DNA of 64,000 nucleotides from Longimicrobiales bacterium (GTDB lineage Bacteria; Gemmatimonadota; Gemmatimonadetes; Longimicrobiales; Gaopeijiaceae). The translations under genes and the position numbers were made by a program. The stretch lies in assembly GCA_963664435.2 (NCBI GenBank), contig CAXXKM010000003.1:1216001-1280000 (forward strand). The letters are read 5' to 3'. Below, in pieces: positions 1 to 64,000 of this stretch (position 1 is its first letter; every line of letters begins with the position of its first letter). The notes beneath the pieces are model-generated. The model was not told where the DNA came from. It did no database searches and saw only the letters and a list, made by a program, of their open reading frames with translations.

Positions 1-102
1 GATACGGAGCCGGTGTTGGCGGTCGTCGCGCGCTCCGATGCCCGCGAATGGGAGAACATCGTCGACTTCAAGCGGCCCGAATCCGGGCGGGATGGGGCTT
101 AG
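1..102 (+). CDS. 3' end of a CDS entering the window (possibly a cupin-like C-terminus)
   Basis: Frame 1 reads DTEPVLAVVARSDAREWENIVDFKRPESGRDGA* with TAG at 100-102. Product is a guess. Confidence 0.45.
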   Translation, partial: DTEPVLAVVARSDAREWENIVDFKRPESGRDGA

Positions 103-149
103 CCGTTAGTCCCGCGGGCCACCGAGGCGCTTCGCGGTGATGCCGCTCC

Positions 150-377
150 CTAGAGCACGAGCGCGAGGGGCAGGAGCACCAGGTAGCCGAGAACCAGCAG
201 CAGAGGAGCCGCGGTGATGGAACCCTGTGCGAGCAGGGCATAACCCAGGACGATGACCAGCAACCCGGCGAGGCCGAGGATGCCGTTCTTGCGCGAAAAG
301 CGCAGTGAGCCGGTGTCGCGGCGACGGCTTCCGCCCCGGTTACGGGACGCCCGGCGGTTGGTTCGTTTCCTTGCCAT
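150..377 (-). CDS. Small membrane protein (DUF3098-like)
   Basis: Basic N-terminus, FSRKN motif, two hydrophobic helices (GILGLAGLLVIVLGYALL; APLLLVLGYLVLLPLAL). Confidence 0.65.
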   Translation of the reverse strand: MARKRTNRRASRNRGGSRRRDTGSLRFSRKNGILGLAGLLVIVLGYALLAQGSITAAPLLLVLGYLVLLPLALVL

Positions 378-1431
378 GGTTTCCAAGATCCTGCTGTTCG
401 CGGGACGGGTCAAGCCAGAAGGCGGGGTCATTGGGGAGTTCGGTGGCGCGCAGGCGCGCCATGCGCCAGCGTCCGCGGCGACGTCGCACGACCACCATGA
501 CGGCGAGCAAGGTCCCCAAGAAGGCCCAGAACACGAGCGACTGGGACATCACCAGGAGCCAGCCGTAGCGCCGGCGCACGTATCGGCTCCAATCTCCCTC
601 GAGCTGCCCGCTGGTGACGCCGAAGGTACGACGCAGCGCCGCCTCGAAAGAGTTGCCCTCGCGCCAGCGCGAAAGGAAGAGCGCGAGGCCCCGCTCGCCG
701 CTGGCCGCCACCAGGTACTCGACGGCGGTTGCCGAGAGCATGTACGCGACTTCCGCGGATGCCCGGTCGGCGGGCCACTGCAGGGCGAGGGAGTCGAGCG
801 GAGGCGTTCGGCCTCCCGCCATGGCGATGCGCAGACGCCACCCCTCGGCCGCGTTCCATCCCCCGGAGGCCCATTCCGCGTACCCTTCGGAGAACCATCG
901 CGGGACGCGCAGGCCGCGCAGGTATCCGTGCAAACCGAGGTGCGCCCATTCGTGCCTCAGCACCCGCTCCTCGCTCCAGCCGCGTGTGCGGTCGTCGGCG
1001 TACATGGGAAGGACGATGGTGCCGGCCGAAGGAATGGCCACCCCCGCGCCCCACTCCGGGACCTGGCCCCCGGCGAACTCCAGGAAGTCGGCCTCGGACG
1101 CCGCGAGGTAGACGTTGGCCGTGGCGGGGAAGCCCGGGGGAAGGCCCGGCAGGCCCGGCGCGTTCATCAATTGGTTCAGGACGCGTTCGGCGCGCAGGGA
1201 ATCGCCCGGGGCGTAGTGGAGCGTGATCCCGGATCGCGTCAGGGCGGAATAGCGGGCTGCGTCCTGCTCGAGAGGCGTATCCTGGTCGAGGGGCGCATCC
1301 TGGGCGGGGGACGTGTCCTGATCGGAGGGTGCAACCAAGTCGCGGGGCACATCCGGGTCAGAGGGCGCATCGCCGGGCGGTAGCGGCAACAGCGAGGACA
1401 GGCAAAGCAGGAGGACTGCGGGAAGGCTCAT
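340..1431 (-). CDS. Secreted/membrane-anchored zinc metallopeptidase (peptidase MA-like)
   Basis: Signal peptide MSLPAVLLLCL, HEWAH (HExxH), PRWFSEGYA third-ligand motif, C-terminal TM helix. Start overlaps the rluD stop. Confidence 0.8.
   Translation of the reverse strand: MSLPAVLLLCLSSLLPLPPGDAPSDPDVPRDLVAPSDQDTSPAQDAPLDQDTPLEQDAARYSALTRSGITLHYAPGDSLRAERVLNQLMNAPGLPGLPPGFPATANVYLAASEADFLEFAGGQVPEWGAGVAIPSAGTIVLPMYADDRTRGWSEERVLRHEWAHLGLHGYLRGLRVPRWFSEGYAEWASGGWNAAEGWRLRIAMAGGRTPPLDSLALQWPADRASAEVAYMLSATAVEYLVAASGERGLALFLSRWREGNSFEAALRRTFGVTSGQLEGDWSRYVRRRYGWLLVMSQSLVFWAFLGTLLAVMVVVRRRRGRWRMARLRATELPNDPAFWLDPSREQQDLGNHGKETNQPPGVP
1258..1322. repeat. In-frame 18-bp tandem repeat (about 4 units) encoding QDTSPA-QDAPLD-QDTPLE-QDAA
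   Basis: TCCTG recurs at 1262, 1280, 1298 and 1316. Confidence 0.75.
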
Positions 1432-2441
1432 CCGGATCCCCGGTGCGTTCTCGCCCAGTCGGCGACCTCCACAAGGTCGGGAGGGAGGGATGAACGGAAG
1501 CGCATGCGCGTTCCCAGCAGGGGATGGGTGAAGGAGAGGGCACAGGCGTGCAGGAACTGGCGCCCGGTCCGGCGCGCCACCTCCGCCGCCCAGCGCCGTG
1601 CGGGCCCCGACATCCCCCGCTCCCACCCCGCCCCGTACACGCGATCGCCCACCACCGGGTGCCCGATGTGCGCCAGGTGCACCCGGATCTGGTGGGTGCG
1701 CCCGGTCTCGAGGCGCACCTCGAGCAGCTCCGCCGCCTCCCAGCGCTCCCGTACGGCCAGGTGCGTGACCGCCCGGCGCCCCCCTTCCACCACCGCCATG
1801 CGCTGGCGGGCCCGGGGATCGCGGCCGATGGGAGCATCCACGGTGAGCAGGGTGTCGCGCAAGTGCCCCCAGGCGGCCGCCAGGTAGGTGCGGCCTACCT
1901 TGCGCGCTGCCAGCTCGGCGGAAAGCGCCCGGTGCGCCGCGTCGTTCTTGGCCACCACCAGCAGCCCGGAGGTGTCGCGGTCGAGCCGGTGCACGATCCC
2001 CGGGCGTAACCGGCCCCCCACCCCGGCCAGGTCGGCGACGTGGTGCAGGAGCGCGTTCACCAGCGTCCCGCGGGGGTGGCCCGGCGCCGGGTGAACCACC
2101 AGCCCGGCGGGCTTGTCGACCACCAGCAGCGCGTCGTCCTCATGGACCACGGCGAGGGGGATGTCCTCGGGCAGGAGGTCGACCGGGTCGGGCGGCGGTA
2201 TCTCCACCTCGACGCGCTGCCCGGCCGCCATCCGCGCGGACTTCCTGGCGGGACGCCCCTCCACGTGCACGAGGCCCTGCTGCACCAGCCGGGCCGCCTG
2301 CGTGCGCGACAGGTCGAGGCGGCGGGCCAGCCACGCGTCCAGCCGCTCCGCGCGACCTTCGCCGACGGTGAGCGCCTCGCGCCGCCCGGCGGTGTCTTCC
2401 CCGACAGTGAGCGACTCGCGGCGCCCGGCAGCCCCGCTCAC
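1428..2441 (-). CDS. rluD: RluA-family 23S rRNA pseudouridine synthase with S4 domain
   Basis: RLDAWL S4 domain, VVDKPAGLVVHP, HRLDRDTSG catalytic motif, LETGRTHQIRVH. GTG start inferred. Confidence 0.92.
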   Translation of the reverse strand: MSGAAGRRESLTVGEDTAGRREALTVGEGRAERLDAWLARRLDLSRTQAARLVQQGLVHVEGRPARKSARMAAGQRVEVEIPPPDPVDLLPEDIPLAVVHEDDALLVVDKPAGLVVHPAPGHPRGTLVNALLHHVADLAGVGGRLRPGIVHRLDRDTSGLLVVAKNDAAHRALSAELAARKVGRTYLAAAWGHLRDTLLTVDAPIGRDPRARQRMAVVEGGRRAVTHLAVRERWEAAELLEVRLETGRTHQIRVHLAHIGHPVVGDRVYGAGWERGMSGPARRWAAEVARRTGRQFLHACALSFTHPLLGTRMRFRSSLPPDLVEVADWARTHRGSG

Positions 2442-2577
2442 GGCGCTCGCCGGTCGGCCGGACGCCCCTGGATGCCGACCCCGTCTCGACCAGGGTCGCG
2501 GAGAAGACCGAACCGTACGCTGACGGGGCGCGCCGCCGAAACGGCTCGGGACGGTCGCGGCCCCATCCGACGACCGG

Positions 2578-5500
2578 CTACTCGGCCGCGCGCGCCAGCG
2601 CGATCGCGGCGCGGGTGCCGTCGAACGCCACTTCCCTGCGGTTCGTGTACGCCTCCGGTGAGCCGTCCTCCTCCTCCGCCACCACGATGTCCACCGCCAG
2701 GGTCTCACCCGCGATGAAGGTGCGGTGGCGGGCCGCGGCGGCGCGCACGCCTTCCGGGCCGGAGACGGCGAGCCGGATGCGGTCGGTGACTTCGAGCCCC
2801 GAGTCCCTGCGCAGCCGCTGTACCCGGTTCACCAGCTCGCGCGCCAATCCCTCGGCGCGCAACTCGTCGTCCAGGGCGGGATCGATGGCGGCGGTGAAGC
2901 CGCTGGCGGCGCGCACCACCAGGTCGCCGCGCGCGACCTCCGCCACCTCGAGGTCTTCGGGACCGACCGGGTGTTCCCCACCGTCAACCGTGATGGCGAC
3001 CCCCTCGCCCGCGCGCCAGGCGCGCAGTTGCTCCTGCGCGAGGCCGCGGATGGCCGCGGCGGCGGCGTTGCTGTGCCTCTGGAAGCGAGGTCCCAGCGCG
3101 CGGAAGTTGGGGCGCGCCTCGAGACGCACGAGATCGCCCGCGTCGCGCACGAACGCGACCTGCTTGACGTTCAGCTCCTCCCGCAGCACCGCCAGCACCT
3201 CCTCCCGCAGCGCGACGCCATCGGGCACGGCCGCATGGAGCGTCCGCAGCGGCTGCCGCACCCTCACCCCCGCCTGCTCGCGCGCCGCCCGCCCCAGCGT
3301 CACGAGCTGTCGCACGGCGTCCATCTCCCTTTCCAGCTCATCGTCCAGGCACCCCTCGTCCGGCTCGGGCAGAAGGGCCAGGTGGACGCTCTCGCCCCCG
3401 GTCAGGGCCCGGTGCAGCCAGTCCGCGGTGAAGGGCGCGGCCGGAGCGATCAGCAGACTCACCGTGCGAAGGGCGAGATGCAGGGTGCGGAAAGCGGCGT
3501 CGGCGTCCGCGGCGCCGGTCTTGCCCCAGTAGCGCGGCCGGCTGCGCCGCACGTACCAGTTGGAGAGGTCCTCGTCCACGAACCGGGCGACCTTCCTGCA
3601 GGCGGGGGTGAACTGGTAGTCGTCCAGATCGGACCGCACGCCGCCCACCAGGCGATGTAGCCGCGAAAGCATCCAGCGGTCGAGGAGGGATGCCTGCGAT
3701 CGTCCCGCGTCGGCCCGCCAATCCTCCACGTTCGCATACAGGGCGAAGAACCGGTACGTGTTGAAGAGGGTGTCGAAGAACTTGCGCGCCACCTCGGCGA
3801 TGCCGCCCTCGTCGTAGCGCTTGGGCACCCACGGATTGCTGACCGTGACGAAATACCAGCGCAGCGGATCGGCCCCGTGCGCGGCCACTGCCTCCCAGGG
3901 ATCGACCGCGTTGCCCTTCGACTTCGACATCTTCCGGCCCTCGGCGTCGAGCACCAGGTCGTTGACGAGGACGTTTCGGAACGCCATCCCCCGGCCGAGC
4001 ATGCAGGCGATGGCCATCAGCGAATAGAACCAGCCGCGGGTCTGGTCGAGCCCCTCGCTGATGAAGTCGGCGGGAAAGTGGCGCTCGAAGTGCTCCCGGT
4101 TCTCGAAGGGATAGTGCCACTGCGCGTACGGCATCGCCCCGGAGTCGAACCACACGTCGACGACGGGAGAGGCCCGGCGCATGGTCCCGCCGCATTCCCG
4201 ACAGGGCCAGGTCACTTCGTCGATGAAGGGCCGGTGCGGGTCGAAGTCCTCGCCCAGCGGGCCGGCGCGCTCCTCCAGCTCCGCCAGGCTGCCGATCCAC
4301 TCGGTGGTGTCGTCGTCGCGGTCGCAGACCCAGACCGGGAGCGGCGTACCCCAATAGCGGTCGCGCGACAGCGCCCAATCCACGTTGCCGGCCAGCCACT
4401 CGCCCATGCGCCCCTCGCCGATCTCCGGCGGGTACCAGGCCGTCTCGCGGTTGATGGCGAGCATCTCCTCCTTGAGCGTCGACGTGGCGGCGAACCAGGA
4501 TTCACGCGCGATGTAGAGGAGCGGAGACTGACAGCGCCAGCAATGCGGGTACGAGTGCGCCACGCGACCCGCCCGGTGCAGGTTGCCCCGGCGGTCGAGT
4601 TCATCCACCAGCAGGGGATCTGCGTCCTTTACGAACATCCCCCCTACCAGCGGCAGCCCTTCGTGGAAGCACCCGGCGTCGTCGATGGAACGCATGAGGG
4701 GCAGGCCGTGGCGCTGGCCGGCCGCATAGTCGTCCGCGCCGAAGGCGGGCGCGATGTGCACGATGCCTGTCCCGTCCTCCGCCGTGACGAAGTCCTCGAG
4801 GATGATGCGCCAGGCCGCATCGGAGCCGTCGGGGACGGGCACTACCTCCAGAGGCCGCGCGTAGCGGACGCCTTCGAGCGAACGGGCATCATGCTCGCGG
4901 ATGATGCGCGCGTCTCCGCCCAGCACCCGCTCGACCAGGTCCTTCGCCACGATCACGCGCCGGCCTTCCGCCTCCGCCTCGGCGTAGGTGAGGGCGGGAT
5001 TGAGCGCCAGCGCGACGTTGGAAGGCACCGTCCACGGGGTGGTGGTCCAGGCCAGGAAGGCGCGCCCCTCCGGGTCGGGTTCCCCTTCCTCCGTCAGGAG
5101 AGGCGCGAGGAAGAAGAGGGACGGATCCTCCACCTCGCGGTATCCGAGGGCGACCTCGTGGGAGCTGAGCGCGGTGCCGCAGCGGGGGCAGTAGGGCACG
5201 CTCTTGTGGCCCCGGTAGAGGAGCCCCTTCCCCGCCAGCTGGCTCAGGATCCACCAGACCGACTCGATGTAGCCGGTGTCGCAGGTGACGTAGGGACGCT
5301 CGTAGTCGAGCCAGTACGCGATGCGTTCCGACAGCGCCTCCCAGTCGGCCTTGTAGGTGAAGACGGAGTCCCGGCAGGTGCGGTTGAAGCGCTCGATGCC
5401 CACCGCCTCGATTTCGGGCTTCCCCGAGATGCCGAGCGTCTTCTCCGCCTCGATCTCGACCGGCAGGCCGTGCGTGTCCCATCCCGCGATGCGGGTGACC

Positions 5501-5730
5501 CGGCGTCCCTTGAGCGCCTGGTAGCGGCAGGCGAGATCCTTCAGCGTGCGTCCGAGCACGTGGTGCAGGCCGGGGCGGGCGTTGGAGGTGGGCGGTCCCT
5601 CGTAGAAGACGAAGGGCTCGCGCCCCTCGGAGGCCTCCATGCTGCGGCGGAAGAGATCCTCCTCGCGCCAGCGTTCGAGGGTCTGCTGCTCCAGTTCGAG
5701 CAGCGTGTCGGGAAGCTCCGGATAGCGCAT
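2578..5730 (-). CDS. ileS: Isoleucine--tRNA ligase (type 2)
   Basis: FYEGPPT..GLHH (HIGH variant), GWDTHGLP, WTTTPWT, SRDRYWGTP, EGLDQTRGWFY, KMSKS. Start MRYPELP at 5730. Confidence 0.97.
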   Translation of the reverse strand: MRYPELPDTLLELEQQTLERWREEDLFRRSMEASEGREPFVFYEGPPTSNARPGLHHVLGRTLKDLACRYQALKGRRVTRIAGWDTHGLPVEIEAEKTLGISGKPEIEAVGIERFNRTCRDSVFTYKADWEALSERIAYWLDYERPYVTCDTGYIESVWWILSQLAGKGLLYRGHKSVPYCPRCGTALSSHEVALGYREVEDPSLFFLAPLLTEEGEPDPEGRAFLAWTTTPWTVPSNVALALNPALTYAEAEAEGRRVIVAKDLVERVLGGDARIIREHDARSLEGVRYARPLEVVPVPDGSDAAWRIILEDFVTAEDGTGIVHIAPAFGADDYAAGQRHGLPLMRSIDDAGCFHEGLPLVGGMFVKDADPLLVDELDRRGNLHRAGRVAHSYPHCWRCQSPLLYIARESWFAATSTLKEEMLAINRETAWYPPEIGEGRMGEWLAGNVDWALSRDRYWGTPLPVWVCDRDDDTTEWIGSLAELEERAGPLGEDFDPHRPFIDEVTWPCRECGGTMRRASPVVDVWFDSGAMPYAQWHYPFENREHFERHFPADFISEGLDQTRGWFYSLMAIACMLGRGMAFRNVLVNDLVLDAEGRKMSKSKGNAVDPWEAVAAHGADPLRWYFVTVSNPWVPKRYDEGGIAEVARKFFDTLFNTYRFFALYANVEDWRADAGRSQASLLDRWMLSRLHRLVGGVRSDLDDYQFTPACRKVARFVDEDLSNWYVRRSRPRYWGKTGAADADAAFRTLHLALRTVSLLIAPAAPFTADWLHRALTGGESVHLALLPEPDEGCLDDELEREMDAVRQLVTLGRAAREQAGVRVRQPLRTLHAAVPDGVALREEVLAVLREELNVKQVAFVRDAGDLVRLEARPNFRALGPRFQRHSNAAAAAIRGLAQEQLRAWRAGEGVAITVDGGEHPVGPEDLEVAEVARGDLVVRAASGFTAAIDPALDDELRAEGLARELVNRVQRLRRDSGLEVTDRIRLAVSGPEGVRAAAARHRTFIAGETLAVDIVVAEEEDGSPEAYTNRREVAFDGTRAAIALARAAE

Positions 5731-5744
5731 TCGGCGGGCGCCTC

Positions 5745-6611
5745 CTACGCCAGCGAGGCGATGACCGCGCGGGCCACCGCGGTGAGGCCGGGCTCCGCCT
5801 CCATGGCGACCCGGATGATGGTCGGCACGTCCACCACCTCGAGCGCGTCCGGGAGGCAGACGTCGGTCACGATGCAGAGGCCGCACACCCGCATGCCCAT
5901 GTGGCGCGCGACGATGACCTCCGGCACGGTGGACATGCCCACCACGTCCGCGCCCAGGGCGCGCAGCATGCGGTACTCGGCCCGGGTCTCCAGGCAGGGC
6001 CCGGTCACGGCCGCGTACACGGCGCGCGCGAGCGGAATGCCCTGTGCGAGCGCGGCGTCCAGGGCGACCTGCTGCAGGCCGCGGTCGTAGGGCTCCGACA
6101 TGTCCGGGAAGCGCGGGCCGAGTGCATCGGCGTTGGGGCCCACCAGGGGATTGTCGCCCAGGAGGTTGATGTGGTCGTCGAGCACCACCAGCTGCCCCGC
6201 CGGCCAGAGGGGGTCCATCCCGCCGCACGCCGCCGAAACCACCAGGGTGTCCGCGCCCAGGGCGGCCATCACCCGGACGGGGAAGGTCACCTGCCGGAGG
6301 GTGTAGCCCTCGTACCGGTGGAAGCGGCCCTGCATGGCGACCACGGGAACGCCGTCGAGCGTGCCCAGCAGCAGGCGGCCCTCGTGGCTCTCCACCGTCG
6401 AGACCGGGAAGTGGGGCAGCGCGGTGTAGTCGATGGCGCACTCCACGTCGATCTCGCGCGCGAGGCCGCCCAGCCCGGTGCCCAGCACGATCCCCGCCTT
6501 CGGCCGGAGCGCGCACCGGTCGCGCACCTCCGCGACCGCGGCCTCGATGCTGGCCACCAGGTCCGCAGCCGTCGTGCCCGTCGGCGCGGTCGTCGTGTCG
6601 GTCGCGCTCAT
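5745..6611 (-). CDS. Purine-nucleoside phosphorylase (trimeric PNP type)
   Basis: IVLGTGLG, GRFHRYEG, GPCLETRAE, DVVGMSTVPE. Confidence 0.93.
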   Translation of the reverse strand: MSATDTTTAPTGTTAADLVASIEAAVAEVRDRCALRPKAGIVLGTGLGGLAREIDVECAIDYTALPHFPVSTVESHEGRLLLGTLDGVPVVAMQGRFHRYEGYTLRQVTFPVRVMAALGADTLVVSAACGGMDPLWPAGQLVVLDDHINLLGDNPLVGPNADALGPRFPDMSEPYDRGLQQVALDAALAQGIPLARAVYAAVTGPCLETRAEYRMLRALGADVVGMSTVPEVIVARHMGMRVCGLCIVTDVCLPDALEVVDVPTIIRVAMEAEPGLTAVARAVIASLA

Positions 6612-6642
6612 GTGGTTGCCGTGCTCATCCCGGTCGCCGTCG

Positions 6643-7371
6643 TCACGCGACCGTCCCCGTGCGCCGCGCGGGCGCGCCTGGTCGCGGCCCCAGAAGCGCC
6701 GTGCCGATCCGGACCATGGTGCTGCCCTCCTCGATCGCGATGCCGAAGTCGTTGGTCATCCCCATCGACAGATGTTCCCCCTGGTATCCCTCCAGCCTCC
6801 GCAGCTCCTCGTGCAACCGGCGCAGGGCGCGGAACGCGTCGCGCAGGACGCTTTCGCGATCGGTGAACGGCGCCATGGTCATGAGCCCGCGCACCGCCAG
6901 CCCCGGCAACTCGGTGATCCGGTGGATGGCCTCGCGCGCTTCTTCGGGGGAGACGCCGCTCTTGGCTACCTCTCCGGAGATGTTCACCTGCACCAGCACC
7001 GGAAGCGGAGCGGCGCCGGCGGGCACGAAGCGGTCGAGCCGCTCCGCCAGCCGAACCGTATCCACCGAGTGCAGGAGGTCGCAGATCCCGATTACGCGTG
7101 GGGCCTTGCGGCGTTGGAGGTGGCCGATCATGTGCCAGCGCGGGGCCGGCCGGCCCTCCAGCGCTCCCGCCTTGACCTGGAGCTCCTCCACCCGGTTCTC
7201 GCCGATGTCCCGGATGCCCGCGCCGAGCGCCGCCTCCACCGCCGCCAGCGGGTGGCTCTTGGTCACCGCCACCAGCGTCACGTCGGCGCCGGTGCGTCCG
7301 CTTCGGCGCGCGGCCTCCTCGACCTCGTCGCGGACGCGGGGCAGCGTCTCCTTCAGCCTTTCCGGATACAT
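6643..7371 (-). CDS. yggS: YggS-family PLP-homeostasis protein
   Basis: LVAVTK, GENRVEE, WHMIGHLQ, GLMTM, LSMGMTND, GSTMVRIGT. Confidence 0.95.
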   Translation of the reverse strand: MYPERLKETLPRVRDEVEEAARRSGRTGADVTLVAVTKSHPLAAVEAALGAGIRDIGENRVEELQVKAGALEGRPAPRWHMIGHLQRRKAPRVIGICDLLHSVDTVRLAERLDRFVPAGAAPLPVLVQVNISGEVAKSGVSPEEAREAIHRITELPGLAVRGLMTMAPFTDRESVLRDAFRALRRLHEELRRLEGYQGEHLSMGMTNDFGIAIEEGSTMVRIGTALLGPRPGAPARRTGTVA

Positions 7372-7391
7372 CGATCCATTCCGTCGCCCAT

Positions 7392-7431
7392 AAACCAAAG
7401 GAACCCCGCCGGAAGCTCCGGCGGGGTTCCT
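7392..7431 (-). terminator. Intrinsic terminator after tonB
   Basis: Stem AGGAACCCCGCCGGA / TCCGGCGGGGTTCCT (7399-7431) running into a T-rich tail (TTTGGTTT) on the minus strand. Confidence 0.85.
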
Positions 7432-7456
7432 GTCCGGCTCGGACCGTCCGAAGCGA

Positions 7457-8146
7457 CTAACGCGTCTGGAAGGTAATGGGAATCGCGATCCACACCGGCA
7501 CGATCTTGTCCAGATTGAGCGCCGGGGTGAACCGGAACACGTTGGCCACGCGCAGCGCCGCCTCGTCGAGGGAAGCGTGTCCCGAGGTCTGCGCCACCAG
7601 CGTTCTCTGCACCATGCCTTCCTCGTCGATGAAGAAGTGCACGTTCACGGTCCCGCCGATGCCCGCGTCACGCAGGATCGGGGGATACTCCCGCTCCAGC
7701 GCACGCTGCACCTCGCGCTCGTTGGTGAGGTCGGGGCGCACGGTGTAGGGCGTGAACGTGGGCGCCGCGGAGATGTCGACGGCCTCCTCGTCCGGCGGAG
7801 GAGGCAGCTCCTCGACCGGATTGTCCTCGAACGTGGTCGGCGCGATCGTGATGTCCTCGCTGATGTCGGCCGCGGCGATCACGGGGGTCGCGGGCCGGCT
7901 GATCGCCTGGGGCGGCGGGGGAATCTCGATCTCGGGCGGGAGTTCGATCGCCACGAGCTCCTCGGAATCGAAGGAGACGTCTTCCGCGGTCAAGGTCGGC
8001 CAGAACATGAACATCGCGAAATGAACCACGGTCGCGGCCACCACCGATCCCCAGAACCAGGTGTTGAACGACTTCTTGAAGCGGTCGTTCGCGGTCTCGT
8101 GCGGGACGGCGTCCTGATGCGTCTGCTCGAAGTCTGTGTCGTTCAT
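7457..8146 (-). CDS. tonB: Energy transducer TonB
   Basis: TM helix with S..H motif (SVVAATVVH), Pro-rich linker, C-terminal YP..LRDAGIGGTV..FFID..SG..LDEAAL..FTPA. Confidence 0.9.
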   Translation of the reverse strand: MNDTDFEQTHQDAVPHETANDRFKKSFNTWFWGSVVAATVVHFAMFMFWPTLTAEDVSFDSEELVAIELPPEIEIPPPPQAISRPATPVIAAADISEDITIAPTTFEDNPVEELPPPPDEEAVDISAAPTFTPYTVRPDLTNEREVQRALEREYPPILRDAGIGGTVNVHFFIDEEGMVQRTLVAQTSGHASLDEAALRVANVFRFTPALNLDKIVPVWIAIPITFQTR

Positions 8147-8592
8147 CGTCTCTCCCTCGTCATGCGGCGTTCCAGCTCGGTCGCGAATACGACCCGGACA
8201 ACGTTGGCTTCCTGCAGCTCCTCCTGGACCTGATTCACGAACTGATACGGAACGTCCGTGTCCGCGCGCAAGGAAATCACCAGGCGCCGGTCCGAGGCCG
8301 CGTACTGCGGCGCCACGATGTTGGACAGCGTGGTCATGGTGATGCTGCGGTCGTTCACCCAGACCTCCCCGTTGCGCTCAACCCACACGTGGAGGATGTC
8401 GTCTCTCTTCTCGTCGATCTTCTCGGCGGCCTCGGCCGCGGCCCACTCGATGGGCCGCTCCTTGCTGGTGCGGAACACCGTGGTGACCATGAAGAAAATG
8501 AGAAGCAGGAATGCGATATCGGCCAGCGACGAAGAAGGGATCTCGTCGGAAGCCTTCGATTTGCGCGAGAATCCGCCCTGCTTGATACTCAT
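8143..8592 (-). CDS. exbD: Biopolymer transporter ExbD
   Basis: SSLADIAFLLLIFFMVTT, LRAD..VPY. Confidence 0.9.
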   Translation of the reverse strand: MSIKQGGFSRKSKASDEIPSSSLADIAFLLLIFFMVTTVFRTSKERPIEWAAAEAAEKIDEKRDDILHVWVERNGEVWVNDRSITMTTLSNIVAPQYAASDRRLVISLRADTDVPYQFVNQVQEELQEANVVRVVFATELERRMTRERR

Positions 8593-8595
8593 CGG

Positions 8596-9021
8596 TCAAT
8601 CCTCCAGCAGCTGCAGGGAAATGCGTTCCGCCCCGGCGGTCTGCAGGGCGTCGAGAACATCCACCATGAACCTGTAGGGAGCGTTCGGGTGGGTCTTGAC
8701 CGCGGCGATCAGGTTGGGGTTCTCGGTCACCCCCTGGCGCCAGATGGCTTCAACATCGTTGGCGCGCACCTGCTGAATCTGCGTGCTCTCTCCCCTCTTC
8801 ACGTCCACCAGGCCGTTGGGGAGGACGGAGAGGTGCAGGATGTTGCGCTGGCTCACCTGGACCTCTTCGGCAGACTCGGGAAGCACTACCGCCAGCCCGC
8901 TGTCCTTCGGGAAGACCGTGGTCACCAGAAAGAAGATGAGCAGCAGGAAGGCGATGTCCGCCATCGAAGAGGTGGGGACCTCGTCGCTGACCTTGGATTT
9001 CTTGTTCTGCAGTACGGCCAT
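8596..9021 (-). CDS. exbD: Biopolymer transporter ExbD (second copy)
   Basis: SSMADIAFLLLIFFLVTT, APY..MVDVLD. Confidence 0.9.
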   Translation of the reverse strand: MAVLQNKKSKVSDEVPTSSMADIAFLLLIFFLVTTVFPKDSGLAVVLPESAEEVQVSQRNILHLSVLPNGLVDVKRGESTQIQQVRANDVEAIWRQGVTENPNLIAAVKTHPNAPYRFMVDVLDALQTAGAERISLQLLED

Positions 9022-9104
9022 CTTCCAACCTCCCGCCGCTCGCGGCTGTTCCGTAATCCTTACTCTACCGTTTCGTTCGCCGTATCGTTCCCATCACGCC
9101 CGCG

Positions 9105-9812
9105 TCAGGAGAGGCTCGGCGGGGGCGGGGAGAGGGCAGTGATCGGATCCCTGGCGACCACGGTCAGCTGGCCGGCGTTCTCCAGATCCCAGGTGACGTT
9201 CAGGATCGCCTGCGTGCCCTGCTCCATATCGACGATCAGCTTGTCGATCCGCGTGACGAAGAAGTTGTATCCGATGTTGACCGGAATCGCAATCGCGAGC
9301 CCGGATGCGGTGGTGAGGAGCGCCACCTTGATCCCGCCGGCGACGAGCGCTGGATCGACGCTTCCGGCGGCCTCGATCGACGCGAAGGCCAGAATCATGC
9401 CCGCCACCGTGCCCAGGAAGCCCATGAGAGGGGCCACGTTGGCGATGGTCGCGAGCACCACCAGCCCGCGCTCCAGAAAGCCGAGTTCGATGGTGCCGAC
9501 GGTGCTGACGGCCTGCTCGATCTCGCCCTCGCCGACCTCGCGCCCCTTGATGCGCCGCAGCCCGGCCATGAGGATGGCCGACGCCGGTCCGCGCTTGGAG
9601 CCCGCCGCCGCCATGGCGCCGTCGATGTCCCCGGCGCGAGCCAGCTCGTCGACCTCCGCCAGAACCTTCGCGGTGTCCTTGTGGGCCGCCCAAAGGGTCC
9701 AGAACTTGGCGATCATCACGCCGAGTGCGATAAGCGAGCACAGAACCAGCGGATACATCATGAATCCGCCGTCCGCGAACAGGGTCAGGAGTCCGAATTG
9801 GTCGTTGGCCAC
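9105..9812 (-). CDS. exbB: MotA/TolQ/ExbB proton-channel protein
   Basis: APLMGFLGTVAGMI, GGIKVALLTTASGLAIAIP. First gene of exbB-exbD-exbD-tonB. Confidence 0.92.
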   Translation of the reverse strand: MANDQFGLLTLFADGGFMMYPLVLCSLIALGVMIAKFWTLWAAHKDTAKVLAEVDELARAGDIDGAMAAAGSKRGPASAILMAGLRRIKGREVGEGEIEQAVSTVGTIELGFLERGLVVLATIANVAPLMGFLGTVAGMILAFASIEAAGSVDPALVAGGIKVALLTTASGLAIAIPVNIGYNFFVTRIDKLIVDMEQGTQAILNVTWDLENAGQLTVVARDPITALSPPPPSLS

Positions 9813-9968
9813 CGAAGCCTTCCTTTTGACGGGATTCGACCGGGATCGCAGATGCCCGGGCAGACGGAACTCTAGCGAGCACGCACCGCGCGCGCTACTT
9901 CAGCAGTGCGAAACTATCCGCCCATCGGCGGGCCTGTCAACGCCGAAATCCCGTGAGGAGCCGACGCA

Positions 9969-11804
9969 ATGAACGCAATCTCCCGCACCACCGGCCGGAG
10001 CGCCGCGCGCGTCCTTTGCGCGATCGTGTTCCTGCTCCTGCTCTCCGCCGCGGGCGCGCCTCCGTCCCGGGCCCAGGAGGCATCCGATCGGCCGGTCTGG
10101 CGCCCCGTCATCCTCGGCACCGAGGCCATGGTCGCGGCGGAGCATCCACTGGAGGCGCTGGCCGCCGAAGAGGTGCTGCGCGCCGGCGGCAACGCCTTCG
10201 ACGCCGCGTCGGCGGTTTTCTACATGACGACGGTCGTGGAGCAGCACCAGGCGGGGATCGGGGGCGACGCCTTCATGGTCGCGTACCTCGCTGCGGAGGA
10301 CCGCGTCGTGTTCGTTAATGGAACCGGGTACGCGCCCGCGCTCGCGACGCGCGAGTTCTACGAGGACCAGGGAGGCATCCCCGGCGCCGGGCCGCTGTCA
10401 ACAGATGTCCCCGGGGCGGTGGGAGCCTTCGAGCTGGCCCACTCGCGTTACGGGACCCTGCCCCGGGAACAAGTGCTTGCACCGGCGATCCGCGCCGCGC
10501 GCCAGGGGCATCCCCTCGACTTCTGGGTGGCGGGGCACCATGCGCGTTCGGTGGAGAAGATCTCCCCCTATCCCGCCTCGCGGGAGCTGCTGATGCCGGA
10601 CGGGCGGCTGCTCGGAGTGGGCGACCTGTATGTGCAGGAGGACCTTGCCCGGTCCCTGGAGGAGATCGCGCGCGAGGGCGCCGACGCCTTCTACCGCGGG
10701 CGGCTGGCGCGGATGAGCGCCGACTACTACGAGGAGCAGGGCGGATTGCTGCGCTACGAGGACCTCGCGGGCTACGAGGCGGAGGAGGCGGATCCGATCC
10801 AGGTGAGCTACGCCGGGCTCGACGTCTACCAGAGCGCGCCCAACTCGCAGGGCATCGTGATGCTCATGGCGCTGAACATCCTCGAGGGCTTCGACCTGGA
10901 GGCAATGGGCCACAACTCCGCCGAATACGTGCACGTGGTCACGGAGTCGATGAAGCTGGCCTTCGCGGACCGGAACCGCTACGTGGCCGACCCGCGCTTC
11001 AGCGACGTTCCCACGCAGGAACTGCTGTCGAAGGAATACGCGGCCGCGCGGCGCGGGCTCATTCGCATGGACCGGGCGATGAGCGTGGCTCCGGCCGGCG
11101 ATCCCCGGGGGATGGCCGCCGTGGCGGAGGGCCAGGCCGCGGAGTACGAGAGCGGGTCCGGGGACGTCTCGCGGCCGGAGGTTCTCTATCGCGAGGACGG
11201 CGAGACCTCGTCGTTCTCCATCGCGGACCGCTTCGGGAACCTGGTCTCGGTGACGCACAGCGTGAATTCGAGCTTCGGCAGCGGGATGGTGGTCCCGGGC
11301 GGCGGCTACTTCCTGAACAACCGCATGCCCTACTACGGCCTTGAGCCCGACGACGTGAACGTGCTCGAGCCGGGCAAACGCACCCGCCACACCATCAACC
11401 CGGCGCTGGCGCTCAAGGATGGCAGGCCGTACCTGGCGTGGAACACTCCCGGGGGCGACAACCAGCCGCAGGCGATGCTGCAGGCCTTCCTGGCGGTGGT
11501 GCATTTCGGCATGAACGTGCAGCAGGCGGTGGAGGCGCCGACGGTCACCAGCACGGCCTTCCGCGCCTCGATGTACCCGGGGCGCATGCGCGGCATGCTG
11601 ACGATGCCCGAGGTGCTCTACCAGGGGGCCGGCGAGGCGCTGGCGGCGCTCGGCCACCAGGTGGAGGTGAGCCCGCTTCAGCAGCCCTACCGGCAGGCGG
11701 CGTCGGGAGCCGGGGCGGTGAAGATGGTGATGATCGATCCGGAGACCGGCGTCATGTACGGCGGCGTGAGCCCGGCGAAGAGCGACTATGTGATTGGCTG
11801 GTGA
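9969..11804 (+). CDS. ggt: Gamma-glutamyltransferase family protein (secreted)
   Basis: GGNAFDAA, GIGGD, nucleophile Thr in GETSSFS, EPGKRTRHTINP, TPGGDNQPQ. Confidence 0.9.
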   Translation: MNAISRTTGRSAARVLCAIVFLLLLSAAGAPPSRAQEASDRPVWRPVILGTEAMVAAEHPLEALAAEEVLRAGGNAFDAASAVFYMTTVVEQHQAGIGGDAFMVAYLAAEDRVVFVNGTGYAPALATREFYEDQGGIPGAGPLSTDVPGAVGAFELAHSRYGTLPREQVLAPAIRAARQGHPLDFWVAGHHARSVEKISPYPASRELLMPDGRLLGVGDLYVQEDLARSLEEIAREGADAFYRGRLARMSADYYEEQGGLLRYEDLAGYEAEEADPIQVSYAGLDVYQSAPNSQGIVMLMALNILEGFDLEAMGHNSAEYVHVVTESMKLAFADRNRYVADPRFSDVPTQELLSKEYAAARRGLIRMDRAMSVAPAGDPRGMAAVAEGQAAEYESGSGDVSRPEVLYREDGETSSFSIADRFGNLVSVTHSVNSSFGSGMVVPGGGYFLNNRMPYYGLEPDDVNVLEPGKRTRHTINPALALKDGRPYLAWNTPGGDNQPQAMLQAFLAVVHFGMNVQQAVEAPTVTSTAFRASMYPGRMRGMLTMPEVLYQGAGEALAALGHQVEVSPLQQPYRQAASGAGAVKMVMIDPETGVMYGGVSPAKSDYVIGW

Positions 11805-11817
11805 GGAGGATTGACCC

Positions 11818-12090
11818 ATGCGCCCACGACCCCAGACCCCGCCCGAACCCACGGACGAAGAACTCAACGCCTGCATTCTGACGCGCTACAGGCTCCTCGG
11901 GATCGACATCTCGGTGCTTCCCGAATCGGATGAGGATGCGCCGATGGACCGGGAGCGCCTGCTCGAGAACGGGCGCTCGATCCTCCGGCAGGACGTCGAG
12001 GCCGCCAACTTCCACATCGATCCCCAGTTCAACCTGCCGAATGCCTTTCCGGCGCCGTTCGTGGCGTGGACCGAGGAGGGAGGATCGTGA
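11818..12090 (+). CDS. Hypothetical protein translationally coupled to the amidase
   Basis: GAGGAGGA RBS. Stop overlaps the amidase GTG (GTGA 12087-12090). Confidence 0.7.
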   Translation: MRPRPQTPPEPTDEELNACILTRYRLLGIDISVLPESDEDAPMDRERLLENGRSILRQDVEAANFHIDPQFNLPNAFPAPFVAWTEEGGS

Positions 12091-13724
12091 GCGGGGGTGG
12101 AGGGACCAAGGCCGCCGGTACCCGGAATGGAGCCGGGTCGGGCCGCACGGCAAGCGCCGGCGCCAGCGAGGTTGCCGCCCCCCAGGACGAGCGGGTTTCG
12201 CGGCGATGGTTCCTCGAGCGCATGGCGTGGGTCTCTTCGGCGGCCGCAACCGGCACCCTGCTGGCTCGCGCGCCCGCCGTCGCCAGCCCACGCGGCCCGC
12301 CGGTGACCCCGGAGGCCTTCAGCGCCGACATCCGCGTGCAGGAGGTCGACGACCTGACGCAGCTCACCATGTCGGAATCGATGACCCTGATCCGCACGGG
12401 CGCCCTCGATCCGCGGGACCTGGTCGAGGCGTACGTCGACCGCATCGAGGCCTTCGACGGGACGTACCAGGCCTACGCCGACCGTCCGTCACGCGAGACG
12501 CTCCTCGCGCAGCTGGCCCGGACGCCCGACGATGAGCGGCGCGCCCCGCTCCGGGGCATGTGCCTGGCCCCCAAGGACAACTGCTACACGGCGGATCTGC
12601 TGACCGAGGGCGGGTCGCTGGTGTACGAGGGCTTCCAGCCGGACTACGACGCCACCTGCGTCTCGCTGATGCGCGCGGCGGGCGGCCTGGTCGTGGGCAA
12701 GGCGCAGATGGGCAACCTGGCCGGAGGCAGGGCGCGCGTGTACGGGACGACCACTCCGACGACGCGCAACGCGTGGACGCCGGACGACGTGCGCTACAGC
12801 CCGTCGGGGTCCTCGTCCGGCACCGGCACGGCCGTGGCGGCCCGGCTCGCGGTGGCCGGGCTGGGCACGCAGACCGGGGGCTCGGTCATCGGCCCCTCCA
12901 CCGCGCAGGGACTGACCGCGGTCAAGCCCACGTTCGGGCGCATCTCGCTGCACGGCATCATCCCGCTCAGCTACACGCGCGACCATGTCGGCGTGATGGC
13001 GCGCGACGCCATGGACGCGGCCATTCTGCTCCAGGTGTGCGCGCAGCCGGATCCTAACGATCCCCGAACGCTCGGGCTCCCGCGGCCCCCCAACTACGCC
13101 CTCGCGGCGACACCGTTCGGGGGCGACCGGCCGCGCGTGCGCTGGCCCACCCGGATCGGCGTCTGGCCGGAGTATCTCGAGGGGGACAACGAGCGGGTGA
13201 ACCAGCTCAGGCGCGACTTTCTCGATGAACTCGAGCGCAACCCGGCGGTGACCATCGTGCCGGACGTGAGCCTTCCGGACGACTGGGAGGCCCTGACCTC
13301 ACCGCCCCTGGGCGGCTCCCACGGCGATCCCACCGCCTTCTTCATCGAGCAGCTGCGCGAGGACGTGCGCAACTTCGCCGACCGCCTGCCGCGCTTCCTC
13401 AACGGCATGCTGCAGAGCGCCGACACCTACGTGAAGGTGCAGCAGGCGCGAAACCTCCTGCGCCACCGCATGGTCACGCAGCTCTTCAACCAGTGCGATG
13501 TCGTGGTCACGAGCGCCGGCGGTTCGTTCGACGGTGTGGGGCTGCCGCTCGCGTGCACGCCCATCGGCTTCGACACCGACGAAACCACCGGGGCGCGGGT
13601 GCCGCGCGGGGCCACGCTCGGGGCGCCGCCCTTCGGCGAGGAGCGGCTGCTCGCGGTGATCGCGGCGTACCAGGCGGTGACGGACTTCCACCGGGAGCGG
13701 GCGCCGGATCCGAGCGGAGCCTAG
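12087..13724 (+). CDS. Amidase-signature family protein with Tat signal
   Basis: SRRWFL Tat motif, APKDN (Lys), SGSSSG, GTQTGGS, KPTFGRIS. Confidence 0.88.
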   Translation: MSGGGGTKAAGTRNGAGSGRTASAGASEVAAPQDERVSRRWFLERMAWVSSAAATGTLLARAPAVASPRGPPVTPEAFSADIRVQEVDDLTQLTMSESMTLIRTGALDPRDLVEAYVDRIEAFDGTYQAYADRPSRETLLAQLARTPDDERRAPLRGMCLAPKDNCYTADLLTEGGSLVYEGFQPDYDATCVSLMRAAGGLVVGKAQMGNLAGGRARVYGTTTPTTRNAWTPDDVRYSPSGSSSGTGTAVAARLAVAGLGTQTGGSVIGPSTAQGLTAVKPTFGRISLHGIIPLSYTRDHVGVMARDAMDAAILLQVCAQPDPNDPRTLGLPRPPNYALAATPFGGDRPRVRWPTRIGVWPEYLEGDNERVNQLRRDFLDELERNPAVTIVPDVSLPDDWEALTSPPLGGSHGDPTAFFIEQLREDVRNFADRLPRFLNGMLQSADTYVKVQQARNLLRHRMVTQLFNQCDVVVTSAGGSFDGVGLPLACTPIGFDTDETTGARVPRGATLGAPPFGEERLLAVIAAYQAVTDFHRERAPDPSGA

Positions 13725-13732
13725 TCCGCGCC

Positions 13733-15217
13733 TTACGTTCGCCCGCTCAGGCCAGCCTGCGTCTTGCGCTGTCCCCGGACGACGTAGAGAAGGAAACCGG
13801 CGGCGGCGAGGAGCAGCCCAACGCTGATGGGCGACGAGATGAAGATCAGGGGATCTCCCTCGGAGAGGATGAGCGCGCGGCGGAAGTTGGACTCGAGCAT
13901 CGGGCCGAGGATGAGGCCGAGGAGCACGGGGATCACCGGATAGCCGAGGCGGCGCAGGACGTAGCCGAGGACGCCGATGCCGACGGCGACGTAGATCGCG
14001 AAGGTGGTTCGCTCCGAAGTAAAGGCCGCGACGACGGCGAGCGGGGCAATCGCGGGGAAGAGGATGCTTCGGGGCACGCGCGTGATGCGCGCGTAGAGTG
14101 GAAGCAGCGTCAGGCCGAACACCAGAATCAGCAGATAGCTGGCGAAGTAGGCCACGAAGAGCGGGGTGATGAGGTCCGCGGCCTCGGTGAAGAGCTGGGG
14201 GCCGGGCGTAATACCGTGGATTACGAGGCCGCCCAGAATGACGGCCGTTACCGCGTCTCCGGGGATGCCCAGGGCCAGCAGCGGGATCAGCGCGCCGCCG
14301 GTCACGGCGTTGTTGGCGACCTCGGGCGCGACGATCCCCTCGGGCGCGCCCTTTCCGAAGCGCTCCGGTTCGGGGGAGCTGCGGCGGGCCTCGCTGTACG
14401 CGAAGAAAGCGGCCATCGCGGCGCCGGCGCCGGGCAGGGCTCCTACCGACGTCCCGATGACGGAGTTCTTCACGAAGGGCTTCCACCCCACGCGGCGCAC
14501 CTCGCTCCACCAGGCGAAGGCGCCGTCCGAACCGCTGGACGGGTGCTCGAGCGCCCGCGCGGGCGGCCGGCTCGCCTGATGAAACACCTCCGTGAAGGCG
14601 AAGATGCCGATCACGACCGGGATCAGCGGCAGGCCGACGAGGAGGTCCACCGAGCCCAGGGTGAAGCGCGGCACCGGCACCAGCGGGTCGATGCCGACCG
14701 TCGAGAGCATCAGGCCGATGACGGTGGCCGCCATCCCCTTGGCCAGCGACTCGCGCGAGACGGTTGCGACGGCTACCAGCGCCAGCACCACCAGGGCGAA
14801 CATCTCCGGGGACTGGAAGCGGAGCGCGATGCGCGCCAGCTGCGGGCTGAAGAGAACCAGCACCACGCCCCCGGCCAGGCCGCCAACGACGGAGCTGAAG
14901 GTTGCGATGCCGATGGCGGTGCCGGTTCGGCCCTGCAGCGCCATCGCGTGTCCGTCGAGCATCGTCATGGCGTTTGCGGGCGCCCCGGGGATGCAGAGCG
15001 CGATCGCCGCGATCGAGCCGCCGTAGAGGCCTCCGGTGAAGATCCCGACCATCATCACGATCGCGTTGGCGGCCGAGAGCTGGTAGGTGAGCGGCAGCAG
15101 CAGGGCGATGGCCAGCGTGGCCGTGAGGCCGGGGATGGCGCCGATGGCGATGCCCAGCAGCGACCCGGCCGCGAGGGAGAGGAGGAGGGTCGGGTCGAGG
15201 AGGACTTCGAAGCTCAT
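13733..15217 (-). CDS. tctA: Tripartite tricarboxylate transporter large permease TctA
   Basis: GAIPGL, YGGSIAAI..IPG, EGIVAPEVANNA, LGIPGD. Start MSFEVLL. Confidence 0.93.
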   Translation of the reverse strand: MSFEVLLDPTLLLSLAAGSLLGIAIGAIPGLTATLAIALLLPLTYQLSAANAIVMMVGIFTGGLYGGSIAAIALCIPGAPANAMTMLDGHAMALQGRTGTAIGIATFSSVVGGLAGGVVLVLFSPQLARIALRFQSPEMFALVVLALVAVATVSRESLAKGMAATVIGLMLSTVGIDPLVPVPRFTLGSVDLLVGLPLIPVVIGIFAFTEVFHQASRPPARALEHPSSGSDGAFAWWSEVRRVGWKPFVKNSVIGTSVGALPGAGAAMAAFFAYSEARRSSPEPERFGKGAPEGIVAPEVANNAVTGGALIPLLALGIPGDAVTAVILGGLVIHGITPGPQLFTEAADLITPLFVAYFASYLLILVFGLTLLPLYARITRVPRSILFPAIAPLAVVAAFTSERTTFAIYVAVGIGVLGYVLRRLGYPVIPVLLGLILGPMLESNFRRALILSEGDPLIFISSPISVGLLLAAAGFLLYVVRGQRKTQAGLSGRT

Positions 15218-15882
15218 CCGAGCAGGCCTTCCGGCAGCCGCGCGCCGAGGAGCACGCGGAAGATGAGGAAGATGAGGAGGGTCGCGCCGGGTGCGAGCAC
15301 GAGGATCGTGCGTCGTTTGGCGCCGAAACGGTCCGCCACGGCGGCGGCGTACAGCAGGGTCGCGAGGACGTAGCCGAGCGTCTGAAAGAGGGCCGCGTAG
15401 AGGACGGTGAGGCCGATGACGGTCCAGGCGCGGATGCCGGCGGCGCGATCGGGTTGGGCGATGCCGCCTGCAGACTCTTGCGGACTCGCGGGCGCAGATA
15501 CGGACGAGCCCGAGTCGCGGGCGTTGGAAACATGCGTTTGCCGGGCCTTGCGCCATCTGGAGAGCGCGATGCCGGCGGAAAGGAGCGCCAGCGCGGCGGC
15601 GAGCCCCATGGGGACGAGTGCGACGTCCGGATCCCCGGAGGCCGTCAGCCCGCGTGCGCCGAAGCCGTAGACCAGGGCGAAGATGAAGAGGGCGATCTCG
15701 AAGCCGTGACCGGGGCGCTTCGCCTTCCCCCGCCGACCCCTCTTTTGTTCGCCACTTATGCCGTTTTCTGGCGGACAAAAGAGGGGTTGGGAGCGGACCG
15801 GGATCGCGTCGGTGTCGTGAGCGCCGGTCGCAGAATCTGAGGCACGTCCTTCTCCGGCGGACTCGACCCCCTCCTGGGTCAC
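15214..15882 (-). CDS. tctB: Tripartite tricarboxylate transporter small subunit TctB
   Basis: 4-5 TM helices, LGYVLAT, C-terminal F..LL...LPEG. GTG start after GAGGGAG. Confidence 0.78.
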   Translation of the reverse strand: MTQEGVESAGEGRASDSATGAHDTDAIPVRSQPLFCPPENGISGEQKRGRRGKAKRPGHGFEIALFIFALVYGFGARGLTASGDPDVALVPMGLAAALALLSAGIALSRWRKARQTHVSNARDSGSSVSAPASPQESAGGIAQPDRAAGIRAWTVIGLTVLYAALFQTLGYVLATLLYAAAVADRFGAKRRTILVLAPGATLLIFLIFRVLLGARLPEGLLG

Positions 15883-15929
15883 GACATCAGCTCCCTCACG
15901 CGATCCAATGCTGCAAGGAATCCACCGCC

Positions 15930-17606
15930 TCACGCGATCCACTTCGAGACCGGGGCGTTGGCTTCCTCCAGCGGCTGCGTGACGACGTCGAGGAGGAACG
16001 GGCCGGGGGCGGTGAGCGCTTCCGGGACGGCCGCACCCAGTTCGGAGGGATCTTCCACCCGGCGCGCCCGCAGACCGTAGGCGTGGGCGATGGCGGCGTG
16101 GTCGGAGTCCTTGAAGTCGACGGAGAAGTAGTCGCTGCCGCGGCTCTTCTGGCCCGCCTTGATCCAGCCGTAGCCAGCGTTGTTGCACACGATGAGGGTG
16201 ACCGGAAGTTCGAGCCGCACCAGGGTCTCGAGCTCGCCCGCCGAGATGCCGAAGCTGCCGTCGCCCATGACGCCGATCACGCGACCCGCGTCGGGTCGGG
16301 CGCAGTGCGCGCCGACGACGGCCGGAAGCGCGTACCCGAGCGCCCCGAAGGCCCGTGGGCTGGCGAACCAGCGGCCGGCCCGGGGGAGGCGCCACCAGGC
16401 GGAGAAGTAGGGACACGGCGTGCCCGGGTCGGCGAGAATGATGGCGCGCTCCGGGAGGCGCGGCAGCAGCTCGGCGAGCAGGCGCTCGGGGCGGATGGGA
16501 TGCTCCTCCGAGGCGAACAGCCCGGCCACGCGCTCGCGGTGGGCCCGGCGGGCGGCGGCGATTCCGCCCGGGTCGAGGCGGGGGGTGGCGGCCGCCCGGG
16601 CGTGCAGCTCGGCGGTGAGTGCGGCGAGGCCCTCGCGCGCGTCGGCCCGCATGCCGGCGGCGAGGGAATAGCTGCGCCCGAGGACGCCCGGGTCGACGTC
16701 GAGCTGGACGAAGCGCGCGTCGCCCGGGCGGGGGAGGGTCCACTTCTCGGTGGTCACGGAGCCTGTGGAACACCCCACGTAGAAGACCACGTCGGCCCTG
16801 CGCACCAGGTCGTGCCGCCAGGGCAGGCCGCCGTTGCTGCCGATCACCCCCAGGGAGCGGGGATCGGTCTCGGCGATGCTCCCCTTGCCGGAGACGGAGG
16901 TGGCCACGTAGGCGCCGAGTGCGCGGGCGAGCTCGCGCACTTCGTTCCAGGCCCCCGAGCGCAGCACGCCGGCGCCGGCCACGATCAGGGGGCGGCGGCT
17001 GCGGGCGAGCTCGCGGGCGACGGCGCGCACCTGGTCGGGGTCGGGAGCGACCCGCTCGGCGGGATAGCGGCCGAAGCGCGCGTCCCCGTGGACGGCCGAA
17101 GCGGGGACCGAACCTGCCTGTGTGTCGAGGGGAAGGGCGATCTGGCAGGCGCCCAGGCGGCCGGTCGAAGCTTCCCGGAAGGCCGTGCGCGTCATGCCGG
17201 GGAGGTCAATGGGGGTGGTGGGGGAGAACACGCGCCGGGTCACGGGCGCGAACAGCGCGGCCTGGTCGAGGTCGGTCAGCGTGCCCACACCCCGCTCGGT
17301 GGTGGCGATGTCGGAGGTGAGACACACCATCGGCACCGACGACTCGTTCGCTTCCGCGACTCCGGGGAGGATGTAGGTCGCGCCCCCGCCGCTGGGGCCC
17401 TCGCACACCCCGACCCTGCCGCTCAGTCGCGCGTACGCGTCGGCCATGAAGGCGGCGCTGCGCTCGTCGCGGGTGAGCACGTGGCGGATGGTGGACGACA
17501 CGGCCAGCGCCTCGTACCACGGGAGCGAGGTGTCGCCGCACAGGCCGAAGATGGTGTCGACGCCCAGGTGCTCGAGGACGCCGACCAGGGCCTGGCCGCC
17601 GTTCAC
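15930..17606 (-). CDS. Thiamine-diphosphate-dependent enzyme (acetolactate-synthase-like)
   Basis: GVDTIFG, RDERSAAFMADAYAR, GDGS..(N)N ThDP motif. Embedded in the tct operon. Confidence 0.88.
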   Translation of the reverse strand: MNGGQALVGVLEHLGVDTIFGLCGDTSLPWYEALAVSSTIRHVLTRDERSAAFMADAYARLSGRVGVCEGPSGGGATYILPGVAEANESSVPMVCLTSDIATTERGVGTLTDLDQAALFAPVTRRVFSPTTPIDLPGMTRTAFREASTGRLGACQIALPLDTQAGSVPASAVHGDARFGRYPAERVAPDPDQVRAVARELARSRRPLIVAGAGVLRSGAWNEVRELARALGAYVATSVSGKGSIAETDPRSLGVIGSNGGLPWRHDLVRRADVVFYVGCSTGSVTTEKWTLPRPGDARFVQLDVDPGVLGRSYSLAAGMRADAREGLAALTAELHARAAATPRLDPGGIAAARRAHRERVAGLFASEEHPIRPERLLAELLPRLPERAIILADPGTPCPYFSAWWRLPRAGRWFASPRAFGALGYALPAVVGAHCARPDAGRVIGVMGDGSFGISAGELETLVRLELPVTLIVCNNAGYGWIKAGQKSRGSDYFSVDFKDSDHAAIAHAYGLRARRVEDPSELGAAVPEALTAPGPFLLDVVTQPLEEANAPVSKWIA

Positions 17607-17646
17607 GGCCTCTCCCAGGCTGACAAACGGCTGGTCACGACCATGG

Positions 17647-18621
17647 TCACGCATCCTCCAGGGCCGCCAAGAGACGCTCAACGCGCGGGGCCAGATCATT
17701 CAGGTAGTCCAGCACGTCGGCCCGCCCCCGCCACGTCGCTCCCACAGCCCCCGCGCGGGCCCACTCCTGGAACTCGGGCGATGCGGAGGCCGCCTGACAG
17801 GCGATCTCCAACGTCACGAGCTGCTCATCGGGGGTTCCCGGCGGAGCCATCAGCATGCGGAAGCTTCCGTATTCCAGGTCGTAGCCGAGTTCGGCGAAGG
17901 TCGGCACATCCGGCACCAGCGGACTCCGCTGCGGCGCCATCAGCGCAAGCACTCTCAGCTCGCCGGCGCGCGCGTAGGACATCGCTCCCGGAAGGCTGGA
18001 AACGATGGCATCGACTTCACCTCCGAGAATGGCGCCGATCTGCGGACCGGAACCTCCCTCGTAGGGGATGTGCCGCAGTTCGACCCCCATCGCCTGCTCC
18101 ATCGCCGCGGCGTGCTGATGCCACACCCCCTTCTGTCCGACGTTGCCGACCGCGATAGTGGCCGGGTTGGCCCGCGCGTCCGCCTCGAAGGCGGCCAGGT
18201 CCGTCCAGCGCTCCGCGGGCACGATGAGGGCGCTGGGATGTTCGGTCACCATGCACACCGGCTCGAGCGCCCTCCAGTCCACGGGCGCGAGGCCGAGCAG
18301 CTGGACCGTGAGCGCGTCGTAGGTCATGGTCCCGAGTGTGTACCCGTCCGCGGGCGCGTTCTGGACGACGGTCAGGCCGACCGAGCTCAACCCTCCGGGG
18401 ACGTTTTCGGTGACCACCCCCACCCCCATCTCCTCCTCGAACCACCTCATGAAGCCGCGCATGGCGGTGTCGGTTCCGCCGCCCGCGCGCCACGGGATCA
18501 CATGGCGGATCTCGCGGCTCGGATCGGGATACGCCGCCGACTCCTCCGCCGACGGCAGACGCACGACCAGCACGATCAGCGCCATCAGCGCGAGCACGGT
18601 GAGGGGGATGCGGAGGGGCAA
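17647..18621 (-). CDS. tctC: Tripartite tricarboxylate transporter substrate-binding protein TctC (Bug family)
   Basis: YP..EI..VIPW.AGGGTD, VENVPGG, HIPYEG, PDVPTF.ELG. Confidence 0.92.
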   Translation of the reverse strand: MPLRIPLTVLALMALIVLVVRLPSAEESAAYPDPSREIRHVIPWRAGGGTDTAMRGFMRWFEEEMGVGVVTENVPGGLSSVGLTVVQNAPADGYTLGTMTYDALTVQLLGLAPVDWRALEPVCMVTEHPSALIVPAERWTDLAAFEADARANPATIAVGNVGQKGVWHQHAAAMEQAMGVELRHIPYEGGSGPQIGAILGGEVDAIVSSLPGAMSYARAGELRVLALMAPQRSPLVPDVPTFAELGYDLEYGSFRMLMAPPGTPDEQLVTLEIACQAASASPEFQEWARAGAVGATWRGRADVLDYLNDLAPRVERLLAALEDA

Positions 18622-18776
18622 GGAGTTGGGTCTCCCGTGGAGTTTGCGGGCCGTTGCGTCGGGTGCGGCGAAGATACCATGTGTCGCGCAAGCAAGCGAT
18701 ACGACCTCCGGCGGCGCCTCGCGAACCGCAGCGAGGCGCCGCCATCATACACACTATCGCCACATTGATTGCCTGA

Positions 18777-18813
18777 TTATACACACCTTATACACAGGGA
18801 AAACCGCTATAAT
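18777..18813. promoter_or_regulatory. AT-rich divergent promoter region with TTATACACA direct repeats and TATAAT hexamers
   Basis: TTATACACA at 18777-18785 and 18788-18796 (11-bp period). TATAAT on + at 18808-18813 and on - at 18776-18781. Confidence 0.5.
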
Positions 18814-18898
18814 TAAAGGATGTGGCTGGTTTCTTGCCAGCCGTCCAAGCGGCGACTCTCCACCCGGCGAATCGGATTGAGAGCATGAGGAGACACAA

Positions 18899-19993
18899 AT
18901 GGCCCACGGCTTCTCGCGGCGCCCTGCACAGAGACCCGGCTTCCCGGCGCCACCAAGCCTGCTCAGGGGCGTGGCTTTTGTTCTTAACGGATTGGTAGCC
19001 GGGTGCGGCGGTGGCGACACCGATCCCGTAGCTCCAGGTGGGAACCAGGTCACGTGCCCTCCCGGCTGGAACACGGCTGCGTTTTTTCGAACCGTAACGC
19101 CCGAACAAGTCGTGGCTTGCATCGAGGCAGGTGAGAGCGTCTTAACCAAGTCTGACGGCACTGGGGAGACACCGCTTCACCTCGCGGGATCCTTTTCCGA
19201 CGATCCCGCAGTTATCCGCACGCTGATCGACGCGGGAGCCCGACCGGACGCGCGCAACAACGATGATGACACGGTCCTGTGTGTCGCGGTGGAGCGCAAC
19301 GAGAACTCCTCGGTGATCCAGGCCTTGCTGGATGGAGGGTCTCGGCCGAACGAAGTTTGCCGTTGGGGATACGCGCCACTGCACATGGCAGCACGGTTCA
19401 ATGCGAACGCCGATGTCTCGGATGCATTGATCCGGGCTGGGGCTGACGTCAATTGGAGACCACCGCCAACTTACGATGAGAGCGGGAATTGGATCGGCCA
19501 GCATGGCACGCCTATCCAGATTGCCGCGTTTTACCAGGATAACCCGGCGGTAGTAGACGTGCTTGTGCGGGCCGGGGCCGATCTCAGGGACTCCCTGAGT
19601 CGCGCAGCGCGCTACAATGAAGGTCCAGGGGTCCTGGAGATTGTGTCGATCCTGATCGCGGCAGGTGCGGACCTCTCCGGTGCACTGCATAGCTCGGTCT
19701 TCAACGCCGTCACGGAGGTTACGGGCTCCCTGATCTCGGCAGGCGCCGACCTCAACGAGGGAGTAGTCATGGAACTCATTAGAGGGGAGCCGATTGAAGG
19801 GGCGACCCCTCTGCATTTCGCCGCAGCCGCGGGGGGCTTCAACCTTGCGGCAGTAGAAGTGCTGCTTGAGGCCGGTGCTGATCCGAACATTCAGGACTCT
19901 ACGGGCCGGACTCCGCTGGATTGGGCGGAGTCGGGAAACCGAGCGAATCTGGCGGAGTTGTTGCGGCGATATGGGGGCCAAAGCGGCGGATGA
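18899..19993 (+). CDS. Ankyrin-repeat lipoprotein
   Basis: LVAGC lipobox. Repeats GETPLHLA, GYAPLHMAA, GATPLHFAA, GRTPLDWA. Lower GC than flanks. Confidence 0.9.
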   Translation: MAHGFSRRPAQRPGFPAPPSLLRGVAFVLNGLVAGCGGGDTDPVAPGGNQVTCPPGWNTAAFFRTVTPEQVVACIEAGESVLTKSDGTGETPLHLAGSFSDDPAVIRTLIDAGARPDARNNDDDTVLCVAVERNENSSVIQALLDGGSRPNEVCRWGYAPLHMAARFNANADVSDALIRAGADVNWRPPPTYDESGNWIGQHGTPIQIAAFYQDNPAVVDVLVRAGADLRDSLSRAARYNEGPGVLEIVSILIAAGADLSGALHSSVFNAVTEVTGSLISAGADLNEGVVMELIRGEPIEGATPLHFAAAAGGFNLAAVEVLLEAGADPNIQDSTGRTPLDWAESGNRANLAELLRRYGGQSGG

Positions 19994-20192
19994 GCCAGGC
20001 CAACGGCTCCGCTGTTCCCCGGGGTCGCGGACGCGTCCGCTATCAACGCCCGGACGCTTCGATCCGCGGAATCCGGAGGCGAGGGAGAGGAGCGGGAGGC
20101 TGCGCCGGCTCTCATGGCCGGATGAGCCCTTGCTCCCTACTCTTACAGAGACGGTTCGTATCGCTGCTTCGTCCTTGCTCCGAGAGGTCGCC

Positions 20193-23123
20193 ATGTCCGC
20201 CGCCCGGCTCCCTTCCGCACCTTCGCTGACCCAGGCACGCTCACTCGTCTCAGCACGCTCGCCGTATCCGCTGCCCTCACGGGCGGGCGTGCCGTTGGGT
20301 GGCGCGCGCTCGCTCGCCCTCGCTCATGCGTTGCTCCTTGGGCTCATGCTGCTCGCCCTCGAGGTGCTGCTCCCCGGCAACGCTGCGGCCCAGGACGCCG
20401 ACACCCCGGTCAACGCCTCCGACCACCCGCTTCTGCGCCCCTTCTCGTGGCGGTCGATCGGGCCGTACGGGCAGGGCGGCCGGGTCGACGACCTGGCGGT
20501 GCATCCCGACGATCCGCACACCTACTACGTGGGGTTCGCGACCGGCGGGCTGTGGAAGACGACCAACAACGGGACAACGTTCGAGTCCATCTTCGACAGC
20601 TACGGGACGCACTCGGTCGGGGCGCTCGCGGTTGCGCCATCGAACCCGGACGTCGTCTGGGTCGGGACCGGCGAGGCCAACAACCGGCAGAGCTCATCGT
20701 TCGGGGACGGCGTCTACAAGTCCGAGGACGGCGGCAAGAGCTTCACGCACGTGGGGCTGCGCGAGACGCAATCCATCGCGCGCGTGATCGCCCATCCCGA
20801 CGACGCGGACGTGGCCTGGGTCGCGGCCAACGGACACCTGTTCGGCCCCAACCCGGAGCGCGGCGTCTTCAAGACCACCGACGGCGGCCGGTCCTGGAGC
20901 CATGTCCTCAGCATCGACGAGGACACCGGCGCCACCGACCTGGTCATCGACCCCTCCAACCCCAACACGCTCTTCGCGGCCACCTACCAGCGGCGCCGGA
21001 CGGCGTGTTGTTTCGTGGGCGGAGGACCCGGGAGCGGCATCTGGCGCTCGGACGACGGCGGCGAGAGCTGGACCCGCCTGAGCGGCAACGGCCTCCCGCG
21101 CGGCACCATGGGGCGCGTCGCGCTGGCGATGACGCCGGCCGATCCCGACGTCCTCTACGCCCAGATCGAGGTCGCGGCGGACAACGAAGAGCCTCTCACG
21201 GATGAGGAGCGGGCCGAGTGGGAGCGCCTGGACGACGAGGACGCGCTGCCTCCCGATCCCCAGTACAACGGTATCTGGCGCTCGAACGACAAGGGCATGA
21301 GCTGGGAGTTCCGCTCGAACGAGAACGGGCGCCCGATGTACTTCAGCCAGATCCGCGTCGACCCGGCGAACCCGGACATCGTCTACGTCGTCGACCAAAG
21401 GGTGCACAAGTCGCGCGACGGCGCACAGACCTTCGAGGTGCTGGACGGCTACGGGCACGTGGACCAGCACGCGCTCTGGATCAACCCCGAGGACAGCGAT
21501 CACATCATCCTCGGCAACGACGGCGCGGTGGACGTCAGCTACGACCAGGGCGAGACCTGGGAGGCGCTCCGGCGCTGGAACGTGGGCCAGCCGTATCATG
21601 CGAGCGTGGACATGCGGCGCCCGTACTACGTGTGCACCGGGCTCCAGGACAACGGCAGCTGGTGCGGCCCGAGCGCGGTCCGGACCGGCGAGATCCTCTC
21701 AGAGGACTGGTACCGGGTCGGGGGCGGCGACGGCTTCTACACCGCGGTCGATCCCACCGATCACACCGTCGTCTATTCCGAGTCGCAGAACGGCAACATC
21801 CGCCGCCTGAGCCTCGCGACCGGCGAGCAGGTCAGCATCCGGCCGCGGGCGCCGAGCGAGAACAACCCTTCGTCGAACATCGTGCCCATGCCCGATCGTG
21901 ACACCGAGATCCGCTGGAACTGGAACACGCCCTTCATCCTCTCGCCGCACAACCCCGAGGTCGTACACGCGGGCGGGAACCGCTTCTTCACGTCGATGGA
22001 CCGGGGCGAGACGTGGACGATGAGCCCGGATCTGTCGAGGAACACGGACCGCGACATGATCGAGCTCATGGGCCGGGCCAACGCCCTGCCCCGCTGCAAC
22101 CAGATGGACCGCGGCCAGGAGTGCATCCTCTCGCGCAACGACGGCGTGAGCTCGTGGGGCGCGGCCGTGTCGCTCACCGAGTCCCCGCTGGTGCCGGGGC
22201 TCCTGTGGATGGGCACCGATGACGGCAACCTCCAGGTGAGCCGGGACGGCGGCGCCAGCTGGAGGGAGGTGGGAGAGAACATTCCCGGAGGGACGAAGGG
22301 CTATTACATCTCGCGGATCGAGGCCTCGCACTTCGACGCGGGCACGGCCTACGCCTCAGTGGACGGGCACAAGAGCGGCGATCTCGCGCCCTACGTCTAT
22401 GTTACGCGCGACTATGGCGCCAGCTGGGAGAATATCACGTCGAACCTGCCGGAATATGGCAACGTCAATACCGTGCGCCAGGATCCGCGCAACCGGAACC
22501 TGCTGTATGCGGGGACCGAGTTCGAGTTCTTCGTCTCGCTCGACGAGGGCGGGAGCTGGCACCGCTTCATGACCGGGCTCCCGGTGGTGCGCATCGACGA
22601 CGTGCTGGTGCATCCCCGGGACAACGACCTGGTGCTGGCCACGCACGGTCGGAGCGTGATGGTCATGGACGACATCACGCCGCTGCAGCAGCTGACATCC
22701 GAGGTGATGGAGCAGGATGCACACCTGTTCGAGCCGCGGGAGGCGGTGGCCTGGAAGCAGAACCGGATGCGTTCGCGCTCGGTGACGGGCGACAAGGTCC
22801 TGCGGGGGGACAACGCGCAGCCGGGGACGGCGATTCACTACTGGCTGGGGGATGATGTGGATGCGGGTGATGTGAGTTTGACGGTCACCGAGGTGGTGAC
22901 CGGTGAGGTGTTCCGGGATTTGGAGGCCACCGGGCATGAGGGGATCAACCGGGTGCAGTGGGATCTGCGGGGGAATGTGCCGGAGGAGGCTACCGGCGGC
23001 GGGTTTGGTGGGCCTCAGGCGCCGGTGGCGGAGCCGGGGACGTACCGGCTGACGTTGACGGTGGATGGGGAGGAGTTTAGCGAGCTGGTTACTGTGCTGG
23101 AGGATGTGTGGATGGGGGGGTGA
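20193..23123 (+). CDS. Large secreted BNR/VPS10 (sortilin-like) beta-propeller protein, glycoside-hydrolase-like
   Basis: WRSIGP..GGR, many Asp-boxes (KTTNNGTTF, SEDGGKSF, TTDGGRSW, SDDGGESW), LATHGRS, C-terminal Ig-like WDLR..PGTY. Confidence 0.88.
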   Translation: MSAARLPSAPSLTQARSLVSARSPYPLPSRAGVPLGGARSLALAHALLLGLMLLALEVLLPGNAAAQDADTPVNASDHPLLRPFSWRSIGPYGQGGRVDDLAVHPDDPHTYYVGFATGGLWKTTNNGTTFESIFDSYGTHSVGALAVAPSNPDVVWVGTGEANNRQSSSFGDGVYKSEDGGKSFTHVGLRETQSIARVIAHPDDADVAWVAANGHLFGPNPERGVFKTTDGGRSWSHVLSIDEDTGATDLVIDPSNPNTLFAATYQRRRTACCFVGGGPGSGIWRSDDGGESWTRLSGNGLPRGTMGRVALAMTPADPDVLYAQIEVAADNEEPLTDEERAEWERLDDEDALPPDPQYNGIWRSNDKGMSWEFRSNENGRPMYFSQIRVDPANPDIVYVVDQRVHKSRDGAQTFEVLDGYGHVDQHALWINPEDSDHIILGNDGAVDVSYDQGETWEALRRWNVGQPYHASVDMRRPYYVCTGLQDNGSWCGPSAVRTGEILSEDWYRVGGGDGFYTAVDPTDHTVVYSESQNGNIRRLSLATGEQVSIRPRAPSENNPSSNIVPMPDRDTEIRWNWNTPFILSPHNPEVVHAGGNRFFTSMDRGETWTMSPDLSRNTDRDMIELMGRANALPRCNQMDRGQECILSRNDGVSSWGAAVSLTESPLVPGLLWMGTDDGNLQVSRDGGASWREVGENIPGGTKGYYISRIEASHFDAGTAYASVDGHKSGDLAPYVYVTRDYGASWENITSNLPEYGNVNTVRQDPRNRNLLYAGTEFEFFVSLDEGGSWHRFMTGLPVVRIDDVLVHPRDNDLVLATHGRSVMVMDDITPLQQLTSEVMEQDAHLFEPREAVAWKQNRMRSRSVTGDKVLRGDNAQPGTAIHYWLGDDVDAGDVSLTVTEVVTGEVFRDLEATGHEGINRVQWDLRGNVPEEATGGGFGGPQAPVAEPGTYRLTLTVDGEEFSELVTVLEDVWMGG

Positions 23124-23278
23124 TAGCGAAATACCTCAAACGCCATCATCATGTGTAGCGTTGGATTACCGACCGCCCACCCGCTGAGTCGCCCGTCACT
23201 GCAACCGGGGGCCGGGATCAGGACTTCAAAGATACCGTCCGCGTCCGACCGACGTGCATCGGCTCTATCTACGCTCCA

Positions 23279-24031
23279 TTACCCGGTTGCGAAGACGACC
23301 CAACTGTCGTCTTCACCGGATAAACTAGGGGTTTGGAGCGCAAGCTCTTCGCGGTCCATCGCCCCTCGAGTTGCCCGCATCCACTGATCATAGCTACTGT
23401 GACCGTGAACGTTACCTAGCGTGCGCAACGCATGGTGTGTAAAGACGCCGTTTTTTCCCGAAGGTAGCTCCCGAGCCAATTGGTGATCCTGGCAGGCGGC
23501 GAAAAGTAACGGTCTGGGTTGGGGCTCACATGGTGGATCAACTGGGGTAACCAACCCCTTGCGATAGAAATTAACGTGGGGTAGGAGGCGAGCACGGCTC
23601 GCCCCCCGACTAGTTACCGTTCCAGAATGACAAGAGTCCGAAATGACGATCCAGCGCACGCCCTTCCTGCGGCTAGCGGAGATGTTGCCGATTTCGTCGT
23701 CAGTGATCCAGCCTTCCTCACCGACCCCATGGGGGCACCAACACTCGTCATAGCTATCGCGCTCGTCGTCGCTTAGGTCCGGGACTTGAGACCCGTGTCC
23801 GGCAAAGGTGATGACGACCAAGTCGTTGGGTTGCGCGACGACCGCCAAATCTTTGAGATGTCGCAGAATAGCGGGCCGTGTCGCATCCCTGTCTTGGAGC
23901 AACTGACTTTTGAACCCGCGTCGCTGAAGTACGTTGCTCCAAGCAACCGCGTCGTTCACAGCCCCGAACAGCGGCGTGTCATAGTCACCGTAGTCATTGA
24001 TGCCGATACATAAAGCTCTTTTTTGGGGCAT
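23279..24031 (-). CDS. Caspase-family (peptidase C14, metacaspase-type) protease
   Basis: ALCIGINDY, NDA, FAGHG (His), DSCHSG (Cys), GVFT, QTP. Lower GC. Confidence 0.92.
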   Translation of the reverse strand: MPQKRALCIGINDYGDYDTPLFGAVNDAVAWSNVLQRRGFKSQLLQDRDATRPAILRHLKDLAVVAQPNDLVVITFAGHGSQVPDLSDDERDSYDECWCPHGVGEEGWITDDEIGNISASRRKGVRWIVISDSCHSGTVTSRGASRARLLPHVNFYRKGLVTPVDPPCEPQPRPLLFAACQDHQLARELPSGKNGVFTHHALRTLGNVHGHSSYDQWMRATRGAMDREELALQTPSLSGEDDSWVVFATG

Positions 24032-24109
24032 GTTGCCCTCCTGAGTGCACTGTGTAAGGATTCCCCAACTATCAGATATGAGTTGCTCCTAGGGGAGCTG
24101 ATCTCCTCC

Positions 24110-24595
24110 TTAGTGCCTCCAGCGATCGATGGTCCATCGAAAACTGGTCGGATGCAAAACTTTGGCTTTGTGAATTGCTCTTTCTCGCCAACCGCCTCCA
24201 GGCGTCCATACGGGGCTCTGGGTATCAGGAAGGTATGTCCCGTTCTCTCCGGTGGCCATGGTAGACGTTGTCCTTGTAGCCGTGGTCTGAGTGACGCAGT
24301 CATTCACCATTCCACGACCGTGGAGTCCGCCTGCAATAAAGCCGAGGCCTACGCCAATCAGGAGTCCATTGGTGAAACCGTCTTCATCCTCTTTCGCTTC
24401 TACCTTTTTCCATATTCCAACACCATCTGCCAACAATCCTACCACGAAGTCAGCGTACGGAATCGTCTTTTCTGTCGTGCAGTCTTCCACCCGCGTAGAC
24501 GTCCGAGCGCCACGTGGAGAAGGACCTGTCACTAGAGCCAGCGAGCATCCCGAGAAGATGAAGCACATTGTCAGAGCGATAGCAGACTTGGTCAT
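24110..24595 (-). CDS. Hypothetical lipoprotein/membrane protein
   Basis: MTKSAIALTMCFIFSGC lipobox, two hydrophobic segments, paired Cys. Confidence 0.55.
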   Translation of the reverse strand: MTKSAIALTMCFIFSGCSLALVTGPSPRGARTSTRVEDCTTEKTIPYADFVVGLLADGVGIWKKVEAKEDEDGFTNGLLIGVGLGFIAGGLHGRGMVNDCVTQTTATRTTSTMATGENGTYLPDTQSPVWTPGGGWRERAIHKAKVLHPTSFRWTIDRWRH

Positions 24596-25820
24596 TTGTG
24601 TTCCTCCCAAGCATAGAGTACTGTTGAGGTTGGGTAAGATTCGTTCATAAATCGCGTTCGAGGCCACCAGATCCGCTGGCGTGGGGCCATTGTTCCGAGC
24701 CGGCGTCGCAGTCCTGTCCGGCCGCCGTAGCTATCCGACGGATCACGATCCATCCATGGCGCAACCGGTCCAGATGATGCAAACTGGGACCGGACCATTG
24801 CGGCCCTGTGGCCTAGTGTTAGGAGGAATCCGCCCTCGAAGCTGCCAGCGTCAGCAGAGCGAGTGCCGGAAAGCTGTTCCGGGATACCCGGACTCTCGGA
24901 CCCGGCGACACGCTTGCCGTTGTCCCAAGTTACCGTACCTAGTTCACGACCGTTGTCGTCGAAATAGGTCCAGACGCCGTGCTCTCTACCACCCACGAAG
25001 GAGCCCTCCGCCCGGCTGCCATCAACGTCTCTGATGACGGTGAAACCTTCGAGTTCCCCTCTCTGGCGGAGTCCGGAGACAGTCGACGACGCATTGTTCT
25101 GATACCATGTGATTTCTCCTCTTCCGTGGGCGAAGCTGACGCACTTCCCGCTCCTGCTCACGGTCTCATCATCCGCAGGATACGGGATTCCACAGGCAAA
25201 ACCCAGGATGGGTTGAGGATCTCCGCCCAGCAGCCCTCCGAGGACGCTCTCCCGGCGCAGATCGGCCCTCCCGGAGCGGTGAAGCCCTGCTCATCGCCCC
25301 CCGCTACCACTCCCTCCGCAACGCGCCACGTCTCCCTCAGCAGCACCTCGAATCCGCTGCCGTCGTTGCGGCTGCTGAAGCGCTGATTGATTGTCGTCGC
25401 CTGGGTTTCGGCCGCATCGAAGTCCGTGCCGCAGCCCACGCTGAAGGCCTGGAACCTCGGGTCCTCCGGGTCCACGGTCAGATCCTGGCGGATGACGCCC
25501 GTGTAGCTGATGATCACGGCATGATCGTCCCGGGGATCGGACCACGCGCACCACACCTCCGAATAGGAGCCGAGGTCCGAGCTGAGATCGCGCTCGACCT
25601 CGTCGCGCTGGCCGCTGTCCGCCCCGATCCGGTACACGATCTCCATGTCCTCCGTGTAGACCCTGCGGATCGGGTTGGTCGCGAGGGTGCGCCTTTCGCT
25701 CCCGACGCAGACGACCGCTTCCGAACCGGACTGGGCGGCGGCGGGGAGGGAGGTGCCGCCAAGGACCAAGGCAACGGCCAGCAGGCTCACGAGCGATCGG
25801 CTGAGTCGGGTCAACAGCAT
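24592..25820 (-). pseudogene. Frameshifted secreted protein with a Cys-rich module and MORN-like C-terminus
   Basis: Signal peptide from 25820. Near 25180-25215 two single-base shifts join CWAEILN / HPGFCLWNP / YPADDETVS..GKC to the MORN-like AEGSFVGGREHGVWTYFDDNG segment. Confidence 0.6.
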
Positions 25821-25824
25821 GCTG

Positions 25825-27309
25825 CTACCTCCCCTCGTCGGGAACTTGCCTCGCCAACCGGATCGTGTACCGACCGGTCTCCTCGGATAAGGCGCTCGTC
25901 GCGAGAATCGCATACTGGCCGGTCGCCGGCGCCCGAAACTCCACGCGAGCGCTAAGGCCGTCTCCCCCGTCGTCATCGCTGGCCACTTCGGTACCGTCAT
26001 CCCGCAGCACAAGCAGGTACGCGTCGGCCTGCTCGGATTCCATGGTGACCACGATGCGCTGGCCGGCCGTCGCCGAGTAGCCCCATTCGTCATAGTACGA
26101 CTGGCCCCAACGTACTCCATCCGTTGACGCGAGACTGCCCGTGGCTGCGCGGCCCGCCACCAACGGACTTGGCTGACTAACCAGGAGCCGGCGGTACGCG
26201 CTGTTTCCGGTGATCGCGTCGTTCTCTCGAGCAAAATCGACTGCACGCTGTCCGCTGGCGTCCCTCACTGACGGATCCGCTCCCGCGTTTAGTAAGGCGA
26301 GAACCAATGAAGGGTCGTCGGTCGAAAGGGCTGCCACGTGGAGCGGCGTCCGAGCCGCTTCCAAATCGCTGTCTCTCGCGTTCGGGTGTGCGCCGGCGTC
26401 AAGGAGTTCCCCGACCACTGCCAACGTGGCCTGACCTGCCACCAGGTGAAGTCCCCTGGCCCCCCCTACGGTGCGCGCGTTCGGATCGGCTCCGCCCGCG
26501 AGCAGGGCCGGGACAACTCCCGGTCCGGCCAGCGGCACGGCGAAGTGCAGGGAACTCCAGCCATCGGCATCGGCGGCGTTCGGATCGGCTGCTCCCGCCA
26601 GCAACAAGCTCACCGCGACCGAGTCGCCCTCGAGGACCGCCATCTGGAGGAATGTCAGATTCTCGGCGGCACCCGCTTCAACGAGCTCTGAGACCACGCC
26701 CCGCTCGGCGTCGTAACGTAGAGCGGAATGAAGAGCGGTTCGCCTATCGTTGCTCTCGATCAGCGGGTCCGCGCCCGCACCCAGCAGCCTTGTGACCGCG
26801 CGCGCATTCCCGCTCTGTGCGGCAGCGTAATGCGGCGGTGTGTAGCCATCGTTGTCCATGGCATTCGGGTCTGCGCCGGCGGAAAGGAGGTGGGAGATGA
26901 CGACCGGATTGCTGTTCGTAGCGCCCCCCTGAAGAGGCGTCTGCCCCCGATCATTCATCGCGTTCGGGTCCGCGTCAGCTTCCAGGAGGAGTTGGACGAC
27001 CGTTGGGTTGTTTGTAAAACCCGCGGCGTTGTGCAGTATGGTGTTGTCTGAGGGGGCACCCCACCAATCCAGCCCTACCTCACGCAAACAGCGGCAGAAA
27101 TGCTGCACGTCATCCCAATCGTCACCGGCGACAGCGCAGTCATCCTGCGCGGCAGCGGGCTGTGCCATGAGCGGGATCGCCAACAACGCCAACGTGACCA
27201 ACGCGCGCCGATGACCAGCTGATGGACCGTGGGTGCCTGCCGCCCGTCTGGTCGCGGTCGCCCCGGAATCAGGGAACTCCGGCTTCCTGTCGAGGACCTG
27301 CAACGTCAC
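25825..27309 (-). CDS. Secreted ankyrin-repeat protein with C-terminal PPC-like domain
   Basis: About 8 ankyrin repeats (GADPNA.D..G.T/S.LH), some degenerate. C-terminal AGQRIVVTMES..DAYL..ASDDDGG..GRYTI. Confidence 0.85.
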   Translation of the reverse strand: MTLQVLDRKPEFPDSGATATRRAAGTHGPSAGHRRALVTLALLAIPLMAQPAAAQDDCAVAGDDWDDVQHFCRCLREVGLDWWGAPSDNTILHNAAGFTNNPTVVQLLLEADADPNAMNDRGQTPLQGGATNSNPVVISHLLSAGADPNAMDNDGYTPPHYAAAQSGNARAVTRLLGAGADPLIESNDRRTALHSALRYDAERGVVSELVEAGAAENLTFLQMAVLEGDSVAVSLLLAGAADPNAADADGWSSLHFAVPLAGPGVVPALLAGGADPNARTVGGARGLHLVAGQATLAVVGELLDAGAHPNARDSDLEAARTPLHVAALSTDDPSLVLALLNAGADPSVRDASGQRAVDFARENDAITGNSAYRRLLVSQPSPLVAGRAATGSLASTDGVRWGQSYYDEWGYSATAGQRIVVTMESEQADAYLLVLRDDGTEVASDDDGGDGLSARVEFRAPATGQYAILATSALSEETGRYTIRLARQVPDEGR

Positions 27310-27386
27310 ACCTCTCCTCCTCTCCCTCGGTCTGCGGAGTGCCGGACACAAGCTGTAGAACCAATAGATGGACTGTATCTCCGATG

Positions 27387-27427
27387 CGCAACGTCAAAAA
27401 CGTGAGTCTTTACGTCAATACCAGACA
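27387..27427 (-). promoter_or_regulatory. Conserved 41-bp upstream motif, copy 1 (upstream of the ankyrin-PPC gene)
   Basis: 31/41 identical to 32889-32929 without gaps, including the exact 15-mer CGCAACGTCAAAAAC. Confidence 0.65.
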
Positions 27428-27769
27428 TAGCCAAGTACACTCATCAATCGGCACCGACACGCAGGAGGGGTCCGGCGGTCATCACCCGGCCGGCCCGCAT
27501 CGAGCGCGAGCTCGCGGGATCGCCGCCGTCCGCTTGGAGCCACGTTCCTGGAGCGGCGCTTCGTTCCTGCGCTCCCGAGCTTGTCGATGCCGCTCGACGG
27601 TCCTGCTTCGATGATTTACACGATATCGCCACAATTAGAACAGGCGGAAATCGCCACAGAATATCCACAAATCAAACCGCTATATTTATGATAGGCTCGT
27701 TTCATGGTGATCCTGAAGGGGGTTCTGTGCATTGGATCGAGGGCCGTCCATGATTCCGTTGCGTCACGC

Positions 27770-28567
27770 GTGATCCCGCTGTATCACGACTCGCCTTCCC
27801 TTCGGGAGGCCGTCGAGGGGCTGCTCGTCGATGTCGAGCTGGAGCCCACGGCTTCCCACCGCAGGTTTCAGGCGCTTCTCGCCGACGCAAGCGTCGGGAT
27901 CATCTGCTTCCGCCGATGTTCCGCAGCCGACGTCCAGTGGCTCCGAAAGATGTCTCGTTCGGGATCCTTCCACTCCGCGTGCGTTGCGGTCACGCCGTTG
28001 TCCCTCGACCGGCTTCAGCGGCTCCGCGGCATCGAGTCCGACCGGCTTCACGTGGTGTGGGCCGAAGAGGTGGACGAGCGGCTGGTCGACGTATTGGCCG
28101 AGATCGAAGCCTGGCACGACGACCCGCTCCCGCTGTTGGGACGATGGTTGCTCGCCGCGAGTTCGCCCCACCAGACGGTTGCCGAGGCCATCGAGCGCAC
28201 CTGCGGCCTCTCCGGCGATCGCTTCTCGTCCCCTCCCGTGACGACGGTCATCGAACTGGCGTCCCGCCTGGGGCTATCGGCCGACTCCTTCCGCCGCTAC
28301 TGGCGGGAAGGGGTGCCGCTGACCTGCGGCCCCAAACAGCTGCTGAACTGGGCGGCGCTGCTGTGGGTCGCTCGACAGCGTCCCCAGGGCAAGTGGGACG
28401 CTCTCGCCAAACAGGCGGGGATCGGCAGACGGACCCTGGAGCGCTATGGCCGGCAGCTCGCCGACTGTACGCTGGCCGAGGCGGCCAGTGACCCGGAGCT
28501 GCTGAAGCGCCGGTTCCGGGAGTGGGTCGCAGCCGTCTCGGAGTGGCGGGGACCGAGCCTGGACTAA
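27770..28567 (+). CDS. Putative transcriptional regulator (degenerate receiver-like N-terminus + HTH); paralog of 48734..49708
   Basis: HTH-like VIELASRLGLSADSFRRYW and WDALAKQAGIGRRTLER. Shares motifs TPLSL.RLQRLR..ES.R..VVW and CGPKQLL.WA.L.W with its paralog. Confidence 0.65.
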   Translation: MIPLYHDSPSLREAVEGLLVDVELEPTASHRRFQALLADASVGIICFRRCSAADVQWLRKMSRSGSFHSACVAVTPLSLDRLQRLRGIESDRLHVVWAEEVDERLVDVLAEIEAWHDDPLPLLGRWLLAASSPHQTVAEAIERTCGLSGDRFSSPPVTTVIELASRLGLSADSFRRYWREGVPLTCGPKQLLNWAALLWVARQRPQGKWDALAKQAGIGRRTLERYGRQLADCTLAEAASDPELLKRRFREWVAAVSEWRGPSLD

Positions 28568-28570
28568 GGC

Positions 28571-30493
28571 TCACCGCCTGGCTCCAGCGAGGCGAGCGTA
28601 GGCGTCCCTCACAACCGCCTCGGCCAGCTTGCCGCGCACGGCAAAGCTCCGCCTGCCGAGCCAGTGGTCGGCCCACATCGCATCCGTGGCGATCCAGTTG
28701 TCCCAGAAGAACGCGCCGTTCACGAGGCCCGGATAGCGTGCGCTGGCCTTGAAGAAGGCATCGAAGATGTTGGCCTGGGTCTCCTCGCCGTCATCCAATC
28801 CGTTGCGGTTGGCGTCCACGAGGACCCGTTCTTCCGCATGGCGCGCGCCCAGGGAGGGATCGGCCGGTGCCTCCACGACATCCATCGAGCCATATTCGGT
28901 GAAAAGCAGGGCGCGACCAGGATTGCGGCCGGCAAGCGGCACCAAGTGTTCCTGGAAGATGGCCTCGTAGCTCGCTTGCAGCTCCGGAACACTCAGTACC
29001 GTTGTCGGAGCGCTGGCCGTGAGCGGAAACCACCCGCTGATTCCCACAATGTCGAGGTCGAGGTCCTCCCAGAGGTGACCGGCGCCCGATCCGCTTCCGT
29101 GGTAGTCGGCATGGATCAGCGCGTTGGCGTGCATGTCGTAGGTGAGCCGGCCGGAATACACCACACGCACGCGGCCCACCAGGTCACGGAGTTCATCGCC
29201 GAAGTCGTTGTACATGTAGCCGGACTCGGGGCGGGCCGAGTCGTCCGGGTCGGGGCGCGATCGGAACAGGCGGTCCGTCTCCGTCCCGAGCGAATAAAGG
29301 GCCACTCCCTCCTGCTCGGCGATTTGCGCAAAGTGCACAGCATTGTCCGCGTACGTGGTCCAGAACTCGCCCACAAAGCGGTCGTGGTCCGGATGGTCGG
29401 GACGCCACGGCCAGTTGGCGGGCGTTATCCGACCCCGCCAGCCTTGATCTGGAGGGGCGCCGCCGGTATGTGGCGGGGCTGGATCCCCGAGCAGGTGTCG
29501 GCTCAGGGGACGAGCGGAAGCCTCGGCCTCGTGGGCTTCGAACGCCAGCGTCATGTACACCTCGAATCCATGGCTTCGGAACTCGCGGACCATTTGTCGC
29601 AGCGAGCCATCCCGCCATGTCGGGACGTTCCGGTCCCGACCCGTCTCGCGCGAGATGGAGCTGTCCATGCTGTCCTCGTAGTGGAGCGCCACCGAGAACA
29701 GGATCCAGTTCACATGCAGGCCGCGAAGCCAGGCAATGTACTCCAGGGGAATGAGCGAGCCTGTGCTCCCGCCGTCCTCCCAGGCCTGCACAACGTCTCG
29801 ATTGGTACCCCAGTTGCCCGAGATCGCGATTGCACGCATCGGAAAGTCGAAGATTCGCAGGCCCGGACCTCGTTTACGCGCGGGGACGACCTTGATCTCT
29901 GCGGTGTCCCGCGCGCTCCCCGCGGTAACGATGATCGCTGCTACCCCTTCGGCGACTCCCCGCACCAGACCCGCATCGTCCACGACCGCGACCAGCGTGT
30001 CGCTCGAAACCCACGTGAACCCGGCGTCCGCCACCGCATGACCGTTCGCGTCGGCCGCCGCTGCCGACAGGCGCAGCGTGTCGCCCGTCAACAACGTGTC
30101 GGCTGCGGGGGCGACCGCGACGATGGCCACCGCTTGCGCCACCGTCACCGTTGCAGTGCTCGACGCCCGGCCCGCCGTCGCCGTGATGGTGGCGGTCCCG
30201 TCGGCCGCCGCCGTCACAAGCCCGGTAGGGGTCACGCTTGCCACAGCGGTGCTGCTGCTCGACCAGGTCACGTTGGTCGCCGCCATCGCCTGGCCGTTCT
30301 GATCGAGCACCCGTGCCGACAGTTGGACGCTTGCGCCCAGCGCGGTCAGTTCCGCCGTGGCGGGGCTGACCGCGACGGTTGTCGGACGGGGCGGCTCAGG
30401 CTCGGCGGGATCGCCACCGTCTCCGCATCCCTTCGCCAGGGCCACCGCGGCGAGCACCGCGCAGAGCTGGACGATGCTTCGCTGACGACTCAT
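28571..30493 (-). CDS. Lipoprotein with two Big_2 Ig-like domains and a TIM-barrel glycoside hydrolase (GH113-like) domain
   Basis: LAKGC lipobox, VTWSSS..VASV..GLVTA..GTATITATAG repeats, SLGTE and FTEYG glutamates, GAFFWD. Confidence 0.75.
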   Translation of the reverse strand: MSRQRSIVQLCAVLAAVALAKGCGDGGDPAEPEPPRPTTVAVSPATAELTALGASVQLSARVLDQNGQAMAATNVTWSSSSTAVASVTPTGLVTAAADGTATITATAGRASSTATVTVAQAVAIVAVAPAADTLLTGDTLRLSAAAADANGHAVADAGFTWVSSDTLVAVVDDAGLVRGVAEGVAAIIVTAGSARDTAEIKVVPARKRGPGLRIFDFPMRAIAISGNWGTNRDVVQAWEDGGSTGSLIPLEYIAWLRGLHVNWILFSVALHYEDSMDSSISRETGRDRNVPTWRDGSLRQMVREFRSHGFEVYMTLAFEAHEAEASARPLSRHLLGDPAPPHTGGAPPDQGWRGRITPANWPWRPDHPDHDRFVGEFWTTYADNAVHFAQIAEQEGVALYSLGTETDRLFRSRPDPDDSARPESGYMYNDFGDELRDLVGRVRVVYSGRLTYDMHANALIHADYHGSGSGAGHLWEDLDLDIVGISGWFPLTASAPTTVLSVPELQASYEAIFQEHLVPLAGRNPGRALLFTEYGSMDVVEAPADPSLGARHAEERVLVDANRNGLDDGEETQANIFDAFFKASARYPGLVNGAFFWDNWIATDAMWADHWLGRRSFAVRGKLAEAVVRDAYARLAGARR

Positions 30494-30494
30494 C

Positions 30495-32835
30495 TCAACC
30501 CTCCCCACCCTCCGGCATCCGGTACCCGACCCCGCGCTCGGTGAAGATGTAGACCGGACTGGCGGGGTCGTCGCCGAGCTTCCGGCGGAGCTTCTTCACG
30601 AAGGTGCGCACCGGCTCCGAATCCCCCCCGGCGGGGCGGTGCCAGATCTGGCGCAGGAGGGTGTCCGTGGTCACGACCCGGCCCGCATTGAGCGACAGCA
30701 TGCGCAGGAGGTCATATTCGGTGGGGGTGAGGTCGAGTTCACGCCCGGCCAGGGTCACCTGGCGCCGGTCGTAGCGGATGCGGAGTTCGCCGGATTCGAA
30801 AGGTCCGGCCTTGACGCGTCCACGCAGCGCCGCACGAACCCTCGCCACAAGCTCCGTCAGCGAGAAGGGCTTGACGATGTAGTCGGCCGCGCCAGCCTCG
30901 AGCGCCTTGGCGATGGTCTCGTCCCTGCTGTAGCCGGAGATGAAGATTACCGGCAGGTCGGAGAGCTCGGGCATCTGCGCCATCAGGTCGATGCCGTCGG
31001 CGTCCGGAAGCATCAGGTCGAGCAGAACCAGCGCAGGCTGCTCGATCCGGATCAGGCGCGGTATCTCTGCCGGGTCGCCCGTGACGAGTGGCGCGTAGCC
31101 GGCCCGCGAGAGGGCATGGCGGGCGAAGTGCAGCGTCTGCGGGTCGTCGTCGACCACGAGGATACGGGTGCGCCTGCGCTCTTCCGGGAAGTCCCGCGGG
31201 GATTCGGAGCCGGCATCGGACGGCGTCGGCCCGGCCACCGGAAGCGTGCAGGTAAGGCGCGCGCCCTTGCCCAGGCCGGCGCTCTCGGCCCGGATGCGCC
31301 CTCCTTGCGCCTCCACCAGTCCCTTGCAGATGGTCAGGCCCAGGCCATGGCGCACCGCCGAGTCCTCCCCGTCGCCAGAGGCGTGCTTGCGGAACAGGTA
31401 CGGCAACTGCTCCGGCGCCACGCCCCGGCCCTGGTCGGCCACCGAAATGGCGACGTGACCGCCGTCACGCGCCGCGTCGATCCGGATGGAAGACGACTCC
31501 GGCGAGTGCCGCGCGGCGTTGGCGAGCAGGTTGTTCAGCACCTGCACGACCCGCCGGCGGTCGGCCATCACCGCGGGAAGGTCCGGTGGCAGGTCGATGA
31601 CGATGGCGTGCCGGCCGCCGCCGCTCAGGAACGTGCTTCTCGCCCGGTCCACCATGGCCGGCACACTCGAGGGCTCCGGGTTGATCGACAGGGTGCCCGA
31701 ATCGATGCGTCCGGCATCCAGCAGATCCCCGATGAGGCCACGCATGTGGTCGGCCTGCTCGTCGATGATGCGGATGAACTCGCGCTGTTCGGCCGGGTCC
31801 AGCTCGGGCAACGCGTGCAGCACAGTCGTGGTCGAGCCCTTGATGGAAGTGAGCGGCGTGCGCAGCTCGTGGCTGACCAGGCTGAGGAACTCGGACCGCG
31901 AGCGCTCCAGCTCCTCGAGCGGCCCCAGGTCCTGCAGGGTGACCACGACCGACTCCGCCGCTTCATCCTCCCCACGGATCGGCGTCACGTTGATCAGCGT
32001 CTTCACGCTCCGGCCGTCGGGCACCGACAGTTCGATCTCCTCGGCGCGCATCCGCGTGGCGCTGCGGAATTCCTCGGCCAGCGGGAGTTGATCGAGGGCG
32101 AACTCCCGCCCGTCGGCGAAACGGCAGGTCAGAACGTCGAGCAGATCCTCCGGCCGCTGGGTCGAAGCTCGCAGACCATCCACGATCCAGTTGCGCCTCG
32201 CGGTTGAACGACACCGGACGACCGGACTTTGCATCGAAGACCGCCACGCCCACCGGCGAAGTGTCGACCAGCGCCTCCAGGTTGGCCCGGGCTCGCTGCT
32301 CGTCACGGTAGGATCTGGCATTGGCAATGGCCACCGCCGCCTGGGACGCGAGCAGCACCAGGGTCTCTTCGTCCTCGTCGGTGAACTCCGGATCGCCTTC
32401 GTGCTTGCTGAGGTAGAAGTTGCCGACCTGCACGTCCCGGTGGTACATCGGAGTCGCTTGCAGGATGCTTGAGTTCCAGGTGTGTGCGGAGAGGCCCAGC
32501 GTCTTCAGGTAACTCGCCATGTCCGCCACCCGCAGCGGCCTGGCCAGGTCTCGAAGGTGTTCGTAGAACTGCGGTCCCCCGGGCCATTCGAGCATCCGCT
32601 GGAGTTCGTCGGGAGGAAGACCGGAGGAGACGAGGTCCCGGACCTGTCCCCGGTCGCCCATGGTCGTGATCACGCCGTAACGGGCACCCGTGAGGGCGCG
32701 GGCGCTGTCCACGATCTCCTGCAGGACGGTGTCGAGGTCCAGGCTCGCGCTGACGCGCAGGATCGCCGCCGTCAACCTGGAGATACGTTCCTCCAGCGCT
32801 TCGTTCCTGCGCCTGAGTTCGTGGATGCCGTTCAA
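30495..32835 (-). pseudogene. Cytoplasmic GAF-PAS-HisKA-HATPase-REC-winged-helix hybrid kinase/regulator with one frameshift
   Basis: GAF and PAS start in ORF 31963..32835. SHELRTPL, N/G boxes, VVDDD..LLDL..KPF and LTPTEYDLL..RGVGY lie in ORF 30495..32327. Removing one base near 32190 joins them into about 779 aa. Confidence 0.8.
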
Positions 32836-32888
32836 GGGTCCTCCCTGGGCGACTCACTCAGGCAAGGTGACGGGTGTGCCCACAGGTC

Positions 32889-32929
32889 CGCAACGTCAAA
32901 AACAGACGGCACTACGACATTATCAGACA
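32889..32929 (-). promoter_or_regulatory. Conserved 41-bp upstream motif, copy 2 (upstream of the hybrid kinase operon)
   Basis: Matches 27387-27427 at 31/41 positions, same orientation relative to the downstream gene. Confidence 0.65.
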
Positions 32930-34064
32930 CCTAAACCTGTAGGAATCAGAACTTCAATCTCCTGCGCAGGAGTCGTAACCCATGCGGCGCTCGCCGGTTT
33001 CGCGCTTTCTCCCTGTCATGCGGAGCGCTCTTGACATACCAGCTGATTGTCGGTCTCATTACCAATCTTTCTCTGTAATTGCCTGCTTGCCAGCGCAGAC
33101 ACTCAGGCTCATATATCAACCATATCAGGCTCATACTCCCTGCCCATAGGCGTCCACACCCATGCCCATCTCCCCCGTCATCGTCATTCCCGGGATCACC
33201 GCTTCGGACCTCCACGACGAGTACGAGCTGCCGCCCGAAGCGGTATGGACGACGGTCCTCAGGCGCCGCTACGACCGCGTCACGCTGCACCCGGAGGACC
33301 AGCGCTACGAACTGCGCGAGCCGGCCCGGGTCATGCCGCGCGGCCCCTTTCCGCTCATCTACGAGGACCTGATCGAGGAGCTGCGCGACGGGCTCTCCGA
33401 GGACCAGCCGGGTCCCGTGCCCGTGTTTCCCTTCGGCTACGACTGGCGCATGCCGCTGGACTGGACCGAGCAACGCCTGGCCGCGTTCGTGCGCGAAGTC
33501 ATCGACCGGACGCTGCTCATGCGGCACTACCGGGACGACGAGGCGTTTCGGAACAACCCCACTGTTTCCCTCATCGGCCACTCGATGGGAGGGCTGATCA
33601 TCGCCGGGTACGTCGAGAGTCTTGTCGCCGGGCGCATCCGGAGTCCCACGGGCAGCGGCGCCCTCGTCGACAAGGTCGTGACGCTGGGGACGCCCTTCCG
33701 GGGCTCGTACGAGGCGATCCTCAAGGTGGCCACGGGGACCAGCGAGCTCGGGGACGACTCGGGCAGGGCCCGGGAGCGGCGCATGGCGCGGATGACGCCC
33801 GCCCTCTACCACCTGCTCCCCGGGTCGGCGGGGCCGGTCGCGTCGCACGGCGGCATGGCGGTGAACTTCTTCCGGCCGGATGCGTGGCAGCCGAACGTGG
33901 TTCAGACCATCGAGCATCAGGTCCGCGAATGGGACGTGACCGGGGCGGAGCTGTTCCGGAAGATGCTGGACGAGGCGCGGGCGCACCGCGAGCGGATCTC
34001 GGGGTTGCGGCTACTGAATGGCGGGACGCCTGACGCGGCTGGGGCGTCGGATGACGGAGGGTCG

Positions 34065-34190
34065 GGAGATACGGGACCGTTAGGAGATACGGGACCGCCC
34101 GGAGATGCCGGACCGTTGGGAGATACGGCACCGCCAGGAGATACGGGACCGCCCGGAGATGCCGAAGCCCCCGGAGATGCGGGACCGCCA
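34065..34190 (+). repeat. 7 x 18-bp in-frame tandem repeat encoding collagen-like GDTGPP units
   Basis: GGAGAT starts at 34065, 34083, 34101, 34119, 34137, 34155 and 34173. Confidence 0.92.
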
Positions 34191-34521
34191 GCCGTCGCCG
34201 TCCGCTCGGACGACTGGCTCGCCATCGCGGGGGTCGACTCGAAGACCCGCGTGAGCCTCAGGGTGGTGCGCGACGAGAACGGCTTTGCGCGATTCGACCT
34301 TCGGGGCGCGGAGCGACGCAACGAGTGGGACTCCGACATCGAGGGCAACCGGCGCGACACAGGCGACGGAACGGTCCCGCTGGAGGGCGCGATTCCGCCC
34401 TTCCTGGACGAGGCGCGCGTGGTGTGCGTCACACCCGGCGACTTCGGCTACTGGGAGATTCGCGACCGGGCGCTGACCGCCGCCGCGGGTTTTCACGGGC
34501 TGCTGCCCCGGATGAACATGC

Positions 34522-34530
34522 TGCACCGGC
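34522..34530 (+). repeat. Left att core TGCACCGGC
   Basis: TGCTGCACCGGC (34519-34530) vs TGTTGCACCGGC (48384-48395). Confidence 0.88.
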
Positions 34531-34904
34531 CGAATGGCAAATGCCGCAATCCCGGCGGGAAATCGTATAAAGTCATACAGGACTGCACGATCTGCGTTTC
34601 CTGCCGTTGGGCTCGACCCTGCTGGACCGTACCCCGAAAGCGGGAAAACGGGTTTGAATGGCGGGACTCCCGCCCGCCGCCTCTTCGCCGCCAGAGGTCA
34701 GTGGGGCGCCCTCGCTCGCCTTCTCGAAAAGCAAGATGGTTCAGGCGAATCACCGGTCGGTACTACCGAATCGTCGCTCCGGCAAGGCTCGCCACCGGGG
34801 TCACATCAACCCAGCAGGCGTGGGGCCGACTAGGAGGTAGACCGCCACGGTCCCGGACTACCGACCGGTGCGGAAGCGCCCTCCCGACCCCGGCTTGAAC
34901 CAAA

Positions 34905-34949
34905 CCTCCGTCTTCCCGTCGGGACCCGCGCCCGATGGGAAGGCGGAGG
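34905..34949. repeat. 19-bp inverted repeat (hairpin)
   Basis: CCTCCGTCTTCCCGTCGGG / CCCGATGGGAAGGCGGAGG, fully paired with two G-U pairs, 7-nt loop. Confidence 0.7.
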
Positions 34950-35019
34950 GAACCGGCGCGGCGATCCCGCCACGCTCGCAGGCGTCGTGGCGCCGGGGGT
35001 TGCGCCCTGGGAACCCTCG

Positions 35020-35118
35020 CCCCCCGTCAGCGCCAGGTTCTCCGCGCCCGCGCCCCTTCGGCCGGTAGTGCCGCGACGAGCGGCTTAGCCCCACCAGCAC
35101 GCACAAGCGGGGCTTCAT
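35020..35118 (-). pseudogene. IS3-family transposase remnant
   Basis: RLCVLVGLSRSSRHYRPKG, then after a frameshift AENLAL. Resembles the IS3 OrfB N-terminal HTH region. Confidence 0.55.
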
Positions 35119-35156
35119 GGAAAGCAAGATAGCCTCCGCGAGAGCGCGCGTAAGAC

Positions 35157-36029
35157 TTAGTACACCCAAATACGAACACTCCAAGGGGCGTTCTGTGTGC
35201 CATCCGTGACATTCAGTCTCAGGTCGATCAAACCTGAGACCGGAGGCACGGAAATACGTATGTGGGGATCGAAGGGTGGGTCTGGATTCCAAGCCTGAAA
35301 CCGGCCATGGGGACGTGCCTCTGAGCCTTGAATGACACCGGATTCCTCCAGAAACCGCACGTCTGCGCCGCCACCTGTTGTCACTAGCGACTCTTTGCCC
35401 ATGCCCCACCCGTGGCTGATATGTACACGGCCTTCCTTCTCAACAACCAAAAATTTGCAGTGCGCAACGAACGAAACAGGCATTTCGATTTCCCGTGCTG
35501 GCCCAACTTGCGTCCAGTCACCATCCGCTTGCATATGCGAATAGTCGGGAAGGGGAATCGACACCGTAACAGATGTCGTAAGTGTGTCGCCAACATTATC
35601 CACGATGGTTACGGGCAGATCGTAAAGACCTGGAGTGGCCCAAGACAGTGTTCGTATTACAACGGGACTCCATGTCGGAGGCCATGTGCCACCGGAACCG
35701 CCCCATTGATAGCTAATCCTGCCATCGTCAACGAAACCAGATCCAAACGTAACATATGGCGGCGACCCCCCATACACCAGGGGGAGGGAAGTATGCAATC
35801 CCCAATTGGGTTTGTTCTCAGCTCCTTGGATGGTTGTACATGCTGGCGATAGAGGAAATCCGCCATTTGGGGTTGGTAGAAAGGAGCCCGTCGCGGACGA
35901 AACAAAGGTCAGGTCTTGCTGACGAGCTGACGAAAGGACCATCGTGGGCGCGGTGATGGTTTCCCCGGGTATGGGGTCGTTGGCGCAGGCGGCAACGACG
36001 AGAAGGGCGATGGCGACGCGCTGTAACAT
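35157..36029 (-). CDS. Hypothetical lipoprotein (element cargo, low GC, possible Ig/PKD-like fold)
   Basis: MLQRVAIALLVVAAC lipobox. PGLYDLPVTIVDNVG..TTSVTV PKD-like strand pattern. Confidence 0.65.
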   Translation of the reverse strand: MLQRVAIALLVVAACANDPIPGETITAPTMVLSSARQQDLTFVSSATGSFLPTPNGGFPLSPACTTIQGAENKPNWGLHTSLPLVYGGSPPYVTFGSGFVDDGRISYQWGGSGGTWPPTWSPVVIRTLSWATPGLYDLPVTIVDNVGDTLTTSVTVSIPLPDYSHMQADGDWTQVGPAREIEMPVSFVAHCKFLVVEKEGRVHISHGWGMGKESLVTTGGGADVRFLEESGVIQGSEARPHGRFQAWNPDPPFDPHIRISVPPVSGLIDLRLNVTDGTQNAPWSVRIWVY

Positions 36030-36368
36030 TTTTCTTGGTGGCCTCCTTTTCGTCCGTTCCGAGGCTGGGCTGCAAGCTCACGGCTCGCCCTCGTTCTCGT
36101 CTTGGTCTGCGTTTCCCGCCGAATCGGGCTAGAGATTGCGGGCCGTGGCGGATGTACGCAAGTAGCTGGCAGGCGGTGCTGCGCGAGGCAGCCAACTCCC
36201 GGGGAATGCGAATGCGTCTCAGCCACGCTCTTGGCCCCATGCCGCGATTTGGTTCCGGCGCCCGCAGAACGCAGCAGTGTTCCGATGCCTGCGCGTCATT
36301 GCATGGCGGTGTCATTCCCAATGTGCTGTTGCCAAGCCCTGCGAGACTTGCTTGTTCCCGGGCTGCTC

Positions 36369-39300
36369 TCACCTCCTCCACGCGTAACCGTCCGGAATGC
36401 CCCGGCTGAACAGCGTTTCCAACCTCTGCCCGGCGGCCTGTCCCACCGCATCCGCCGCCGCCTGGGTCGCCGGAGCCGGATCCCGCAGGAATCCGCGCAC
36501 TTCTCCGGTTTGCGCGTCGCGAAGGATGGCCATCGGCTGGTCCGTGGTTTCGTCCAGCACGGCTGAGCCTCCGGGGCCGGATAGCGTGATGCTTGCCAGT
36601 TTGTCCCCCCAGCCCGGTCGGACAGGCAAGGCGAATACAAAGCTGGTCTCCTCACCCTCGGCGTCTCCGATGTGCGGCATATCGAAGGCAAACGAGAAGA
36701 CGGGTGTGCCATCAACGGTCGCACCCTCGATGGTATACTCCCCCCCGGCGACTGGAAGAGAGGGCACGGCGTCAACGACGAACGCGGGATCGAGGTACGG
36801 AACACCATCCTGATCCCGTCCACCCCAGATCAGAAGCGAACGAACGGGCACCGCCTCTGCGGCCATGGCCGCAGAGGCGGTGCCGCCGTTCGCAAGACGG
36901 TGGCTAAGTGCCTTGTTGAAAAAGAAATCGCTGGTCCAGTAGATCCCATGTGTGCAGTAGGACATGACGTCGGCGGCGTGCGGCGTCACCAACGCGTTCC
37001 GTCCGAAGTCGTACCCCCAGGCCCCGATGCTTCCGCCAAAATGCGGGAACCAGGGGTCGACCGTGCGGGGATTGCCACACGGTGCGTGCTTGAGCGAGAG
37101 GTTGTGCCCCAATTCATGGGCGATCGTGGAAGGGTTGCGCGTCGACATGCTCGCCCAGCCAGCGAGGCGGGCGACTCCCGTCGCCGCTGGGCTAGACGAG
37201 AATTCGTTACTATAGTTGGGTTGCCATACGCCCATCCAGTATCCCGAACCGCCCTCCATCACGCGCATCGCGTCTACCTGAGCCAATCTCCTGGAGATGT
37301 CCTGGGTCGATGTGATGACGGGTTGGCGCGCCGAGACAGCGAGTTCCGCTATCGGAAGTAGCATCCGCACGTCGCGGAGCAACTCGTGCCCGTCCGGATC
37401 CGCCGCCATTGCGGAAACGGACTCCACAACGGACGAGTCGGGCTCGGTTTCCCAGAGAAACGGGATAAGGGTCAGGCGCAAGGGCTGCACGGACCGGACG
37501 TCGATTGCCATGCGTCCTTCTTCGGGAATCCGCTTCGTGACTCCAAGCGCGGAGTCCAGCGTCCCTTCAGGATCGACTTCAATCACCATCTCCAAGCCTG
37601 GCACGATGACCCAGTCGGGAATCTCGGCGTTCGCCGACAGCGCAAGATCTCCTTCCATGACCTCTGAGGGGATGAGCCGGGTCGTCGCCGCGATATCGAC
37701 TGAGTGCCGTTCGGCCCCATCGACGAAGAAGGTGGCGCGGACATCGGGCATCGTCGCCGTGCCGGCCTGGGCCGCGGTCACGAAAACGCGCAGCAGCGCC
37801 GGCTTTCCGGCCAGGAGCGGCACGGGATCGTCCCATGACTGCACGCTCTGCGTCAGATACGCCGCCGCCCCACCGTCGCAACGTACCAGGTGGCGGTCGG
37901 CAATGCCCCGGAACCATGCGGCCCAAGCGGCATCCGGCGGCCAGCAGAGCCCGGTGCCTCCCGCCATGAGACGTTCGAGTCCTCCAATGGCCAGAATCTC
38001 GGAAGGCATCGGCCCGGCGAGGTCGGAGTTGTCCGCCAGAATCAGTTGATCTAGCAGGGTGAGGCTGCCGAATTCTGGAGGAACGGGACCGTTCAGCGCG
38101 TTGGATCGCAGGTCGAGATGCTCCAGGTTGGTGGCGCGCCCGAGTTCAGCGGGCAGAGCCCCGGAGAGTGCATTGTTGCCCAGATCCAGCGTGACCAGGC
38201 TGCCGAGACGGCCCAACTCACTCGGAATCGATCCAGAGAGTTGATTGTCGGAGAGCTCCAGCGCCCAAAGGTCGCCAGATCGCCCCAAGTCAGAAGGGAT
38301 CGATCCGGAGATCTCGTTGCCGGAGAGCCGGAGCTCCTGGAGACCGGCGAGGCCGCCGAGTGCCGAAGGAATGCTCCCGCTCAGTCGATTGCGGGAAAAG
38401 TCCACGGCGGACAGGCGGTCTAGCGTGCCAAGCTCGGGCGGAATGCGGCCCGTCAGTTGGTTATCAGCGAGCCGGATGGATATGAGCGCTGAGATCCTGC
38501 CGAGTTCCGAAGGAATGCTCCCGCTCAGTTGGTTGCCGACGAGTTCGAGCCGCTCGAGACGACTCAGATTGCCCAATGCGGCCGGAATGGAGCCTGAGAG
38601 GAAGTTCCATTTGAGGTCCAGCCTGGCGAGATCGGCGAGGTTGGCCAGTTCTTCTGGGATTTCGCCTGTGAGTTCATTATCCCTAAGACTGAGCTGCCGC
38701 AAAGGGACCAAGTCACCCAGCTCCGGCGGGATCGTCCCCGATATCCGGTTTCTGAAGAGGTCAAGTCCTCTCAACTCCGACAACCCGCCAAGCTCCGAAG
38801 GAATGCCGCCGTAGAGCTGGTTCCCCGCAAGGTCAAGCCACTCAAGATGGTCCAATTCACCCAACTCGATTGGGATCCGGCCGGACAACCCGTTGAACGG
38901 TAGCCGCAGTACGACGACCCGGCCGGCGGCATCGGTCTCCACACCGTGCCATTCGGCCAACGGTGCATCGGTGAGCCACCCCGTATTCTCGTTCCAGTTT
39001 CGGCCATCCGCATTCCGGTACAACAGCTCGAGAATGTCACGGTTCGTAAGAGGGGGACACGGCACTCCTGTCCCGGTGTGGCGCGGGATGCCGTTCAGCC
39101 AATCTTGGAAGCCGGCATCGTCCGCCACGCACAGGGACGTGCCCCGGTAGTCGAGCTCCTCCAGTTGCACCTCGGTCAGCGACAGAGGCAACCGGCCGGA
39201 CAAGGCGTTGTCCCCGATCCGCAGCTCCGTGAGGCTGGCCAGCAGGCCAAGCGCCTCCGGAACGTGGCCCGACAACGCGTTGCCGCTCAGATCGAGACCC

Positions 39301-41297
39301 GAGACCCGACCGATCGAATCCGTCCGCACGCCATGCCACCGGTCCAGGTTCTCGTCCTCCAGCCAGCCATCGGACCGCGTCCAGCCGGATCCGTTCGTGG
39401 CCTCGTGGAGGCTCTCCAGCGCGTCGGCATCGATCTCGTCGCAGAATGCGATATCCACCGCCCACTCGATGTTCCCGCGAGCCTCCACCTGCCGCGCCCA
39501 CTCCCTGAACTCGTCCGTCGCGGGCAGGCATACCCCCTCGGTTCGCCGGCAACCTATCGTCTGAAGTCTGTTCAGACCGATAAAACTCAACGGGAGGGAG
39601 CCCGTCAGGAGGTTGTCGGTCAAAGTAAGTCCTTCCAATGCAGCGAGGCTTCCGAGTTCCGTCGGCACCGCGCCCGTCAGTTCATTGTTGTTCAAATTCA
39701 GATTGCGCAGATGGGTCAGTTTCCCCAGCTCCGGCGGGATCGGACCTGTCAGTGCGTTACTCGACAGTGACAGGCTGGTCAGATTGGCAAGACCGCCCAG
39801 CTCCGGTGGGATCGGGCCCGTCAGACCGTTGTCATAGAGCCATAACCACCACAATCCCTCGATGTTGGCCAACTCTGGCGGAATCCGGCCTGTGAGGTTG
39901 TTCCCGTCAAGCAGCAGCCACCGCAGGTTGGCAAGGTTGGCCAGCTCCGGCGGGATCGGGCCCGCCAGATCGTTTTGCCGCAAGTTCAGATCGCGAAGTC
40001 CGGCAAGTCCGCCTAGCGATGGCGGAATCGTACCCGTCAGATTGTTCCATCCCAAATCAAGGTCTGACAACCGCACCAGATCGGCCAACTCCGGTGGGAT
40101 TGGGCCCGTCAGCTCGTTGTCGCGCAAACTAAGCACGCGCAGGTTGGAGAGGTCCCCGAGCTCTTGGGGAATTGTGCCGGTCAGGACGTTCCCTCGGAGG
40201 GAAAGTGTTTCGAGATTCGCAATTCCGCCGAACTCCGGCGGAATAACACCGAACAGTCGGTTCAAACCGAGGTTGAGATGCCGCAAGTTCGCAAGATTCC
40301 CCAGCTCCGAAGGAATGGTGCCCGTGACGGCGTTGATCCGGAGGCTGAGCACCTCCAGGGACGTGAGGCGCCCGAGTTCGGGCGGAATCGGACCCAGGAG
40401 GCCATGAGGCACTTGTTCCCGTCCTTCCCACACGCCGTCTAGACGAATGCCCACCACCCGCCCCGACGCGTCGGTCTCCACCCCGTACCACTCCCCCAAC
40501 GGCGCGTCGGTCAGCCAGTTGGTGTTGTCGATCCAATTCGGACCGTCGGTGGCCTCGTAGAGGGCTACCAGGGCGGTTCGGTCGGTATTCTCCACCGTTG
40601 TGACCTCGGCAGTGCCCGAGTATTCGCTCGCCGTCGCCGTGATCGTAGCCGTTCCTTCGTCCACTCCGGTCACCAACCCCGAGTCGTCCACCCGGGCCAC
40701 GAGCGTGTCGCTCGAAGACCAAACGAATTCCGTCACCGCCGCCACGCCGTGACCGTTCGCGTCGGTCGCCTCGGCCACCAGACGCACCGTGTCCCCGAAC
40801 GCCACCAGGGTGTCCGCCGCGGGCGACAAAACGACTGCGATCACCACCTGGGCCACGGTCACTGCCGCCGTGCCGGAGCCCGAGCCCGCCGTCGCGGTGA
40901 TCGTTGCGGTCCCGTTCCCCGCTGACGTCGCCAGCCCCGTCGCGTCCACCGACGCGACCGAAGCGTTGCTGCTCGCCCACGCGACGGCGGTTCCCGCCAT
41001 CACCTGCCCGTTCTGGTCGCGTACCTCGGCCGTGAACCGGGCCGTCTCTGCGAGGGCGCTCAGTGCGGCAGAACCTGGGCTGACCGCCACCGTGGTGGCC
41101 ACGGGAGTCGGTGGAGGAGCAGGCTCGACGGCGCCATCGCCGCAGGACAGGACCAGCACCGCGGTCGCGGCGATGGCCGAGATCGCGAAGCGCGCGCTCA
41201 AGCGTCCCGGTCGACCATCGCCCCGCCTCCGGCGAATGTGCCAACGGTGCATCCCTGCCCGACCATCTTCGGAAAGCCCTCTCGATTGCATGTCCAT
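36369..41297 (-). CDS. Giant surface lipoprotein: 2x Big_2 + two plant-receptor-like LRR blocks + C-terminal zinc metalloprotease (M66-like)
   Basis: VLSC lipobox, Big_2 repeats, many 24-aa LxxLxLxxNxLxGxIPxELG repeats with LY.AT.G..W....WL caps, AHELGHNLSLKHAPC (HExxHxxxxxH). Confidence 0.88.
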   Translation of the reverse strand: MDMQSRGLSEDGRAGMHRWHIRRRRGDGRPGRLSARFAISAIAATAVLVLSCGDGAVEPAPPPTPVATTVAVSPGSAALSALAETARFTAEVRDQNGQVMAGTAVAWASSNASVASVDATGLATSAGNGTATITATAGSGSGTAAVTVAQVVIAVVLSPAADTLVAFGDTVRLVAEATDANGHGVAAVTEFVWSSSDTLVARVDDSGLVTGVDEGTATITATASEYSGTAEVTTVENTDRTALVALYEATDGPNWIDNTNWLTDAPLGEWYGVETDASGRVVGIRLDGVWEGREQVPHGLLGPIPPELGRLTSLEVLSLRINAVTGTIPSELGNLANLRHLNLGLNRLFGVIPPEFGGIANLETLSLRGNVLTGTIPQELGDLSNLRVLSLRDNELTGPIPPELADLVRLSDLDLGWNNLTGTIPPSLGGLAGLRDLNLRQNDLAGPIPPELANLANLRWLLLDGNNLTGRIPPELANIEGLWWLWLYDNGLTGPIPPELGGLANLTSLSLSSNALTGPIPPELGKLTHLRNLNLNNNELTGAVPTELGSLAALEGLTLTDNLLTGSLPLSFIGLNRLQTIGCRRTEGVCLPATDEFREWARQVEARGNIEWAVDIAFCDEIDADALESLHEATNGSGWTRSDGWLEDENLDRWHGVRTDSIGRVSGLDLSGNALSGHVPEALGLLASLTELRIGDNALSGRLPLSLTEVQLEELDYRGTSLCVADDAGFQDWLNGIPRHTGTGVPCPPLTNRDILELLYRNADGRNWNENTGWLTDAPLAEWHGVETDAAGRVVVLRLPFNGLSGRIPIELGELDHLEWLDLAGNQLYGGIPSELGGLSELRGLDLFRNRISGTIPPELGDLVPLRQLSLRDNELTGEIPEELANLADLARLDLKWNFLSGSIPAALGNLSRLERLELVGNQLSGSIPSELGRISALISIRLADNQLTGRIPPELGTLDRLSAVDFSRNRLSGSIPSALGGLAGLQELRLSGNEISGSIPSDLGRSGDLWALELSDNQLSGSIPSELGRLGSLVTLDLGNNALSGALPAELGRATNLEHLDLRSNALNGPVPPEFGSLTLLDQLILADNSDLAGPMPSEILAIGGLERLMAGGTGLCWPPDAAWAAWFRGIADRHLVRCDGGAAAYLTQSVQSWDDPVPLLAGKPALLRVFVTAAQAGTATMPDVRATFFVDGAERHSVDIAATTRLIPSEVMEGDLALSANAEIPDWVIVPGLEMVIEVDPEGTLDSALGVTKRIPEEGRMAIDVRSVQPLRLTLIPFLWETEPDSSVVESVSAMAADPDGHELLRDVRMLLPIAELAVSARQPVITSTQDISRRLAQVDAMRVMEGGSGYWMGVWQPNYSNEFSSSPAATGVARLAGWASMSTRNPSTIAHELGHNLSLKHAPCGNPRTVDPWFPHFGGSIGAWGYDFGRNALVTPHAADVMSYCTHGIYWTSDFFFNKALSHRLANGGTASAAMAAEAVPVRSLLIWGGRDQDGVPYLDPAFVVDAVPSLPVAGGEYTIEGATVDGTPVFSFAFDMPHIGDAEGEETSFVFALPVRPGWGDKLASITLSGPGGSAVLDETTDQPMAILRDAQTGEVRGFLRDPAPATQAAADAVGQAAGQRLETLFSRGIPDGYAWRR

Positions 41298-41360
41298 CTC
41301 TCCTCGCCCTGCCCGCTTCGGTGTTCGGGCTTCCTGTCGCATCGGCCGCGCGCCGGACGT

Positions 41361-41386
41361 ATCACGAGTTATTTAACAATCGTGAT
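41361..41386. promoter_or_regulatory. AT-rich imperfect palindrome upstream of the LRR gene
   Basis: ATCACGA-GTTATTTAACAA-TCGTGAT. Confidence 0.45.
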
Positions 41387-42015
41387 CATTGCGCGAGCTA
41401 TCGGCTCGTACGCATGAGATTACCGTGGCCGGAGAACAGCTGGCAAGGACGACCTACCGGTCACCAAGTTGCGTTCAATTCCCTAGCGAGCCTTCAGGGA
41501 GCGGGATGGGGCGTTCTTGCGAGCCGCTGGCGGCGGGGTCCAGCCGTTCGCGTGCCTTCTCGGACTACATCGGCCACGGCGGACAACAGGACGTTCCCCA
41601 CGGGTTGACGTCCTTGCGAACGGCTTTGCAGCGTTCCGGTTATGGAGACACTGAAGCAGCAGTTTCAATCGCACGCGAGCGAAGCCGCGGCCCACCTGCG
41701 CGGGCGGGTGTGGGCGCTCGGTGCCGAGGACAGCCGCCACCGGATCGGGAAGAATAGGGGCTCTGGGCGGCGCTTAGGCGACGGCGTGCGCGAGGGAACC
41801 CCAAGCCGGGATCCCCTCGTTGAAGACGCCGATGCGACGCGTTCAGCCGGAGCTTCCGCGGCCGCTCCGGACTGGCTTGTCGGACGCCGCTAACTAAGGA
41901 CGGGGAGCCAGCCGGACCCGCGCAAACCGGACGGCCATCCCGAAACCGCTCCACCACGGAGACTCCACGGGGGTCGCTCGGCAAGCCGCTGGCGGCGGCG
42001 TCCTTCGGCTGCTTT

Positions 42016-42048
42016 ACGTTATCGAACATCCTCGAACGTTATCGGACA
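42016..42048. repeat. 13-bp direct repeat with 20-bp period (iteron/operator-like)
   Basis: ACGTTATCGAACA (42016-42028) and ACGTTATCGGACA (42036-42048). Confidence 0.6.
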
Positions 42049-42416
42049 ATAGGCGATTATCCGCGAGTTGACTCGTCTGCCAGCGACCCTTCACCGTTCG
42101 GGGATGGAGACGCTGGAACACTCGTTCAACGTGCCGATTAGGGCGCTCCTCGGGCGGGATGGAGAACCCGCGTCGCGCCTCCACTGGCGACGGGTGGCCG
42201 AACCCGAATCCGGCAACCCGTTGCCCCGTCGAGATGTGGGAAATGGCCTATTTCCCACTCGCTTGCGCGGCTTGCCGACACCGTGTTCGGGTTGATGTGC
42301 ATGGAGATCGTGACCAAACAGTTGGAGACCCCGCCGAGGAGCGTCCTCCGGTGTCGATTCGTTCCCCGTCCCAGCGGCTCCGCGAGCCGAGAAGGCTCGG
42401 AAGAGGGGGACCTGCG

Positions 42417-43352
42417 ATGATCGCCCACCTGAAGGGACGGGAACAGGCGCTGGAACCCTTGGGCCTGACCGGCCGCCGGGCCGAATGGATCGCGCTGGCG
42501 AGCCTGCACGGCGGCGTGTTCACCCGCGCGCAGCTTTCGGACTGGCTCGGGGCCAGCCGCTTCAAGGTGCTCCGGCTCATTCAGGCCCTGACGGAGCGAA
42601 GGCTGGTGACCGAGGAGACGGTCGGAGGTCTCAAGGTCTGCCGGGTCTGCGCGCGCGGCATCTACCGGGCGCTCGCTGCCGAGGACATCCGCCACCGAAG
42701 GATTACCTCGACCGAGGTGGTCATTCGCCGCCTGCTCTCTTTCGACTACGTGATCGAGCATCCGGACCTGCCCTGGCTCCCGACCGAGTCGGAGAAGGTG
42801 GGTGCGTGCGAGGCGCTCGGCATCGACCGCTCGCTCATGCCCGTCCGGGTCTATCGGGGCGCGGTCGGCGGTGCGCGGCGCTACTTCCCGCGCGGGATGC
42901 CCGTGGCGCTGGACTCTTGCCGCGCCGTGTTCGTCCACGCCGATCCCGGCTACGACACCTCGACCGCGCTCCACTCGTGGCGGGACCGGCACCGGAGGCT
43001 CTGGGAGGCGCTTAGAGAGGACGGCTTGTCGGTCGAGGCCATCGGGGTCGCAGGCGGCCGGAGGGAACTCGTTCGAGCGCGGACGATCCTCGGGAACTGG
43101 ACCAATGCGGACACGGCCCAACGTTCCGTGCATCCGCCTGGGACCGTCGCCGCGGCCCGGCGCGAGGCCGCACGGGTCGAGAACGCCATCCGGGGCATGG
43201 ACGACGCGACGGTCGAGGAACTGGGCGGTCTCAACGGCTGCCTTCGCCGCCTCGTCGAGATGAGGGAACTGCTCCGTTCGGCCCGTCCCGAAGGCACGAT
43301 CGACGGCCATTCGGTATGGCGGTCGAGCCGTCTTTCCGGAGTCCGAATTTGA
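42417..43352 (+). CDS. Element backbone protein; N-terminal wHTH-like region, candidate non-canonical relaxase/replication protein
   Basis: GAGGGGG RBS, GVFTRAQLSDWL..VLRLIQALTERRLV wHTH pattern, directly upstream of the T4CP once IS110 is removed. Function inferred. Confidence 0.6.
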   Translation: MIAHLKGREQALEPLGLTGRRAEWIALASLHGGVFTRAQLSDWLGASRFKVLRLIQALTERRLVTEETVGGLKVCRVCARGIYRALAAEDIRHRRITSTEVVIRRLLSFDYVIEHPDLPWLPTESEKVGACEALGIDRSLMPVRVYRGAVGGARRYFPRGMPVALDSCRAVFVHADPGYDTSTALHSWRDRHRRLWEALREDGLSVEAIGVAGGRRELVRARTILGNWTNADTAQRSVHPPGTVAAARREAARVENAIRGMDDATVEELGGLNGCLRRLVEMRELLRSARPEGTIDGHSVWRSSRLSGVRI

Positions 43353-43639
43353 GTGCCGTTCGGGGGAGCCCGTTGCCGATCCGGAGGTGTGAAATCGACA
43401 TCGGGGTGCTTGTGCACGGAAATGCCGCTGTGTTGTGCGGAACGTGGGTTCCGCAAGTCTCCGGACGGCTTGGGGTTGGGCCACGGCCCGCGGATCGCCG
43501 GTGCCGATCCGGGTCTCCGGGCCGTGGACGGGAGCGACCCGGCCCTTCGGGATGCCTGGTGCGGCATCGGGGCGGTTCGGCATGTGCAGGCCCATGCCGC
43601 CCTCCCCGCCGGGTCGCTTGTCTCTTCCATTCTTGGAGA

Positions 43640-43866
43640 TCCCTGCTTGATTTGCAGGTCCGGGTCACGGGGATGGCCCGGTGTGCTGGATGCCCGCAGA
43701 GGCGAGCGGAGCGAGCCGGAGCGGGCATCCAGCACAGACGGTGGTCGGGCCGTCGGGTCGCTGGCCGCAAGGGCCGTACGGGAGTTTGGTCGCCACCGTC
43801 TTTCCCACGTCCTGAATGGATACTTGAGCATCGAGGCTCGCACGACAAGCACAGGAGAAAGGGAAA
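43640..43866 (+). ncRNA. Predicted IS110 bridge RNA (5' hairpins, target-binding loop, donor-binding loop)
   Basis: Target guides CGGGTCGCT 43754-43762 and GTACGGGAG 43776-43784. Donor guides ATGGATACT 43816-43824 and GACAAG 43844-43849. Each pair sits in an internal loop closed by stems. Transcript ends approximate. Confidence 0.88.
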
Positions 43867-43870
43867 GCAC

Positions 43871-44872
43871 ATGAGCACCAGCCGTCGCACCGTCGGGATC
43901 GACATCTCCAAGGACTGGCTCGACGCCTTCGCGGCGCCCGAGGGGAGAGCGTCCCGGTTCTCGAACGACAGGGCCGGCTTCCGGAAACTGATCGCTTGGA
44001 TCGGCTCCGGGATCGACCGGATCGCGTACGAACCCTCCGGAGCCTTCCACCGCGACCTCGAGGACACCCTCCTGAAGGCCGGACTCCCCATGTATGCGAT
44101 CAACCCCTTCCAAGTCCGGTCCTTCGCCCGGTCCCTCGGCCAGCGAGCCAAGACCGATGCCGTGGACGCCCGGATGCTGGCCATCATGGCGTCGGCCATC
44201 GAAGACCTACGCCCGGCGCAGGCGAAGTCCGAGGGGCAGCGCGACCTTGCCGAGCTCCAGCAGATCCGCGACGCGCTGCGCAAGGACCGGACCGCCACCT
44301 CCAACCGCGGCAGGCACTTGCGCACTCCCGTGGGCAAGCGGGTCACCAGGCAGAGGCTGAGGCAGATCGAGCGCCAGCTGAAGCTCATCGACGCAGAGAT
44401 CCGGCAACGGGTGGAGGAGGAGAAGGCGCTGGAGCGCCGGGCCGAGATCCTGACCTCGATCCCGGGCATCTCGGACATCACCGCCGCGGGACTGATCGTC
44501 CACTTGCCGGAGCTCGGCACCCTCACCGGCCCCCGCGCCGCCAGCCTCGCCGGACTGGCCCCGGTCACCCGGGAGTCCGGACACTGGAAGGGACGCAGCT
44601 TCATCCAGGGCGGCAGGCGCCGGGTGCGCCAGTTGCTGTACATGCCCGCAGTGGCTGCGGTCCAGCACAATCCCGACCTCGGGCGCAAGTACGAAGCGCT
44701 CGTGGCTCGGGGCAAGCCGCCCAAGGTCGCCCTGACGGCCGTGATGCGGAAGCTCCTCATCCTCGCCAACGCCCTGGTGCAGCAGGACCGCACTTGGACG
44801 GCGCACCCGCCGCGGGAATACTCCTGCCCGGCCTTCCCGACGCCCAGCCCGGCGGGGAGCGTTCACGGATGA
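43871..44872 (+). CDS. IS110-family DEDD recombinase/transposase (333 aa)
   Basis: VGIDISK (D), AYEPSG (E), AKTDAVDA (D,D), SIPGI, GLAP..RESG (Ser), VRQLLYMPA, ALTAVMRKL. Confidence 0.96.
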   Translation: MSTSRRTVGIDISKDWLDAFAAPEGRASRFSNDRAGFRKLIAWIGSGIDRIAYEPSGAFHRDLEDTLLKAGLPMYAINPFQVRSFARSLGQRAKTDAVDARMLAIMASAIEDLRPAQAKSEGQRDLAELQQIRDALRKDRTATSNRGRHLRTPVGKRVTRQRLRQIERQLKLIDAEIRQRVEEEKALERRAEILTSIPGISDITAAGLIVHLPELGTLTGPRAASLAGLAPVTRESGHWKGRSFIQGGRRRVRQLLYMPAVAAVQHNPDLGRKYEALVARGKPPKVALTAVMRKLLILANALVQQDRTWTAHPPREYSCPAFPTPSPAGSVHG

Positions 44873-44958
44873 TCGAGCCGGGCAAGAACGGGCACCGCAA
44901 CGGAAGCATCGCGAGGGGCGCTGCGAGACACGTCGCTCCAAGAAAATCGGGCATCCGC

Positions 44959-44964
44959 TTGACA
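44959..44964 (+). promoter_or_regulatory. -35 box (TTGACA) at the IS110 right end, forming a junction promoter on circularisation
   Basis: In the circle: TTGACA-17 nt (TGGATACTTGTCTCTTC)-CATTCT (43628-43633), upstream of the bridge RNA. Confidence 0.75.
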
Positions 44965-45004
44965 TGGATACTCCCGTACCAACGATCCCTCCGGGAAGGG
45001 GGCT

Positions 45005-47032
45005 TTGCCGATGAGGAACTCGACGGTCGCCGTCATCGGTGCCGCCATCGGAACGGCGGGCGCGCACGCGCTCGAACTGCCGTTCCCTGCCATCGGCGAC
45101 AACCCCTATCTCGACCTGATCGCCCACAACGATCCGGGCATCCACGCCGCCATCCGCATCTGGTACTACGCCTCGCCCGGCGTCGCGGTCATCCTCGCGG
45201 GCGCGCTCGTCCTCTCGGTCTGGCGGGTCTGGTTGCAGCCCCTCTTCAGGTTCCGGCGCAAGGGCAAGTTGCCCAGGTGGCCCACCTCGCCGAACGACGA
45301 CGCACCCTCTCTGGTAATCGGCGAGACGCACCACCCGACCGTGCCGCGCGAGAGCGAGCGGCCCTCGTGGCTCGTCGTCCCCGAAAAAGGGCTCTACACG
45401 GGCGTGCTCGTCGTCGGGGCCGTCGGCACCGGCAAGACCACGGCCTGCATGTACCCGTTCGCCAGGCAGCTTCTCTCCTGGCGCGCGGATGATCACCGCA
45501 AGCGCGCGGGCGCGCTTGTGCTGGAAGTCAAAGGAGACTTCTGCCATCAGGTTCGGAGCATCCTTGGCGAGGCCAGACGAGAGGAGGACTACCTCGAAAT
45601 CGGGCTCGGCGGCTCGTGGCAGTGGAACCCGCTGGACGATCCGCTCCTCGACTCCTACTCGGCGGCCTACGGCGTCGCGTCGCTCATCAACCAACTCTTC
45701 GGCAAGAGTAGGGAACCGTTCTGGCAACAGGCGTACACGAACCTGGTGCGGTGGATCATCGAGGTCCACCGCATCCTGCCGGGCGGCTGGGTCACGCTCC
45801 GGGACATCTACCGCTGCACCGTGGACGCGGAACTCCTGGGGCGGAGGATCGGCGAGGCCCGGAGGCTTGCGGACCGGCTCCGTCCGAAGCGCGCCGTCAT
45901 CTCGCACGAGGACATGATCGCCCACCCGCAGGCGCTGGAGGAGTGGGCGTGGGAGCGCGTGCCCGGCACCGGCAGCGTGGGGTGCCGTCTCGACCCGGAA
46001 CTGGGATCGCGGCTCGACGAACTTGGCGTCGCCTTCGAAACCGAAGAGGCCGACGGAGGCGCGGGCCGGGAGATCGCCGAACAGGTCGAGGCCATCGAGC
46101 GATGGTACTCCCATGACTGGATGGCGCTGGACGCAAAGCTCCGCACCTCGATCGTCGAGGGCATCAGCGTCTTCCTCTCGCTCTTCGACCTGCCGGACGT
46201 GGCCGGGGTGTTCTGCCCGCCGCCACCCACCGAGACTCCGTCCGCCGAGAGCAACGAAACCAATAGCAACAGCCATCCCGTGCCGGGACTTCGCCGGAGG
46301 CTGCCGCCGCTCGCGCAGCTGATCGACGAAGGCAAGGTCCTCGCCCTGAACATGCCCGCCGGAGCGAACCCGGCGCTCGCACGCGCCATCGGCGTGCTGC
46401 TCAAGAATGCCTGGATGCAGGCGCTGCTCCGGCGTCCGGCCGAGGCCGCCCGCCGTCCCGATCGCTACATGCGGCCCGCCGTGTTCATCTGCGATGAGTA
46501 CCAAGCGTTTGCGACCGTCGGACAGGACGATCCGTCCGGCGACGAGAAGGCGTTCGCGCTCACGCGGCAGTGCCGCTGCATCCCGATCGTCGCCACGCAG
46601 TCGATCTCGTCGCTCCGCTCCGTGCTTCCCTCAGGCGAGGCGTGGCGCACGCTCGTCCAGACGCTCCGCACCCGGATCTTCCTGTCGCTGTCCGACGAGG
46701 CGTCGGCCCGGATCGCGTCCGAGATGTGCGGCTCCGTCATGAAGACGCGGGCCTCACACACGTTCACCGAGACCACGGGCAGGCCCGAGTTCTCGCTCCT
46801 CTCCGGTCGCGCCGGAGGGGGACGGGGCACCATCGGCGCGAGCAAGTCGTTCCGGCAGCAGAGGGAGCCGGTGTTCACGCCGCGCGAGTTCGGGCTGCTC
46901 GCCAACTACCAGGCGATCTGCCTCCCCTACGATGGCGTGAAATCGCTTCCGGCCCGCCGCGTCTACCTGAAGCCCCACTACCTGCCGAGGGAGACGGGCT
47001 ACTGGCGGCTTCGCGAGAAGGGGCGGATATGA
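45005..47032 (+). CDS. Type IV coupling protein (VirD4/TraG/TraD-like ATPase)
   Basis: N-terminal TM helices, Walker A GAVGTGKT, LEVKGD, WNPL, Walker B FICDEYQ, VATQS. Confidence 0.88.
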   Translation: MPMRNSTVAVIGAAIGTAGAHALELPFPAIGDNPYLDLIAHNDPGIHAAIRIWYYASPGVAVILAGALVLSVWRVWLQPLFRFRRKGKLPRWPTSPNDDAPSLVIGETHHPTVPRESERPSWLVVPEKGLYTGVLVVGAVGTGKTTACMYPFARQLLSWRADDHRKRAGALVLEVKGDFCHQVRSILGEARREEDYLEIGLGGSWQWNPLDDPLLDSYSAAYGVASLINQLFGKSREPFWQQAYTNLVRWIIEVHRILPGGWVTLRDIYRCTVDAELLGRRIGEARRLADRLRPKRAVISHEDMIAHPQALEEWAWERVPGTGSVGCRLDPELGSRLDELGVAFETEEADGGAGREIAEQVEAIERWYSHDWMALDAKLRTSIVEGISVFLSLFDLPDVAGVFCPPPPTETPSAESNETNSNSHPVPGLRRRLPPLAQLIDEGKVLALNMPAGANPALARAIGVLLKNAWMQALLRRPAEAARRPDRYMRPAVFICDEYQAFATVGQDDPSGDEKAFALTRQCRCIPIVATQSISSLRSVLPSGEAWRTLVQTLRTRIFLSLSDEASARIASEMCGSVMKTRASHTFTETTGRPEFSLLSGRAGGGRGTIGASKSFRQQREPVFTPREFGLLANYQAICLPYDGVKSLPARRVYLKPHYLPRETGYWRLREKGRI

Positions 47033-47130
47033 AGCGCGAGGCACGAGCCGATCACGCAACTGGCGGACAAGCCGCTTCCCCGCGAGCTTTCGGGCAGGCA
47101 GATCGTGCAGTCCATCTTCGGAGGAATCGA

Positions 47131-48294
47131 ATGATGGCACGCACGAAACGAGGTCGGCGCAGCTACAGCGCCGGAGAATGGGGCCGGAACCGGGTCCGGG
47201 TGTTTCCGGATCCGAAAACCGGCCTGCTCCAGATCGAGTGGCGGGAGAACGGTCGCAGGCTGAGCCGGTCGCTGAAACACCGCGATTGGGCTCGCGCGAA
47301 ACGGCAGGCGGATGAAGCCGCCGCGGGCTTCGCGATGTACGAGCCCAACGGCAAGGCCGAAGCCGAGCCCGAGCCGCTCACCCTGGAGAAGCTTTTTGAC
47401 ATCTACCGGGAAGAGGTGACGCCCACCAAGGGTGAGCCCACCCAGTGGCACGACAAGGCCGCGATGCGGATGTTTCTCGGGTTCTTCGGAATAAGCCGAA
47501 ACCCGGCGACGCTGTCGCAACGGGATTGGGATCGGTTCATCCGGGCGCGGCGGTCGGGTAGGATCGGACCGAGCGGAAAGCCGGTGTCCGACCGGACCAT
47601 CGAACACGACCTGAAGTTCCTGATCGCCGTCTTCAATTGGGCGGCCAAGTCGAGGGACGAGCAGGGTCGTTTGCTCCTTGAGTCGAACCCACTCAAAGGG
47701 CTGAAGGCGCCGACGGAGAAGAACCCCACCCGGGTCGTGATGTCCGACGAGGACTATCAGGCGCTTCTTGAAGTATCTCGGCAGGTCGATTGGCGGTTCC
47801 ACGTCGCGCTCGTGCTCGCACACGAGACCGGACACCGCATCGGTGCCATCCGCCACCTGCGGTGGTCTGACATTAGTCTTGAGGTAGGGACTATCCGATG
47901 GCGTGCTGAGCACGAGAAGACCGGTTACGAGCACCGAACGCCGGTGACCGCAGAGGCGCTTGCCGTGTTGGAAGAAGCCGCGAGACGCAGACCGGGAGTC
48001 GAAGATGCTCCGGTGTTGCCCACGCCTACGGATAGCTCAAGATGCTTGAGCCGCTCGCTGAGCTACGCTTGGTGGAACAGGGCGCAGGAACTCGCACGGC
48101 TGGAGCCGAAACCTGGCAGGGGCTGGCACTCGCTGAGGCGCAAGTTTGCTTCGGACCTCATGAACCAGCCCCTCAAGGTGCTGTGTGAACTCGGAGGCTG
48201 GAAGACGGCCCACACCGTGCTCCGGTGCTATCAGAGGGCGGACGAGGCACAGCTGAGGGAGGCGCTCGACAGTCGTCGCCGAATTCGGGCCTGA
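47131..48294 (+). CDS. Tyrosine recombinase/integrase
   Basis: ETGHRIGAI (Arg), EKTG (Lys), WHSLRRKFA (HxxR), LGGW, CYQ (Tyr). GGAGGA RBS. Adjacent to the right att. Confidence 0.93.
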   Translation: MMARTKRGRRSYSAGEWGRNRVRVFPDPKTGLLQIEWRENGRRLSRSLKHRDWARAKRQADEAAAGFAMYEPNGKAEAEPEPLTLEKLFDIYREEVTPTKGEPTQWHDKAAMRMFLGFFGISRNPATLSQRDWDRFIRARRSGRIGPSGKPVSDRTIEHDLKFLIAVFNWAAKSRDEQGRLLLESNPLKGLKAPTEKNPTRVVMSDEDYQALLEVSRQVDWRFHVALVLAHETGHRIGAIRHLRWSDISLEVGTIRWRAEHEKTGYEHRTPVTAEALAVLEEAARRRPGVEDAPVLPTPTDSSRCLSRSLSYAWWNRAQELARLEPKPGRGWHSLRRKFASDLMNQPLKVLCELGGWKTAHTVLRCYQRADEAQLREALDSRRRIRA

Positions 48295-48386
48295 GCCCAT
48301 TTGGCGGGAATGGAATAGCGGGAGTCCGGTCGGTTGCACTCGCTAGTCTAGTATTAGCAACGGGATATGAACTTGTGTGTATCTGT

Positions 48387-48395
48387 TGCACCGGC
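48387..48395 (+). repeat. Right att core TGCACCGGC
   Basis: Exact copy of 34522-34530. Confidence 0.88.
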
Positions 48396-48508
48396 TCATC
48401 CTCCGCTTCCTGCTGGACCGGGGCGATCCCTACGGCAACACCTGGGGGCGGCGCCTGCCGGGGGTGATGCGGTGGAATCCCCCGCTGGAGCTGGCGGAGA
48501 AGGGCTGA
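48396..48508 (+). pseudogene. Displaced 3' end of the alpha/beta-hydrolase gene
   Basis: Joined to 34530 it reads LILRFLLDRGDPYGNTWGRRLPGVMRWNPPLELAEKG*, with host-like GC3 codons. Confidence 0.88.
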
Positions 48509-48733
48509 AGTCGACCCGACCCCTGCGCCGGACCGCGCTCCCCTCAACCAAGTGCACCCGAAAATGACCGAGGAGTGAGCGTTAATGGCTGATCCGTCCT
48601 CGGCGTGACGCTAAGTCCATCAGGAAACGTGCTTTGCCACGCATGGCATCCTGATTTGACATGGTTTCGGGCGGGGGATACCGTCACTTGTCGGGTTGTC
48701 GTCCCCGGCCCCCCCTCGAACCCCCGTGCGCTC

Positions 48734-49708
48734 ATGATCGCGTTGTACTATGACACACGTGATTTGCGGGACCGGATCGAAGGGTTGCTGGCCGACGCGG
48801 AGCTGTATTCCACGCTGGACCGCGACGAGTTTCAATCGCTCATCGCCGTGACGGACGTCGGCATCGCCGGATTGCAGCGCTGTTCGAGTGCCGATGTCGC
48901 CTGGCTTCGAGGGGCGTTCGGCCAGGGGTTCGCCAGGCCTTCCTGCGTCGTGGTGACGCCGCTGTCGCTGGCTCGCCTCCAGCGGCTCCGCTCGGTCGAG
49001 TCGCACCGGTTTCAGGTCGTGTGGGAAGAGGAAGCGCACGATCATCTCAGGCCGACGCTGGGCCGGGTCAACCTCCTCCACCGGGATCCGCTGCGGCTTC
49101 TCGGCCGTCGCATGCTCTGGGCCGGTGCACTCCACTGGTCCATGGTGAAGGCGGTCGAGCGCATCTGCAGGGTCTCGGACGAGTGGCGATCCGGCCCCCC
49201 GGCGAAATCGGTCCGGGATCTCGCGGAGGACATCGAATTACCCCCCGAGACCTTCCGCCGTTACTGGAAGGAGTACATGCCGCTTCGGTGCGGTCCCAAG
49301 CAGCTCCTCAGCTGGGCGCTGCTCATATGGGCCCTTGGCGAGCGGCCGAAGACTCGATGGGACGCGATCGCCGGCCGGGCCCGTGTGCGCCGCCGCACCC
49401 TGGAGCGACACAGTGTGCGCCTGGTGGGGTGCACGCTCTCGACTGCGGCCCGCGAACCGGCCCTGGTTCGGCGCCGCTTCCGGCGGTGGGTCTCGGAGGT
49501 GTCGTACGTGAGCCCGCCTGTCGTCCCCCCGCTCCTGTCGTCCATGCCGCGTCCGCGCGACACCCGCATCCAGCGTCAACGGGACGACGTCGTCGGCTCG
49601 TCCGGTCTCTTTGCCGCCGGCCGGCGCTGGTCGGTGCTGCCGGGTTCACCGGGCCGCCGGAACATGCCGGCGGATTTCGTTGCCCAGGCCATGATGGCCG
49701 GGCAGTAG
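48734..49708 (+). CDS. Putative transcriptional regulator, paralog of 27770..28567
   Basis: Collinear similarity: CSSADVAWLR, CVVVTPLSLARLQRLR, FRRYW, PLRCGPKQLLSWA, RRTLER, RRFRRWV. Confidence 0.65.
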   Translation: MIALYYDTRDLRDRIEGLLADAELYSTLDRDEFQSLIAVTDVGIAGLQRCSSADVAWLRGAFGQGFARPSCVVVTPLSLARLQRLRSVESHRFQVVWEEEAHDHLRPTLGRVNLLHRDPLRLLGRRMLWAGALHWSMVKAVERICRVSDEWRSGPPAKSVRDLAEDIELPPETFRRYWKEYMPLRCGPKQLLSWALLIWALGERPKTRWDAIAGRARVRRRTLERHSVRLVGCTLSTAAREPALVRRRFRRWVSEVSYVSPPVVPPLLSSMPRPRDTRIQRQRDDVVGSSGLFAAGRRWSVLPGSPGRRNMPADFVAQAMMAGQ

Positions 49709-49739
49709 CTGTCGGACCCCCTCCAGAGAGGTGATGTCA

Positions 49740-50888
49740 ATGAAGATCGAGCGCACGGGTTGGACCCTTCTGGTGGCGGTCGGGGTGGCCCTGCTGCCCG
49801 CCTGCGCGGCCGAGGATTCGGGTAGCGGGATGGCAGCCGGATCGGCAGCGTCGGGGCCGGTGGTCAAGGGGGGCGATGATCGCACGGGCGAGTACGACGC
49901 CGTCCCGGGCTGGTGGAAGCCGGCCCCGGACCACGTGGAGCCCTGGGGCTGGGGCCAGGTATCCGGGGTGGCGGTGGACAACCCGGACCGCGTCATCGTC
50001 GGGATCTGGGGAGACCGGGACGCCCAGGGGAACGAGCGGGAAGGCAGCACCAACTACGTGGTCGCAGTCGACCGGGACGGCAACATCACCGAGAACTGGT
50101 CCCAGTGGGACTCGATCTTCAACAAGCCCCACCAGCTCTACATCAGCCCCTACGACCCCGAGCGCCACGTGTGGATCGTGGAGCGGGGCGGGGGCAAGAA
50201 CGTCAACATGCAGGTATTCAAGTTCACCAACGACGGCAGCGAGCTGGTGATGCGGCTGGTCGATCCGGATCATCCGACCACCCGCGCGGAGGCGCGCGCC
50301 AACCCGCACCCGGACCCGTTCGAGTACGGTGACCCGTCGGTGATGGCCTTCCTCCCCAACGGCGATTTCCTGCTCGGCGACGGCTACTGGCACTCGCGCA
50401 TCATCAAGTACAACGCCGAGGGCGAGTACCTGATGGAATGGGGCGAGCTGGGGAGCGGGCCGGGGCAGTTCGACCTGATTCACGGGCTCGCGGTGGACCG
50501 CAACCGCCGCGTCTACGTGGGCGACCGCACGAACAACCGCATCCAGATCTTCACCGAGGACGGCGAGTACATCGACGAGTGGCCCGACATCACCGACCCG
50601 GTGGGCGTGTTCGCGGACGAGAACGATGCCATCTGGGTCATCTCGGCCGCACTCAACCGGATCCTCAAGTACAACGTGGACGGCGAACTCCAGTACTACC
50701 TCGGCGCGTACGGGGGCACGCGGGGAGGGTTCTCGGGCGGCCTGTCGCGTCCGCACCAGATGGACGTGGATCAGGAGGGCAACCTCTACATCGCCAGCTG
50801 GGACGGTGGATGGATGGACAAGTACATCCCCAGGCCGGACGCTGACCCGAGCAAGCTGGTGGGGAGGAAGCTGGTTCTGGACGAATAA
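49740..50888 (+). CDS. NHL-repeat beta-propeller lipoprotein (peptidyl-alpha-hydroxyglycine lyase-like)
   Basis: LPAC lipobox, DGYWHSRIIKY, WGELGSGPGQFDLIHGLAVD, VYVGDRTNNRIQIF, PHQMDVD. Confidence 0.82.
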   Translation: MKIERTGWTLLVAVGVALLPACAAEDSGSGMAAGSAASGPVVKGGDDRTGEYDAVPGWWKPAPDHVEPWGWGQVSGVAVDNPDRVIVGIWGDRDAQGNEREGSTNYVVAVDRDGNITENWSQWDSIFNKPHQLYISPYDPERHVWIVERGGGKNVNMQVFKFTNDGSELVMRLVDPDHPTTRAEARANPHPDPFEYGDPSVMAFLPNGDFLLGDGYWHSRIIKYNAEGEYLMEWGELGSGPGQFDLIHGLAVDRNRRVYVGDRTNNRIQIFTEDGEYIDEWPDITDPVGVFADENDAIWVISAALNRILKYNVDGELQYYLGAYGGTRGGFSGGLSRPHQMDVDQEGNLYIASWDGGWMDKYIPRPDADPSKLVGRKLVLDE

Positions 50889-50911
50889 GGGGCGCTTGAC
50901 GGGCAACCCTT

Positions 50912-50947
50912 GGTCATGGATGTTGTATTTAACCAACATACATGACC
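50912..50947. promoter_or_regulatory. Inverted-repeat operator upstream of hipBA
   Basis: GGTCATGGATGTTG-8 nt-CAACATACATGACC (13/14 match). TTGACG at 50896-50901. Confidence 0.65.
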
Positions 50948-50968
50948 TTTGAGCAGGGTAAAATATAC

Positions 50969-51310
50969 ATGCCTGTCGGACGCAGGACTGCATCGTCCCC
51001 GCCAGCCGCAGTCGACGGGGCCCTGAGACGGCTGGGGCGCAACATCCGCATCGCTCGCTTGCGCCGGCAGCTGCGCATCCAGGACCTGGCCGAGCGCATG
51101 GGGGTTTCGCGGTTCACGGTCGCCGACCTGGAGAAGGGCAAACCGGGCACGTCGGCAAGCGCCTACTTCGGTGCGCTCTGGGCCCTCGGCCTGCTCGGCG
51201 ACGCGGAGGCCCTCGCCGATCCGGATCACGACGAGGAAGGCCGAGTCCTGGAGAGTGCCCGCGCCCCCCGGCGCGCCGCCCGTCCCGGACGCCTCGACAA
51301 TGACTTCTGA
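50969..51310 (+). CDS. XRE-family HTH antitoxin (HipB-like)
   Basis: LGRNIRIARLRRQL..DLAERMGVSRFTVADLEKG. Overlaps the hipA start. Confidence 0.85.
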   Translation: MPVGRRTASSPPAAVDGALRRLGRNIRIARLRRQLRIQDLAERMGVSRFTVADLEKGKPGTSASAYFGALWALGLLGDAEALADPDHDEEGRVLESARAPRRAARPGRLDNDF

Positions 51311-52562
51311 GCGCGCGTGCTACGTCTTCGTCGTTCTGCCGGGGAAGACGGCGTTCACCGTTGCAGGCAGGTTCCGCGTCTCGGAAACCCGCTCGGGATC
51401 TCTGCTGGGCGAATTCGTCTATGGCCGGAGCTATCTCGGTCGCCCTGATGCCGTCGAACTCGATCCCGTGGAGCTGCGGCTCGCCGAGCGCGTGTACCGG
51501 ACGGGGCGCATGGGAGGTTTCTTCGGCGTCATTCGGGACTCCATGCCGGACCACTGGGGACGCCTGCTCATCGAGAGGCGCACCGGCAGGACGATCCTGG
51601 AGGAATTCGACTACTTGATGGCGGGGCCGGACGACCGCGCGGGCGCGCTCGGGTTCGGCAGGCAGCTGGAGCCTCCCAGGCCCCGGCGGCGCTTCAACGC
51701 GGTGGTCGACCTGTCGCGGCTTCAGGCCGCCGCACACGCCCTCCTGGCCGACAAGTTCGAAGTGACCGGGGCCGTGGCCGACCGCGCCCGCGAGCTTCTT
51801 CTCGCAGGCACATCGATGGGCGGAGCGCGCCCCAAGGCCGTGGTCGAATCCGAGGGCGCGCTGTGGATGGCCAAGTTCGGCCAGGAAACGGAGCGCTGGA
51901 ACCTGCCCCGGGTCGAGCATGGCCTGCTCCGGCTCGCGCGGCGATGCGGGCTGGACGCGGTCGAGAGCCGGGTCGAACGTGTCGGCAATCGCGACGCGCT
52001 GCTCCTGCGCCGCTTCGACCGGAAGTGGGCCGGCGACGGCTATCTGCGCCATCGCATGGCGAGCGCCCTCACCCTGCTGCGTGCCGACGACTCGCCGACC
52101 GGCCGCGGGCGTTGGTCCTACCTCGCGCTCGCGGACGAAGTGAGGCGGGCCAGCGCGGCGCCCCGGGAGGACCTGCGCGAGCTGTTTGGCCGGATGTGCT
52201 TCAACGCCGCGGTCTCCAACCTGGACGATCACCCGCGCAACCACGCGATGCTGGCCCGGGACCGCAGCTGGCGCCTGAGCCCGGCCTACGATCTGGAGCC
52301 GATGCCGGTGGTGGCGGTCGAGCGGCGTGATCTGGCCATGGTCTGCGGGCCGCTGGGCCGCTGGGCCAACAGGTCCAACCTGCTCGGAGCTGCCGGGCGA
52401 TTTCTGCTGGGGCGCGATGAGGCCCGGGACATCTTCAATCGAGTCACGGAGACGATTCGGGGATCCTGGCGCGAAACCATGCGTCGGGCCGGGGTGAGCG
52501 AACGAGACCGCGAACGCATTCGGGACGCGTTTCTCTACGACGGCCTGTTTCTGGATGCGTGA
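51300..52562 (+). CDS. hipA: HipA-family kinase toxin
   Basis: DSMPDHWG, TSMGGARPK, AKF, RRFDR, NLDDHPRNH, LSPAYDL. Confidence 0.92.
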   Translation: MTSERACYVFVVLPGKTAFTVAGRFRVSETRSGSLLGEFVYGRSYLGRPDAVELDPVELRLAERVYRTGRMGGFFGVIRDSMPDHWGRLLIERRTGRTILEEFDYLMAGPDDRAGALGFGRQLEPPRPRRRFNAVVDLSRLQAAAHALLADKFEVTGAVADRARELLLAGTSMGGARPKAVVESEGALWMAKFGQETERWNLPRVEHGLLRLARRCGLDAVESRVERVGNRDALLLRRFDRKWAGDGYLRHRMASALTLLRADDSPTGRGRWSYLALADEVRRASAAPREDLRELFGRMCFNAAVSNLDDHPRNHAMLARDRSWRLSPAYDLEPMPVVAVERRDLAMVCGPLGRWANRSNLLGAAGRFLLGRDEARDIFNRVTETIRGSWRETMRRAGVSERDRERIRDAFLYDGLFLDA

Positions 52563-52667
52563 AGAGAGCGGGAATGCCGCGGGCGGCCGATACCCGGATT
52601 TGTTCGCGCTGAAGTGGATACCTATCATGTCCTCCCCGGGTTCGACCCATTTGCCGGAGTGCATGCC

Positions 52668-53729
52668 ATGACCCGCCGAGCATCAGTCGCAGTGCCCAGT
52701 TTCGTTGCCGTGTTGGTCGTCGGGCTCACCCTCGCGCCCGCGCAACAGCTCGACGCCCAGACTTCAGGCCCGGTCGCCCCTCCAGGCGTGGTGCTGGACG
52801 AGAACGGAGAGGAGATCGTCGCCACCTTCTCGATCGTCGCGCGCGATCCCGCCACGGATGAGCTGGGGATCGCGGTGCAGTCGCGGGCGTTCCGGGCGGG
52901 CGCGATCGTCTCGTACGCCAAGGCGGGGGTGGGGGCCATCGCCACCCAGGCGGCGGCCAACCAGACCTACGGGCCGCGCGGGCTGGAGCTCCTGGAGCTG
53001 GGGCTGTCGCCGGACGAGGTCGTGGAACACCTGACCGGGGCGGATCCGGGGCGCGACCGCCGGCAGTTGGCCGTGATCGACGCCGAGGGACGGGTGCGGG
53101 CGTACACGGGATCGAGCACCAGCGCCTGGGCCGGGCACATCGAGGGCGAGGACTTCTCGGCGCAGGGCAACATCCTCGCCGGGGAGGCAGTGGTGCAGGC
53201 CATGGCGGAGGCGTTCGAATCGTCGAGCGGCCCGCTCGCACTCCGCCTGATGGACGCCCTCGATGCCGGTGAGGCCGCCGGGGGTGACGCGCGCGGCAAG
53301 CAGGCCGGCGGGGTGCTGGTGGTGAAGCCCATCGGCGACTCGGGACGGACCACCGACCGCTGGGTGGACGTGCGCGTCGACGACCACGCCGAGCCGTTCA
53401 AGGAGCTGCGTCGCCTGGTGAACATGTCGGTATCGCGCATCCACTCGCGGGAGGCGCGCGAGCTGGCCACGGCAGGCCGGTTCGACGAAGCCATCGCGGC
53501 GCAGCAGGACGCGATCGCGATCGTCCCCGGGGAGGATCAGCTCATTTACGGGCTGGCGCGGCTCTACGCCCGTGCCGGCAACGCTGCCAACGCAGTCGCG
53601 ACGCTCGAGGAAGCCATCGGCATCGACGCGCGCTGGCGCGGGCTGGCCGCGTCCCAGGCCGACTTCGACAACATCCGCGACAACGCGGAGTTCCAGAGAC
53701 TCATCGGGGGCGACTCCGGAGGACAATGA
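52668..53729 (+). CDS. DUF1028-family (Ntn-hydrolase-like) secreted protein with C-terminal TPR
   Basis: TFSIVARDP..ELGIAVQS, GVGAIATQA, QGNILAG, AGGDARGKQ, DVRVDDH.EP. Confidence 0.88.
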   Translation: MTRRASVAVPSFVAVLVVGLTLAPAQQLDAQTSGPVAPPGVVLDENGEEIVATFSIVARDPATDELGIAVQSRAFRAGAIVSYAKAGVGAIATQAAANQTYGPRGLELLELGLSPDEVVEHLTGADPGRDRRQLAVIDAEGRVRAYTGSSTSAWAGHIEGEDFSAQGNILAGEAVVQAMAEAFESSSGPLALRLMDALDAGEAAGGDARGKQAGGVLVVKPIGDSGRTTDRWVDVRVDDHAEPFKELRRLVNMSVSRIHSREARELATAGRFDEAIAAQQDAIAIVPGEDQLIYGLARLYARAGNAANAVATLEEAIGIDARWRGLAASQADFDNIRDNAEFQRLIGGDSGGQ

Positions 53730-53760
53730 CCATGAGATTCCAGAGGACAATGACCATGAG
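53719..53760 (+). repeat. 24-bp tandem duplication spanning the RBS, upstream stop and downstream start
   Basis: GAGGACAATGACCATGAG at 53719-53736 and 53743-53760. Confidence 0.88.
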
Positions 53761-54322
53761 CGTTCGCGCATTCTCCCATTTCCGTGCATCCGCCGTGCTC
53801 CGCGCACCCTCCGTGCTCCGTACACCCTGCGCGCTCCGTGCATCCTCCGTGCTCCGCGCCTCCTTCACTTTCATCGTCCTCGCCATGCTCCCTGCCTGTG
53901 CGGGCGACGTGACGCTGGACGTAAGCGCCGACGGAGCCCTGCGGGAGCGGAGCTACGTGAACGCGCGCTCGGCGTCCGATCCCGACGTGCCGCCCTTCAG
54001 CGCCGGCGTGATGGTGGGCAACACCTTCCACGTATCGGGGACGCTGGGGCTGGGACCGAACCAGACGGTGCCCGAGACCGCCCAGGAAGAGGCCCGCAAC
54101 GTCCTCACCAACGTGCAGAACACGCTCGAAGCCGCCGGGCTCACCATGGACGACCTGGTGTCGGTGCAGGTGTACGCCTCGGATGTCGCCGACTACGACG
54201 CGTTCAACGAAGTGTACCGCACGTTCTTCACCCAGGAATATCCGGCGCGCGCGTTCCTGGGCTCGGGCCCGCTGCTCTTCGGGGCACGCTTCGAGGTGCT
54301 GGGGTTCGCGGTCGCGCGGTAG
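53726..54322 (+). CDS. RidA/YjgF-family protein with lipoprotein-like signal
   Basis: PFSAGV.VGN...VSG, NVQNTLEAAG..DLV, FNEVY..FF..YPAR, FEV. LPAC lipobox. Confidence 0.85.
   Translation: MTMRFQRTMTMSVRAFSHFRASAVLRAPSVLRTPCALRASSVLRASFTFIVLAMLPACAGDVTLDVSADGALRERSYVNARSASDPDVPPFSAGVMVGNTFHVSGTLGLGPNQTVPETAQEEARNVLTNVQNTLEAAGLTMDDLVSVQVYASDVADYDAFNEVYRTFFTQEYPARAFLGSGPLLFGARFEVLGFAVAR
53781..53863 (+). repeat. About 4.5 x 18-bp in-frame tandem repeat (RASAVL/RAPSVL/RTPCAL/RASSVL)
   Basis: Units start at 53781, 53799, 53817, 53835 and 53853. Confidence 0.85.
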
Positions 54323-54450
54323 CCGCGAGACAGTCCCGATAGGTCCGAAGCAGTCCCGGTCCGCCCACCGCGCGTCCGCCACACGATAGCCGACGACGCT
54401 GGACCGGGACCGGGGTGGCCGGATCCGCCGCCGATCACCGGGGGCCGCCC

Positions 54451-55464
54451 TCAGAACGTGCTCACCAACTCCCGCATTCGGCCCTTGGTCGCCTCGTCCG
54501 GCAGTCGCCCCAGCGCCGAGTGCATGTTCTCTACGAGATGCACCGGGTTCGACGTCTCGGTGAGCGCGCAGGTCACCGCCGGGTGCGACAGCACGTACTT
54601 GAGCGAGAACTGCGCCCAGCTCTCGCAGTCGAAGTCCGCCGCCCACTCCGGCAGCGTGTGGGGCGCGACCCGCCCGAAGTAGCTCCCGTTCATGAAGGGC
54701 CGGTTGGTGAGCACGGCCATCCCAAGATCCTGCGCCAGCGGCAGGATTCTCTCCTCTGCCAGCGGCTCCATCACTGAGTAGTTCACGTGCACGAAGTCAA
54801 ACGACTCGCTGCGCATGAAGGCCTCCAGCCGGTCGAAGTTGCGGTACGCGGAGACGGTCACGCCGATGTAGCGGGCCTCGCCGCTGTCCTTCCAGGCGCG
54901 CACGTTCGGCCAGTGCACGTCGAGGTCGCGAAGGCTCTCGACCTGCAGCAGATCGAGCGTGGGGCGTCCGAAGAGCCGCTGCGACTGGCGCATCTGGGCG
55001 ATGCCGGCCTCCTCGCCTTCGGTGTTGACCTTGGCGGCGAGGAAGAGGCTGTCCCGGAACCGGGGTTGCGTGAGGACCTGGCCGAACTCGCGGTCGATCT
55101 CCTCGGTGCGGGGCGAGGTGTCGACCACCCGGCCACCCTGTTCGAGGAGAGTGGCGAGGACCGCTTCCAGCGGCTCCGTGCCCTCGGTGGGGATCTCGAG
55201 AACCGGCTTCGAGGAGCCGAAGCCGACGATGGGCAGGCGCTCGCCGGTGCCCGGGATTTCGCGCGCGGGTAAGGCTTCCTGGATGGAGTGGGTGTTCGCG
55301 GGGGTCGAGGGCGCGCCGGGCGCGGGGTGTGTCCGGTGGGCCGCGGCCGCCTTGCCGGTGAGCTCCCCTCCCCCGTCAACCAGGCTACGCGGCAGGGTTA
55401 GCGCAGCACCCAGGCCGGCGACGCGGGTCAGGAATTCTCGGCGGTTGGTGTCGTTGGATTTCAT
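54451..55464 (-). CDS. Aldo/keto reductase with Tat signal
   Basis: NRREFL, IPGTGERLPIVGFGS, DLLQV, RYIGVT, VNYS, NRPF, WAQFSLK..LSHPAVT. The usual DT+xxY Tyr appears replaced (DTSPRT). Confidence 0.85.
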   Translation of the reverse strand: MKSNDTNRREFLTRVAGLGAALTLPRSLVDGGGELTGKAAAAHRTHPAPGAPSTPANTHSIQEALPAREIPGTGERLPIVGFGSSKPVLEIPTEGTEPLEAVLATLLEQGGRVVDTSPRTEEIDREFGQVLTQPRFRDSLFLAAKVNTEGEEAGIAQMRQSQRLFGRPTLDLLQVESLRDLDVHWPNVRAWKDSGEARYIGVTVSAYRNFDRLEAFMRSESFDFVHVNYSVMEPLAEERILPLAQDLGMAVLTNRPFMNGSYFGRVAPHTLPEWAADFDCESWAQFSLKYVLSHPAVTCALTETSNPVHLVENMHSALGRLPDEATKGRMRELVSTF

Positions 55465-55645
55465 CTCGCTTCCTCTCTCGGGTCCACCAGGTTCGGTTGC
55501 TGAGGGCAGGTCCACTGGAAGAATGCGCTCAAACATCACCGGCCGCCACCGGCCGACCCTCTCCGCGTCACCTCGTCCAGGGCTTCCCGCGCGGCGGCCT
55601 CGATGGCCCAGGGGAATTACGGCTAGCGCGGAAGGAGGCGGCCCA

Positions 55646-57286
55646 TCACAAGACGGCCGACAGCCGCAGATGGCCGCCGCCGAACGGCTCCCGCACGAAG
55701 TGGTCCAGGTCCCAGCGGAGCCCGGCCGTCACCTCGAAGCCCGACCGGAACCGGTGGCCCGCTTCCGTGATCAGTCGCTGATTCTGCGAGGTGAGCCAAG
55801 GCGCCAGGGAGCCCGCATCGCGGTCCAGAAGGGCGTAGGCCAGGCGGCCCGTCCATCCCGCCTCCGGGTACCGGACGAGGGCCGCCCGGGCGAAAACCTC
55901 ACGATCACGGTGCTCGCCGAGAGCGCCCCCTCCCGGCGAGCGCCATTCGGGTCGCTGCACCCGCGCCAACTCCGTCTCGAGCGCCCACGGCGGGTTCAGG
56001 CGGGTCCGTGCGCGGGCGCCCACGGTCACCGTCTGCTCGCGCAGAGTGAAGCCGAGCCCGCTCGCGGGCGCCCGCCGCTCGGTGTCCGCCCTCGCCCAGG
56101 TGCCGTACGCCGCTAACGTCACGCGCTCAAGCGGTGTGACCTGGAGGAGTGCTCCCAGGAACGCGACCTGTTCGAGCTGGGTGAACGGAGCCCGACCGGT
56201 TGCCGGAAAGGTCACCTGGACCTCGCTTCTTCGGCTCGATCCCGCGTGCAGCTCCGCTCGCCAGCGTGACGCCGCGGCCCTCAGGGTCGTGCGAGCGGCG
56301 AGGGGAGCCCCCGCATAGTCGTAGTGGGCGTCAACCTCGTCCGCCCTCACTCCCAGCCCCTGGAAGATCGCTTCGTTGAAGGCGTCGAGAGCTGCGAGGC
56401 GCACCTCCAGCGTCCAGTTCCGCTCTTCCCTGCCCCTCCAGGAGCGTGCCAGCGCGACCTCCACGTCTGCGGACGGCTTGAAGAAGTGGACGCCGAGCCC
56501 CACCTGCACGGTCCATGGCGTCCCGAGCACGTCGCGCCAGCGCATGCCGACCCTCGGGTAGTCGCGACGTGCCGTGAGCGATCGCTCTCGGCGGTAGCGT
56601 GCCATCAGGTCCACGGGGCCGGAGACGTGGATCTCCTGGCGCCAGTCCACGACGTTGAGGATGTGCGGATGGCTGATCGAGGCCCCAGCAATCCGAATGC
56701 CGCTGGGCAGCTCGGCCCAGCGTGCGTCTTCACTGGGATCGAAGAGGGTCGAGCGGACATCCAGCTCGTACTCGTGGTCCATTTTAGGGTTGAGCCGCTG
56801 GAAGGTGCCCTCCTCTGCCAGACGGCCGTAGTAGGCACCGTCACGGTCGAGCAAGGACAGCCACACCTGATCCGCCCACACCGCGAGAGTCGCGAGAGCC
56901 GCCGAGTCGGTCTCGCCCGTAGGGAAAGTCGCGGATCGCTCTGCGCCCGACTTGACGCGGAGCGACGGCACGGCGAGGAGGGAAACTCCGGCCAGTACGG
57001 CGGCCAGACCCACCGCCTCCCAACCACCCAATCCCGGAGGAGGGCCTGCGTCCCTGGCGTCGCCGCGGGGGCCCGTGCCGACTCCTCCAAGCTTCCGGAC
57101 GAATCCTCCCTCCGGGTTCACGACGACGATCCGCGCGCCCTGGGTGCCCACCACCTCCTCAAAGTCCGCGTCGAGGAGGCGGTCCTCCGCGGGCAGTTCG
57201 ACGACTTGCTGCGCGGCAAGCGGGGACGCGATCAGGGAAAAAGCCACCGTGAGAATCGTGCCTACGATGGCCGTCCGGCATCTCAT
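55646..57286 (-). CDS. Hypothetical secreted, probably outer-membrane beta-barrel protein with a chimeric N-terminus
   Basis: Amphipathic beta strands in the C-terminal 400 aa. Two signal-like hydrophobic segments (residues 1-25 and about 90-110). Confidence 0.55.
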   Translation of the reverse strand: MRCRTAIVGTILTVAFSLIASPLAAQQVVELPAEDRLLDADFEEVVGTQGARIVVVNPEGGFVRKLGGVGTGPRGDARDAGPPPGLGGWEAVGLAAVLAGVSLLAVPSLRVKSGAERSATFPTGETDSAALATLAVWADQVWLSLLDRDGAYYGRLAEEGTFQRLNPKMDHEYELDVRSTLFDPSEDARWAELPSGIRIAGASISHPHILNVVDWRQEIHVSGPVDLMARYRRERSLTARRDYPRVGMRWRDVLGTPWTVQVGLGVHFFKPSADVEVALARSWRGREERNWTLEVRLAALDAFNEAIFQGLGVRADEVDAHYDYAGAPLAARTTLRAAASRWRAELHAGSSRRSEVQVTFPATGRAPFTQLEQVAFLGALLQVTPLERVTLAAYGTWARADTERRAPASGLGFTLREQTVTVGARARTRLNPPWALETELARVQRPEWRSPGGGALGEHRDREVFARAALVRYPEAGWTGRLAYALLDRDAGSLAPWLTSQNQRLITEAGHRFRSGFEVTAGLRWDLDHFVREPFGGGHLRLSAVL

Positions 57287-57829
57287 GACACCTCATCTCC
57301 TTACCGAGGGAAATATCTTCTTTGCGAAGTCATCGACCCGGTTCGAGCTTCTCTGCGGGCAATGGTGAAATCTAGTCTTTCGCGACAGACGCGGAAAATG
57401 CGAATCCCGCGCTCGACGGAACGATGTGGTCAACGGGGAGGACGGCCCAGCGGCCGCAACTTCCGGGAGACACAGCCATCGCGGCAAACCCGTAGCCCGC
57501 GGTTTTGCGCGCATCGGGGCGTGCGTTTTCAGGGGGATCGAAGGGGGCGACAGCCACCCTCGCAAGCCCGTTTGTACCCACGAACCTGCAGCTGCGCGTG
57601 TGGATCATGGAGGCGCGGTCGCGGCGCCGGATCGCGGACGAGATCACCGAGAAGGCGATGGTGGCGTTCGGCTGGGCCGGGGACAGCGGGCTAACGAAGC
57701 CGAGATCTCGGACCCTGCTGGATCGCGAACTCCAAGTTCGTCAATGGCAGAATGGGACTCCGCCATGTGAATTCGGGACGGCCTCCGCCGCGCGGAACGC
57801 GGGGACAGCTCCGAAGCCCCCAGCCCCCC

Positions 57830-59242
57830 TCACGGCTCGTCGGACGCGAGCCTCGTGCGCTCCTGCAGCAACCGCTGGTAGTCGTCGTCGCTCAGATACG
57901 TGATCCCCACCCAGGCGTGCGACATCTCGTCCACGCCGCGGGCGCCGAACAGCACCCACTGGTCCGGATCGGGATTGATGGGATTGTTGGCGGTATTGTC
58001 GAACTGTGAGTGGAAGAGGAGCACGGTGCCTCTGGGCAGCAGCGGCTGCACATCGTCTTCGTACATGTAGGCGATCTGCCAGTTGTGGTTGTACTGGTCC
58101 ACGCGGCTGAGCATCTCGCGGCGACCATCGGGATAGATGGCCTCCATGGACATCGCGGTGCCCCGCATGTGCATGTGGGGCCGGAAACTCTGAAGGAGCG
58201 CCGGCTGGTCGAGCACGTAGGCGTGCTCCAGGGTGAGATAGCCGTGCGGCGGGATGATCAGGTCGCGGGCGCGCGGGCCGGTCCTGAAGGTGCCGTCGAT
58301 GAGGTGCCGCTGCTCCCCCGAGGACGACAGTTCGGGCTCGTAGCCCGGCGGATAGAGCCAGACGCCGGCCTCGACCACGTCATCCGGCACCGGGGTGCCG
58401 ATCGGGAAATAGTGGAGCCCCCAGGAGATCCGCGCGGGTCCGGGAAGCAGGAGCTTGCCCACGCCGTCGGGCAGCTTGTCCCAGCGCTTGCCGACGCCCA
58501 TGCCGACCAGCTCCATGCGGTAGCCGTCCTGCACGAAGCGTACGTGCCCGTGGTGCACGACCTTGACGCCCAGCGGATATGAGGGCTTGAACTCCGCCGC
58601 CCGGATCCAGCGGCGCTCCGGGAGCCCCTCGAAGTCGACCGTGTGGTCCCACCACTGGTCCTGGCCGTTGGCGACGACCGTGAAGGGCTCCGAGCGCACC
58701 ACGAAGTCGGGCGGGCCCAGCTCACCCTCGAGCTCCCACTCGTACGCGGGCGGGAAGTCGATGGGCGCCGGCATGTCGGCAGGGTCGCCCTCGGGCGCGC
58801 CGGCGTCGGCCCATTGCACGATGGTGGCGATCTCGTCGTCGCTGAGGGAGATGTCGTTCTCGTACTCCTGGATGCCAACCGTCTTGTCGAGGTGCCAGGG
58901 CGGCATGATGCGCTGTTGCACCCGGTAGCGGATGAGCGGCGCGAAGGGCACCGTCTGCTCGTAGGTGAGGAGCGGCATGGGGCCGATGCCGTCCGGCCGG
59001 TGGCACTGCTGGCAGGAGCGCTGGATGATGGGCGCGACATCGCGTGCGAAGGTCGGCACGTCGTCGTGCACGGAGCCGGCGCCGTTCGGGTTGGCCGCAA
59101 CATCCTCCGCATTCTGGGCGGTGAGGGGCGTCCCCCATGCAAGCCCGAGGAACAGCGGGAGGGCCGCGAGGGCAGGATGCCTGCCCTGCCCGAGCGCCCG
59201 GGAAGCGAAATGGCCGGCGGTGCGCTTCCTGTCGTTCATCAT
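57830..59242 (-). CDS. Secreted haem-c + copper type II (PHM/DBH-like) monooxygenase-like protein
   Basis: TFARDVAPI...CQQCH, VVHHGH, PHMHMRG, DEMSHAW. Confidence 0.78.
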   Translation of the reverse strand: MMNDRKRTAGHFASRALGQGRHPALAALPLFLGLAWGTPLTAQNAEDVAANPNGAGSVHDDVPTFARDVAPIIQRSCQQCHRPDGIGPMPLLTYEQTVPFAPLIRYRVQQRIMPPWHLDKTVGIQEYENDISLSDDEIATIVQWADAGAPEGDPADMPAPIDFPPAYEWELEGELGPPDFVVRSEPFTVVANGQDQWWDHTVDFEGLPERRWIRAAEFKPSYPLGVKVVHHGHVRFVQDGYRMELVGMGVGKRWDKLPDGVGKLLLPGPARISWGLHYFPIGTPVPDDVVEAGVWLYPPGYEPELSSSGEQRHLIDGTFRTGPRARDLIIPPHGYLTLEHAYVLDQPALLQSFRPHMHMRGTAMSMEAIYPDGRREMLSRVDQYNHNWQIAYMYEDDVQPLLPRGTVLLFHSQFDNTANNPINPDPDQWVLFGARGVDEMSHAWVGITYLSDDDYQRLLQERTRLASDEP

Positions 59243-59300
59243 GCTCTCTCCAACCGTTGGTGAGACTGCCCGGGCGCCGTGTCGGTCCAGAAGCCGCGGG

Positions 59301-60350
59301 TCATCGCCCGACCTCCACATGCAGGTATCCATTGGTCCAGCAACACTGGAATTCGAACTCGGGGATGCGGTTGTACGCAAGTACGCGCACGACGTAGCTG
59401 CCCGGCTCGCTGAAGGTCGCGTCCGTGATCACCGCCGCGCCGCCCTCCGCGCTCCACGCCTCATGGGGGACCTCGGCCTCCGGCTCGCCGAACGTTACGC
59501 GGCCGGGGCCGCGGTGCTTGAACCACCTGAGGTGGATCGGGCGCAGGTCATCGGGGAAAACGCCGTCCCGGTGGGCCCACGCCACCAGGCGCACGGGCTC
59601 ACCCGCTTTCGCGCTCACCGGCCCCGCCGAGATGCCGGCAGGACCCTGGGCCCCGGTGCCATCGCGCTCCAGCCGCAGCACCGGCGAGGAACTCTCCCTT
59701 CCCGGGAAAACCCACCCGTTGATCTGGTAGTGCGGGCTCCGGATCCGTCCCGGAACGGAATAGGTGCGCCCGTCGTGGCGCAGGCTCCAGACCACGTCTC
59801 CGTCCCCGAAGTCGGAGGGGACCGTGACTGTAAAGACCCCCCAATGACGGCGGTCTCCCTCCGGCACCGGGAGGAAGTGCGTGGGTTGGACGCCGTCGTA
59901 GACGCTCGGCTCGAGGAAGTTGTCCTCCCCCAGCGGAATATCGAGGATCTCCTCGGTGTTTACGTTGAAGTAGCCGAAGGAGAGGGCGTATGAGCCGTCC
60001 GGCAACCGGTACCAGCCCTCGAAGATGGGGATGACCGGGCCGCCCGAGGGGCGCAGGAAGTCGAGGTTGAACTGGGTTTCGCCGGGTTCCGCGACGCGCT
60101 GCTGGGAGGCGCGGGGGACCTGGGCTTCGAGGGGCGCCGAGAGGCAGGCGGCAGCCGCGGAGACGGCCAGCGCAGGCGCGAGCGCGAGACGGCGCGTCCA
60201 TCGCCCGATGCGGCGACCGCCGCCAGCGACGAGTGCCGCCGTCATGCGGCGCGGCCTCCGCTCGCGATGATGGCTATTGAGCGCGCGGCGTCCTGCAGGA
60301 AACGCATCGATCGGCACGGTGGACGCGCCAGTCGTAACCCGGGGTCTCAT
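59301..60350 (-). CDS. Hypothetical secreted protein with C-terminal Ig/PKD-like segment
   Basis: PIFEGWY..PDGSY..SFGYFN, ATFSEPGSYVVRV, terminal QCCWTNG. Start uncertain (60350 or 60245). Confidence 0.7.
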   Translation of the reverse strand: MRPRVTTGASTVPIDAFPAGRRALNSHHRERRPRRMTAALVAGGGRRIGRWTRRLALAPALAVSAAAACLSAPLEAQVPRASQQRVAEPGETQFNLDFLRPSGGPVIPIFEGWYRLPDGSYALSFGYFNVNTEEILDIPLGEDNFLEPSVYDGVQPTHFLPVPEGDRRHWGVFTVTVPSDFGDGDVVWSLRHDGRTYSVPGRIRSPHYQINGWVFPGRESSSPVLRLERDGTGAQGPAGISAGPVSAKAGEPVRLVAWAHRDGVFPDDLRPIHLRWFKHRGPGRVTFGEPEAEVPHEAWSAEGGAAVITDATFSEPGSYVVRVLAYNRIPEFEFQCCWTNGYLHVEVGR

Positions 60351-60358
60351 TCGCTTCC

Positions 60359-62617
60359 TCAGGGCTCGCTCAACTTGAAGACGTACAGGGCGTTGTGCCC
60401 CTCGGGACTCACCAGCTCCGGGGTCAGGAAGGTGGGGATGCGCCAGGGGCTGCCTCCGCCGCGCGCGGTCGCCACCGCCACGTACTGCACGCCGTCGACC
60501 TCGTAGGCAATCGGGTATCCCATCACCGAGGTGCCCAGGCGGCTCCGCCACAGCACCTCGCCGGTGCGCACGTCGTAGGCGCGGATCCAGCGGTCGAAGT
60601 CGCCGACGAAGACGAGGCCTCCCGCCGTGGTCAGCGCCGCGGTCAGGAAGGGTGCATGCTGCTCGATGCTCCACACTTCGTCGAGGGTGGCCACGTCATA
60701 GGCCGCCAGCTTGCCGAAGTTGCCGTCCGTGCCGGGCATCTCCATCCACGCGCGGTCGCCCTGGTTGCCGCCGGAGCCTGGCTCCAGCACCGTCTCCCGT
60801 CCGGCGATCTCCATGCAGCTCTGGCTCAGCGGCGTGACCAGGAGGCCGGACTGCGGATGGTATCCGCTCGCCGGCCAGTTGTGGCCGCCGGCGGTCGAGG
60901 GGCAGACCGAGAGCCACTCGTCGATCTTGGCGTTGGCAATATCATCTCTATATTGAACGGCGCCTGTATTATAATCTATATTCAATATGTTCTGATATAC
61001 GGTCTCCGTAAGTCCCAGGAACGCGCCGTCGCGTCGGTCCAGCTTCCACAGGATGCCGTGCTTGCCGATGGAGATGACCGTGGGTTCGCCGTTCACGTCC
61101 AGCAGCACGCGCTCGAGCGCCTCGTCCATGTCCAGCGATTCGCCCGGGACGTGGGTGTAGTACCAGGCGATGCTTCCGTCCTCGACGCGGAGGGCGAGGG
61201 TGGAGTTGGCGTAGGCGGTGGAATCGGCCGTGGTGAGGCCTCGGCTCGCCGCCACCCACGGCTTTGCCTGAGCGGTGCCGAAGTAGACCAGCCCGAGCTC
61301 CGGATCCCAGCTGCCGGTCATCCAGACGTCGGCCCCGCCGCGCAGCTCGAAGGGCAGGTCGCCCCAGGTGTCGCCGCCGGGCTCGCCGGGGCGGGCCACG
61401 GTGTAGGTGCGCCAGAGTTGGCGGCCGGTGCGGGCGTCGTGGGCCGTGATGAAGCAGCTTTCCTCGTAGAAGCGGCCGCAGCCGTTGATCCCGTTGATGA
61501 CTCTGCCGTCGGCCACGATTGGACCCGTGCTGTTCGAGTAGCCCTTCTCCGGGTCGGCGATACGGGTCTCCCAGCGGACGGTCCCGGTGGCGGCATCGAG
61601 CGCCACCATGTGGGCGTCGGCGGTGGCCACGTAGAGGAGGTCCTCCCAGATGGCGAGGGTGCGCAGCTGCCCGCGCGGGCCGCCCTCGAAGCGGCGGCGG
61701 TATTCCCACAGCGGGGTGCCGTCGGCCGCATCCAGCGCCTGCACCACGTTGCCGGGATTGCTGAGGAAGAGAACCCCATCGCGAACCAGGGGCGCCTGCT
61801 GGCTGCGCCCGTCCTCCATCCCCCACGACCAGGCGAGCTGCAAGCGGTGGACGTTCGACGCGTCGACCTGGTCGAGCGGGCTGTACCCCCACGAGCCCGG
61901 GTTGCCGCGCCAGTGCAGCCAGTCGGCCGCGGGGGGATCGGCCAGGTCGGCGTCGGAGGCGGGGGCGGGGGCTGCGGGGCGCCAGGTGCGGGTCACGCCG
62001 GTCGGGGTCTCGGTGAACTCGCCGACCCCGCCCGGTGGCGGCCCGGTCAGCGCGTGCGGCGAGGGACCGGTGCCGGGCTGGCCGGGAACGGGGGGGACGA
62101 CGGGGGGCGCGGAGATGTCTTGTAGGGATGCGGGCGCATCTTCGGTCGCCTGGCCCGCAGCGGCCTCCGTACCGGCCGAGGCATCCCCGGGCTGCGATGG
62201 CGTGGCCGCCCCGGCCGGCTCGCCCCCGAGCGAGACCCCTCCCAAGCTTCCCCCGTTCTCCCTGATGATGTACGCCACCACGGCAGCGTACTCCGCGTCG
62301 CTCAGGGACTCGGGTGCGTCCTCCGGCATGGTCGACCGGATATTCTCGAGCAGCTCACCGATAGGCTCGCTCCCCCAGGCCCTGCGGAAGCTCCGGCCAG
62401 CGAGCTCCGGAGCCTCGAAGTCACCCCGCAGGTTGGCCAGGTGGCAGTCGGCGCAGGCGTCCCGATACACGCCCTCGCCTGCTTCCGCCTGCTCGTGGGT
62501 GTAGACCGGCACATCCGTTGCATCGGCTTGCAGGCCGACGACCGGAGACGGACGCGCGGCTGCAGTGACGGCCAGCGCCGGAACTATCAGAAGAAGAGGC
62601 CTCACATATCGCGCCAC
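60359..62617 (-). CDS. PQQ-dependent dehydrogenase with N-terminal cytochrome c domain
   Basis: YT..QA..G..VY...CADCH, YSPLDQV...NV..L..AW, Trp-docking motifs (ALDA.TG...W), [23 protein letters not shown]. Confidence 0.9.
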
Positions 62618-62770
62618 GACGCATCTCGCCTGCGACAGGATGGTGAACTCACATTCTCAGGATGCCGCCGCTCGACCAACCGGGCAAGACAGCGTGGCTG
62701 GCTTCGGCGGACGGCGGAACCGATGGTCCCGCGCGCTGTAAGGGACGCTCGGCCAGGGCCGAGTATCGAC

Positions 62771-63988
62771 TCACGGCTCGCCCCGCGTGAGCCGCAGCAC
62801 CTGGGGATGCTCGACATCCAGCTCGTCGTGCCAGACGCCGAGGACGGCGTCCAAGGTGATGTCTGTCAGACTGAAGCGATCCGGAGCCTTGACGGTCCCG
62901 TGCCAGATGCCGCCGATATCGAGCACCAGCCATTCCTGCGGCCTGTCCATTTCACTCAATCCCCGGTACAACTCCAGCCACACCGCTCCAGCCGGGTCCA
63001 CCAGCATTTGTACGAACGCGGGTCGGGTTGGGGGGGTGGGCAGCGCCTCGATGCTTCGACGGATGAGGGGGTGAAGCGTGACGCCCGGAGGAAGATCGAC
63101 GTCGAGATAGGCTTCGCGTTCGGCGGCGACCTCGGCACTGGCAAGGGCCAGGTCATAGCCGGGGACGCGAAGGATGCGAACGATGTTGCCCGCCAGATCC
63201 AATTCCTCGACCTGCATCAGATCCGAGGATCCGAAGAAGACCCGTGGTCCGAGAGTGGCGATTTCCGCGTCTCTTCCAAACAGGGGCGGCCTACTCCCGG
63301 AGTAGTCCTCAAAGGCGAAGGAGTAGAACTCGCGTCCCGGCCACTCGCCGATGCTGTCGATCCGGATGCCTTCCCGGTCGAACCGGCCAAGTACGATCGG
63401 GGGACGGATCATTCGGTTCGCGATCTCCACAGGTCCGCGATCCATGAGCGACTCGCCAAGCAGCGTCCCGTCACCCGGAGAATGGATTTCGTGGACGCTG
63501 AAGGGCAGCGTGAAGGTCCGGACCAGCTCCATATCGGGACCCACTACGGTCACCCGTCCCCCGGAGTCGAGTGCGAACACCGTGTCGGCGACGAATTCGA
63601 TCTGTTGGATGTCGCTGAACTCGCCAGGGCCCTCTCCTGGCCCACCCAGCGCCCCCAGGAACTCCCCTTCGGCCGAATAATGGCGTAGTTGCCGGGACGC
63701 TCGATCGGCAAGCAGGAGCGAGCCGTCCGGCCGCTGCCGGAGGCCGCGGACGCGGAAGAACTCGTGGGACGTGCCCGTGCCGGACACAGTCAGATCGACG
63801 AGCGGATCCGGATCGATGCTCCAGAGGCTCGACTCACCCCATAGCGGGCGCGTCGCCTCGATGATCTCTATGCCGGCGCTGTCGCGTTGGACGATCAGGG
63901 ACAGGCCGGAGTCCTGGGGCGAACAGGACACAATCCCACACAGCAGGAGGGCGGCAACCCGAAGATCGACGATCCAGGGTGAGGACAT
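62771..63988 (-). CDS. 6-bladed beta-propeller lipoprotein
   Basis: IVSC lipobox, RDSAGIEII, LGGPGEGPGEF, VDPAGAVW, DELDVEH. Confidence 0.75.
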   Translation of the reverse strand: MSSPWIVDLRVAALLLCGIVSCSPQDSGLSLIVQRDSAGIEIIEATRPLWGESSLWSIDPDPLVDLTVSGTGTSHEFFRVRGLRQRPDGSLLLADRASRQLRHYSAEGEFLGALGGPGEGPGEFSDIQQIEFVADTVFALDSGGRVTVVGPDMELVRTFTLPFSVHEIHSPGDGTLLGESLMDRGPVEIANRMIRPPIVLGRFDREGIRIDSIGEWPGREFYSFAFEDYSGSRPPLFGRDAEIATLGPRVFFGSSDLMQVEELDLAGNIVRILRVPGYDLALASAEVAAEREAYLDVDLPPGVTLHPLIRRSIEALPTPPTRPAFVQMLVDPAGAVWLELYRGLSEMDRPQEWLVLDIGGIWHGTVKAPDRFSLTDITLDAVLGVWHDELDVEHPQVLRLTRGEP

Positions 63989-64000
63989 CGTTATTGCTGG

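Follow-up and report, generated by a model that had tools for sequence, protein, structure and literature searches.

A site-specific integrative element splits a hydrolase gene in a Longimicrobiales bacterium and may gate its integrase by an RNA switch

It is poorly understood how islands that carry an integrase and no evident repressor or excisionase remain quiet in the integrated state but integrate when they arrive. The question arises at a locus of a Longimicrobiales bacterium, probably a sponge dweller, in which a mobile element has split a gene. The window analysed here is a 64,000-nucleotide stretch of contig CAXXKM010000003.1. The original prediction placed in it a 13.9-kb integrative element within a coding sequence, either a simple knockout by a low-specificity tyrosine integrase or an excision-controlled gene switch. 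We consider it fairly probable that the element is a selfish knockout, inserted at a 7-bp overlap without repair of the gene, and that its integrase is gated by an RNA switch. The split gene and the attachment region comprise:

33162 to 34528, plus strand: 5' part of an LCAT/LPLA2-like alpha/beta-hydrolase gene (PF02450), codons 1-456
34522 to 34528, plus strand: attL, 7-bp overlap TGCACCG; the 9-bp direct repeat extends to 34530
34640 to 34666, plus strand: two GCGGGA direct repeats, putative left-arm integrase arm-type sites, from the sequence
48303 to 48325, plus strand: two GCGGGA direct repeats, the same repeat as in the left arm, putative right-arm arm-type sites
48387 to 48393, plus strand: attR, 7-bp overlap TGCACCG, 92 nt past the integrase stop
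48394 to 48508, plus strand: stranded 3' end of the hydrolase gene, 37 codons and stop

The direct repeat was found at both ends as predicted, with TGCACCGGC at 34522-34530 and 48387-48395. This 9-mer occurs 92 times in the genome, and alone it is weak evidence for the element ends. The recombination core was refined to the 7-bp overlap TGCACCG, which is flanked by GC on both sides in the target and whose position fits the fixed distances found across the element family. In this family 37 elements can be paired by a 7-mer at fixed geometry, and the attP flanks resemble TCYGC and GCRGA. The element measures 13,865 bp, is of the tyrosine-integrase type, and splits the hydrolase at codon 456. In runs X1, X4, and X6 both junctions, attL and attR, are crossed by single contigs, which rules out an assembly error. 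RNA-guided targeting in the style of a bridge RNA was discarded: target choice tracks the 7-bp overlap and the integrase clade. Inspection of the element ends revealed no copy of the target flanks.

The hydrolase frame reads ...PRMNMLHR at the left copy of the repeat, and LILRFLLD...EKG* follows in frame after the right copy. In-silico removal of the element leaves 494 codons (456 + 37 aa), and a natural intact allele, P0004 (493 aa), is 97% identical to the reconstructed protein, matching it at 442 of 456 and 35 of 37 positions. The claim that precise excision restores a 493-aa frame is thereby borne out. The target is a coding sequence, as originally stated, and the displaced tail, which intact homologues had been expected to carry, is present in 113 of the top 120 homologues. 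The element brings no replacement 3' end, also as foreseen, and the integrated allele continues through 122 foreign, unrelated codons to 34898. The insertion cuts helix 453-463, so that the rest of the last core helix is left on the stranded 3' end along with a well-ordered tail that includes invariant residues; the invariant F461, D467, W473, G474, P486, and L489 are lost. The truncated hydrolase is probably inactive because part of the last core helix and the conserved tail are gone, though the putative catalytic triad (S141, D402, H445) is retained in the 5' part. As a candidate defence gene the hydrolase had no PADLOC match. By itself, the gene split is ordinary and of moderate interest.

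Among 18 congeners the hydrolase site is empty in 13 and occupied in two, and three lack the gene, which confirms the expectation of empty sites in relatives. Occupied and intact alleles share the same 90% clusters. The identical overlap is occupied in G012, G017, and G061, two of which carry sister integrases, and the same junction recurs in four genomes and in another four protein clusters. An exact break at MNMLHR was found in 4 of the 120 homologues, and a family search with the 40-aa hydrolase tail returned no further occupied site. On a quick version of the integrase tree the integrases cluster by target, and the three available for the hydrolase site form one clade (SH-aLRT 92). A simple transposon-like insertion of low specificity, striking this gene by chance, would be in keeping with the breadth of the family, which has 28 matches in the source genome, uses many 7-mers and many different targets, and includes a sister integrase of 86% identity at another site. 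This reading is scarcely credible, since the repeated use of the site goes most of the way to refuting it, and the grouping by target also speaks against it, as do genome counts, with the 7-mer TGCACCG occurring 786 times and GC-overlap-GCTC only twice. Of the originally proposed knockout by a low-specificity integrase, the knockout is still likely and the low specificity is not supported. The element is best described as a probable selfish knockout by a site-specific integrase, with a gene-integrity switch only formally a candidate. The supplementary site lists of Mageeney et al. 2020 could already include the hydrolase target.

Between its ends the element carries the following genes:

35157 to 36029, minus strand: cargo ORF of 290 aa, no Pfam, NCBIfam, or PADLOC match
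36369 to 41342, minus strand: cargo, 1657-aa Ig-like, LRR, and M66-peptidase-like surface protein
42417 to 43352, plus strand: conserved protein of 311 aa, winged helix-turn-helix (wHTH) at the N-terminus; possible relaxase or regulator
43617 to 44970, plus strand: IS110-family insertion sequence, flanked by the wHTH gene and traD (contig joint 43616-44971)
45005 to 47032, plus strand: TraD/VirD4-like coupling protein (TraG-D_C and TrwB_AAD_bind above cut-off)
47134 to 48294, plus strand: tyrosine integrase of 386 aa (PF00589 above cut-off)

The integrase retains an intact catalytic set, R235-K262-H332-R335-W356-Y366, and this set and a 7-bp overlap between inverted core sites are features that the element shares with lambda-type tyrosine-integrase elements. 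The 311-aa ORF gave a winged-HTH match only (best Z 7.5); no relaxase match was obtained with Pfam on 69 members, a PDB sequence search, Atlas, or a fold search, which effectively covered its N-terminal domain. Its gene is present in 13 of 39 mapped elements and missing from 26, and the coupling protein is found in 6 of the 39. The IS110 copies on contig C2 are 100% and 99.9% identical. No oriT was located, and no excisionase or directionality factor was recognised among the ORFs scanned, a set that took in small ORFs unsystematically. Integrative mobilizable elements with lambda-type integrases have a 7-bp overlap, arm-like repeats, a coupling protein, and cargo, and no mating-pair genes. The present element resembles them in all these respects, including the absence of mating-pair genes, but differs in that neither relaxase nor excisionase was recognised and that most mapped members lack the coupling protein.

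A possible control of the integrase by an RNA lock and trigger was overlooked in the original prediction. Its parts are:

34553 to 34606, plus strand: left-end RNA stem-loop, stem GGCRRGAA / TTCYTGCC, with the trigger in the loop
34580 to 34595, plus strand: trigger of 16 nt, an exact antisense match to integrase leader positions 47098-47113
47098 to 47113, plus strand: trigger-binding site, consisting of the 5-nt toehold GCAGA and the 5' arm of the lock hairpin
47103 to 47146, plus strand: predicted lock hairpin, leader arm paired with the start codon and codons 2-4

The predicted lock hairpin has 14 bp, with the Shine-Dalgarno sequence GGAGG (47120-47124) in its loop. In the consensus fold of 77 leaders the AUG has a mean unpaired probability of 0.01, and the silent positions of codons 2-4 hardly vary (for example, GCA in 64 of 66). 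The computed cost of opening the start is 18.5 kcal/mol for integrase leaders versus 12.1 for 42 control starts, from which those labelled hth and IS110, lying off their ATG, were left aside. With the cognate left module the modelled cost drops by over 3 kcal in all 33 elements, against 1 of 33 with a reverse-complement control and 1 of 33 with a shuffled one; the drop is partly by construction, because any antisense to the 5' arm would give it. Modelled mRNAs crossing attP, folded at full length to minimum energy, contain the long-range duplex in 15 of 33 cases, the source element included, and still have a locked start in 19 of 33. The loosening of the lock by the trigger is, like the lock itself, a computed result. 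A smaller Shine-Dalgarno hairpin is computed to persist after trigger binding, so pairing might instead repress or cause decay, and repression is possible. A first reading, in which the trigger represses by blocking a standby site, was dropped when a fold including the first codons showed the trigger removing the locking arm. Over 82 left ends, the stem around the trigger has 534 Watson-Crick, 79 G-U, 16 A-C, and 26 other cells, and the minus strand of these left ends gave no consensus fold. Rfam gave no match at E<=1 between 33000 and 49000, and in three distant loci its only matches were tRNAs.

The complementarity between leader and trigger was followed in 37 paired elements, three of which were dropped because their leader is broken. 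The 34 intact pairs show 25 G-U pairs, one mismatch, and two compensatory changes from U-A to C-G, which are probably a single event in one clade. In 71 leaders there are 30 A>G changes, one T>C, and one transversion, and 27 independent leaders show 11 A>G, no T>C or G>A, and two transversions. The 81 left ends show 25 G-U-permissive changes, eight of A-C type, and seven transversions. The commonest variant is dispersed over the integrase tree.

A blind scan was also made of distant elements (43-50% identity) with at least 7 kb of upstream DNA. The best duplex partner of the leader lay at the left end in 7 of 10, 40-56 nt inside an att repeat of 18-45 bp and with a different sequence; L157, L163, L165, and L166, with less than 4 kb upstream, are excluded from this count. 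The partner of an eighth element was located by exact seed. No left-end partner appeared in the blind scan for L161 and L164, and that of L162 was not top-ranked. The own partner was best or tied in 8 of 9 elements. These distant duplexes span 20-28 nt and contain wobbles and bulges. Pairing is kept from 100% to about 45% integrase identity and in different families of the phylum. The tRNA-Ile gene that the distant elements target is transcribed toward their right end and therefore cannot supply the trigger.

The inverted 16-mers could alternatively be DNA sites of one protein (the integrase arm domain, a directionality factor, or the wHTH protein) that shapes attL or attP and regulates the integrase promoter, RNA pairing being incidental. 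Sites common to an att arm and a promoter have precedents in P2 Cox and KplE1 TorI, the left copy lies at a constant distance from the overlap, and matched changes in both copies would be expected here too. However, the asymmetry of the variants follows G-U pairing: position 12 varies in 20 of 71 leaders versus 1 of 81 left ends at the equivalent position, and position 3 in 17 of 81 left ends versus 1 of 71 leaders. With the long, wobbled, and bulged pairs of the distant elements and the frequent absence of the wHTH gene, this makes a shared DNA site very improbable.

We favour a switch set by recombination. In the integrated state, the predicted leader hairpin would lock the integrase start codon. 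Excision and circularisation would place the antisense loop downstream of the integrase gene across attP, where the integrase mRNA would reach the trigger after crossing the right arm (92 nt), the overlap, and 51 nt of the left arm. No terminator-like site was found in the 92 nt between the integrase stop and the attR overlap, and a T4 run is present in only 3 of 73 right arms. The trigger would then bind the GCAGA toehold, displace the 5' arm, and free the start codon, and integrase made in the circular or incoming state would drive integration. Integration leaves the trigger 12.5 kb upstream of the leader, so that the integrase would stay off and the element would be stable. A sigma-70 promoter formed at the attP junction was rejected, because the overlap and the first 20 nt are variable. 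More tentatively, and as something short of probable, we propose that this is a natural recombination-state toehold switch for which a sense-oriented host transcript can also supply the trigger in trans, and that it may wake siblings sharing the 16-mer.

The left module might instead be a separate small RNA with its own promoter, activating or silencing integrase leaders in trans regardless of the recombination state, possibly across siblings. This would suit the 16-mer, which is almost unchanged among sibling elements of the source genome, and the position of the trigger in a loop, as in classical antisense seeds; a TAAGTT-like hexamer about 7 nt ahead of the trigger in many left ends would fit as well. 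The covarying stem, however, begins about 24 nt inside the overlap and upstream of this hexamer, so a transcript starting at the trigger would miss the 5' arm of the stem. A similar TAA-anchored motif lies in the right arm at a constant distance from the overlap, as a protein site might, and a scan of 32800-36400 for sigma-70-like promoters, weakly informative in this phylum, gave none. We regard a separate small RNA as unlikely, though less so than any other rival.

Decidedly unlikely, in our view, is a gene-integrity switch coupled to the host, in which a transcript from the hydrolase promoter passes through attL, provides the trigger in trans, unlocks the integrase, and excises the element on demand. 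The hydrolase does read in the sense direction directly into the trigger, the integrase is intact, and excision would restore the 493 aa exactly. A specific, unrepaired site is also the pattern of regulated gene integrity, by the criteria given in PMC10111431, where HE-PICIs exemplify a site-specific integrase clade that disrupts a protein gene with no replacement in attP. The present element shares the target-specific clade and the lack of an attP replacement fragment, but here occupancy is the minority state and the family strikes many unrelated genes. Further examples of regulated gene integrity are the skin, comK, and mutL elements. No positive evidence was obtained for the excision-controlled switch originally envisaged: no empty-site or circle joint occurs among 15 of 27 joints listed from the contigs of four metagenome runs, assembled contigs being prone to drop rare variants. 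In X1 and X4, contigs run unbroken over both junctions, and element depth is close to flank depth. A contig end at 34541 and a start at 48408 in run X5, considered as an empty allele, mismatched the expected branch points and were not counted. Against host coupling also stand the lack of the element, and in three cases of the gene, among most congeners, and the differing tails attached in occupied alleles. In G011 the hydrolase gene is broken near codon 121 by another family member in the opposite orientation, and targets in HNH genes and the distant tRNA-Ile genes are likewise oppositely oriented.

The proposed recombination switch has partial parallels. In ICEclc, according to PMC5812530, the joined att ends bring a left-end promoter, Pcirc, to the integrase gene; integrase is then higher in the circle, presumably to the benefit of reintegration. 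Here too joining the ends would place a left-end element next to the integrase gene, but whereas the ICEclc promoter lies upstream and acts on transcription, the present integrase gene faces the att site, and the antisense loop arrives downstream with a predicted effect on translation. In Tn916, transcripts containing Int pass over the joined ends in the circle alone; this read-through drives expression of transfer genes that lack a promoter, and homology is not required for insertion (PMC5812530). In the present element, by contrast, the integrase mRNA would gain a regulatory 3' tail by read-through, and insertion uses a matched 7-bp overlap. In lambda, the sib structure beyond attP triggers degradation of the RNA by RNase III, and Int levels fall while the phage is unintegrated. 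RNA past attP would likewise control the integrase by recombination state here, but by pairing with the leader and, as predicted, activating it. Start-hiding hairpins opened by a trigger RNA at a toehold are known from DsrA/RprA-rpoS, RNAIII-hla, and synthetic toehold switches. The predicted start-region hairpin, with its conserved and covarying complement to toehold and inhibitory arm, resembles these activators, with the difference that trigger and target sit in one mobile element and are linked by site-specific recombination. A search of the full-text literature, in a coverage that takes in few subscription papers, gave no description of the RNA switch or of these elements, and this control of an integrase is apparently undescribed so far.

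The family would offer a compact, protein-free answer to island quiescence that can be tested with reporters, and it provides many close integrases with different 7-bp targets. If the switch is real, it would be a translational counterpart to promoter capture in ICEclc and to retroregulation in lambda, and would give host transcription a concrete path to the integrase of an element. Expression of the broken hydrolase could then call for the very excision that repairs it.

The window's contig (C3) belongs to a 4.5-Mb genome with 68% GC, and several metagenome runs that hold all or part of the stretch are labelled sponge metagenome. The original prediction was that an integrative element splits a hydrolase gene and that its excision restores a 493-aa ORF, and this was borne out. 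The 9-mer direct repeat at the element ends (34522-34530 and 48387-48395) has 92 copies in the genome, so proof of the split rests on other evidence. The best database match to the N-terminal frame, P0004, is an intact hydrolase of 493 aa (97% identical) whose C-terminal end is the stranded 37-codon tail; 442/456 residues are identical in the 5' part and 35/37 in the tail. The displaced tail is also the ending of 113 of the 120 top homologues; in the other seven, the match ends exactly at MNMLHR, the residues at the break, in four and diverges earlier in three. Both junctions are spanned by contigs of metagenome runs X1, X4 and X6. The split is real. The element has the following order:

Left arm, non-coding, directly inside attL (the left end)
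Two cargo genes, minus strand, for a 290-aa unknown protein and a 1657-aa Ig/LRR/M66 protein
Winged-HTH protein gene, after the cargo genes
43617-44970, IS110, between the winged-HTH gene and traD, with near-identical copies elsewhere
TraD-like coupling protein gene, then the integrase gene
Right arm, 92 nt, after the integrase gene

The IS110 copy is recent, and could have a polar effect on traD-int or supply a promoter.

The target gene encodes an alpha/beta-hydrolase that matches PF02450 (LCAT). The structure predicted for the intact hydrolase (mean pLDDT 75) has Tle4, lysosomal phospholipase A2 and LCAT as its nearest folds, and PADLOC gave no match for it. S141, D402 and H445 are invariant across 79 homologues and all lie N-terminal to the break. 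The break at residue 456 interrupts a helix (453-463), and the lost tail is confidently modelled, with six invariant residues; a cut helix and the loss of a conserved tail make inactivation of the integrated allele likely, judged from sequence and model. An 18-nt tandem repeat (34068-34193) encodes a low-complexity linker, GD(T/A)GP(P/L), and its copy number differs between hydrolase alleles of 475-496 aa. Among the neighbouring genes, a GAF/PAS region and a histidine kinase-receiver-Trans_reg_C hybrid occupy two overlapping minus-strand frames at 30495-32835, possibly one frameshifted gene. Two paralogous, unannotated regulator-like ORFs (27704-28567 and 48734-49708) flank the region, the second also being found downstream of the hydrolase tail in genomes G012 and G017, and an HTH antitoxin and HipA-like kinase pair lies at 50942-52562.

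The integrase had been taken to be of low specificity, a view contradicted by reuse of the same junction in three other genomes. G012 has both junctions at the hydrolase site, G017 attR (the right end) only, and G061 attL. The G012 and G017 integrases are 87% and 84% identical to that of the window, nearer than any paralogue in its own genome, and the three hydrolase-site integrases form one clade (SH-aLRT 92). The sister of this clade (86%) has another overlap and a similar right flank, GCTCGTC versus GCTCATC. The 5' part of the hydrolase was not found in the G017 assembly; at its attR locus (L033, contig C62) the nearest upstream left end has a tRNA-Leu-type overlap, for which nesting, deletion or an assembly gap are possible readings. 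Relatives with an empty site do exist: among 18 congeners, 13 are empty, two occupied and three lack a detectable gene, and occupied and intact alleles share the same 90% clusters in three cases. Insertion at this site is recurrent, site-specific and of minority occupancy. In G011, a different family member in reverse orientation cuts the hydrolase gene at about codon 121; the element separating the two parts (L034:448-813 and L035:2489-3520) is roughly 20 kb, with nested left ends inside.

By a statement in PMC10111431, site-specific insertions left unrepaired count as candidates for regulated gene integrity. The suggested excision-controlled gene switch gained no positive support: we saw no regulation of the insertion and no empty-site or circle joint among the 15 of 27 joints listed in the contig sets, and X1 contig depth is 18-23 across flank and element. 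The split gene is most likely a selfish knockout.

The genome holds 28 matches to the integrase, and matches occur in 17/19 genomes of the genus. Anchored on conserved arm motifs, the 7-bp overlap lies at fixed distances in each family element; its 7-mer differs from target to target. Both ends could be matched up for 37 elements. Among the targets are tRNAs, a dispersed palindrome, HNH-domain genes (HNH read by eye) and sibling integrase genes. A large clade aims at the centre of the palindrome, ACCCTGACGT(A/T)ACGTCAGGGT (many loci, e.g. L041-L064), and one HNH-domain-like gene serves two separate integrase clades as a target, ∼14 bp apart (right flanks of L039, L056, L061 and L065; domain read by eye).

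The 16-mer at 34580-34595, 51 nt inside attL, finds its exact reverse complement at 47098-47113, in the leader of the integrase gene; almost all family members carry the two copies. Changes in the leader copy are almost only A>G (30/32 in 71 sequences; 11/13 in an independent 27). The 34 paired elements left after dropping three with broken leaders show 25 G-U pairs, two compensatory changes and one mismatch. The left-end set is less clean, with 25 G-U-permissive changes versus eight of A-C type, four of them at the compensated position, and seven transversions. The left copy lies in the loop of a stem with covariation on the plus strand only. The variants behave as those of a plus-strand RNA duplex would; DNA operator sites remain a rival reading of the two copies. 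That the copies pair is well supported, and we hold it with high confidence.

The integrase leader is predicted to fold into a 14-bp hairpin (the lock) over the start codon and codons 2-4, with the Shine-Dalgarno in its loop. Codons 2-4 are frozen at silent positions, and the three variable leader positions are those unpaired in the local hairpin. The left-end 16-mer (the trigger) is complementary to a 5-nt toehold plus the hairpin's 5' arm, and the prediction is that on binding it displaces the coding strand. With trigger, the computed opening cost of the ribosome footprint drops from 18.5 to 11.1 kcal/mol, close to the 12.1 of control genes, and it drops by more than 3 kcal in 33/33 elements versus 1/33 each for the reverse-complement and the shuffled control, partly by construction. 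Pairing is probably activating; repression remains the alternative sign. Toehold and outer arm are missing after replacement or insertion in the leaders of L135, L137, L144, L133 (second int) and L187. Some family members have inserted into sibling integrase genes, either at about codon 48 or at about codon 54; another, in the leader of a sibling, separates the trigger-binding site from the Shine-Dalgarno and would remove the 5' arm of the lock (locus set: G000 C2:112768-129506 and C1:1571207; L122, L123, L143, L152).

Rfam gave no family match to lock or trigger, and full-text literature searches did not turn up this switch in the present family. The switch resembles lambda sib with the opposite sign, and works like anti-antisense activators and toehold switches. 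It is also like the ICEclc Pcirc capture and the Tn916 read-through across the attachment site described in PMC5812530.

Related integrases occur in 55/201 sampled genomes of the phylum. Among 40 further loci, those at 43-51% integrase identity keep the lock hairpin with a different sequence. In a blind duplex scan covering 8-18 kb of upstream DNA, the top-ranked partner lay within the att repeat, 40-56 nt in, for 7/10 (z -3.8 to -6.2), and an exact seed found the partner in an eighth distant element. An element's own left end was the best or tied-best partner of its leader in 8/9, and opening cost falls in 8/8 distant elements. These occupy tRNA-Ile genes whose transcription runs into the right end, which rules out the target gene as a general source of the trigger. 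At the hydrolase locus, transcription from the hydrolase promoter also enters the trigger; a host-coupled excision switch is therefore mechanistically possible there, though unsupported.

The circle is the simplest trigger source common to all members. The integrase mRNA meets no evident terminator towards attP, the joined ends; in the circular state it would cross attP and run into the trigger stem-loop. Minimum-energy folds of modelled full-length transcripts lock 29/33 in the integrated state, the two states being close in energy. The long-range duplex formed in only 15/33 modelled attP-crossing transcripts, this element included, which weakens the circle mechanism, and a separate small RNA remains a rival source. 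We still lean towards a tie between the lock-trigger pair and circularisation. The integrase would then be translated from the free element and silent in the integrated one, in agreement with the stable junctions observed.

Follow-up and report, generated by a model that had tools for sequence, protein, structure and literature searches.

Does the insertion sequence that interrupts an intergenic repeat in an uncultured Gemmatimonadota bacterium (Longimicrobiales; genome GC content 68%) carry in its non-coding left end the guides that directed it to its site? The bridge recombinase system was described in 2024, and such systems have since been predicted for thousands of elements. A sequence-only reading of the window, which is the whole 64,000-nucleotide stretch of DNA analysed here, had proposed an intact IS110 element of the IS621 type with a CT core, a two-loop bridge RNA, a fully matched 16-bp target and a host from a probably poorly sampled lineage. 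Every string and coordinate on which that proposal was built is present in the sequence. As outlined below, the element is very probably an insertion sequence of the IS110 group that has been active recently and uses bridge-RNA-guided recombination to move. Its features are listed in Table 1.

Table 1. Features of the insertion sequence, its predicted RNA and its surroundings, numbered from the first nucleotide of the window
Feature	Position	Strand	Basis or remark
Structured intergenic repeat, interrupted by the element	43499-45003	+	left arm, inner hairpins, right arm, stretch ahead of next gene
Second, empty target site (15/16)	43526-43541	-	opposite arm of same repeat
Left target half (LT, 7 nt, CGGGTCG)	43610-43616	+	equals loop nucleotides 43754-43760
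Core dinucleotide CT, left copy	43617-43618	+	CT at both junctions, single in empty paralogous site C2:901372-901373
IS110-group insertion sequence	43619-44970	+	1352 bp without core; 100% identical copies elsewhere in genome
-10-like hexamer CATTCT of putative circle-junction promoter	43628-43633	+	17 nt from right-end TTGACA across junction
5' hairpin region of predicted RNA	43642-43736	+	fold
5' hairpin	43642-43658	+	fold
5' hairpin	43660-43681	+	fold
Long 5' hairpin	43682-43736	+	fold; 16-bp stem
Target-binding stem-loop (TBL)	43737-43800	+	fold; loops variable, stems near-invariant (35 sequences)
LTG	43754-43762	+	part of TBL
Inner hairpin of TBL	43763-43775	+	part of TBL
RTG	43776-43784	+	part of TBL
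Candidate handshake U	43785	+	part of TBL
Donor-binding stem-loop (DBL)	43801-43866	+	fold; guide positions (near-)invariant across family, element ends likewise
LDG	43816-43824	+	part of DBL
Inner hairpin of DBL	43826-43839	+	part of DBL
RDG	43844-43849	+	part of DBL
Candidate handshake C	43850	+	part of DBL
Recombinase gene, 333 aa	43871-44872	+	Pfam, NCBIfam and PDB matches
Right end (98 nt)	44873-44970	+	holds -35 TTGACA (44959-44964) and left donor half ATGGATA (44964-44970)
Core dinucleotide CT, right copy	44971-44972	+	read in sequence; empty-site comparison
Right target half (RT, 7 nt, CCCGTAC)	44973-44979	+	reverse complement of 43776-43782
Type IV coupling-protein-like ATPase gene (TraG/VirD4-like)	45005-47032	+	Pfam TraG-D_C 1.2e-7, TrwB_AAD_bind 2.7e-7; downstream of the element

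The boundaries of the element were confirmed independently by an empty site in a paralogous locus on contig C2 of the same genome, where the 16-mer target is uninterrupted (at C2:901365). The left flank in the window aligns up to C2:901372, the right flank aligns from C2:901373, and the 2-nt CT is the whole overlap of the two alignments. Since they meet at C2:901372/901373, the window and the C2 locus share one CT, and the proposed CT core is thus single where the site is empty and doubled, with one CT at either junction, where the element is inserted. The non-coding left end measures 252 nt (43619-43870) and the right end 98 nt. According to the description of the IS110 group in PMC11208160, its members have a long non-coding left end that holds the RNA and a short right end, whereas IS1111 elements have the RNA in a long right end and longer subterminal inverted repeats of 7-17 bp. 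With a long left end, a short right end and the guides in the left end, the element is not a member of the IS1111 group, although it shares the DEDD recombinase and RNA-guided targeting with that group and its seekRNA. Near-end GAC/GTC and GAG/CTC pairs, inspected by eye as subterminal inverted repeats, lie at positions that are inconsistent between subfamilies.

The reading frame of the recombinase is intact and encodes an N-terminal DEDD RuvC-like domain followed by a C-terminal Tnp domain with a catalytic serine, the same layout as described for the Escherichia coli IS110-group element IS621 (PMC11208160, PMC11208158). Both Pfam domains were recognized (PF01548 DEDD_Tnp_IS110, 7.9e-22; PF02371 Transposase_20, 3.5e-18), and the NCBIfam model NF033542, 'IS110 family RNA-guided transposase', scored 209.5 bits against an equivalog cut-off of 140. 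Among structures in the PDB, IS621 aligned over nearly the whole protein (E = 1.3e-31) and ISCro4 (9t56) over residues 6-304 (3.5e-30). D11, E54, D96, D99 and S236-G237 align with D11, E60, D102, D105 and S241-G242 of IS621 (PDB chain numbering offset by +2), with the catalytic residues of IS621 as named in PMC11208158, and all five catalytic residues are kept. ISCro4/IS622, bridge recombinases that are described as tools for human genome rearrangement (10.1101/2025.05.14.653916), belong to the same protein family, and their RNA logic is presumed to be alike.

The guide matches in the left end cover both target halves and both ends of the element. As to the target, CGGGTCGCT, composed of left flank and core (43610-43618), recurs 9/9 as LTG, and the right target guide RTG, GTACGGGAG, is the 9/9 reverse complement of core and right flank (44971-44979). 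On the donor side, LDG is 9/9 identical to right end plus core (ATGGATACT, 44964-44972), and RDG, GACAAG, is reverse-complementary (6/6) to the core and the left end (43617-43622). Folded to minimum free energy, 43619-43871 forms both enclosing stems and both inner hairpins, as the sequence-only reading had expected, with an energy of -124.5 kcal/mol (z = -4.4) that none of 200 shuffled sequences reached. An RNAalifold consensus of 35 sequences agrees with this two-loop architecture and displays compensatory changes at 11 of its 69 pairs, mostly in the 5' hairpin region. In the long 5' hairpin, which is shorter in relatives of 72% identity, pairing is kept through two-sided changes at 9 pairs across relatives. 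The TBL and DBL stems are near-invariant in the collected sequences, even at 72% protein identity, and because they hardly vary, covariation neither supports nor refutes these stems. The 3' strand of the DBL outer stem overlaps a purine-rich stretch ahead of the recombinase ATG. The candidate handshake positions, a concept taken from the structural work on IS621 (PMC11208158), also fit: the C after RDG can pair with a G at left-target position 7 in 54/54 flanks, and the U after RTG with an A at left-donor position 7. A scan of 43300-45300 against Rfam 15 (E <= 1) matched no bridge-RNA family; its sole match, a plant miRNA hairpin model, was discarded as spurious (21 bits, where the gathering score is 268).

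Matches of this kind raise the issue of coincidence, which was examined by shuffling the left end 200,000 times with its dinucleotides preserved. In a genome this rich in GC, low complexity can produce short matches, and GACAAG alone occurs in 7.7% of the shuffles. The four guide motifs were found singly in 505, 108, 12 and 15,410 shuffles, any two of them together in 50, and the product of the four single frequencies is approximately 6e-12. Moreover, the same layout with different guides and matching flanks recurs in dozens of independent insertions, and we therefore dismiss chance as the origin of the matches. A different explanation for the same pairing is that the left-end hairpins act as single-stranded DNA guides that pair with target and ends, in the manner of IS200/IS605. 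RNA and DNA pairing are indistinguishable from sequence alone, and a 2026 preprint describes that IS621 excises mainly as a single-stranded circle (10.64898/2026.08.31.748434). Yet the protein is an IS110 DEDD/Ser recombinase and not a Y1 transposase, RNA binding and RNA-guided recombination by its homologue IS621 are reported on biochemical and structural grounds (PMC11208160, PMC11208158), and a putative promoter at the junction, whose spacing is conserved, is directed into the left end. DNA guides are thus extremely improbable.

If the loops guide insertion, the flanks of other copies should follow them. To this end, 79 sequences from related Longimicrobiales genomes were examined, of which 63 could be parsed; 57 loci had both flanks, representing 54 distinct insertions. 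LTG matched the left flank at a mean of 6.02 of 7 positions, compared to 4.75 after permutation, and RTG matched the right flank at 3.39 of 6, compared to 2.20. None of 10,000 permutations came up to the observed mean on either side, with the proviso that these statistics are inflated by the relatedness of the copies. The flanks therefore co-vary with the loops. The target loop is hypervariable, with 26 distinct guide sets, and the guide positions of the donor loop are near-invariant, a combination of variable target loop and conserved donor loop that is also described by Durrant et al. (PMC11208160). In line with this, the ends of the other copies are the same as those of the copy in the window, and all family loci but L071, which has ATGGATG, terminate in ATGGATA. 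Another 11 loci from three more distant genomes added new guide classes, again with matching flanks. Taken together, protein family, anatomy, guide layout, loop variability and co-variation all fit the proposed IS621-type bridge system.

The proposed 16-bp full match requires more nuance. It holds for the copy in the window, and the other two identical copies match their targets at 15/16 and 12/16 positions. In copy C, the right flank matches at 3/6 scored positions, or at 4/7 if the full seven are counted. In many relatives across the family the match on the right is lost after approximately 3-5 nt, and it is complete (6/6) in only 4 of the 54 insertions; judged from these alignments, fewer than 7 nt seem to be effective in right-side specificity. 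The supposition that the lineage is poorly sampled did not hold: although uncultured, it is well covered by metagenome-assembled genomes, in which 74 related loci were found.

The genome contains three copies that are 100% identical (A, B and C), two more that are 87-88% identical, and a remnant, and the 7-mer CGGGTCG flanks all three identical copies. The target corresponds to the closing stem of the repeat and is present in both of its arms. This repeat, approximately 150 nt long, has 27 matches in the genome with an nhmmer profile, and none in Rfam. An intact copy folds with z = -3.6, and its arms exhibit a compensatory change from GGGAGC/GCTCCC to GGTAGC/GCTACC. The C2 homologue of the empty site at 43526-43541 is occupied by the identical copy B, which means that the window and the C2 locus have reciprocal filled and empty sites, each with a single CT when empty. 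The two identical copies reside in different arms and in opposite orientation, each locus having the other's site empty, so they arose by separate insertions after duplication of the locus.

How such an element would move can be modelled on IS621; RNA, circle and catalysis are inferred from that model. Excision would join the right and left ends around a single CT, and the resulting junction would bring the right-end -35 TTGACA to 17 nt from the left-end -10-like hexamer. A non-coding RNA of approximately 225 nt would then be transcribed from the left end; its first internal loop would pair with the target, and its second with the joined ends of the element, ATGGATA-CT-TGTC. Finally, a tetramer of the DEDD/Ser recombinase would exchange strands at the CT core, thereby inserting the element, with the two arms of the structured intergenic repeat as presumably preferred targets. 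The promoter geometry can be read directly from the DNA, as can the anatomy, the matches, the identity of the copies, the empty sites and the co-variation. Across the joined ends, TTGACA, 17 nt and CATTCT give 9/12 matching positions at the sequence level. The split hexamers, the right-end -35 and the left-end -10, are kept in 59/59 family copies that have both ends, and their spacer is 16-18 nt in all 59, though the halves shift by 2 nt between subfamilies. A sigma-70-like promoter was not found in the integrated state.

The anatomy could also be that of a lineage which is now inert, with matches left over from earlier insertions and copies that multiplied, instead of by transposition, as the DNA around them was duplicated. 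The window and C2 loci are indeed paralogues, the module of orf397 and the coupling-protein-like gene being 88-94% identical at the protein level, the gene of copy E is frameshifted, and a remnant lies on contig C1. In addition, neither a circle nor the RNA was seen in the contigs of public sequencing runs. Against this stands the placement of the identical copies at the two loci, which occupy different arms, are oppositely oriented and were inserted separately after the duplication. Copies A, B and C show no difference over 1352 bp, compared to 3-6% between the loci that host them. The recombinase gene has kept its reading frame and its catalytic residues, and at least 11 copies, at different sites and with recombinases that are 99% identical, are present in one related genome. 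We consider an inert lineage quite improbable and regard these data as evidence of recent movement of the element.

Four public runs were compared in the form of Logan contigs, among which no back-joined (circle) junction is listed. A joint in X1 that skips 1354 nt occurs in a contig that differs at 6 of 230 nt. It was rejected as an excision in the population and is read as a paralogous empty site, since the divergence of this contig matches that of the C2 paralogue (194/200). Contigs from the RNA libraries X15 and X17 are only 90-95% alike to the window and thus come from relatives. Those of X15 leave the left end uncovered (43583-43887), those of X17 touch parts of it, and X19 gave nothing, so the contigs neither show nor exclude RNA expression.

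Not every copy sits where its own target loop would direct it. Copy D mismatches its target loop at both sides (3/7 and 2/6 matching): it belongs to a GGCTGG-targeting subfamily, yet lies in a degenerate A/E-type site that its own guides match at 5/13 positions and a co-resident set at 8/13. In a related genome, the site of L044 matches the guides of the co-resident L038 at 13/13 positions, compared to 9/13 for its own. Because donor ends are identical and the donor loop is invariant, bridge RNAs of co-resident variants could work in trans, and a copy might be placed by the target loop of another copy from a shared guide pool. If so, this pool, with the paired-arm repeat as landing pad, would constitute a natural modular guide-sharing network. 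Such sharing is tentative and on balance unlikely. As a general rule it was rejected, as the co-resident set beat the own set in 10/40 loci, where guide sets taken from other genomes lead one to expect approximately 7.3, which is no clear excess, and copy D and L044 are also explained by post-insertion gene conversion of the loop.

Compared to the published accounts of IS621 (PMC11208160, PMC11208158), the element described here has the predicted RNA likewise in a long left end, with the order 5' stem-loop, target-binding loop and donor-binding loop. LTG and LDG have the same sense as the top strand and RTG and RDG its complement, each of the four guides includes the CT core, and the -35 and -10 are divided over the right and left ends in the same way. 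Both insert into palindromic repeats; IS621 transposes into REP sequences, according to the title of Choi et al. 2003. The left end is 252 nt and its predicted RNA of approximately 225 nt has three 5' hairpins, whereas IS621 has 177 nt and a single 5' stem-loop. Beyond the core, RTG can pair 7 nt here and natively 2 nt in IS621, where a 7-bp RTG counts the core and corresponds to 5 nt beyond it when extended (PMC11208160). The fully matched target is accordingly 16 bp compared to 11 bp natively for IS621. The element adds an orthologue from an uncultured Gemmatimonadota lineage, instead of Escherichia coli, with a naturally long right target guide and up to 16 bp of specified target, and orthologue screens for genome engineering could take it in. 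It is a very clean natural bridge recombinase, with guides, target, donor and empty site readable from one genome, and the family alignment offers dozens of natural guide/target pairs, tight on the left and fading on the right, for the study of mismatch tolerance. The current picture of the IS110 mechanism is unchanged by it, and as a known kind of system it is otherwise an ordinary example.

The Pseudomonas putida IS110 elements ISPpu10 and ISPpu9 use REP-like repeats and likewise target a multi-copy, stem-loop-forming intergenic sequence, and a 'dual-match' claim holds that repeat structure contributes to target recognition (10.64898/2026.03.19.712850). ISPpu9 is described to have orphan ssr9 small-RNA gene copies elsewhere in its genome (PMC12288879), whereas a left-end profile search of the present genome returned no orphan left-end RNA genes, all 5 matches being copies of the insertion sequence. 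With respect to the surroundings, a large leucine-rich-repeat ORF was among the ORFs run against NCBIfam, and the coupling-protein-like gene has six paralogues in the genome, with an orf397 homologue ahead of each.

The predicted recombinase matched the Pfam families DEDD_Tnp_IS110 (7.9e-22) and Transposase_20 (3.5e-18), and passed the cut-off of the NCBIfam equivalog 'IS110 family RNA-guided transposase' (209.5 bits, cut-off 140). Among PDB entries it matched the founding bridge recombinase IS621 (1.3e-31, residues 7-304) and ISCro4 (3.5e-30). Its residues D11, E54, D96, D99 and S236-G237 were aligned opposite D11, E60, D102, D105, S241 and G242 of IS621 (PDB chain numbered +2), which the text of Hiraizumi et al. 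(PMC11208158) gives as catalytic residues D11, E60, D102, D105 and S241, plus G242. At the sequence level, the element shows all the IS110-group characters described in the text of Durrant et al. 2024 (PMC11208160), and assignment to the IS1111 group was rejected on its layout. The element is a further example of the already known IS110 bridge-recombinase type.

All strings and positions of the sequence-only reading were found again on reading window 43400-45200, and its identification of an IS110 element with a predicted bridge RNA is real and was rightly interpreted. The left end, the 252 nt 5' of the recombinase gene, was shuffled 200,000 times with dinucleotides preserved: the four guide motifs (see the table) occurred singly in 505, 108, 12 and 15,410 shuffles, and at least two of them jointly in 50. 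Multiplied together, the single frequencies give ~6e-12.

Features of the element and its surroundings (window positions unless a contig is named; A-E, copies in the source genome)
Feature	Position	Remark
397-aa gene	42159-43352	no Pfam or NCBIfam family
Structured repeat	43499-43618 and 44971-45003	12-bp closing stem; interrupted by the IS
IS110-group element	43619-44970	flanked by CT (43617-18 and 44971-72)
Two short 5' hairpins	43642-43658 and 43660-43681	RNA fold
Long 5' hairpin	43682-43736	RNA fold
Target-binding stem-loop (TBL)	43737-43800	RNA fold; internal loop with LTG and RTG flanking GGCC-GCAAG-GGCC hairpin
Left target guide (LTG) CGGGTCGCT	43754-43762	repeat of left flank + core
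Right target guide (RTG) GTACGGGAG	43776-43784	reverse complement of core + right flank
Donor-binding stem-loop (DBL)	43801-43866	RNA fold; internal loop with LDG and RDG flanking GAGC/GCTC hairpin
Left donor guide (LDG) ATGGATACT	43816-43824	repeat of right end + core
Right donor guide (RDG) GACAAG	43844-43849	reverse complement of core + left end
Recombinase ORF	43871-44872	333 aa
TraG/VirD4-like coupling-protein ATPase gene	45005-47032	
Intact repeat copy L086	C1:1455509-1455671	
Intact repeat copies L087, L088		
Flanks of copy A		CGGGTCG, core CT, CCCGTAC
Flanks of copy B		CGGGTCG, core CT, CCCGTCC
Flanks of copy C		CGGGTCG, core CT, CCCCGTC
Flanks of copy D		ATCGTCG, core CT, CTCAGGC
Flanks of copy E		GGGGTCG, core CT, CCCAGCC

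The source genome (3 contigs, 4.5 Mb, 68% GC) contains three copies at 100% identity (A, in the window; B and C, on contig C2), two further copies, D and E, at 87-88% identity, and one remnant on contig C1. The gene of D is open, and that of E is split over two frames near residue 102-104 and is therefore probably a pseudogene. The 16-mer target that had been predicted to result from removal of the IS was found uninterrupted, with a single CT, at one place in the genome, C2:901365 (0.014 expected); sites with one mismatch numbered two, one of them within the window (43526-43541, minus strand). The C2 site belongs to a paralogue of the window locus: the left flank in the window aligns to C2:901372 (85/86 identical) and the right flank from C2:901373 (194/200), and the two alignments overlap by exactly the CT, so that the element boundaries are fixed by a paralogous empty site. 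Conversely, on C2 copy B fills the site whose window counterpart is empty. The same element was therefore inserted independently at both paralogous loci, in opposite arms and orientations, which argues for recent transposition. Copies C (C2:851559-852910, minus strand) and B (C2:901458-902809, plus strand) lie ~50 kb apart in inverted arrangement, which could permit inversion of the intervening segment. Two 210-bp stretches on contig C3 (C3:1789034-1789244 and C3:1134934-1135144), 82% identical to IS positions 898-1107, were absent from the IS copies listed by protein search.

Folding of the left-end RNA (43619-43871) gave -124.5 kcal/mol (z = -4.4), and none of 200 shuffles was as stable. The two-loop architecture proposed from the sequence was reproduced both by this single-sequence fold and by the RNAalifold consensus of 35 distinct aligned left ends. 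Among these, pairing was kept through two-sided changes at 11 of 69 pairs, 9 of which are in the long 5' hairpin. Hardly any variation was seen in the stems of the TBL and DBL, and this held as well for relatives at 72% identity, in which the 5' region is shorter; covariation therefore speaks neither for nor against these stems. Candidate handshake positions are the C (43850) after the RDG core pair, with G at left-target position 7 in 54/54 flanks, and the U (43785) after the RTG core pair, with A at left-donor position 7; they are in agreement with the covariation published in PMC11208158. The 3' strands of the DBL stems (CAGGA and GGGAAA, 43852-43866) span a purine-rich stretch located 5-19 nt upstream of the recombinase start codon, and folding could therefore mask the recombinase ribosome-binding site on a read-through transcript.

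The expectation that guide loops of other copies co-vary with their flanks was borne out. A genome-contig scan gave 74 loci encoding relatives (74-99% identity), nearly all in Longimicrobiales/Gemmatimonadota metagenome-assembled genomes. Together with 5 sequences from the source genome this made 79, of which the target loop could be parsed in 63 (the rest being truncated or with a variant hairpin); both flanks were present for 57 of these, yielding 54 distinct guide-plus-flank combinations. The target-loop strings formed 26 sets, and the donor-loop guide positions and element ends were nearly invariant, in line with the variable target loop versus conserved donor loop of IS110 RNAs reported by Durrant et al. 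(PMC11208160). The LTG matched on average 6.02 of the 7 left-flank positions (7/7 in 24/54 and 6/7 in 19/54; permutations 4.75, sd 0.16), and the RTG 3.39 of the 6 right-flank positions (6/6 in only 4/54; permutations 2.20, sd 0.14); the observed values were each reached in 0/10,000 permutations, figures that overstate independence because the copies are related. Guide classes changed in step with the flanks (GGGTCG; GGCTGG, which has several forms differing in the two most distal bases; CGGCTGG), and 11 more loci from three more distant genomes (G064, 71-72% identity; G221, 78%; G199, 83-85%) added the classes TTTCAGG and GCTGGCTG with matching flanks. In G064 the flanks tracked a right-side CAT/CAC difference in 3/3 and 2/3 distinct sites. 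A perfect match on both sides was found in only 3/54 combinations, the window copy among them; in many relatives the RTG match is limited to the first 3-5 positions, and copy C, identical to A, matches at just 3/6 scored right-flank positions. The fully matched 16-bp target thus holds as a property of the window copy's site, but does not prove that 16 bp are read. In most members of the GGCTGG subfamily (e.g., loci L039 and L044), the last two bases of LTG and LDG are CA against a DNA core of CT, which leaves the second core position without a partner on the left guides; RTG and RDG keep AG.

Some copies sit in sites that fit their own guides poorly. Copy D, although a member of the GGCTGG-guide subfamily, occupies a degenerate site of the A/E type, which its own guides match at 3/7 and 2/6 positions. 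The flanks of L044 match the guides of L038, co-resident in the same related genome, at 13/13 positions versus 9/13 for its own, and the L038 site matches its own guides at only 2/7 and 3/6. The L044/L038 pattern could stem from guiding in trans or from loop gene conversion. As a general rule, guide use in trans was not supported, since a co-resident set beat the own set in 10/40 loci versus ~7.3 expected, no clear excess; L044 and D are nevertheless striking single cases.

In the integrated element, no sigma-70-like promoter and no intrinsic terminator were predicted. Across the predicted circle junction of the window copy, TTGACA (44959-44964) is followed by a 17-nt spacer and CATTCT (43628-43633). 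In each of the 59 copies for which both ends are present, the right end contains a -35-like hexamer and the left end a -10-like one, spaced 16-18 nt (8-10/12 matches). One subfamily has TTGTGA or TTGCGA together with CATAAT; there the two hexamers have both shifted by 2 nt and the spacer is still 17. This putative split promoter fits reconstitution at the circle junction, as reported for IS621 and relatives (PMC11208160). No circle junction was seen in public-run contigs, among which the RNA-library contigs came from relatives only; the C2 paralogue best accounts for one 'skip' joint considered as excision.

The element differs from IS621 in degree: the left end is longer, with three 5' hairpins, the RTG can pair 7 nt past the core, and the host belongs to another phylum. 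Naturally longer RTGs are reported for some orthologues (PMC11208160). Matches at E <= 1e-30 were found in 60 of 301 sampled genomes of the phylum, a tally that takes in the unpublished G097, G057 and G157, each with a distant match only. Literature searches on IS110 in Gemmatimonadota gave no description of the family among the best 15 of 433 papers or, judged by title, among 7 papers containing both terms; the supplements of the 2024 paper may list it.

The IS is targeted to a structured intergenic repeat (~130-160 nt), at its closing stem. The two repeat arms, GGGAGCGACCCG and CGGGTCGCTCCC, are mutual reverse complements enclosing two inner hairpins, and the target is therefore present on both strands, ~70 nt apart. 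IS621 (cited in PMC11208158), ISPpu10 (10.64898/2026.03.19.712850) and ISPpu9 (PMC12288879) are known to target palindromic repeats. A repeat profile built from three copies gave 27 genome matches, an intact copy folded at -96.8 kcal/mol (z = -3.6), two copies had a compensatory change in both arms, and an Rfam search with six copies gave no match. Often the repeat is followed directly by GGGAAGG, which resembles a ribosome-binding site, and the start of a gene. In the window it lies between the unannotated 397-aa gene and the ATPase gene, with the IS 38 bp upstream of the ATG at 45011. This two-gene module has six paralogues over the three contigs, and no further conjugation genes were recognised among its scanned neighbours. 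The window also contains a 1656-aa ORF (36369-41342, minus strand), largely of leucine-rich repeats, with NCBIfam matches to such families all below cut-off, and a HipA-like kinase gene at 51171-52562 (HipA_C, 2.1e-43).
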